Shown in pieces: positions 1 to 64,000 of a stretch of DNA of 64,000 bases (position 1 is the first letter of the stretch; each line of letters opens with the position of its first letter). Source of the DNA: Lingula anatina (taxonomy: Eukaryota > Animalia > Brachiopoda). The translations under genes and the position numbers were made by a program. The DNA lies in assembly GCA_051362555.1 (NCBI GenBank), contig CM120649.1, positions 15,066,001-15,130,000 on the forward strand, given 5' to 3'. A model generated the notes under the pieces. It worked only from the letters and a program-made list of their open reading frames with translations, made no database searches and was not told the origin of the DNA.

Positions 1-68
1 AGTGGGGGCTCGCAATGAAACCGGTCTTCTGTTGACGGCTATGACACTAAATCCCGTTTACAAGTGTC

Positions 69-289
69 CTACATGAAAAGTGGCGCGAATACTGATACAA
101 ATAGTAAGGGCAGTGTGGTCATGGAAGCTTGCAGAAGTGTTGATCCCGAGAGGGCGAGAGCCAGCCTATCGTATTTTCCTCTCAATTCCTGTAAGGAAAA
201 ACGAAAGGAAAATGATCAAGACTTAGATGAGTGCCTCTCAAAAGCGAAGCAAAATGTACTGTCGGTATTTTGTAATTTAATGTGAAAGT

Positions 290-360
<71 letters not shown>

Positions 361-3300
361 TAATTTTTGCCATAATTACCCCAAAAATATCTATACAAAA
401 ACAATGTTAACCACGCATTTTCATTTCCGTTAATCACGATGAAATCAATTTGTCGATTAGAAATCAACAGATGTGACTTACTCTGATGCCACTTTTAATG
501 GACGCAACATCAGCTTTACTGTGGCTTAAATCTCCCTGCAGAGCACTTATCTTGCTGGACATGTCCTGCTGCAAGTCCTGTAATATTATCATTTTATCAT
601 ATTTCATTCCGTATAGATTAAATTGGTAGATTTCTGTATTAATATCAATTAATACATGACATTAATATAGCAGCTGTATTAATATAATCGTCAGGAAATT
701 GATTTTCTGTATATGCAGATTGCACGTTACAACGAATGAAGCTAAGGCCATACAAGTAATTTAAAGGGGGCCTTTTGAAATAACCTTTTTGGATATTCTT
801 TGTAAATAATTAGAGTATCAGATGCAGTTGTTGCAGATAAAACGTTGACGTCATCTACTGAAGTACTGGTTGACAACGTACATGTATACAGCTTAATAAT
901 GACAATATTTGCATAAATAAGTGCTCCAGAAAGGTTTACCGTTTTACTCTGGTCCAGCTTTGCTTCAAGAAGATCCAGTCGATGCCTACTGCGTTCAATC
1001 GCGTCATTTAAACTGTGTCTGATACTGGAAAAATTCTGTTGAAATAGAACAAAAATTAAATGCCGGAGCTTAGGATTAAACATGCTCTGTACACTGTCGC
1101 TTACGTCCAACAACAGGACAAATAAGTTTATTGTTTTTTTTATATTCTTGATTTATCTTTGAAAACACTCTCACTGTTAGTAGTACCTATACATACTTGA
1201 CATTTGCTTATTTTAAAGCCTCTGGCTAGAAAAAAAAAAGTATTATTATTCTCATTTGCTTAACTTACTTGCTGCATTAACAGCTCCAGCCTAGCCATCT
1301 TCCTAAAAGCCTCAGCTGTGCGGTTGTCGTTGTTATTTACCTTCCCACCGAGTCTTTCTACTTCTGCTACCAGTAACTGGAATACGAAATGTCACATCTT
1401 TTACAAATTGAAGCCTTGCAAAATGCTACGACGATTATTTCTTTAACATACATGTATATGAGGGACAAAAATTACTGTAATACTCATTCGAATTTTTGCA
1501 TTAATTCAACATCAGCAATATCTTTTTGCAGTTATCAAATGATATGTATTAATGCGTAAAATATTGAAAGAGATCTTTAAAAAAACAGCTGCTGACTTCT
1601 TAAGCTTGTAGCAATTATAAACAAAGCGCGACAATTCAAGATGGCATCGATTCAATGAACACGAGAGGTTGCAACACTCACCTCGTGATCTTGCATTAGA
1701 CTCTGAAATGAAAAGAAAAAATAATTTGTTACCAGTTTATGTTATGCAATTACCAAATATTACTTAAAGTTTAGAGAAAAAGTTCCTTTGGAGACATCAT
1801 TTTATTTAATATATTCTGTACCCGTCTTACGCGTTTCCCGGAAACCATGATATTACACATGCCAAACGTGAGGATTAGGTGACGTGGTGTTTAATACCAC
1901 AGGCAGGAAAATATTCAACAAAAAATCGCGTTTATTTAAAACAGAAAATGACATAAATACCGTTGCCCATTCACACATGACAGTGATCCGATCAATGCAA
2001 ATGAATCAGATTGCTAATACGCAAAACTACAAAATGTGTTTTTCTCTTGCCTTTAGATCATTAAAACTGTCATTCAGCAGTCGCTTGTATTCTACCAATT
2101 GCGCCTTTGTAGCCCCGTGCGATTGTGACAGATTCTAAAATACGACCAGAATGTGGGTTCTTTCAATTCACATTAAAAAATTATCTTTCATAAAATTCGT
2201 TCTTAATTTTAACTATTTAATTAGCATGCCAATTTTATTTTTTCATGTACGCTTCAAATATAACACCATTTAACATCTAAGATCACTGTGACGTCACAAT
2301 GACAATCATCAAAGGGCTGTAAATTAAAAAAAGGCAGACATCTTGTATTTTGTGGTAGGCCCTATTACGCCCTTTTCACAAATACAATCAACACAAAAAA
2401 TCTTATCTTTTATGATCTACTGGCTACAACTTAAATTCAAGATGACATGTAAATGTAATTACTTGTTATTACTCAAAACAAATAAAGTTAATGTGTTACT
2501 CTTACTGTTAGATGGTTAAAAAAATCTTCCAGCTGCTGGACATGTTCTGCCAATTGTGCCTTTGTTTTCTGGTGCGCTTGTGTCAGATTCTAAATTGAGA
2601 ACAGGATATCATGTGCTGCAGGTTCTCTCAATTCAATTTTTAAATTATCTTTTACAGTTTCAAGCATAATTCTGTGTGAAATAATCATGAACGGGTGCCA
2701 ATTTTTTTTCAGACCTCTACTTATAAAATATCAAATCAAGCATGCGACAGCTGAGATTACTGTGACATCACTATGACAACCATAGAAGGAATGCACATTT
2801 TAAAACCACAGCATGACATTTTGAAAAACACATCTTGTATTTTGTGTAACGCTTTTTCACATGTGCGATAAACCGCATAGTAAAATTATTAACGTTTTAT
2901 CATACACAGGCTTCAACTTCAAATCGAGGAGTGAAGGAATTGTTGATTCTATCAATATTTAAAAAAGTCCCGAATGACGTTTGACTCTTAACGATACTCA
3001 CTTTAATTGAATCATTATAATGACCCATCAGTATGCGGCGTTCTTGTTCAATGCTCAGATCCTGGAAAATTAATATGAATACATATACAGTTATCCGTCT
3101 TAAATAGCCGTTCGGAACACGTAAAAGGTCGACGGCGGTGAATGACTATGTAGGCCTAGATTTCTAGAGCATTTAAATCATGAATAGTAAAACTGAGGAT
3201 TTTTTTTTTTTTTTAATTTTTTCAGAACAAAATGAGGTAATGAATAAGTTTCAGATGATTTGTGTATATTATACATGTACGTTAGAAACAGATAAAAACA

Positions 3301-3827
3301 GAGATTACAGAGGACCTTTTTAAATAAAACCTACAAATGCACAAACAATACTCAAATATCCAGATTTTTTGTTACACCCAGAAGACTTAAGTCTCTATTA
3401 CACGAAAATTCTAAATTCTATTACACAAAAATTCTAGATTCAGCCATAATCTACGTACTTTTGTGGCGACCACGAAGTACTGCTCAATAGCCGACATCAC
3501 AGTACTGTTGAAAAGTCGAGATTTCAGCTCCGCTACGTCCCTGTATAATTTCGCTTCCTGTGACCTCAGTGGGCCCACAAGTATGAAACCGTACAGGAAC
3601 AACCCAACGAAAACGAGCGAAACGACTCCAAAGACTATAGCGCAAGTCTTTATGGCCTTTCCTTTATTCGAGCTGGCCCAAGGGCAACGGCGTAGACGTT
3701 CCGACGCCCGCGTTTCGTGAGGCGTTAGGGAGTCGAAACTGGTTCGCGTTTTGTCCTCATAGTCGGAAGCGCAGGTGCTCCCCTTTTCCTTCCACTGTGA
3801 TTCGGGGAAAACGTCCTCTCCCGACAT
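69..3827 (-). CDS. Type II membrane coiled-coil protein with C-terminal GPI-signal-like tail (tetherin/BST2-like topology), ~345 aa, 9 coding exons
   Basis: Manually spliced exons (minus): 3827-3459, 3061-3002, 2589-2506, 2134-2051, 1702-1682, 1376-1269, 1035-940, 577-482, 188-69 (TAG). All introns are phase 0 with polypyrimidine+AG acceptors and GT donors, except one AAG|GCAAG donor; the frame is open throughout. Product: ~60-aa N-tail ending KGKAIK, hydrophobic CAIVFGVVSLVFVGLFLYGFILV, heptad-rich ectodomain (e.g. LDLLEAKLDQSKTDLQQDMSSKISALQGDLSHSKADVASIKSGIRELRGKYDRL), 7 N-X-S/T sequons, ending LSGSTLLQASMTTLPLLFVSVFAPLFM*. The gene model is well supported; the functional label is inference. 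Confidence 0.85.
295..360. repeat. (TC)n(CA)n microsatellite
   Basis: Direct reading; lies in the last intron of the first gene. Confidence 0.95.
2051..2990. repeat. Tandem duplication of an 84-bp exon plus its upstream intron (~455-bp unit)
   Basis: Exons 2589-2506 (NLTQAHQKTKAQLAEHVQQLEDFFNHLT) and 2134-2051 (NLSQSHGATKAQLVEYKRLLNDSFNDLK) have the same length and similar sequence. Flanking introns share motifs (gat(c/t)actgtgac(g/a)tcac, catcttgtattttgtg) at a similar offset. Confidence 0.85.
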
Positions 3828-4481
3828 TGTCGTCCTACTGCTTTTACTTGTTGATGGTTGGTTAGGTTGAATTATTCAACTGAAAAAACAAAAATAAATA
3901 AAATATCATCATCATCATTATCATCATTAGTATTTTAATATTTTTATTATTAATGATGAAAGTGTTCTACTGTCATCAATTAGTTTTAAAAAAAATTTAA
4001 TAGATGAATAAAAATAGGTACCTTATTAACAAATGGACAAAAAGATGGCAAGATATTAAATGAATAGATCTAAAATTAAATGAACACATGAATAGAAAGC
4101 TTTTTCCCAGCTGTAACATGTACTCCAATTCGCTTTTTAAATATTCAGGCTAAATGTTCAAGTCTTTTTTTAAATAAACTTTTAAAAATCCCATGTGTTT
4201 GTTTTTATTTGTAATAGGAACCCTGTCTTTTCTGAATGTGTTAACTAACTGAAGTAAATTCAATTTATTATTGGACTTGGGCCAGTGAAGTTTGGTTCGG
4301 GTCTGTAAGTTGAAAAGGATTTGCCACAGTCTCAAGTTGTATAATGCGTCCTATGATAAGACCGGGGAATTTACTGAGTCGGAATATTTTTCTTCTGATG
4401 TCAGACTGCAAATAGCCTTATCTTTCACATTTGATAACATTGGCAGCAAAAATCCCCGATAATAGTACATATATAGTGTAA

Positions 4482-4621
4482 CAGGCCCGTAGCCAGCAAT
4501 TTCAAAAGAGGGGTTCTTTTTATAAATAAATGTACCTCAATAAAATTTTACGCAGAGGGGACTTTTCCTACGGATCTGTGTAAAAAAAAAATAGAGTCCT
4601 CGTTCAAAAAGCTACAGACCT
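4482..4621. mobile_element. Degenerate MITE copy (CAGGCCCGTAGC... family)
   Basis: Starts caggcccgtagccag and ends ...gctacagacct; same family as the element at 49669-49860. Confidence 0.6.
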
Positions 4622-4764
4622 ACTATAACATAGGATGACTGGGTTAGCCCATGTGAAAACCCCCCTAGCTCTGTCTAGCCTTTGTGGTTGCATCAGTTTT
4701 AAATCTACGATTTTAGTTTTAAATACATCTGACGAACTCACCATGTACGCGGGGAAATTAACCA

Positions 4765-4777
4765 GGTTTCGGTTTCA
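4765..4777 (-). promoter_or_regulatory. IRF-E/ISRE-like motif
   Basis: GGTTTCGGTTTCA (reverse TGAAACCGAAACC) matches the GAAANNGAAA IRF consensus; ~940 bp upstream of the ATG of the tetherin-like gene. Confidence 0.4.
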
Positions 4778-5667
4778 TTAGCACACCTAATATGTTTCGT
4801 ATTGGCTAATATCTACGCAGGCATGCTTTGCTGGCCTATCAAGCCATTTATAAATTAGGTCGACTTCCATACAGAAACATCCTTTGTGTAAAAGTTTTTT
4901 TACGAGGCTACTCGTACTTATTGTTATTATAATAAACTCCGCATTCTTGACCGGCTTTTCAGTCCAAATTGCTGCATTGAACTTAATAATAATGTTATAT
5001 GTAATAAGTCGTTCATTAAGTCCACAGGTTTAAAGTATGCAGTGATCAAAGACCCCCATCAGCCTAACCTACAAAGGCAATTTCTTCACCCAAATGTCCA
5101 AACGTTTTGGTTTTTTGTAATATTCCAGACAGCTTATAACGAAAACTCGGTGAAAACGGTGATTTCACATCAGTCACATAGTTCTCATGTATCTAAATAC
5201 TAAATACTGTATCTAAATCAATGTCCCTAGGGCCTATATGACTTAAACACTAACACTTCATTCTCCCCCCCCCCCCCTCCCCTCTAAACACATACCTCAA
5301 TTCACACCTGTCAACATAGTAAGTTATGCGCTTTGAACACCCTCGAACTTTGAAGACTCATTACTGCATTGGGCCCCTATTTTCTTAACTCGTACTAGTA
5401 ATCAACTTCAATTCAGAAACATATTTTTGATACTGATGTTCGGTATTCGAACTCGTGACACAGAGGCACCGTTTTTTTAAGATCGACATAGACTGATACT
5501 GCGCGCCTTCATGCAGAACCAACCGACGGAGAGGAATGGCGCTTGGATTTAAAACAGGAATGAAAAGAAACAGTAGCCGCTCAACAAATCAACAAATCAG
5601 CTTTACCACGATTTCCTACATTCTAGATCATTCTACACAGGAATCAAACATGTTCAACCTGACTAAC

Positions 5668-5830
5668 CTGCTTCGTCACCCTTCATAGAATGGCAGCAAA
5701 AGTTTGCATGTCCCTTAAATATCAGTAAACTAGCGAAACTCAGCGATCGAAACCATGACTAGTAAATATTTGCCACTGACTATTTTAAACCGTGCCCTAG
5801 GGTCAAGTTACAGCTCTCACTGCGCATGCC
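5668..5830 (-). promoter_or_regulatory. Putative non-coding first exon/promoter of the tetherin-like gene
   Basis: A splice acceptor just 5' of the ATG exon (ttttttcag, exon start 3879) implies an upstream exon. A candidate donor CAG|GTTAGT lies at 5668/5667 and an NRF1-like TGCGCATGC at 5821-5829. Confidence 0.4.
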
Positions 5831-6033
5831 CCGGTCATTTCAATAATAGAAACTTCTCTCTGTTGTTATTTAGATGAATGTATTTTAGTGTTAACTTCTG
5901 AACAGGAGTGAAGTGACTGATTTGTAGACCTAAACTAGGCCTCGTCAGTTTCTAATCTCGGTTTAGAAAGTAAAGCAAACCAGCAATCAAATGCACTTAG
6001 AGAATCGATGTGTTTCAGGTTCCCATTTTACAG

Positions 6034-6044
6034 GGGGATTCCCC
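6034..6044 (+). promoter_or_regulatory. Canonical NF-kB (kB) site
   Basis: GGGGATTCCCC fits the GGGRNNYYCC consensus exactly; lies between the tetherin-like gene and the protease gene. Confidence 0.45.
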
Positions 6045-6680
6045 GCCAAGAACTGCTGACGGTAGTTATTTTTAAGATGTCGTTTTTTATTTTGAAGTAT
6101 TAATAGAACTGCGGATGACAGTAATTTTTAAGATGCTTCTTTTATTTTGAAGTAATAATATGTGCTAATTAGTTTTTATTTCCTTTTTTCTGACTTCCGA
6201 TCTTAGGGAGAAATTATAACGCTTATTGAGGACCCCAATGCGCGAAAAATAGGCCCTACACCTATAACGTGGTAGGCTATTTCACGGGAAGGTTTGACCA
6301 TGTTTTATTTGCTGGGCAACACATAGGGCCTACTGATATCAAACACACACACATACACACACACACACACACCTAAGACCCAGTATGATTCTTGAGCACT
6401 AGATAATATAATTGTTCTTCGAAATTCCTTGCATCTTTTTTAGTTTGGGCCAATTAACAGGCAGAAGCTATCTCAGTAAATTGGCTTGGTATTTTGGTAG
6501 ACCAAAGTTTAGGCCTATATTGTGGTAAAATCGGGCTGTAAATTACTCAGTCATCGATTACCTGTACAGTGTGTCCCTCCCGCTCTGTCATCCATGTTTT
6601 TAAATCTAATATGTTACATACTCATTTATTCATTCATTAATTTTAACAGAGACAGACCAAATGCGCTAACATGTACAGTA

Positions 6681-6718
<38 letters not shown>

Positions 6719-7051
6719 GAAAGTAATCAACGCAATTGGTAGTGAAGTACAGTTTGTAGAAATATCAAACCATCATTTAGAAATTTGGTACATACATGCT
6801 AAACATTGGAATCAAAATCTGGAGAACCACACATAAGAAAAGAAAAAAAAAAAAGAAAAAAAAAACACCCGGTGTAAGACCCTCTTTCAGGGCAGCGTAC
6901 ATACATATTTTGTCTATGAGAACGATCGTCAATAAATTGCTCGACCACGGATACCTTAATCGTCTATGAACTGCATGTATAATTAAAGTACAGTACGAAC
7001 AGTTACTCTGACCCTACCTGAAATTGCTGACACTGTTGGCTTCTTCGATGT

Positions 7052-7064
7052 TGTTTCACTTTCT
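7052..7064 (-). promoter_or_regulatory. IRF-E/ISRE-like motif
   Basis: TGTTTCACTTTCT (reverse AGAAAGTGAAACA), a classical IRF1/2-type site, next to a candidate minus-strand donor (CAG|GTAGGG at ~7017). Confidence 0.4.
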
Positions 7065-7389
7065 AAAACAGTACAGAGTTATTTGCCCCGAGCTGTCCTC
7101 TTCACAAACTTCACACTGGTAAAAACACAATTGCCAGCAGCTCTTGTAAGCTACGTAACTGTAGTCCTAACCGGCAATAGGCCTATTAAAAGCAAGCACG
7201 TTCTGAAACAAACATTTTTAGAATCTACGCATGCTCAAAGCGACCGAATTAGTTCTGGAATTTTTTAAGGGCTTTCCCCTTTGTGGTAAATAATGCTGAC
7301 GTAATGCTGACTTATCTACAGGTTAAGTTCAGGTATCAAACATGCGCCCAGTAAAGCTAAAGTTCGGTTTCATCATTATTCATATTATG

Positions 7390-7790
7390 ACAACTGACAG
7401 TAATTAAGCCAATCTAGAAGTGAAGCGTGAGTCTCAATCGTCCCAATTTATTTTCCGTGACTCCGTCAATCAATCCAATTTAAGTTGTTGCCTATTAAGG
7501 ATGATATATTTATTTATGGTCATTGCAGATTTCATTTTCTGTGATCACTGAGTTTTGTTTTCCATTCTGCTTGTTCCTGTGATTGACCCCCCCCCCCCCC
7601 CCCCAGTAATGTAAAACACAGTTTGTTGCCCTTCCCCCATCACCTCCCTCATCGATATGTCTGATTTCGATGATAACATAACATGCAGTGGCGTAAAAAT
7701 ATCAAACCTAAACAAACAACCAAACAAAATTAATCAAGCGAAACAAGACCCAGCGTACGCAATCAAGATGACCGTTATCTACAGCACAAG
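7390..7790. repeat. Local direct duplication, copy 1 (copy 2 at ~9630-10070)
   Basis: Shared collinear motifs: tgaagcgtgag, ccgtgactcc..aatcaatccaatt, atttatggtcatt, tcaaacctaaacaaacaa, gaccca..tacg..atcaag. Confidence 0.8.
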
Positions 7791-9269
7791 GAATATCGCA
7801 CACACAAACAGTCCTACTGTAATTCATTGTGGTAGCGCGCGATCTACATCACACTAATTTCACTACTCACCCAAACCCAATACCGAGGTGCATTTTCCCA
7901 CGAAAAAAATTTCAAAAAAATTGAATTGAATGAATTCCAAGTTGTATTTAATTTTTTAAAATATATATATTGTATAGAATAAAAATCCGTCTCAATTTTA
8001 CACTACATTTACATGTAATTTTAACCATGCTTATACATTCTGTAAGGAGCCTAAATAGTAACTTATGTTCCGGTAACGTATGTTCTGGGTCATATAATTT
8101 TAATTTTATATCGAGTTCAGATAAATTTTGTAAGGATTCAGTCATGGTAAATAACATATGACGTAAGGTGGTTTTTATAAATATTGAAACTGTAATTCGA
8201 GGGGCTTTGCGTCATGGTTAATACTACGTAACGTCAGAAATTTTCATTTTGCCCAAGTAGGGCCTACTTAGTGCAATAGGAAACAGGGTTTCTGCTGCTT
8301 TCTGAAAAATATATTGTTATTCCATGATAGTTTGACATTTCTGATATAATATTTGGACCACGAATGCAATAGTTTATTTTATGCTTACTTTACTGTCGGT
8401 GAGGTGTATCCTCCTTGATAATATTCAGTGACAAGCAAACTAACGTCGCTCAAAAAAAAGAGAAAAAAATTAATTGCTCTATACAAAAGATTATCATAAC
8501 TTTTTATAACGTTATACTTGTAGGAGATAAATTAAAGAACAAAAAACCGTGATGATTGAATTTTCAAAGTGAGTAAAACGTTTTTGCATTTGTGACAGTA
8601 ACGTATTGGTATGTCCCTTTGTGGGGTTAGACGATGGATTATTTTTTATTAACTGTATTCAAGGTTTCAGTACAGTGAAACGTTGATACAAACTTCTTCA
8701 TTAGGGGCCCAAAAGTAATCATAAACATACTATCACTGTCTTAAAACTGATATTTAGAGGGAAGAAAGACAGCAAGGCAGTGTACATGTACATGTACAAA
8801 TGAAATAGCATCCGCAATGCAGATCGCGTTTTATAAAAGCTCATTATATTAAATAAGTTAGTTAATTTCAAACTAATTAATGGGAATGGAAGAAACCTTG
8901 GTCAAGGGAAGCACGTGTCAAAATTTGGAGAGCACATTGAAAATTTGAATTTTATATATAATACCGATGTTAAGATATGAACAAGATTTGGAGAGCACAC
9001 TGAAAAATTGAATTTTATCAACAAAGTTGAATCAACAAAATAAAGGTGCAAAATAAATGAAACCAAACTTTTGAAAAAGAAAACATTCAATCAAGTTTCT
9101 TTCCTTTAGCTGTTATTTACTTACAGAGTAAAATGTAACAATAATAATAATTATAATAAACCGATTCTTTTCGACAGATTTCAGGGTCATTTCGCAGAAA
9201 ATGCACGGCGACTACGCGTATTAAAAAAACTTGGTTTGATAACGCATCGCACAGAAGACGCACGGCGAC

Positions 9270-9425
9270 TGCCATAAGCCTTGATTACATTTCTACGGGC
9301 GCCGTGTGATGAAATTGTACATGCGATTTTATTATTTTTTTAATCGTAAAGAGCTACGCAGAGTATGTCTACATTACATGGCCTTAAATCCGTACGATTT
9401 CGTGCTATTTCGCACAGCCACCGTC
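9270..9425. repeat. Dispersed repeat fragment; inverted copy at ~50570-50700
   Basis: gattacattt..acgggcgccgtg..gatgaaattgt..gtctacattacatggccttaaatccgt.cgatttcg is the reverse complement of 50575-50698. Confidence 0.75.
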
Positions 9426-9629
9426 TAACTCCGATCAGTCGCCGTGCGATATGGGTATTAAGCCTAGGTCCCAACTACGTTTTCCACGCACGGTTTTTAG
9501 GTTCCTTGCGTCCGGCTAGGACGTAGCTAGACCGCACGTAGCGGCTGTTGATCTGTTTGCGTCCTCCAAAAGTCGCACGATGGACGTGCTCCTCACGCAC
9601 GAACTCCCACGTTTTCCCATATTCAAATC

Positions 9630-9871
9630 ACTGATAATAATTAAACCAACCCTGAAATGAAGCGTGAGCGTCTCTAATACATACGTGAGTCTTAAACCCC
9701 GTTTTATGCTTAATGTTGTAATTTTTTGTTTTACCGTGACTCCATGAATCAATCCAATTAAAGTTGTGGCCCTGATGGGTGATATTCATTTATGGTCATT
9801 CCAGATCATTTAATTTCCTGTGTTCTGCAAGCTTTTGTTTTTCATTATTTTTTCCCGTTATTGACATCTCC

Positions 9872-9915
<44 letters not shown>

Positions 9916-10070
9916 AGTGTTGGGACACCTCATCCATGGGTCTAATTCCGATGCTAACATTTGATGTAGTATTGTTAAAATTTCAAACCTAAACAAACAA
10001 ACAAAAATCAAGGAGTCGAAATACGACCCATCTTACGTTATCAAGCTGATCGATGTCTAGAGCACAAACA
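9630..10070. repeat. Local direct duplication, copy 2 (contains a (TC)n tract)
   Basis: Collinear similarity to 7390-7790. Confidence 0.8.
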
Positions 10071-10079
10071 ATCTTGCCA

Positions 10080-12757
10080 GTCAGATTTTCATAATGAAAA
10101 TGTGACTCCCCCTATGAAATTTTGACTCCCCCCAAAAAAACATTCATTAATCTCATTTTATTTGAGTAAATGACTATGATTTTGTAGTATGCATAATGGA
10201 TGATACATTGGCACTTTTTTGTAGTTTGCAGGTGAAAATTTTCATTTAAAAAAAGAAAAATTAAAAATGTGCACATAATGAAAATCTGACTCCCCCATGA
10301 AAATTTGACTCCCCCTCCACAAAACTTCATAAATCTTATTTTATTTTGAGTATATGACTGTGATCCTGTAGCATGTAAAATGGTTGATACATTGGCACAT
10401 TTTTTGTAGTTTGCAGTGAAAATTTTAATGAAAAAATAAGAAAATTGAAAATGTGCACATGGTTAAAAAATTGAGAGAAAAAAGTAACAAAACACATGAA
10501 AGTAAGAAAAATTAAGGATTTGTTTGCTAACACCCAATAGCTCCCCTATAAAAAGCTATTTATGTGATGTTTGATGATCATTCTGACAACTTTTCTTTTA
10601 TGATACTTTATGAAAAAAAATTATTGGAAATATTAAAAAGTTTTATGGTAAAATACTGCGTGAAAATAAATGAAAAATGGATAATAAATTTGCATTCTTG
10701 TACCCGTAGGATTTTGACTCCCCTAGTTAAAAGCACTTATTTCATATTTAGCACACATTTAAATGTTTCTACTTTTTAGTTTTCTTATGGAGAACTGTTC
10801 TGTTCAACATATTTGGAATGTTCAACATATGTGGAATATTTAAATTTTGTGGGTAAAAATTTTTGCAATAAGTGTTTGAAATTTAAAAATAGTGAGAAAT
10901 TCAGTATCATATTTATTTTACACCCATGAAAAGGACAATTATTTTTTATTCAGTCACTATTTTCCACATAATTTTCATTGTATATATAATGATAACTCTG
11001 CACACTAAGCTATATGAAAATAAAAATTGTTTTGTGTCATATCAGAAAAGAATATTTTTTCAATGAAGTGCATACAATATCAACAAAATGTAGATGAATG
11101 TAAAAAGGATCCACTGAGACAAGAAAATTCTGCTTCTCTTCAATATTTTACCTTATGGCAGTGAAAACTTAATGATTACTTTGCACACTAGGCTAAATCA
11201 AAATACTTTTGCCCCTTAACTAAAAAAAATCATATTGGAATTTAAGAACACAATAGTAAGGAAATATCACCAACATGTGAATAATGCTGCTAAAAAATTC
11301 TTAATTTTGACAAAGGTTATCACCACCAAACTTTCAAATGTGATAGGACTGTGACATGCTTGGTGGTAACTTATTCATATGTCGTAGCTTAAAGGAAAAA
11401 AATATTAAATATGAAACATTTGATTTGTAAGATGGGTCGTCAAAGTCCTATGGGCGCAAGAATGCATACTTATTATCCTTTTTGCTTAATTTACCCCCAT
11501 CTTTCATCCAGCTTTGGGGAAAATAATGGGAAAACAAAAGCAAGTGTTTTGTTGGGTATGCTATATAAGAAGAATTAAATAAAAAGGCGATGGGGCCAAT
11601 TTCTTGTGTTAAAAATGTAGTGTTTTGACATGGGAGTGCAAAACCTACAAGAATAAAGATGGATACTTGTTTTAAAAATATTGACCAAAATTTTCATCAT
11701 CAAACTTTCAAATAATGACAAAATATCCATCTCTATGCAAAAAATGTGGAAAACAGTGGTATGGTGACTGAATATAAAATAGGTCCTTTTCTCCATGGGA
11801 GTCCAAATCTCATGGGTGTAAAAATAAAGATTTTCATGATTTCTTTTTCATGCTTTCACTATTTTATCATCAAACCTTTAAATATTTCCAATATATTTTT
11901 CATAAAGTATCCTAAAAGAAAAGGTGATGAAATGATCATCAAATATTTTAATAACTTTTTCATAGGGGAGACAATAGGCGATTAAGTGGACATTTTTAAT
12001 TTTCTTACTTTTTCACATATTTTTTCACCTGCAAACTACAAAAAAAAAAAAAAAAAATGTGCCAATCTATCCTCCTTTTTACATACTACAAGATCACAGT
12101 CATATACTCAAAATAAAATAAGATTTATGAAGTTTTGTGGAGGGGGAGTCAAATTTTCATGGAGGAGTCAGATTTTCATTATGTGCACAATTTAATTTTC
12201 TTATTTTTTCATTAAAATTTTCACTGCAAACTACAAAAAATGTGCCAACGTATCAACTATTTTACTTACTACAAGATCACAGACATATACCCAAAATTAA
12301 ATAAGATTTATGAAGTTTTATGATGGGGGAGTCAAATTTTCATGGGGGAGTCAGATTTTCCTTATGTGCTCATTTTTAATTTTCTTATTTTTTCATTAAA
12401 ATTTTCACTACAAACTACAAAAAATGTGCCAATGTATCCTCCATTTTACATTCGACAAGATCACAGACATATACCCAAAATAAAATAAGTTTTATAAAGT
12501 TTTATGATGGGGGAGTCAAATTTTCATGGGGGAGTCAGATTTTCATTATGTGCTCATTTTTAATTTTCTTATTTTTTCATCAAAATTTTCACTGCAAACT
12601 ACAAAAAATGTGCCAACATATCATCCATTTTACATACTACAAGATCACAGTCATATAGTCAAAATAAAATAAGTTTTATGAAGTTTTATGATGGGGGAGT
12701 CAAATTTTCACGGGGGGAGTCAGATTTTCATGGGAGTCAGATTTTCATGTTACACCG
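10080..12757. mobile_element. Foldback-like non-autonomous element with inverted arms built of ~183-bp tandem units
   Basis: About 2 units on the left (10090-10460; atgaaaat(c/g)tgactcccc..gaaa.tttgactcccc) and about 4 units in the opposite orientation on the right (11990-12750; ggggagtcaaattttcatgg(g)ggagtcagattttc). The AT-rich interior carries degenerate mirror motifs. The right end is GTTACACCGG. No transposase. Confidence 0.7.
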
Positions 12758-12899
12758 GGTTTGGCTTTACTGTATTGCTGATGTGGGTTATATACGACAT
12801 CAAGATCGAGCTGGCAATACCGAAATCTTGAACCTAGGGTAAATGGGTAACTGAAGAATATATATTACACTTAATACATTAGGTGACGCGAAGAAAAGT

Positions 12900-13325
12900 T
12901 GAATGCTATTTTTGGTACATATGGCATGTTGTCAAATTAGATTAATCGTAGTTAAATAAAAGGCGGGACAGCAAAACAGATTTGTCTAAAAGTAGGAACA
13001 TCTTTACTTTTTTGGGTGAGTGTTTTAAGCAATAACAAAGAGAACCCTTTATATTCAACAAACACAATACAATACAACAAAAGCTTATAAGTACAGTAAG
13101 TTTACCATTCAAACATATGTACGCTAAAAAAGTTTGAGTGCTATTTTTGGCACATGGCATATTGCCAAACTAGGTAAATAGAGTTACCAGGGTGACATCA
13201 AATATGGGGCAGCAAAAACAGAACCAGAACACATTTTTATAGGATGCATGGCACTGTTTTTATGAAGAAAAAAAAAACAAATTGTTTTTTAAGTAGAAGA
13301 AACAAAAGACCGCCTGTTTATATTT
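12900..13325. repeat. Short tandem duplication (~235-bp unit) upstream of the protease gene
   Basis: gctatttttgg..catggcat.ttg.caaa.tag ... cagcaaaa(a)caga occurs twice (from ~12905 and ~13140). Confidence 0.65.
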
Positions 13326-13541
13326 GTTTGTTTAACCTGTAGGATTTGACGAGGTCTACCTGTGCGAGTAGGTGCCGTTAAAGGTCTTCGCCATTTTTCA
13401 TCGTTTGCACCTGTGGTAACGCCGTTTTGGGATACGACGAAGACGGCTTTGAAGTTAACTGTAAGCAATCTGGGATCGAGAGATGATAGTAGGGCGTTAG
13501 AGTCTTAAGGGAAGACACGGATAAATTTGAGACTGTTAAAC

Positions 13542-16500
13542 ATGGTAAGATATTGAAATTCGTAAAACATCAAATTTATAAACAATGTCAACCGTTCGTA
13601 AATGATTAACTACATAATCACAAGGTGTTATGTACATGTAGGAGAAGGAAATGGGGTTTTGTCGATAGTCGATAAAAGCACTAAAACATTCCATAGAGAT
13701 GGCCTCTTTTATAAAGAAATTGAATAGAAACTATGTACGGGCGTTGGAATTAATTTAATAACTACATGTGCAGGGCTTATCCAGGATAAAATGAAAGGGG
13801 CGGGGGGGGGGGGGGGGAGGTCCAGAACGACATGCATCGAATGCAAAGCCAACCATCACCCTCTTTAGGTTCGGGGCCCCGAAATATTTTTAGTGTTTTA
13901 GAGGGCAAACGGTGCCCTTTGGTGCGGTTTAAAACTATGATTCAGCTAGTCATAGTTCTAATTTCAAGAGGGGAATATTGGTATATTTTTCAGAAACCGA
14001 AGGGGGGGGGTCAGGACCCCCCCCCCCCCCCCGACTCCCCCTCTAAATCCGCCACTGATGTGTCCATTGCAATGTCCATGCATGAATAGTGATTTCGTAA
14101 CTGTGCAACATTAATAATTGATTCTAATGTACATTGTAACTGTATTGTCAGCTGTAGAATTGATTATATATCTTTGTAGGCTCTCAATTCGCTTGCTAAG
14201 CTGATGGAAATGATAGAATCCCATTCTACCAAGCTACAATTCCCCGCCACGGGAAATTTCAAGTATAACTACGTCAGAGAGAGACTTTTTGCTATATTTC
14301 AAGAGACGTATATAAGGAAACTGCGTGGCATGCTCTCGTGGACAAAGTCTGAAATTGTTGAGGTGGTTGTCTTTGGAGAACATGCTGTTGGGCTGGCTTC
14401 TCAAATGCAGTCATGTGGATTCAAAAGTGCAGAAGCTTCAAAACCAGAAAAAGACATACCACGACTGTTCATTTTTGCATCAGAAATATCCCCCACAAAA
14501 GAGGTAAGTTTGTGTTCGAAAATACTTCAGCTACAGAAGTTTATTCGCATTTAAATCTTCTCGCTTCCAGCTACATTAAAAGAATGCGTGGTTCTCCTTT
14601 CGGCAGAAAGGTTGTTTCTTGAGTTTCTTTGTTTTTTTTCTAATTTTTGATAATGCTATTTTCCAGGACGTAGAACTTTTACAACTGGTGTTGAATCAGA
14701 CAAAAAACGAAGCATGCTCTTTGGTAGCTGTCGCATTGACATCGGATGTTATCAGTCAGAAAGAGCGCCTGGTAACAAAGGAAGATATTGTTAAAGAGAT
14801 TTTACTGGAATGGCCCGCTGGTCATGTTATACTAACAAAAGCACTGGATGCTATATCCAGTGATATTTTGTTTTGGAATAACGAAAGAAGTATAACAGAG
14901 GAAGTGTTTCTTTATATGCTGGAAGCTGTAGAAAACGTCATGACGGACTTTTTGAAAGTTGTTCAAAATTTGGTCGCTGGCTTGGAAGATGTGTTGGAAG
15001 TAAAGTGCAATCTAGAGTCTAAAATACAGCAATATTTAAATTCAAATCGCAAAAAAATAGACCAGTGTGCAACCACAATTGTTTTGAAGAATCACCGAGG
15101 CAGGTTAATTCGTAGAAGGCTGTTCTTCGTTCAAAACAAGGAAACACTCGCAAACTTCACATTGCAGATCAGAAAAAAACTCATTGAAATAATGAGCCAA
15201 GGAGTAATTCATCTTGCCGATGAAAGTCAATGCGGGGTAGAGTCTGAGCTCAGTATGGAAAAAATCATGGCCTCATTCATGAAACATATACCGAAACCTG
15301 GTCCTGGGCTCTATCCTACTTTGCCACAGCCTGTGGATGTAAATGGGGAAAGCTTTCGGAAAATGGTCGCACTGGACTTTCACAATGACGTCACAAAACA
15401 GAGCGACAACATCACACGAACATTGCTTTCTTCCATTTACCAGTCGGACCCCGATGATGACGATGACAGACCAAAGACTGAAGACTTTGAAAAACTCAGA
15501 CTTTTGCATTTAGAAATGAATAAACTAACCTCGAATATCAAAATAAACAGAAACCCACGCGATGCATCTCTGCTTCAAGTCCCGATAATTCCCGATCCGG
15601 TGAAGGCAGAGTTACACAAGTAAGTACATTAAAAGAAAATTAACTTAAATTAACATACATTCAGGAGCTGAATCATTTATACGAAACATGCATGTAACTA
15701 TAGGGATTTTTGTCCATAATGTTTTTAGATGTTAAGTGTAAAATTTCACAAGCACCATAATACAATGTATTCTTTTAGAGAAGAAATAGGACAAGGTCGT
15801 TTACATTAACACACTAGTAGAACTGAATGCTGTGTTTGATATTGTTCAATTTTATTTCACAGAAAGCCCTTCATTAGAGCGTTTGGCATCATCTTTGGCA
15901 AGGTCCACATCTTCGTACAAGCGGATCTATGGCGCCAAGAAGAAGAAAAACTTCTCATAAAAAGCGAAATTGAACGTATTGTGTCTGATGATGAATTCTG
16001 CCAAGACTTCTGTATTGTGGAGTGGTCTCCAAATTCAAAGATCACTCCCTACGGTTTTGGCGTGGGATCGATGCTGTCCATGAAGCAAGATAGAAATCCC
16101 CCGTTTGGTACAGTGGGGTGTTTCGCGTTTGTTGACGGGATGGTCCAAGAGGTTTATGCTCTCACTGGTGCTCACGTGGCTATAAAGTGCAAGTACGTTG
16201 AGCACGAAGGTGGTTTTCTTCGAGTAGGCCAGATCGCATATTCGAAACCAGCCCAATTGGTAGTCTCGCAAGTGGACAGACCTCCCTCAGATCTGGTCGA
16301 CATTGCCTTCATTCGATTAAGTGCTGAGGCAAGGAGAGCGTATGAAGGGGTTTTCATGGTACATGGTGAACCACAGGATTGCAGGTTGTTTACGGATGGT
16401 TTGGAATCTCTCCACGGCGAAAGAGTTCACAAAAATGGCGCGGCTACTGGATATACCGAGGGGATCGTTGTTGGTACTCTTCACATGAATGGTATGTTTC

Positions 16501-16766
16501 AACGCTTTTCTAACCTTCTGTTAGTGAAATCAGTGGGCAACAAGCCTTTCTCGCTGGATGGCGACAGTGGTAGTGTGATCGTTAAGAAGTCGGATTGTGC
16601 CCCGAACTCCTTGTTGGCAGTTTCGATGATCTTTGGTGGACTGGATATAAGGGATGGACCAATGTCAAAAGAATCTGAAGTTACAGTAACATTTGGCCTG
16701 TGTAAAGCTATAACTGACGCCGAGTTCAAACTTCAAAGACGTTTTCGGCTTCAGCCAAGCCCATAA
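13542..16766 (+). CDS. Intracellular trypsin-like serine protease (Nal1/Ssy5-type C-terminal domain) with long N-terminal region, ~727 aa
   Basis: Exons: ATG only 13542-13544 (|GTAAGA), 14180-14503 (|GTAAGT), 14667-15619 (|GTAAGT, phase 2), 15863-16766 (TAA). Total 2184 nt, frame continuous. Catalytic motifs: GTVGCF..YALTGAHV (His), VDIAFIRL (Asp), FSLDGDSGSVI (Ser), plus VHKNGAATGYTEG. No N-terminal hydrophobic signal. Confidence 0.88.
13771..14057. mobile_element. G/C-run MITE with CAG...CTG termini and 5-bp TSD (ATGTG)
   Basis: atgtg|cagggcttatccagg ... taaatccgccactg|atgtg; in intron 1 of the protease gene. Confidence 0.75.
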
Positions 16767-17526
16767 CCTGCTGCAAAAAACATTTTATCGTCCCCAAGTC
16801 TGTAAATTCATTGTCATTTGGGCATTTTCTTGAACATCAGTGATACCGACAATGATATTGACATTTTATTTTTGTGTGTGACACACGTGGAAATTAATGT
16901 TTTTAAGTAAAGGGGGTCATACATATGTCTCGATTCATTTGTATGTATATGTTGAGTAGAAGGTATTATATGTATAGAACACGTGTCTAAGTTTACGTCC
17001 TATTTGATACGTCAAAAGTAAGTGAAAAAATGACAAAACTATACGCACTAAAACATTTTCAGATTGATTGTAGCCTATTCGGTGATGGTTCTTTAATAAT
17101 AAAATTTTACTTCCATAGAAATGGCAATATTATTAATCAAGCAACACATTTTATCCTGAACACCACCTAAGTTTCTTTCAGACCACCACAGAGACTACTT
17201 AATTCTTAGTCAGACATCAGCCCAGTGGCACACCGGTTAAATAAATGTGATATAACTAAATAAATATCCTCAAATCGGTGGAAAACAACTTTACAGACAT
17301 AACCTGCTGTGGACTGGTTTTAACTTGCAGGGTGAACGCGGTACATGCTCGGAATCAAAACTACACTGGCTGAACTTTACACATTGAGTTCTCATCAGCA
17401 GCATGGCTAGGTCGTGACAACCTTTTATAAGCATGGAACGTGTAAATGGCACAATAATTATGATAATAATAATAATAATATCCGATTAATTGTTAAAGTT
17501 GGCCCATGGAAGATTTCATAGTGCCA

Positions 17527-18803
17527 TTCACGTGTAACCTTGGATTTCACTATTAATGAAAAGATTTACCGTTTTTGGAGTTCATATACACATTGCCATT
17601 TCCAACACTGAAGTAAACTCAGCAGAACTGGGCCAGCATTTTGACTAAGGCATTACGGCCTTGGCATATAATAGAAACAATTTAAATTTGAATTTCCTAA
17701 AATAGGGTATATACATGAGCGTATATTTACAGTGCGCAATATATACACTACTGGGGCAGCTTAACTGTTTTCTCTGTACCAATAAAGAGGGGACGGACTT
17801 GTGTTTGAATCGATCAGTCTGTTTACAGGTTATGTGATTGACAATTTAATTGGCAAAGTTAAGCATAAAAATCTGTGAATTAAACCTAAAGGGGAGATTG
17901 GCTTGAGGCTGAGAAGGGATATTGCTTGTATTGTGTGACTGTTATTTTAGCAAAATATATTGTATTGAAGTTACAGCATGGAGTCGTTACATTCTTTTCT
18001 GTACATGTGTGCAGAGATGAATGCATAGAATCTGGGAATATCCCCGGCGTTTTTACAGATTGCTTTATCTAAAGATAAGAGCCCGCAGCACTAAGCCTCC
18101 TCGGGGTTAATTTTAAAGAGTTATTTAATGTAGTGAGGGACCCGGGGTAATAAGAAAGGTCCCTCAAAAGTAAAGAAAGAACCCTCACGTTTCAAAAACA
18201 TGAAAGAAGACGAGTATAATTAACAAGCTTTTTCTTTTTATGACGCACATAACATTAAATTTTTAATAAATGGTGAAAATAGGGTGTAAGCCTCAATTTT
18301 AATATTTGTGAATGTGTGTGTTCTAAAAAATGAAGTAATAAAAGCGCCAATACATTCTCATACTCACTGTATTCAAAATTAATTCTTATAAAATTTTATT
18401 TCTCTTTAAAGAAGCATCATTGCCAATCAAACTACTTGTGTTTAAAAAACAATCACCGACAATTGCAAATCTTTCTATATAAGTCTATGTCAAGACCTAT
18501 TTTAAAAACCACTCATGACATTGATATAAAAAAAGCATCTTGTGGATTTTTTAATGTTGATCCACGGATGAAGACTCCATAGTGTCCTTCACGTGTAATC
18601 ATGCATGCACTGAAGGCATTTCACTAGTAATGCGAAGTTTTACAGCTAGAGCAAACTCAGCAGGACTAAGTAAGCTTTCTAACGACTGCATCACGGTCTT
18701 AGCACATAAATAACTTTCATTTTGAATATCCTAAAAAAAGAGTATGTACATAAGCATATATTTACAATTTACAATATAAATACTACTGGGGCAGCTTAAC
18801 TGC
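17527..18803. repeat. Direct duplication (~17527-17768 and ~18588-18803)
   Basis: Collinear ttcacgtgtaa..aaactcagcag..gcat(t/c)acgg..tttgaat..cctaaaa..tactggggcagcttaactg in both copies. Confidence 0.8.
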
Positions 18804-19661
18804 TTTTCCGAATATCAATCAATCTTTTATAAGACAATCGTTAATGGTAAGGAAAACATTCGGGTGTCATTCTAATTACAGATAATAACATAGCTGCACT
18901 ATTTAAAGCTTTACACATATTTCTTGCAAACCTGAATAAAACAATATATACAGTCAACTCAAAGTTACTTCCTAGGTTTTTTGTGTCTTGGCGACGTTAA
19001 ACAGATCTATCTAAAAGTACGGGTATTGTAAGGTTAAACGAAGGATTTTGTTGTTGATTCTGTCTTCAAAATTGCTAAATAATAATTAGATTGCTTCTTT
19101 CGCTTCAAATTTTACCACATGGCCGCTCTGCAAAGGCAGTCACTCTATAAGCAAATACAGACAAGATATATTATCTAGTTCGACTCAAGGAGTCCTAAAA
19201 TCACCTTGAACGCTAAAAGGCAAAATTCTCCCTAGTAAATACATACATTTTAGTTTAATATAAAACGGTTTCTTACTTATTTACGTGCTACGACAATATG
19301 ATGGCCTCTAAAGCTCCCCCTTCAAATGAGATAATACAGTCAAATGATTCTGCTTTACTCAAAATTCCAAAATCCACATGTGCTTTAATTTGTCATTTGT
19401 TTCGAGATATTTTAAACTAAAGGGCAAATTTTCTTGTCAGCTGTGTCAATAGAATAATTTCCGCCTGCACGCATCTCAGGATGAACAAAGTAAATGTAGC
19501 CTAGACTTTGCTACTAACTGTAATCCTTAATTTTCAAAGTTATTTTTCATATTTAACACGAAATTACTTTGCTTAAATATTTTCACTACATAAAGTTTCT
19601 TTTCTTAAAAAACCTCAACTTGCATCCTTGCTTTAGGAGAAAACATAACAATTTGGTTTCA

Positions 19662-20943
19662 TTATACCGTGCTCTCACTGCCCTTCTTCAATTTTATTTT
19701 TCGTTTTTCCTCGGGTAGTTCCGGATACTTGCTGGAGTAGATAGTGGGGGCCTCTAGCGAGAAACCTCCTCCTCCACCTCCTGAAGTTGACCTTGACCCG
19801 GTGATATGGTTACTGTAACCGTCAGCCTGTGAATAAAAATAATTGATTGGTAATAGTTCTTCTACCCACATTATGCGTACATGAAAAGGTTATCTTTGCT
19901 ATTTAAAAGATGAATAATGTATTTTGATAATTACTACTCAAATAGTAAGTTTAATCTGTGTGGATCAGTGAAAGTAGGCCTATCTCACAAATCTAGCAAC
20001 TCAATATTTCTACGTAGAGCACATAATTCATTTTGTTATGTTTGTTTTTTTCTCAATAATTTAAAAGCCTGTTTATTGTTCTCGTTTCTTTTATCCTGTT
20101 GTCATCAAAATAGCCTGTATCTGTGATCATTGCTGTTATAATTAACCATTTTTAAGTGATAGGGCCCTGTTTGCGCAGACTTTCTCCATAAATTAGAAAT
20201 GAACAAGTGATATGCACAGAAGTCTTTAAAATTTTGTGTTTTTGAAGACATCAAGCAAATTTCTCACCGAATCTAGATCATCAGTGTATCCAAATAAATG
20301 GTGATACGACCCAACACATATCAATGCATATACCTGAAATACAGAGTACGGTAATTTGTTAGTGAAAATAACTTCGCTCACACTATAATTTATTGAAACT
20401 TACCTAAAATACACCCAAATTTTTAAGCTATCTTTGCATATTATTTGGTCAATGTTTTGATACGACTAAGCACAGTACATTAAAATTATAAACTAGTTCT
20501 TGTACTGCTGAAATACCAAAAAAGCAAAATAATGTACCATTCATGATATTAATCGGTATATGAAAGGATAGTCCTTATTTCAGCAATGTTAACCAAGTAT
20601 GGTTTACATATGTATAAATATTTAAAATTCAAATATCTAAAGTACTTTCAATTTACCAGGACGACAGGTAATCACTTCTAAAAAAATAAAGAATCTGATG
20701 CCAGAATCCCATGAATGACACATAAACAATCTTCATTTTATTGCCAACCTTTTTACTTACGTTTATTACAAAAAATGCAATATTGAGCACCACGGGCACC
20801 CAGATGTACGAAGACAGGTTGGGAAGAAAAACTGGAAAAGAATGTGATATTTTCAATTAAAATTTAATAATAATAATAAACTCAATAACAACTTTCGAAT
20901 ATCAGGAAAGACTGATTTAATTTACTTTACCACGTGTCTTTGC

Positions 20944-21005
<62 letters not shown>

Positions 21006-22682
21006 TGGGAAAATCAAAGTGAAATAATGCACAGTATGCATCCTCTCGAATTTTAGCAAGTAAATTTTAGCAAGCATGTTCGTAATGTGGTCTATTTAAT
21101 AAAAGAAGCTAGAAATATAATAAAATAAAGTAATAGAATAAAAACCACACCTGTATCCATGCCACATATGTAGTATAACACTATACAGACTATGTAGTAT
21201 AAACACTCAACAATGGTGAACACCATCCATGGCACTAACATCCATCTTGTCCGACTCTGAAAAATATCACAAAACACTTCTATTTAGAAAATAATTCGTT
21301 TTTGTGAGTAGAAAAATACACTCATTGTAATAAATAATATTATAACATCACATGATAAACATCGTGTTGCCTACTTAATATTTGTAAATGTGTGTAAGTA
21401 AAGGGTAGACAAAAGAACATTTAGGAAAAGGTGGGCTTTCTATTACGATAAAGCAATTCAGCAATTCAGGTGAAGATAAAGTTGAGCAGTGACATATTCA
21501 GGAGTTGAAATGGGTATTAAAGTGGAATCGAGATAAGAAATAAAAATATACAAGCAGTAAAAGCAAATATGAATGAATTGATTGTTAAATACGTAGTAAA
21601 ACAAATAAAAATTTAAGAAACTTTCATCCCTTCGGGACCCATCTTTGAGTCTTTGATATCTAAACCTGGGAGCATGTAATAACAAATAAGAATAGAGTAA
21701 TATATATACGATCATATGACAAGCAGTATATGTAAAAAGGAAATTGAAAATTGAAAAGCACCTATTGACGTTCTTATACCCAGGTAGGTGTCTCATTCTT
21801 TCTATATTCTTAAGCCTTGGACCAGACGTATATCATTACATGTACATATATTACGACTACAATACTATAGTTATTGTGCCATACCTTGCCAGCCCCACAC
21901 AGGGCGACGAGAGACGCTAACAGCCACAGTAAGTGGAGGGGTACTGATATGTAACTGATGGCGTCACTCAGGATAAAATTCCCGCCAAAAAATGTCCCGC
22001 ACTCCGTGTAATACCCCCCAGTTACGGCCATGGAGGCTGAAATGTGATAGATTTGACAGGCAAATATTTTGACTTTGTTTGAATTTTAAATTACACGCAT
22101 TTTAAATTAAACTTAGACTGGGATGCTCGACTGTTAAACTTTCACAAGACAAACAATCAAGAAATAACTCTTAAGCACTTAAATCAAACTCACATAAGAT
22201 CAAGAACGAAAAATACATTGAAGAATCATTAAATTAAAAATAAATATTTTATGAAATATTAATCATGACTTCCTCAAAATATTTCTATTCCACGTATATT
22301 AATTATTTATTGAAAAATTTTTAGCCGTAGAGAACCAGATTTAAGCGGTGTAAATGTGTAAATGATGTCGCCAGCTTATACAATGTATTAATTAAAGTGT
22401 ACGCGTTACATGCATAGGGAGATAGAAGTTGTACGATATTCTTATAGACTCTATACTTACTGAGGGTGGCGATGTAGCAGTAGTAGACTAGACTGCCGAG
22501 TGAACAAAACTGGAATATGAGAAGAAATATCGGTAATACTTCAAATATACTACAAGCACATGTGCACCTTTAAATAAAATATTTGTGTGTGCGTGTGTGT
22601 GCGTGTGTGTGTGTGTGTATGTGAGAGAGAAAGACCCCAGGTGTGTGTGTGTGTGTGTTTGTGTGCGTATGTGCATGTGTGT

Positions 22683-22719
<37 letters not shown>

Positions 22720-22957
22720 ACAATGCAGCATGGGCACCTGTAGGCCTACTACTTATTTATATGCTGGATACACGCATCAGGATATAGACGTACCAGTTAT
22801 GAGCACATAAAAAAAGTACTGCCACTAACACCTCTATACTAACACTTTTATAGTTCACCTGTACTCATTACTCCCAAAGGTAACTTACCAGGGTATAGAA
22901 GCAGCATGCTAGGGTTCCCCTGTGCAAACTCCAGCAGAAACAACACTTGGTCATCAT
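19662..22957 (-). CDS. Four-TM LAPTM4/DUF4728-like membrane protein, paralogue A (~225 aa)
   Basis: Exons 22957-22889, 22509-22461, 22036-21885, 21256-21151, 20831-20761, 20333-20268, 19826-19662; phases 0,1,0,1,0,0. N-terminus MMTKCCFCWSLHRGT, TM2 ending LCGAGK, RWMLVPW before TM3, VYALICVGSY after TM4, tail with YPEL. Confidence 0.88.
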
Positions 22958-22989
22958 CTTGGCGACGGTTTAAATGAGATCTTTAAGTC

Positions 22990-23075
22990 TTGGCGTCCTC
23001 CATTTTTGTCACTTAACCGCTGGGGATATAGTACACCTGAGTTTACTGCACATGCGCAGACGGCCGCCATTGCTT
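22990..23075 (-). promoter_or_regulatory. Putative core promoter of paralogue A (NRF1-like and YY1-like motifs)
   Basis: TGCACATGCGCA (~23047-23058) and GGCCGCCATT (~23062-23071) about 100 bp upstream of the ATG at 22957. Confidence 0.45.
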
Positions 23076-24334
23076 GTTATCGTCTCAGGTAGGTGACACA
23101 TTAAGTCGGTATTTACAGGTGAGGGTTTAATGTAGGTCAACTGACAAGCGCAGTTGGTGCTGCTTTTGAATTCGCTTATCTTGTTTATAAACTCGCTGCA
23201 GTAGGGGATATTGTCTTTCGAATTTCTTTTAAATATATATGTAGCAGTGACAAATATATTTCTTGCTGTTTATGCTTTGTAAATTCCATATGTTAAGTGT
23301 TGTACCGGTAAATGTGCATGAAAATTGTGGATATTTATTTCATGTAAAAGCATTTTTGAATCTTTTGCACTTATGAAACGAATTAATAAAATAAAAAAAA
23401 AATATGTAAAAGAACTGCAGAAAGCGAAAGGCATCTTGTAAAACACAGGACTATTTTTTTTTCATAAGGATGAAGATAGGGTAATCTTTGGCGGCATGTC
23501 CAGAGACCTTAATTTAATGTGAATTTGTTAAACTTAAAATGCGTGATTGCTTCAGCACATCCGCTTTTTATACTATCTTGAATAACTTGCAAAAACAGTG
23601 AATACAGTTTGCATACTTTATTCATCATGCAACAACTTTCTGCTCCAACATACAAAATATTATCATTAGTAAAGCTATTAATGGAAGTCCATTCGAATGA
23701 AGCAAACAAACTCAAGTAATTTCCAATTTCTATGTTATATTATTTAATTAAAGCACAACAGTATGCTTAAAGATGGTGTATATTATGCGGCTTGCGTCTT
23801 TATAGCGAATTACAACTGGTCACATTTTTTAAACGGATTTCCAAGATGGGCGACAGTACAATGTACATCTTATATAAAAATAATAATAATAATAATAAAT
23901 GAAAAAAAAAATTTTTTTTAAAATCCACACATTACTACATGTAATACTAAAACCTAAACCCTGAGTATTACAAAACGTGAAACATTACAATATATATATT
24001 TTTTTAATTTGTATTTGCTAAGAAACCAAATATTTGTCTTTCGTTTTGTTTCACGAACGATTTAAATGTTAGTTTTTAATTTTTTGTTTAATAATTTTAA
24101 TACTTTAAAATATGTTATCATCATTTGTAAAGCACTCTCAAACAATCCATTTATACGGGAAAAATACCATAATTCGTCATCACCGACTATTAACTCACAG
24201 CTGAAGTATATATATATTTTTTCTTCAGCACTATCAGCAGTATTAGTACACGAACAGCACTATCAGAATTGTTCAATATTTCTCATTATACATTGCATGT
24301 GATATGAACTCTCCCGTCTTTTTCTTCTTCTTGT

Positions 24335-24377
<43 letters not shown>

Positions 24378-24760
24378 TTATCATTTTGGTCTCAGAATCT
24401 CAGTTATCTTACATGTACAGTGGGGGTTTTATTTCACCGACTCACAACAGCCCGACTTTATTATTTTTTCATAAATTCAAATTTGTCCTTAGGTCCAACT
24501 ACATTTTTCTATCGCCTGCTTTAATTTTTTCAATATTTTGCGAAGGAATAAATTTACATTTCCTCTTCGCCGTTTTCCATTCACCAAATATTTCATTTTC
24601 GCCTGTTGTGTTATCCGCAGGCAGAATATTTTTATCAATTAATTTAGTTCAAATTCCAACAATTATCGTCTGCGCTCCCTCCGTATATTCTGATGCGCTT
24701 CAGACTTTAACCAAACATTTACATAAGTCCATATTCAAGTCAATTATCGTCTGCTTCCTC

Positions 24761-25492
24761 TCAATACCGTCTGCCATCGTAGTCTCGGCTCTTGGAGAAG
24801 TTTCGGTACGGCGGGTAGCCCCCGTTGCGTATGGGTAGGGTGCCACCCCTGGGGAAGTCGGTGTAGACGTACACGGGTCCCCTGAGAGAGTGTCCACCCG
24901 GGTGGGAGCTCTGGGGGTAGATGTAGACAGGGGAGTTCCGGGAGTCGATCAGGTCGGAGAGGTGGATGGGAAGCTTCTTCTTTTTCTGTGAGGAGTAATA
25001 ATATTTTAGAAAATTAAGATATTTTGCATAAAAGTAACAGCCATGGTTAAGCCAAACTTAAATGCTTGCAATAAATATTATGTCTAATCAAAACTGACCA
25101 AATTGCATCAAAAATAGAATTTAAGGTTTCATTTTTTAGAATCGTGACTTGTGCTATCCACTTCTCATTAAACCTGTTTTATAAATATTTGTATTCAATT
25201 GATTCACTCCGTATTCAGTGTTATATACCCAGTATATTTACACCATCCGTTTCCAATTAAATAAATTGTATGTATCTATAAGAAAATGAACAAATACTTT
25301 ACCGCTTCTCTTCTTGCAAGCTGGGTGAAGTAGAACCCAACACAGACTATGCTGTAGATCTAAAAAAAAATAATGCAGCCTCTAGTATGAATATAATAAA
25401 TGTAGGACTTGTTCCTAAAGGTTGTTCAAGTTCTTTTCACACTTATAGTCACCTTTACGTTCTGCTTCTCTTGGACGCACGCACACGTAAAC

Positions 25493-25528
<36 letters not shown>

Positions 25529-28500
25529 AAGCTACATGTGCACACACAAACACACAGACACACACACAGCTGTTCTATACTTACATCAAGAGCCATCAAG
25601 CCCAGAGCAAGGACAACTACCAACCAGTAAACAACCCACCAATCTACAAAATAAAATTATACGATTCTTTAGAATATAAAGTCATTTATTATTAATATTT
25701 TAAGTTGTCACACCGACAATAATAACGATAATAAAAGTGTAACAGAGACACCAGATAAATAAATGAAAAAAAAAAAAAACATGAAAAAATACATCATTAT
25801 ACTGTAAAATTCCCCTGCTCAGGTGCCATGACCTTTGACCTTTCAATTATGGCGTGGGAGGTCAACTGATATACATGTACATCTGCCATTTTCATAGGCT
25901 GGAGAGATGGTGCCCTTTCATATCACAGGGACTTCTTAAACTGTACATTAAATGTAAGTATCTGATACAGTAACATACTAGTAGCGCACCCTGTAGGCAG
26001 AGAGTAGGTCTATCTCTCCTCTGTAGTTTTCATAAACTGAATAGATGACATTTTGAATATTTTGCTGTGTCTGCCTCTTGTTCTTATTACCTTTCTATAT
26101 TCAATATGCTACAGAATACCTAAATGTAAAAGTCGAATACTTACACAGATAGGTCACAGTGAAGACCAGCAGAAGAATGATGATAACAAGATAGTACAAG
26201 GACAGCAACGCCATCATTATCAGCCAAGGAATAAAACACCAGCGGTTTCTCTGAAATAAAAACATGAAATAATCAATATAATATAATACAATATTGTTAT
26301 TTAATGATCTATTTTATCTGTCCATACATACTTATTCAATACGATAATCCAAGGTTTTTATACAGAATTAAATTTTGCCCAGCGGTAAAGAGAATGACAC
26401 ATGCCTCTTTGCTCGAAGTGCGATTTCAAGCATGTTTGTTCGCTTAAAACAGACACAGAGATTAAGTCTACATTTCAAAAAGAAATCAAACACAGAAATT
26501 AAAGAGAAAGCCTAAAACGAAAACCAAATCAGAAAGTCTCACCACCCCAATCCCAACAAAGAGCACTATACAGGCTATCAACCACAGTGCGGCGGCTACA
26601 ATAATGGTGTATATGTTGGCCTCCGAGATAACCAACCAGTCCAGTGTGGACGTAGTATAGGTGGTCAGGTTGACCCCGGTCACTACCACCACTGTGGTCT
26701 TGGCCGCATTCACTGAAATAAATGTATGGGAAAATATGTTTACTTTTTTAAAAAAAAAGTTTACTTATCAATTACTGAGCATTCAACTTTCAAACGCTTT
26801 TGTTGATAGATTGGAATTTAAAGGCATAGAACTGAATTTGAGATGGCTCGGCGGCATTGATTGAAATAAATGTATGTGAAAACATGTTTACCTTTTTAAA
26901 ATATTTTTAAAGTTTATTTATGATTTATTGAATACAAAATCTTCAAATGCATTTCATTTGCAAAATAAACAAATAGATAAATAAATAAATAGTTTGTAAA
27001 GAGTTATTTATTTGTGAAATATTAAGTTGCGACAGATCACCATAGGAAGTTTAGTTAAAAACAATCTAATTTTTACCATCTTTACATGGGAGAAAACGAA
27101 AAAAACCCATTAACTTGTTGTTATTTTTGTGATAACTTTGCACAAATATATCTAGTTAATTCTGTGAACTGGGTAGTATTCCATAACACTCACCTATCGC
27201 TGCATAATATATATACACGGTCAGCAGAACTAGGGCCCAGAGCTGAAAATAATATATAGAAAATAAGCTCGTAACTTTAATCTGGCTCATAAACACTGGT
27301 TGTTAGCAATGGTTTTACCTTGAAATGAAGTAGTTCTACTAAAGACTACTAGCATATAAATATCTAATAAAAATTTGACAATTTTCGTTTGTCCATTCTG
27401 TGCAAGAATACGCAGGAGGATACTACAAGGATAATTGATAGAAGGAAAGGAGTTGGATCACAATATGATGGGCAGAGTTGGGGTAGGGGTACAGGGGGTT
27501 CATGAAAGAAGGAAAGGGAGCTTGACATGATTTGGGGGTGGGGTAAAGGGGGTGACATTTGGTTAACCCATAGATTCTTCTGCACCCTGATTAGTAACAT
27601 CTTGAGACCCTCCAGTGCATGACTCAAGTAATGGGTGGAGAACTCTGTGTGACACATGAAGATCTTTAAATGTCGATCGTTGACAATTATTAGAGAAGAA
27701 AAACATTCATCATTATCATTTTTGGCTTATCATTTTGAATCACAACCTGTCGTCAAATAATAACAGCCGGAAAATCTGAAAATTTATTCCAAATCATTAA
27801 GACATCTGCAGATCAACACCCAACATTAAGAACAGTGACACGCTATCATATTTCAGAGTAATGATTCAGTCTCGAAGCCCAGAGTTTACGATTACTCCAC
27901 ACTCTGTCAACTTTGAGCATCTGGTCTATTTAAAATTATACCCAGTAGTTCATAATGGACTGCTGGTGTTACCCAAGACGTGATAACAACGCTAAGTCTG
28001 GAGCTACTATAACCAACTACTTCAACATGTGACGTAACTGACGTAAGGGCACTTTTACAGACGTCAAAAACTAATTATCAGCTGTTCGTGAAAATAGCAC
28101 CCGTACAGTCATGGATTATGTTCAAGCCGTCCGGCAAATGGCACCGTATACATTTACATACATGCATCATCATATACTGACAGGCAGATGGTTTCTGTGC
28201 ACTGAGTTAAGAATATTTTACACGCGCGGGGGACATGTAGCCTACATGTACACGTATACATTTCAGTTACTTTTAAAGACAAGTCTCAAAATAAATGAAG
28301 CATTGTCACAGATGTTGAGGTTCTTCATTGGGTTGATAATGATATTGCTTATTTGTTATTTTTATCGTAATACTAATCTGTTTAGAATTATTTCGAATGT
28401 TTGCATAGCAATTCGGGTAAAAGAGTTGTTATACATTATAATTATGAATAAATACATAGGCAAATACGTATACTAAATACGTATATGAAATACGCATACT

Positions 28501-31180
28501 ATATGACATTTCTTTATGCAGAAGCTGAAAATATGCTTAAAACGCATGGATAATACGTGGATAGAATGAAACCATTCTACTATTATGTATGATAAAGCAA
28601 ATTCGGCCTGTCTAGCCCCTGTGTGCGCGTGCATGTGTGTACGCTCGCGTGCCTTGGCGCACTACTGAGAACGCGTCTATATCTTGCATTCATATTTCAA
28701 CATTTGAACACGTGGAATGAGTAATGACATTAGTAACGGCAGATCCATCCTCAGCGTTTTCGTGTAAAAGCGTATCGGTTACAAAAAGGGGAGGATTTCT
28801 ACATTCCAAGCGCCATTCCAAACAATTCCACATTGTGTAACAGAAGGATTGGTTGTAGGGCGTTAAAAAGGTTCGGTACCCCTGAAAAACAGTGACACAT
28901 ACCTCACAACTTAATTTATTTGGAATTCTCTACACGTTGAAAAAAGTTAGTTATGTAGAGTAAGGGTGAGACAACGTGGGGAAACTTGTCTCTAAAAGGT
29001 CTGCTAATCAGTTGATAATTGTGGCTTGAGAGAAGGGGTTTCAACACGAACATCTATTTTAGTTCATGACCTAAAATTATCTTCAGAATAACCGGTATAA
29101 CCATTTACTAGTATAAGTATTTTTTCTTTTGTTTTCTTCGTTAGTGAGTTCCTTTACAGCATACATATAAAGCGTATCACGTTTGACATACTTTACCAAA
29201 ACCGGGGATAACAGCTGATAAAACATTTTTTCACGAAGAAAACAATTTGCTCAAATAACTGCCAATCTATTCAACTTTGAAATAAAGTCTTAATCCGTTC
29301 CTTCCAGCACTGCTCCACATATCAAACTATCGCACTGGAGAGAATAACAACAATAATATTACTCAATACAGATTTGGTATTTCTCTGTTGAAATCAATTA
29401 ATTAGGCACGGAGCGGTGCGTGAAAGGTCTGTGTGGAGCTGGTAAATAATTGAGTGTATGGATTTACTACACCTATATATGTCTTAGGGCCATTCACATA
29501 ACCCTATCGTGCTAGCAGGATCGATCTACCTCCGAGGGGATTCTTGCTAAATTGCTATCAGTTTAAGCTTGCACGAAAGTTAATTAGCAGCTTCAGTGGG
29601 CGTGACAGACATTTAAGCCGCTTAAACCAAATCCCCTCGGAGTTAGATCGATCCTGCTAGTACGATAGGGTTATGGGAACCCAGTTTTGCTGAATGTACA
29701 TGTATCCTTGATCACACGTACAGCCCTCACGCCCTTGACTGCCAGTTAAGTTTGGGCATGACATTGGATATATTTGCGCCACATTTTTTAGCTTGCGTCA
29801 TACCTGGTACCTTATCAACGTCACGTACACTGCACGTGAAAAATAATATTATTATGTTGTAATTTGTTTTTTCGCTTTTCATACAGATATGAGTCACGCT
29901 TTGTGCCACAAAAGACAAAACAAACATGTACTCAGAATCAGTGCATACGCATACCCACCCATCCCCAGACAAAATGAGAAATTCACCGAAACTGTTGAAA
30001 CGTATTTCAATACAAGAACACCAATTAAGTTGGATAAAATCCATATGGAATGTTGGCTTTGTACGCTGAGTGACGGCCATCGTGTTATATTTACTCATGC
30101 TGGTCACTCGGTCCAGTTCAAAACAGGGGCGTGGACAGGAATACCACTTAAATATATAGTAGAAAATGAAATCAAATTAAAGATCTCAGAACAATAGAAA
30201 AAAATCATAAGAGGGTGTGTTTTTTTTTTTTTTGAAAAAGTAAGCCTCTTTGTCCTCTTAGTTGACCCAATTTGAGCCATGACATAGAACCGAGGTCAAA
30301 TGTTGATTCAGAGTGACCCTTCCTAGCAAAAAGGCCGTTCTTTCGATCAGGCTTGGATATTTTGTTTTTGTTATATATAAGATATATACAACCTTTAAAA
30401 CGTGAGCGTCACGCCCAGAGAACTTTATCTTTTTGCTTTTACGAGCTGCTTAATTGCCCCCTGTCAACTCTGTTGGGGCGTGGACGATCTATCGACCCGG
30501 CACGGTAGGGCAGGTAGAGTTTCAGTCGCTTAGGTTAAAATTAACTCGGAGTACTGCAGTTTGCAACAAGTGTATCCAAATTCAGAAACTTAAACGTGCA
30601 GTTTATGAATTTTGAACTAACAGATGGATGTGTTTAACGGGTGACCGAAGCTGACGGCTATTAATAATATTCATACCAAAGCCATTCAGCTGTGGAGCGA
30701 TAGAATGTCTTTTATACTTCGTGAATGGAAACATTGTGCCCTATAAAACACGCCAAGCTTTCAATACACCTGGTCGGCGAAGTTCTTGAGATTTTTATCA
30801 CGGTTATTGAGGAAACTGTTTGCATTCAGTTAAAAAGTTTGGGTATTGGATCCCAAGAGCCATTTTGTTCTCTCATGTATTCATACTAATAAATCGATCA
30901 TATTATACACGAACGACCCCTTATGTTCGAAAGATTTACCCGAAAGTGCCTTTGTATAGGGAGGTATACTGCAGGTAAAGGGTGGGGGACAAGTGGAAGA
31001 ATGTGGCAAAAAATTTTACCAAATGATATACCCTTAACACTTAATACAGTCTTTGATATAAGCCAACATCGCTACCGTTACACCGTATCTAATGCGTTAT
31101 AATATGCTTACCGTTGACCACACTCCACTAAATATACTCCCTTGCCGCAGATTACAGCAACAACAGAATGTCCTCAGCAT
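24761..31180 (-). CDS. Four-TM LAPTM4/DUF4728-like membrane protein, paralogue B (~244 aa)
   Basis: Exons 31180-31112, 27242-27194, 26712-26543, 26250-26145, 25643-25585, 25359-25303, 24985-24761; same phases as A. MLRTFCCCCNLRQGS..., RNRWCFIPW, IYSIVCVGFYF, tail ...VYIYPQ...GGYPPYRNF...GRRY*. Confidence 0.88.
29490..29680. mobile_element. MITE with ~45-bp terminal inverted repeats
   Basis: cataaccctatcgtgctagcaggatcgatctacctccgaggggatt (from 29497) versus aatcccctcggagttagatcgatcctgctagtacgatagggttatg (to 29675). A related fragment lies near 57752-57778. Confidence 0.8.
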
Positions 31181-33105
31181 GTTTGTAGGTGTGTAAAGTG
31201 AACAAAACACTGTGAAATATGCTGTCCTCTGTTTTCACCGCTGTGAAATTGCCTGTCAACAATTTTGTCACCAAGCTGCACTTGGTAAAGAGGTTGTCCC
31301 GTATGGGTCACAGAACCGCCAAAAAGGCTGGATACTTTATGGTAGACCTCAGAAACTCAACAGGTGCGCCTCTTTTTCGCCTGTCCTTTTTTAGTGTCAC
31401 CACCTCTCTCTCGTGCTCCGCGTTCTCTCTCTCTCTCTGTCTCTCTCTCTCTCCCTTGCCTCGCCCTCTTTCCTTTCCAAGTGAGGTGCGTTGGATGCCT
31501 GCTACCCGCGGTGGCTCGAGTGTAGTTAACGCCCTTCCTTTGTCAATATGGACCGTATTATATTCCCTGCTCAATTACATTCGGGGGCAGTTATCGAATA
31601 ACAATAATACGCTGGCCTTTGTGGCATTGTAGCAAGGATTTCTTAATACAGCAAACAATTGGCGATGTTTTCTGATGGTATACTGGAATGGAGGTGGACG
31701 TGAACAATATTGTTTACAAAGCAGAAGATGGTGTTTTTTCTTTTGTAGCAAGAATTATTACAATTGATAATATGACTTGGCCTAGTGCACCAATTTATAT
31801 ATAATTTAATCAATCGCTAAAAAGACACTTATTAATGTACTTCTTTTCTTAAAATGATTAACGGTAAAGTGGACCGTGTTTTTTAAACATTATCATGGGC
31901 CACAGTATGATTGAAAAAGATGCTACAAGTTTGTGAGCGCGGTTAATGAAACAGAAATTCAGCCGCATTTATTGCGCTCCTTTTAATCAAATATAACCAA
32001 ATATAGATTCAGTTTTGAGCAAGAGTGGACAATTTATTTCGAAAATATGAAAATTAGCCCGGTAATTAAAAGTTGAATGTCGTCTGCAGCATAGTAAATG
32101 GAAACGGTGGACTACGTGTCACCGTACTCACATTGAGTAGATAACTTCCCGATTTTTATTCATAAGATAACTGAAGAAGCCAAGGACAAAAAAGGAGGCG
32201 TGGTGATCGACACATGATAACTGCAATAAGTAGCCACCTGTTCAGGGCGACTGATAAGAGGCTCTGAAATCGTGTTTTATTGAAAAAAATAAAAACCGCT
32301 TTGTCTTTACGCTGGAGACGTGTTAAAATTGTTCGCCCTGCCCTCCAAGTCCACCCCCCCCCCCCCCCCAAAGATAAAAAAATAAATGCGTCTTAAAAAC
32401 AATTCACAGCAGAAAATGTTAAGAAAGAAGAAAAAACAGAGAATAAGTCAGCGAGAATGCTTAACGCATATTCGTCTGTGTGTACGCAATATTGAACAGT
32501 TCTCAGTAAGTCAAATATATAGCGCACCCAAACACACAAACACACGAAACATGGGAGTACAGGTTAACCTAATACAAAAGGTATTACGTAGACCCTCCCA
32601 AGTGAAGTATTTGTTTTTAGCAGCGTGACTGGAATAGGGTTATGTTTAATGGAAACACAATGGAGAGAGGTATACAAAGTCATAAATGAAACACGCGGGT
32701 TTAAGGTGGTCACTTTAGTCGCCGTAACCGCATTTTCAGCCTGATTAAGTAAGACCAAAAAAGTCTAAGGGCTTATTCACAATGAAACTATCGATCTACG
32801 TAGATAGATCCAAGTTCGTGGAACTCATTCTGAATGCAATCAGATAAACATTTTAATGTTAAAACAGGTGTTGAATAGAATAAAAAAAGTTGGTGATTAT
32901 ATTGGGTATGCATTGTCAAGTTTTTTATCACTCTAAAATTATCTTAGCCCGAAAAAATAAAAGATTTTTTCACAACTCAGTGTTCTGCAGAAAAGTTTAT
33001 TTCATTTTCTTTTGATAATAAACAATTTAATCGTGTATAATTGTACAAAAAGAATGCATACACTGGAAGTTGACGTATTGCAAGGGCAGTCACTTGATCC
33101 TTTGT

Positions 33106-33465
33106 GGAGAATTAAACTGATACGCATAACTTATTGAAGCCTATTATCCTATATGGAGCATTAAACTGATACTCATAACTTATTAAAAACCTATTATCCT
33201 ATATGGAGATGATACTCGTAATTTATTGGAGCCTTTTATCCTATATGGAGCATTAAACTGATACTCATAACTTATTAAAAACCTATTATCCTATATGGAG
33301 ATGATACTCGTAATTTATTGAAGCCTTTTATCCTATATGGAGAATTAAACTGATACTCATAACTTATTAAAGCCTATTATCCTATATGGAGATGATACTC
33401 ATAATTTATTGAAGCCTATTATCCTATATGGAGCATTGAACTGATAATCATAACTTATTGAAGCC
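33106..33465. repeat. Minisatellite with ~41- and ~50-bp unit variants
   Basis: Repeats of ggag(cattaaac)tgatactc(a/g)taa(c/t)ttattgaagcctattatcctatat with no unique spacers. Confidence 0.9.
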
Positions 33466-34627
33466 CAAAATCTTGCCAGAAAGCACAGCTGTATTGAATA
33501 TAAGTAAAAAATGTAAAATGTTTCCCAGGGAAAGGGGGGGGGGGGGGGGCGGTCACGGGGGTGCACAATGTCAATGGCCTTTAAAGTAGCCTGCATCGAT
33601 CGAGATGTTTTTTTTTTTTCTCAAACTTTCAAAACTTTCAAATATAAATTGTGAGAAAAAGCTTAATGAACCATATTATATAAACACCACATCAGTTAAA
33701 CTTTTATGGAGGTATCGAGTGACCCGTTTTCACAGGCCGTATGTAGGCCTGTATGCCAGAATTTTTAACTGACCGACTAGTGCTTTTATTAGACGTACCC
33801 TCTACCAGGGTTACAGAAATATTTTTCACTAGATATTTACATATCAAGTTTTTCTCTGGCATCTGTTACAGAGTAGGTTATAATAAATACAGTATGTCAG
33901 CCCAACAATATTCTTGTGGGAATAATGCGTTTCACTAAAGCGAGAATTTATTTTGAAGAACTACTAAACTTAAATACAGTTAAAATCAAATAAAGACATA
34001 CATATAAATGAAACCCGTCTAATTCCATGATCAGTCGACTCCGTCTGGGCATGATATATGTATAATTACAGCATGCACCTTGAATCATCTTAAAAGGGAT
34101 TTCTCCAATACCTAAAGTCAGTACCTATAATTCTATACACTATTGACTTTTTTCTAGTTTGGGATCAAATCCATGTGCGGGGCATGCAATGTCATACCAA
34201 ATATTTTAATTTGGAGTGAACTTAAAAGGGCCAACATGCATTTCCATAAGTACCACCTCTTAAATACATTATATATCGTCATTTCTGACCTTTGAACTCA
34301 ACTTCGCAGGTCTTCACATATACGTTGGTCCTAGGACTGACATACACCGAAAAAAATGGACAGCAACTCCAATGACGTCAGCATGTTCCCGGATGAAAGC
34401 CGTCATACATTAGTCTACTGGTGATAGTAACAAGAAATAGCTCTAACTGTACATTTGACATTCTCTTGCCATCTAGAACTACATCTCGCCTTTTGAGCAA
34501 TGATGTTTCAAATGTAACTGCAAAATTGCGCAATAAAGTCGCTGATTATATTCATTTGTAGTACACCGTATATACTTTGATATAGAATTACAGTTACTGT
34601 CGCATAGCATACTACAAGAACTTGCTA

Positions 34628-36013
34628 CACACACTGGACAAAAGAAGTGTCACCCCTACTGAGCCAATACTATGGGGAAGATAAATGGCTGTGGAATGAT
34701 ATGCTCCTGGTATCATTTTATTAACATCAAATTTCACAAAAAATCACAAAATGAGAAGAAAATATACATTCTATCAAAATATGCAGTTTCAAGTCCAAAA
34801 TTAGTACTTAGTGGCATAACCACGTGACCTAATAATAGGTGCCAGTCTACGAAGCAGGGATTCATATAATTGTCTGATGCGTTCAGGGATTACGCTGGCC
34901 CAAGCATGAAACACTGAATATAACAGAGTTTCTCTGCTGGTTAGACGGACATTTGTAAAAAGTTTTGACATATCATTCCACACATTTTCTATTATTTTTG
35001 CATCCGGACTCTGGGCAGGCCACATCACCCTGCAAATGTCCTGTTGGTCAAAGCAATCATCAACTGCTCTGGGCCTGTGACAAGGAGCATTGTCATCCTG
35101 GTGAACAAATGGATAATTCCTGTCACCAAACATGTTAGTAATAGATGGTAGCAAGCCTGACTCCAAAACATCGATATATTTCTAGTGATTCATGTTTCCA
35201 TTAACCACTATCAATTCGCCCAAGCCATGGATGCCTATGCAGCCCCACACCATGATGAATATGCTTCTCCGGGTTCGAAAATTCGGTGCATGTGGTTCAA
35301 ATGCTTTACCAGCAGTTTGCCAGCATAGTACCCGTCTGTCATCAGAGGTCAGACCAAAGCGACACTCATCAGAAAAAATATATAGGACCAATTGTCAGGA
35401 ACTGTCCAGTTCCAGATCCTGTTGACCCTAGTTTACTCTACGTTGCCTGTTTTGTAACGACATAAGAGGTTTCAGTCTTGCTACCCTGCTGTACACTCTC
35501 TGAGCATGTAACCGACGCCTAGCAAATTTCACAGACACATTCTTATGTGTGAATTTGTTCCACTGTGTTGTCAATTGACAAGCATTGTCGAACTTTGACA
35601 ACCTGGAAATCAAAATCAGTCGTCGGTCTTCACGGCCGGTATTTTTTCTTGGACGACCCATCAGAGGCAATTTGTCTCTTGATCCAGTGTTTCTATACCG
35701 AGACCAGACCCTCTGCACGGTTCTGACTGATCAATTCAATTGCATCGATATTCTGACATTGCTTATATCCCGCCTCTTCAGGTTAATAACTTGCACCTAT
35801 AACTGTTAGATAATTGCCTGTATCTTGCCATATTGGAGGAAGACAGGAATAACATTTGCTGTACATGTACAAGACCAACAATACAATTCCATGGTATAGC
35901 GGTTTTATACTCATTAGTCACATTATAAGTAGACCAGGCATTATAAGTACCCAAGATCTGCCTACTTTTATTACTCTGAGTTAGGGGGTGACACTTCTTT
36001 TGTCCAGTGTGTG
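34628..36013 (-). mobile_element. Tc1/mariner (DD34E) DNA transposon, full length, transposase disrupted
   Basis: 29-bp TIRs CACACACTGGACAAAAGAAGTGTCACCCC at both ends, flanked by a TA TSD (34626-27, 36014-15). Transposase fragments: GRPRK..EDRR (DNA-binding region), FSDECRF, MVWGCI, QDDNAPCH...WPAQSPDAKIIENVW with exactly 34 residues between D and E, ending RGYATKY*. Confidence 0.95.
34801..35831 (-). pseudogene. Tc1 transposase pseudogene
   Basis: Split into ORFs 35428-35718, 35182-35391 and 34801-35166 by stops/frameshifts; a likely original start MARYRQLS near 35831 is also broken. Confidence 0.9.
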
Positions 36014-36313
36014 TATAACTCTTCGCCTAATCAGCCAAGATATTCCTAAAACTGATAAGGTCAAATTCTTGACTGAAATATTCCAGTGTACACATGGAAT
36101 GTACATATTTGTCTTGATTGTCCTCAATGAAAAAAAATCTCCACACCGGCCTCTAACATTATACGGTATGAGTTTATTGTTTTTGCCTAGACTTATAATT
36201 CCGGCCAGAAAAAAATTAATCATTGAGAAATACACAAGTACAAAAAACAAAAAATCTAATCCTGACTTTAAGAGCACAATGCATTACAATAACATCTCTC
36301 TTTTTATCTGGAA

Positions 36314-37199
36314 TCAGTACCGTTTATTATAATCATACTCATAACCCCCTCCATGGTAGCTGGGGCGATACTGGTAGCCTTGGTTTACGTATCCGCCGGT
36401 AGGTGGCTTCTTGTAAGACCCGTGATCGTCGAACTCTGTACCGTACGGACTGAAAACTGCATGTCCTTGCTTCTGGCTTATATAGTCATTTTGACGCTGC
36501 TGGGGGTACTGCGGATAACCCCCCGCGGCGTATGCGTACGCAGGTTTCCCACCTTGGTCGTGATTTCCGTTGTATTGTACCATTCGCATGGCTCGATTTT
36601 CCTTGAATAAAAGAGAATCGGTAAGCTACATCACTAAATAAGTGAATGGATGAGGCAACCCATTTAGATTCAATAACAACTGACAACAGTTTATCTTGAT
36701 AGCAATAAATTACAGCTATCCAAATCGTTAAACAAAACGTCTTCAACTCATTTTCCAACCTGAGACCGTTCTAGTAAGTAAAATAAAATTCATGATGAGA
36801 GACCTTTCTTATTTTAAGAAAATGTATATTATTGAAGTGGGACTTAAACTGCATTAAATTGAATATGTTGCATCAGTGATACCTCGACCCCTGTTCCACT
36901 TTTACTTACCTCCATCTCTCTCTCCATCGTCAATTCACGGAAATAGAACCCCACGCAAATAAGAGCATAGATCTGAAGAAACAATGGCAGAATGGCATTT
37001 TTGAACGAAAGGATTGAGCATAATGATCGGTGCCTTAGGAAATATTGAAAAATGATTGAAAAATTCTCAGATTCATCTCATTTGAAAGAAAAAGTTAAAT
37101 GAGCAAGAGGATTTGATACTTCACGTGAAAAAACTTTAATTACGGAATTGGATTGAGGCAAAAATCAAAATATATTTTCTGAGATTAAAACATTTAATC

Positions 37200-37240
<41 letters not shown>

Positions 37241-38552
37241 CCACTTACGTCAAACACTATTATGAGGAAAAGTACTCCTACAATAACCCAGAAGAGCCAG
37301 AATGTGTCTGAAAAACAAAAAAAAATTAAGGTTCACTTCATGATATTTAACCGCTAAATGGATTTCCCCAGGAAAATAAGCGAATGTGCAGGTTTGCGTT
37401 TATGCTTGTGTTAATAGTTCAATGTCTTTGTAATAGTGTCTTCACACCTCACAGTGACACTTTCATATACTCACAGAGCAGCACGACCCCATATACGAGG
37501 ACGAGGACGAGAACAGCAATCAGATACAACGTGGCTAGAATGGTGAAGACAAGCCACGGGACGAGACACCAGCGATTTTTCTGGAGAAAGAAAAACAAAT
37601 TTATAATGAATTGAAAAAAGAGTAACAATTGGCAAAAACATCACAGTAAATCAGATGAAGTTAACATACAAAATATTATCCGCGCGCATGGCGCGCAGTT
37701 CGCCCTTTCGTTTGCAAAGTTATGCAATGGCTGGTTTCAGAAATTTTAAACGAAAATTCTAAGAAATGTTGACAGAAATCTGGCCTAGATAAATCCATAA
37801 AAGACCATTTGTATAAAGCCATTATTGATTTGAAACATAAGCCAGGTTTTTTTAATTATCTTCAAATTAATTATATTAATTAATTAATATATTTTTTTAT
37901 TATTTTATTTTATTATTATTATTAATTTTTTTTGTAAAACAGTCGCCGTAATTCGTTTACTTGGGGTAACACTGATTTAGAATCAAAGACGGCTAACATT
38001 TAGGTTAAAAAAATAGGCTTTTATTCAGAGTAAATAATAATAATAATAATAATAATAATTATAATAATAATAATAAACTTTGGAACTACTCACGACACAA
38101 ATTCCAGCGAACAGAACAATGCAGGAGATAAACCATAGGAAAGATACTGCCAGCCCCACGTACACAGTGTATTTATTTTGGAACCCATAGATTGTATTTA
38201 AAACGCTGGCTGTGTCTGGTTGACCTGTTCCTAGGGATTCTCCGGCAATTTCAACTGGAAATTAAAGAGGGTGAATATTATGGACAAAGTGCAAGCAGAA
38301 CAGTAAATTTTATATATGCCTCAAATCATATAGCAAATCATACAGTCCTCTTTTGTATTTTGAAATTACAGTTCTTAAATCAACTTCATTCTGTGTTCTG
38401 TAGTTATATTCTAATGATGTTTTATTTATAGATTGCGTTTTTAATAAACTATTATTTCAAATGTAAGAACATGTAAGACAAGTTGCTAAGGTCTTGAGGC
38501 ACCATGTGTACTATGTTTTATATTTAGGACACACGAGAAAAAAGCCTTAGAA

Positions 38553-38591
<39 letters not shown>

Positions 38592-40503
38592 CATATACTA
38601 GCACAAGCTTGACAAGAGAAAATACAACAAAAGCATACATACGCGTTATCACAAAGAAGATGTAGGCGGCTAAGGCTAGCGATGCAAATAACTGTAAAAA
38701 ATAGGAAATTATACATTATATATATATTTGCAATGTACATGTATATAAGTTTTCTATTGAGCTAGTGGCACGATTAATATTATATGCCTTTGCCTTTGCG
38801 TGAACAGTAGCGTGTGCGCACACGTAGGTGTAACTATTAGAATCCATGGGTGCATTAAAAATAAATACATATTTTTAAAAAGCGCTGTTAATAATTATTG
38901 ATGTTGAAAAATCCAAAAGGCAAAACCACAATAATACAGAGAACAAGCAAATTTGGGTGGGGATCACTTTTTCAAAGAGTGAGTAATCACAATTAACAAT
39001 TGGCGGGAAACGCCTTTAATACTAGGCGTGGCCGTTTCAGAAGGTGACAAAATTCTACTTGTTTAAGTATTGTGCAATAGGTCATACTAAGACGTATTTG
39101 TCTAACGGATTACGTAACTGCACGTCTGGGTAAACAGGAGTAGGTCTAGGTGTTGGTGTTTAGTGCTTTATATCACTGGTCTGTGTGACAGGTATATACT
39201 TAAACCTTGAACTGTTGGCAAATAATGCACTATCGAATAAATTTGTCGTCAAATTTCTAAAGCTGACCTATTTTTAGGCATACCTTAGAGACAGGAACAA
39301 TGGGGAAGACTCCATGTAGTATATTGATCTGTATGGGCAAATGGCGTAAATGTATGAGCTAGTGTGGGTTATTCCATTGTGAAGGATCGGAAAGAGCCTT
39401 AAATTACTCATGGACCTAATGAATTACTACAGTAATTAGGGCCATGAATTACTACAGTATTTCTTGCATTTTTCTGTATCTACTGTAGCATAAGTGCACA
39501 ATGTTCGAAGCATGTGCACAATTTGTGAGATTTTGGCCAGAGGGGACGCGTCAAGCCCTCATCCAGATTGTCAAATGTCAAATATATACAATATGATCCA
39601 AATTAAAACCCAACCACATGGATGTACGTGCATGTTTATATACCTATATGGAAATGTCCGTACTTTATGCATGGGCGATGAGCACACACGAGTCTGTACT
39701 TTTTAACGCAAAATCAGCCAATTTACTAAAGATAGGTGTACAATTTACAATAAACTGAGGGATCAACCACCGTTTAATAACCCTATATGATTTAATACTA
39801 GGGGCTACATGTACCTTATCTAAGTGTGGATCTAAACATTGACATACATGTAAATTGTTGCTTTGGGGCATAAAATGGAATGTGTATATACATGTACATT
39901 GTACATTGGCGTGAAGTTACTTGGCCAAAGTATTTCGTATATAAACTGTGTATTCATGTAGTTTTCCCAATGGTTCGCATTTTATATGTGCGTATGTTGA
40001 AAGACGGGGAAATGCAGCCACACCCTGGGAAACCTTAGCTACCAGTCGGCCTTGTTCGTGGAGCCTGGGGATTTGAACCAGCAACTTAATAAATGGTGGA
40101 ATCTTAAAATGGTCCTGGTGGTACCTAATAAACTTGAAGTACTTGCGCTACATTTGTGAAATATAAAACATTTTCATGGCCGTAGGTTTACCCTTTATAC
40201 AAGTACATGTAGATCCGCACGTGTGCATTAATATTTCTCCCATAATATTCAAATTAATGGAGGTGTTAACAAAGGAGAATGAATTAAGAAGTACAATTAC
40301 TAACGTGAGACGTAACCTGTATACATATATATAGAACTCTATGAAGCAGTCAAAACAACTCCAAATCAATCATAGACTGTACTGTGAAAAGGAGACTCAT
40401 GAAGTTAAACTTAAAGGTCTATACATGTGGTACCTACCAATCCCCATACACCGCTGAATACACTCCCCGTACGTAAGCTACAGCAGCAACAACACGTCTT
40501 CAT
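36314..40503 (-). CDS. Four-TM LAPTM4/DUF4728-like membrane protein, paralogue C (~263 aa)
   Basis: Exons 40503-40438, 38691-38643, 38254-38094, 37580-37475, 37307-37249, 36972-36910, 36601-36314; same phases. MKTCCCCCSLRTGS..., KNRWCLVPW, IYALICVGFYFREL, long Tyr/Gly/Gln-rich tail ending YEYDYNKRY*. Confidence 0.9.
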
Positions 40504-43500
40504 CTTGGTAGCGTGTGCTCTTCTCTACCCTCGGATGCGCCAACAAGTATCAGACAGAAACGACTCCAAGTCCTGTAATAAGACTCTCGAGATGACTGGC
40601 CAAATTCGATGCTTGTTCTTCGAAACTCACTCGACTAGCCACTAATGTGTGAAATTTCTCCCAGATTTCAAACTTCCGAATTAAGTTGCTGTAGGTGGCT
40701 AAGAAGACTGTACCTTCCAAGTTTCAGGTACCTCACAGCCGCTGCTTGGTGTGACGCAGTTAGAGTACTTAGATGTATAGTAACGCTATCCAAGGCGAGT
40801 GCTGAGAGTCATTCTAGCACAAAGACTGGTGGCACACAACAGTAGATCCTTAAACTCTCCCCTCTCAGCGCTGTCTTATATGATTATTTACACCTTCTTT
40901 TGGTCTGTACACACAAATGTTACACACGTGGATGTGTATACAGTGTAATAACTATCCATAAAACCCCTGTCTATCTGTCCCCGCTATGAAGACGCTCGTG
41001 GCAAGAACTTCAAGGTGAAAACGATGTCCGGGTTATGTAGGTGTCAGCACAAGTGAGTACACGCCCGAAATATCACCCAGTTTAATAAAGCATGACACAG
41101 GTGAGGGGACGGGTTAAGTCAATACGACGTCCGCGCCATGAGTTATTTGTATTGTTTGTTCTCAGTGGCACCTTATAGCCAATACAATGTGTTGTCTTAA
41201 TGCACCGCTTAACACATTGTGTTTTCTGAATTGAATAATAACAAGGTTAGCTCATGTATTGCCAGGTCATCGTTTTACTATGCATATGCATATACAGGGG
41301 TACCTGTACATGTTCGTTTATATGGAGCGATTCCCTATTATTTTCATCAGTCGATACTATGCTCCTTCGAATCCATCACGCATGGGTATTCTCCTAGTAC
41401 AAAATATATCTGATTTTCCCTCTGTTTAATCATTGCTTTAATTTTCTGTTTTACAACTTATATTCAGTGAAGCATTACAGACGTTCTCTTTCAATTAATG
41501 TTGATTTTTTTATTGTACGGAATACATGTACGTTTTGCAATTCTTTTTCACAAAAAATCAATGTTTTATTTCGTCTGTTTCAAAGAGGTGGCTAAATGGC
41601 TAATGACTGAAATAAAGATGTGTTTATAATTTTTCTCAGCTTGTTTACAATGTAATCCTGTTTACCGCCTCATTTGGAGTATGCCGAAATGTACCCCCTG
41701 AAACCTTAATCGTTTGAAATGGACCTTATCCCGAAAAATTACCCTTTTCCCTTATATCTCGGTTTCCTCTCTCCCTTTATCAATTGCATCACAGGCAATT
41801 ACATGTAAAAGTTTACGACCATCTCTTGACCTAGACAATGGTGTGTTACACTTGACAAAAAATTGAAATAAAATTAGCAGCTCCTCGACCACCGGCCTTG
41901 AGATTTTACAATAGGATGGGGAAATACGGGTTATTATTTTCGACAATAATGATGGTATTTTTTATTATTATTATTATTATTATTTTTTTTTTTTGGATGA
42001 TTTCTGATAAAATCCGTGACATTGCACATCATAGGAGGACCCAGTGAGGAAAGAGAGAGAGAGGAGCGTAGAAAACCGAGGATCGAGATTTTCCCGTTCA
42101 CATGGTATAGTGGACCCTACAGACTTCAGTCAGGTTTTCAGTCAAATCCTACAATAGTTTGTTTACCCAATGTGCTAATACGATGCACATAATCGTGTTT
42201 ATTAAATGACACCTCGAACTTTATTTTTTGGCTTAATTCTTATCGATAAAATAAAGAAAAAACAAACTGACTACTACATTGCGATATAGAAGCCAGTGTT
42301 GTCTTCGCTGACACATTTAATAAGGGCTGTAACGTAAACTCGTACTCCCCCCAACATTATTCAATATGTTACTGCTCACTTCCCTTGTTATGAAAAGTAG
42401 TCATATATCTTGCTATTGTTGGAGACAATGTAATTATAATAAAGTACATTATTTATAGCTTATATTATGCCTGTTGATGACAAAAATTTGAGAAACCATT
42501 GTAAAGGGGTTTAAGGGCTGCTTTGCTGCTGATATCAATTACTGGGGGGTGATCGAAAGCAAAACTAAACCGATAAAAAAACAACCCAATCAAACTGCAG
42601 AGAATATTCACATTTATACAACATACTTTATTACAAATCGGCGAAATTGTACATACAAATGTAAAATCCAAGGAAATTTATATAGTGTTAAAATTTCAAA
42701 TGGTATAATGTTTGAATAGATCAAATAAAGCTACGGACTGACCTGGTTTCAATTCTCTTTCGTTCGCATAGTGCAAATGCCACAAAAAATAATGACATTC
42801 GGTTGTACGGGTTTTATAAAGTATTTAGACAGCTATCGTGACCACAAACATTAGTTAGCCAAACGTTTTGTACTTGAACTACTAAAAGGGCACTCGCATC
42901 AAATGTCGCGTGAGAAATAACAACAGTACCGAATGAGTTCTAACGGCAAACATACATGTGTGCATCTGCTTACCCTCTCCCAAGGCCGCATATTAATAAT
43001 GTGCACTTTTCTCACCTAAGACATCTGTATATATGTAGTGCAAAAATTGATCTGTGATCCTGGTAGAGAGTGTAGACTTCTGATCAAAACATACTAATAA
43101 TAAATGACTAAGTTTCCTACCATGTGCGCACAAATGTACTTCGTAAGTGAGTAATAATCTTTAAAGTCGATTAGAGCAAAATTTCCTACTAATATACAAT
43201 GTACTAGTAGTCGATACCAATGGATATTTCAGTTTATGAAAAATATCTCGCTTCAAGTAATAAAGAGAATTAGAGTGTATGCTGCCAGGGAAATTTTCTG
43301 CACAATGTTACATTTGTTTTACATGTACCACTCAAACAGCAAACTTACAAATATTTCAAAATACCTATATAAGATCCCGATTATACAAATATTGAAAAAA
43401 AAAACATTAAGAAAATATGGAAGTTTTGATTTATGAAAGAGTAATAATGGGTAAACTTTGATAAATCCTACAAATCACTGCAGACAAGAATACTATACCA

Positions 43501-45135
43501 ATTCCATAAATTTCTACTCAAAAGTTAAGCAATACGTGGTCCCCATTTGATGAATGAAATATAAGATTTGGTCAGAGTTTATTGGTGACAAAGGGTCCTT
43601 TAGTCTAGGTATTGTCTAAAAACGTTATTTCAATGAAGACATACATATTTGGGGTTTAATCTGATTCTGGTTTAACACGGGTACTGTCGGGTATAAATCT
43701 TGTGAGATCTTAGGTTTAAGACTTTCACGTACCTGTAGAATCACGTCACTGATGTTAAGTAAGTCTATCATAAGTATTCTGTCTTTGTTTTGGAAATGAA
43801 CAGGCTAATATATGTAAAAACCATGTTCCTGACCAAAAATCACTTGTACGTACTAAATTGCCGTGTTTGCCAACATCATTCTTGTATTGAAAGAAAATAA
43901 ACAGAAAAACCTGAAAATAAGAAAATTTTAGTCCCTATATCATACAAAAAGTATATCCAAGAATATATCATCCAAAAATTGATCAGATATGGGTTGTTCC
44001 CTAAAAAACGCTTCCTTAAAATGCGTTATACAGGAAATCCAAATCACTGTACGGCCAAACACTCATACATAAGACTAATCCAAAAACAAAAAAATATGCT
44101 TGTATAAAACTTTCACCTAACTCAAAAGGTTCGTTGTAATGGTCTGTTTGAGTTTGGGAAATGATTAAGGTAGTTTCTAAAATATACATTAAATAAAATT
44201 AAGTAAATGCAGCTGCTATTTGGAAAGTTGAAGCACCATAAAAAATCTTTACACAGAAGATTATCGTCTGCAGTTAACAATCTATGTGACAAGATGGGCA
44301 AATAACGATGAATGAGATTTCGGGTACATATTTAGATCTTAAAAGTAAAAACAATCATAGATGGGTCATCTTACGGTCTAATGAATTCTGACTACGCTTG
44401 CTCATAAAGGTAAGGTTAATTTTTTCATTTTTCATTTTCAGAACACTGTTAACTTTCAGTCGGTCTGTCACCCAAACTGCCGTGTGCACATATATACATG
44501 TACTTTTTATAAAGAACTTCTTAAATCGTTTAAACAACCTATATCTACGTTACCCATCAATAAAAAAAACTAGCTGTATGTCTGACATAAATGTCGCCTA
44601 CTACACCTTAAAAGTTTCTCAAATCCACTAAAATGGCCACTCCAAAAACATATAAACCAACAACCAAGCAAACATTGCCCTTTTACGATAAGTACCATAC
44701 GTCCTTGTGTACCTACAACTGTATACACACCAAAGCGAATTCACATCAAATTGAAGATCATGTAGAAATCTCCCAATCAGAAAGAGATCACTGACGTCAC
44801 TGCTTAGGGATAAGTACTACCTTAGTTCACTCCTCATATGGTGTTGTATCGAAGTTGACCGAATGCTACCGGGCGCCCACACAAACGGCAGATGATTGTT
44901 TTACAATGAAAATGACTGACTAATACATGTTCTTTGGGGGAACAAAATTCTGGCTGAAAATTACCAATAACTTGTATTCACTTTCCACAGTTTATAAACT
45001 ATTACTCGTGATTTGTGTGTGAAGTAAGTGTAAAAATTAACCGAAGACTCAATCTGCTTCAATCAGTAGGCTTATTACGTACGACAACTTAACCAGACGT
45101 AACGTCATGTGATATCCATCTTAACTACCCGGATG

Positions 45136-62432
<17,297 letters not shown>

Positions 62433-63610
62433 TTTTGGAGTTTTGTCGTTGACTTCGTAGTAGTAGTGGTAGTAGTGGTAGTATTAGTAGTAGTGGTAGT
62501 AAGATTGGAATATTGTCACTCACTGCACGGCGTCGTCCGCTTTGTTGGATCGCGCTGTTGTCCTACGTATGCTAATAATATTATTAACAAGGCGGGAAGA
62601 GCGCTGGATGCTGAGCGACGTTCTCCTTTACAGAGCCTCGTTTTAGCGTCAAAGAATTTATTGTGTGGGTATTGAATGTGAGGTTGCTACCTTGCGTCGT
62701 CTGCTGACCTAGCGGCGACCCATCACGTGACGATCCGTTTTCAACCATCATGAACAATCAATAATAACTGTTGTAGGTTTTAATGTCAGAGCAGCAAATT
62801 AAAATAGCCTGCGCTATTGTTTAGAGGCTTCAGAAATGACAAAGCAGCAATACATATATGCCTTCTACACTATTAACGCGTCCTGCCAACGAGCGTAAGG
62901 TGAAAATGAAGGCTAAGGCATGATGAAGTTGTCGATAGAAAAATGCAGGCGAAGACATATGGTAATTGACTGTTTGAAATGGTACAAAAGCAATTAGAAT
63001 TCCCTGTACTGTTGTCTGCAGGCATGCGATATGTCAATGCGGGAACCTGTATTCAGTATTTTTTTAATCCTCGACCTTTACCGAAGATTCAGTTGCTGTA
63101 GGGCGTGGAACGAGCTTTATTGACGGATGTTATAGGATTATTCTTTATGTGTGTCTCGTGAAGTTTACTTTTCCTCTGTTCCAGATATAGCTATAATTGT
63201 CAGGTTGTGCAAATAAACATCTGATAGACAAATAGTAAAGGCTAGTGTGCTCATTTAAATGCAGAAAAGGGTATGGAGCGTTTAGCCCCCCCCCCCCCTC
63301 CCCCCATAAAAAAGAAATTAAAATTGAGAAAATGAAATTAGAAAATAAAAAAAATCTTCTCACTAGCCTATCCCCGGTGCCATAACCCTGGATTCGTTAC
63401 TAATCAACTTCAGAACAGCGTACTAATGGTTCCACGGATCAAATATGGCGACCCACTAAAAGCTTGTTGCTTAACTCCCAATAAAACACTGAAAAGATTC
63501 CCCACGGGGATTACGCAACAGGCATTTTAAGTGGGTCGGCCATATTTGAACTGCATATCTGTTCTGAATGCGCTGTTATGTGACAGTCTGCAAGTATCCA
63601 GACCATATCA

Positions 63611-63780
63611 TATGGGGCGGATTTAGGGCGTCTTCTGGGTCTTCCGGAAGACGGTCAGATTTTCAAGTTTACATTAGCGGGTATCTAATTTTTTCTGTCG
63701 GAAGACGGTCAAAAATGAAGAACGGATCAACAAAGATAATTTGGAAGACTGTCAGGAAATATCTCTGGATCCGCCCCATA
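63611..63780. mobile_element. MITE with TATGGGGCGGAT...ATCCGCCCCATA termini
   Basis: 12-bp perfect terminal inverted repeats and an internal cggaagacggtca repeat. Confidence 0.65.
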
Positions 63781-64000
63781 TTATGTCTTTCCGTCCCTGC
63801 CCCTCCCCCCACTCCTTTTAATACAACTCTCACTCTGACAGAGGGCCCAGGTAAAAACAGACGAGTACTGACGACGTCTCGTTGCAGGGTTCGGTCCCCA
63901 AATCTCCGTTTTCTATGAAGGCCTCCAGGTGCACTCATGGAAATATGGTTTTCCGTGTATAGTTGTACCTGAATACCCGAGTGTGAGTCATCGATTATTA

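What the first reader, a model, noticed from the sequence alone, without database searches (positions are those of the whole stretch)
69..3827. Invertebrate gene encoding a protein with tetherin (BST2)-like double-anchor topology: TM - coiled coil - GPI signal
Seen: the ORF track shows only exon 1 and one internal fragment. Splicing nine phase-0 exons gives ~345 aa with a cytosolic N-tail (basic KGKAIK before the helix), one TM, ~230 aa of heptad-rich ectodomain with 7 sequons (NST, NDS, NLT, NLS, NDS, NRT, NFS), then small residues S-G-S, a spacer (TLLQASMTT) and a terminal hydrophobic run LPLLFVSVFAPLFM* with no cytosolic tail. Established: this N-TM/coiled-coil/C-GPI architecture is the hallmark of vertebrate tetherin, it is very rare, tetherin orthologues are recognised by topology rather than sequence, and topology alone can suffice to trap budding enveloped virions. 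Inference: this may be an unrecognised invertebrate tetherin analogue (convergent, or related to PLVAP/BST2) or another membrane-bridging protein. Differences from BST2: the ectodomain is about twice as long and has no Cys for disulfide dimerisation.
Basis: partly seen in the sequence, partly recalled or inferred. Interest (0 to 1): 0.9.

Follow-up and report, generated by a model that had tools for sequence, protein, structure and literature searches.

The report
Brachiopod orphan with tetherin-like double anchor
A real, spliced and expressed gene of the lamp shell Lingula encodes a protein predicted to be a long helical rod with a membrane-spanning segment near one end and a likely lipid (GPI) anchor at the other, the rare layout of the vertebrate antiviral protein tetherin, but it shows no sequence kinship to tetherin and whether it traps viruses is untested.

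Summary
Observation confirmed. Nine phase-0 exons give 345 aa. All 8 introns are joined in RNA reads, and reads run through the stop codon. The only real relatives are Lingula anatina proteins, including a 438-aa paralog with the same tail. Type II topology is well supported (7 sequons against 1.6 expected). The C-terminus fits a GPI signal by my own rule only; a short second TM is not excluded. Membership of BST2 is not supported: no Pfam or PDB match, no ectodomain Cys, no YxY, no CILP2/PLVAP neighbour recognised. New here: rod length varies (about 27, 35, 48 nm) by register-keeping exon modules; read differences look weakly constrained (pN/pS 0.71); and the upstream 4 kb holds 2 of the window's 3 strict ISRE-like motifs plus a kB palindrome, found post hoc. 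Best reading (0.42): a convergent, immune-inducible membrane tether that works like tetherin. Non-immune bridging is the main rival (0.28). No function was tested. The scan noted the same layout once before, in an arthropod (unchecked).

The parts
3459..3827 (-). Coding exon 1 (aa 1-123): 61-aa cytosolic tail, TM, juxtamembrane helix. The exon likely starts at a splice acceptor at 3879.
   Evidence: joint 3060/3458 in 70 X6 reads; acceptor candidate 3879
3576..3644 (-). Predicted type II signal-anchor TM, about aa 62-84
   Evidence: KD peak 2.59; flanks 6 basic/1 acidic on the N-side against 5/3 on the C-side
3002..3061 (-). Exon 2 (aa 124-143), start of the heptad region
2506..2589 (-). Exon 3 (aa 144-171), four heptads
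2051..2134 (-). Exon 4 (aa 172-199), four heptads; duplicate of exon 3 with its intron; followed by a GC-AG intron
   Evidence: 56% aa identity to exon 3; 1995-2331 vs 2447-2805 66% DNA identity; GC joint in reads
1682..1702 (-). Exon 5 (aa 200-206), a 21-nt micro-exon of one heptad
   Evidence: joints on both sides in reads
1269..1376 (-). Exon 6 (aa 207-242), with a Gly/Asn-rich break in the helix
   Evidence: helix break at the matching place in the paralog model
940..1035 (-). Exon 7 (aa 243-274); one R-h-x-x-h-E motif at aa 261 (recalled as trimer-associated)
482..577 (-). Exon 8 (aa 275-306); core of the 46-aa module present three times in paralog P0002
69..188 (-). Exon 9 (aa 307-345 and stop): end of the coil, then a GPI-signal-like end (omega candidate S320, 25-residue uncharged propeptide, coded at 149-72)
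4766..4776 (-). ISRE/IRF-E-like motif GAAACCGAAAC, 34 nt 5' of a strong splice-donor candidate at 4742 (possible non-coding first exon; not seen in reads)
   Evidence: depth 0 in that bin in four low-coverage runs
6034..6044 (.). Palindromic NF-kB-like site
7053..7063 (-). ISRE/IRF-E-like motif GAAAGTGAAAC, 45 nt 5' of the best-scoring donor candidate at 7018 (possible non-coding first exon; outside both read lays)
7269..7371 (-). Cluster of a partial ISRE (7371), a CRE-like site (7304) and a relaxed kB-like site (7278); may equally serve the divergent neighbour gene

Best explanation
The gene is spliced and expressed in Lingula and encodes a protein predicted to be a 27-48 nm glycosylated coiled-coil rod with a membrane-spanning anchor at one end and a likely GPI anchor at the other, which likely arose independently of tetherin and, probably switched on by immune signals, would hold budding enveloped particles on the cell by leaving one anchor in each membrane. 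Steps: (1) exons, expression and C-terminal stop: shown. (2) N-in type II topology: strongly inferred. (3) Helical rod: predicted; oligomer state unknown. (4) GPI transfer at about S320: inferred from sequence rules (about 0.7; otherwise a short second TM, which still gives two anchors). (5) IRF/NF-kB control: inferred from post hoc motifs. (6) Trapping of virions or vesicles: by analogy with tetherin only.
For: Topology. The paralog P0002 keeps small residues, spacer, an uncharged hydrophobic tail and the stop (21 of 26 tail residues identical). My GPI rule passes 2 of 724 stop-ended frames of the window, one being this gene's own exon-9 frame; thresholds were set after seeing the sequence. 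Topology alone can restrict virion release: an artificial TM-coil-GPI protein did so (PMC3989765, PMC3235769, passages), and PLVAP and TMCC(aT) gained activity when given a GPI (PMC9599465, PMC10617486, passages). Cys-linked dimers were dispensable for rabies VLP restriction (PMC10624315, abstract) and, per PMC3235769, for filovirus and arenavirus particles. Immune-gene traits, all circumstantial: orphan and duplicated; 30 of 43 coding read differences non-synonymous, pN/pS 0.71; TM the most diverged part against the paralog (7 of 23 vs 42 of 322, Fisher p=0.03, post hoc); 23-974 reads per Gb among three runs of one study; 2 of 3 strict GAAASYGAAAS matches in 64 kb lie upstream on the gene's strand (0.33 expected in the window; P=0.0003 against shuffles of the 4-kb tile, and 1 match in 14 other tiles), each 34-45 nt before the two best donor candidates (about 1% of positions have such a donor). 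Mollusc IRF1 binds ISRE (PMC13524488, passages); Lingula has RLRs (PMC8998645, passage).
Against: No functional data. No ectodomain Cys in this copy, while all-Cys loss abolishes HIV restriction by human BST2 (PMC3235769, passage). No YxY or YxxPhi motif in the tail. The rod is twice or more BST2's 117-aa ectodomain. Avian TMCC-L, predicted double-anchored, stayed intracellular and had no significant antiviral activity (PMC10617486, passage), so the layout does not guarantee the function. pN/pS 0.71 is below 1 and not different from neutral (p=0.29); it pools alleles, paralogs and populations and uses only 43 differences (34 coding rows of the 40 shown out of 209, plus 9), so positive selection is not shown. 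Motif pattern and region were chosen after seeing them; the loose GAAANNGAAA count is 3 upstream against 0-2 in other tiles. The first exons are unconfirmed and the 7.0-7.4 kb cluster may belong to the divergent neighbour. Expression differences may be tissue or stage. An IRF gene in Lingula was not checked here. The AlphaFold2 model is low confidence (pLDDT 56.8, pTM 0.31).
Confidence: 0.42

Rival explanations
1. Same double-anchored rod, but a non-immune spacer or bridge: it links microvilli, Golgi cisternae, vesicles or gamete membranes, or fences membrane microdomains, with rod length tuned by exon number.
For: Topology evidence is identical. Tetherin itself has non-immune structural roles (apical actin, microdomains, hamster GREG in the Golgi; PMC3989765, passages). 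Register-keeping length variants suit a molecular ruler. Fast evolution, duplication and sample-specific expression also fit gamete or tissue-specific proteins (own knowledge).
Against: Does not explain the ISRE- and kB-like motifs upstream. A housekeeping organelle role fits poorly with a protein found only in Lingula.
Confidence: 0.28
2. An immune surface protein derived from a type II TM plus coiled neck receptor (C-type lectin or scavenger-receptor type, probably trimeric) that lost its head domain and gained a hydrophobic end; it acts as decoy, spacer or self marker, not as a tether.
For: Lectin_N (PF03954) is the sub-threshold Pfam hit that spans TM plus neck in all three proteins (E 0.0003-0.02; 15-21 bits against cut-off 28.3). 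Many sequons and small phase-0 coil exons recall lectin necks and SR-A stalks (own knowledge). One RhxxhE motif (link to trimers recalled). Compatible with the upstream motifs.
Against: No longer relative with a head domain was found (lengths to 2000 aa; the tool calls this weak evidence). The Lectin_N score is compositional-level. Core a/d positions are mixed and do not single out a trimer.
Confidence: 0.17
3. The mature protein has one anchor only: the weak C-terminal segment is neither GPI-modified nor inserted, or the N-terminal anchor is cleaved, leaving an ordinary TM-coil or GPI-coil surface protein.
For: The tail is only moderately hydrophobic in this copy (19-residue KD 1.75, two prolines). 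No trained GPI predictor was available. Databases hold forms without the tail: P0001 ends by read-through into intron 6, and P0003 has another, charged C-terminus.
Against: The last 31 residues are uncharged and the arrangement is kept in the paralog with a more hydrophobic tail (last-14 KD 2.82). P0001 and P0004 end in intron read-through typical of partial models, whereas reads splice on through to exon 9. No Met lies between residue 1 and the TM, so the TM is not an N-terminal signal peptide.
Confidence: 0.11
4. A true, highly diverged ortholog of BST2/PLVAP/TMCC(aT).
For: Tetherin orthologs are found by position and structure rather than sequence (PMC10617486, passage), so a failed sequence search alone does not exclude it.
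Against: No BST2 or PV-1 profile match; no conserved Cys or YxY; no CILP2, PLVAP or MVB12A recognised among the window frames scanned; no relative outside Lingula.
Confidence: 0.02

Closest known systems
Tetherin / BST2 / CD317 (jawed vertebrates)
   Same: Cytosolic N-tail, single type II TM, N-glycosylated coiled-coil ectodomain, C-terminal GPI-type signal with no cytosolic tail; gene duplication and length or splice variants, as in bats (PMC9599465, passages); ISRE-type upstream motifs (candidate here).
   Different: No sequence or profile match; tail 61 aa against 21; ectodomain 236 aa (327 in the paralog) against 117; 7 sequons against 2; no ectodomain Cys in this copy; no YxY; nine coding exons of heptad modules; no CILP2/PLVAP neighbour recognised; function untested.
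PLVAP (PV-1) and TMCC(aT)/CCDC194
   Same: Type II TM plus long extracellular coiled coil; avian TMCC-L has a second hydrophobic end (PMC10617486, passage).
   Different: PLVAP lacks a GPI signal (PMC9599465, passage); no PV-1 Pfam match here; no synteny seen.
Type II TM + coiled neck receptors (hepatic lectin / C-type lectin necks, class A scavenger receptors)
   Same: TM followed by a glycosylated coil built of small in-phase exons (own knowledge); weak Lectin_N score over TM plus neck.
   Different: No head domain; ends in a GPI-like signal; score below the family cut-off.
Other TM + GPI double-anchored proteins (Ctm prion form, ponticulin, Sm23, NcSRS2)
   Same: Two kinds of membrane anchor in one chain; listed as the only others in PMC3989765 (passage). 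Sm23 is an invertebrate example.
   Different: By my recall none is a single TM plus long coiled-coil rod; no sequence relation was found in any search.
Lingula anatina LOC106157207 (P0002), LOC106157202 (P0001), LOC106177974 (P0004)
   Same: The family itself, annotated as uncharacterized. P0002 is 296 of 345 aligned residues identical and full-length; P0001 differs at 3 of 242 residues and P0004 at 1 of 105.
   Different: P0001 and P0004 are partial models; P0002 has two extra 46-aa modules and a Cys at the TM edge. P0001 and P0004 may be alleles of the window's gene (1.6% heterozygosity, PMC4595640, passage).

Membership tests
BST2/tetherin | N-terminal cytosolic tail and single type II TM | tested here: met
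   KD profile, charge bias and sequon enrichment p=0.00015; prediction only
BST2/tetherin | Extracellular coiled coil | tested here: met
   Periodicity in aa 124-206 and 225-315; near-continuous helix in a low-confidence model of the paralog
BST2/tetherin | C-terminal GPI signal in the sequence | tested here: met
   Small-residue site, spacer, uncharged hydrophobic end, kept in the paralog; own rule, not a trained predictor (layout from PMC5054108, passages); transcript ends there
BST2/tetherin | Actual GPI attachment | not testable with these tools
   needs biochemistry
BST2/tetherin | Sequence or profile similarity to BST2 | tested here: not met
   Absent from 23 and 15 Pfam families at E<=10, from the best 25 of 38 for P0002, and from 22 and 8 PDB sequence hits
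BST2/tetherin | Ectodomain cysteines for disulfide dimers | tested here: not met
   No Cys after aa 62 in this copy; one at the TM edge in P0002
BST2/tetherin | Cytosolic YxY endocytosis/signalling motif | tested here: not met
BST2/tetherin | Position between CILP2 (or MVB12A) and PLVAP | tested here: inconclusive
   Upstream 60 kb shows a Nal1/S64 protease gene, a Tc1-type transposon and unidentified multi-TM exons; only 68 nt downstream are in the window and no genome is held
BST2/tetherin | Parallel homodimer | not tested
BST2/tetherin | Induction through ISRE/IRF | tested here: inconclusive
   motifs present upstream; start site and induction not shown
BST2/tetherin | Retention of budding virions | not testable with these tools
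   needs a release assay
PLVAP (PV-1) | PV-1 profile match | tested here: not met
Type II C-type lectin / scavenger receptor | C-terminal lectin, collagen or SRCR head | tested here: not met
   Transcript stops in exon 9; no head-bearing relative
Type II C-type lectin / scavenger receptor | Lectin_N (TM + neck) score above cut-off | tested here: not met
   15-21 bits against 28.3

The most novel reading that the evidence does not exclude
Lingula has invented tetherin a second time: an IRF/NF-kB-driven, fast-evolving gene family of TM-coil-GPI rods whose length is tuned in whole heptad modules by exon duplication and skipping, physically trapping budding enveloped viruses. It would be the first virion-tethering restriction factor outside vertebrates and would show that invertebrate interferon-like responses end in the same physical trick.
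Probability: 0.3. Interest if true: 0.88.

Novelty: new variant of a known kind. Interest (0 to 1): 0.62.

Why it matters
Reviews call the TM-coil-GPI layout nearly unique (PMC3989765, PMC3235769, passages) and date tetherin to early vertebrates, more than 450 million years ago (PMC10617486, passage). Because the layout alone can trap virions, any lineage could in principle reinvent it, yet my searches found no invertebrate case in print. This gene gives a cheap direct test: one expression construct in a standard particle-release assay, with natural 27, 35 and 48 nm length variants as a built-in ruler series. It also offers a candidate effector downstream of the RLR/IRF pathway of lophotrochozoans. 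If it is inactive, it still shows that the layout recurs for other jobs, which weakens topology as a way to call tetherin orthologs.

Tried and rejected
No genome was held for the window, so downstream synteny, paralog count and paralog promoters could not be examined. No RNA holder was listed by index; runs were added by species label and laid instead. ESM Atlas: no usable feature hit for P0002, structure rows TM<=0.32. Foldseek against PDB: 0 matches at E<=0.001, only generic long helices. PDB sequence hits were generic coils or TM helices. DUF1664 passes its Pfam cut-off on P0002 and P0003 (48.8 and 48.6 bits against 34.6) over the repeat region, but not on P0004 (20.2 bits); I treat it as a coil-composition match. 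Representative-library hits P0005 (repetitive frame) and P0006 (probably prokaryotic coil repeat) were rejected as chance. The kB-like site at 4558 lies in or beside a repeated element (4482-4537 matches 49805-49860) and the ISRE-like 9-mer at 13993 sits in a G/C-run element in an intron-like stretch; both were set aside. No tandem paralog lies inside the window. Blanco-Melo 2016 and Heusinger 2015 are not held and are known to me only through citing passages; Gerdol 2018 on Lingula immunity was seen only in reference lists. These papers and their supplements may list invertebrate TM-coil-GPI candidates or Lingula IRFs. One search found no paper with all five terms on ectodomain length. Earlier-findings look-ups by sequence and by place were empty.
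Full report
1. The observation. The nine exons lie on the minus strand at 3827-3459, 3061-3002, 2589-2506, 2134-2051, 1702-1682, 1376-1269, 1035-940, 577-482 and 188-69. All are phase 0 and give 345 aa. RNA reads confirm them: all 8 introns are among the 15 of 18 joints shown, including the GC-AG intron after 2051 and both sides of the 21-nt micro-exon. That lay used 88% likeness and pools paralogs, but allele-exact joints and 231 reads at 99% or better in run X6 show that the window's own copy is expressed. At 95% likeness five of the joints also appear in run X4. Reads cover the terminal codons and 35 run on past the window start; no shown joint leaves exon 9 for a later exon. An in-frame stop just before the ATG fixes the start.

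2. What it is. Exon 1 found two proteins among 133 candidates, both named Lingula anatina uncharacterized proteins. P0001 differs from the window's product at 3 of 242 residues; P0004, from the representative search, at 1 of 105. Both are partial models that end by running into an intron. P0002 is a full-length 438-aa paralog on the same contig as P0001, 296 of 345 aligned residues identical, with the same kind of tail. I infer from these identities that the window is Lingula. Nothing credible outside Lingula appeared in three word-index searches, in phmmer over 1.84 billion representatives (4 hits at E<=0.001: two Lingula, two rejected) or in the Atlas. Within the reach of these searches it is an orphan family of at least two loci.

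3. Topology. One strong hydrophobic segment lies at about aa 62-84. Its N-side flank has 6 basic and 1 acidic residue, its C-side 5 and 3; 7 of 13 Asn after it sit in sequons, against 1.6 in shuffles (p=0.00015; paralog 6 against 1.7, p=0.003). This supports an N-in, lumenal-ectodomain protein. Hydrophobic periodicity of 3.5-3.6 holds for aa 124-206 and 225-315, not for 86-123. A single-sequence AlphaFold2 model of the paralog is almost all helix after residue 56 but of low confidence, and Foldseek returns only generic helices. The last 31 residues carry no charge; S320-G321-S322 is followed by a spacer and a 14-residue hydrophobic end (mean KD 2.26; 2.82 in the paralog). This matches the four-part GPI signal in PMC5054108 (passages). 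My rule is hand-made and no trained predictor was available. A short second TM with no tail remains possible; it would still give two anchors.

4. A modular ruler. Exons 3, 4 and 5 are 28, 28 and 7 aa, and exons 2-6 sum to 119 aa, all multiples of seven. Reads show exon 2 joined to exon 5, skipping 56 aa (11 reads in X6), a back-joint from exon 6 to exon 2 (4 reads in X7), and a back-joint that repeats a 46-aa module, which stands three times in P0002. At 0.148 nm per residue the ectodomains measure about 27, 35 and 48 nm if fully helical. Whether these joints come from alleles, paralogs or alternative splicing cannot be told without the genome. P0003, a database variant of P0002, swaps the tail for a charged C-terminus; it was not among the joints shown.

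5. Hints of an immune role. Of 43 coding differences read are non-synonymous: pN/pS 0.71, not different from neutral (p=0.29). Six non-coding rows were left out and 169 rows were not shown. This indicates weak constraint, not proven positive selection. The TM is the most diverged part against the paralog (p=0.03, post hoc). Read counts differ 23- to 42-fold among three runs of one study, cause unknown. Exon 1 begins at an acceptor-like site (3879) with undiminished depth (151 at 3850), so a non-coding upstream exon is likely. The two best donor candidates in 3.9-14 kb are at 7018 and 4742, and each lies 34-45 nt after one of the only two GAAANNGAAAC matches in the window (that looser pattern alone is not above chance, 2 against 1.1). 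The strict pattern has 3 matches against 0.33 expected, 2 of them here (P=0.0003 against shuffles; 1 match in 14 other 4-kb tiles). A palindromic kB site lies at 6034-6044, and a partial ISRE, a CRE-like and a kB-like site at 7269-7371. ISREs are two or more GAAA repeats bound by IRFs whose contact residues are kept in invertebrates (PMC7819612, passages); mollusc IRF1 binds them (PMC13524488, passages). Against: pattern and region were picked after the fact, the loose pattern is barely above other tiles, no read confirms either first exon, and a divergent neighbour may own the far cluster.

6. Comparison with the known. It works on paper like tetherin: TM, coil and GPI (PMC10617486, PMC3235769, passages), a layout sufficient for restriction in an artificial protein and listed as shared with only four other double-anchored proteins (PMC3989765, passages). 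It fails membership: no BST2 or PV-1 profile match, no ectodomain Cys, no YxY, no recognised CILP2/PLVAP neighbour (downstream side not visible). The missing Cys matters for HIV but not for all particles (PMC3235769 passage; PMC10624315 abstract). A predicted double-anchored avian TMCC isoform was inactive (PMC10617486, passage), a warning against reading function from layout. A weak Lectin_N score over TM plus neck and one RhxxhE motif leave descent from a headless lectin-neck receptor open; oligomer state could not be modelled.

7. Novelty and verdict. Five literature searches (listings and abstract starts only) showed no invertebrate TM-coil-GPI tetherin analogue. The two key evolutionary papers were not readable here. 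What sets this case apart is the combination with an orphan, duplicated, weakly constrained, length-variable family and candidate IRF/kB control. Verdict: real gene; new variant of a known kind by convergence; immune tether 0.42, non-immune bridge 0.28, headless-receptor derivative 0.17, single anchor 0.11, true ortholog 0.02. Interest 0.62.

Noticed in passing
window 14180-16766 (+): Divergent neighbour gene, at least three coding exons, ending in a Nal1/peptidase S64 trypsin-like domain (Pfam Nal1_C E 4.9e-06; Atlas hits mostly bacterial Nal1 proteins plus a mollusc cluster). Its N-terminal exons have no Pfam match. Trypsin-like effectors occur in counter-invader systems (PMC8195603, passages), so it may be an immune gene sharing the upstream region.
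   Followed up: partly
window 34801-35730 (-): Tc1/mariner-type transposase remnants (DDE_3 and HTH_Tnp_Tc3_2, both just under cut-off).
   Followed up: partly
window 36314-47868 (-): Exons of a multi-TM protein gene with two similar alternative-looking exons (46279-46338 and 36910-36972) and a Tyr/Gly/Pro-rich last exon; no Pfam match for single exons.
   Followed up: partly
window 4482-4537: Short repeated element (also at 49805-49860) that draws thousands of partly matching RNA reads from other transcripts.
   Followed up: no
window 2051/1702 (-): Read-confirmed GC-AG intron next to a 21-nt micro-exon.
   Followed up: yes
window 10090-12731 and 33094-33465: Inverted and tandem repeat clusters in the intergenic DNA.
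   Followed up: no
P0002 aa 65-86: The paralog's TM has gained Lys and Asp near its ends and a Cys at the outer edge that could cross-link chains.
   Followed up: partly
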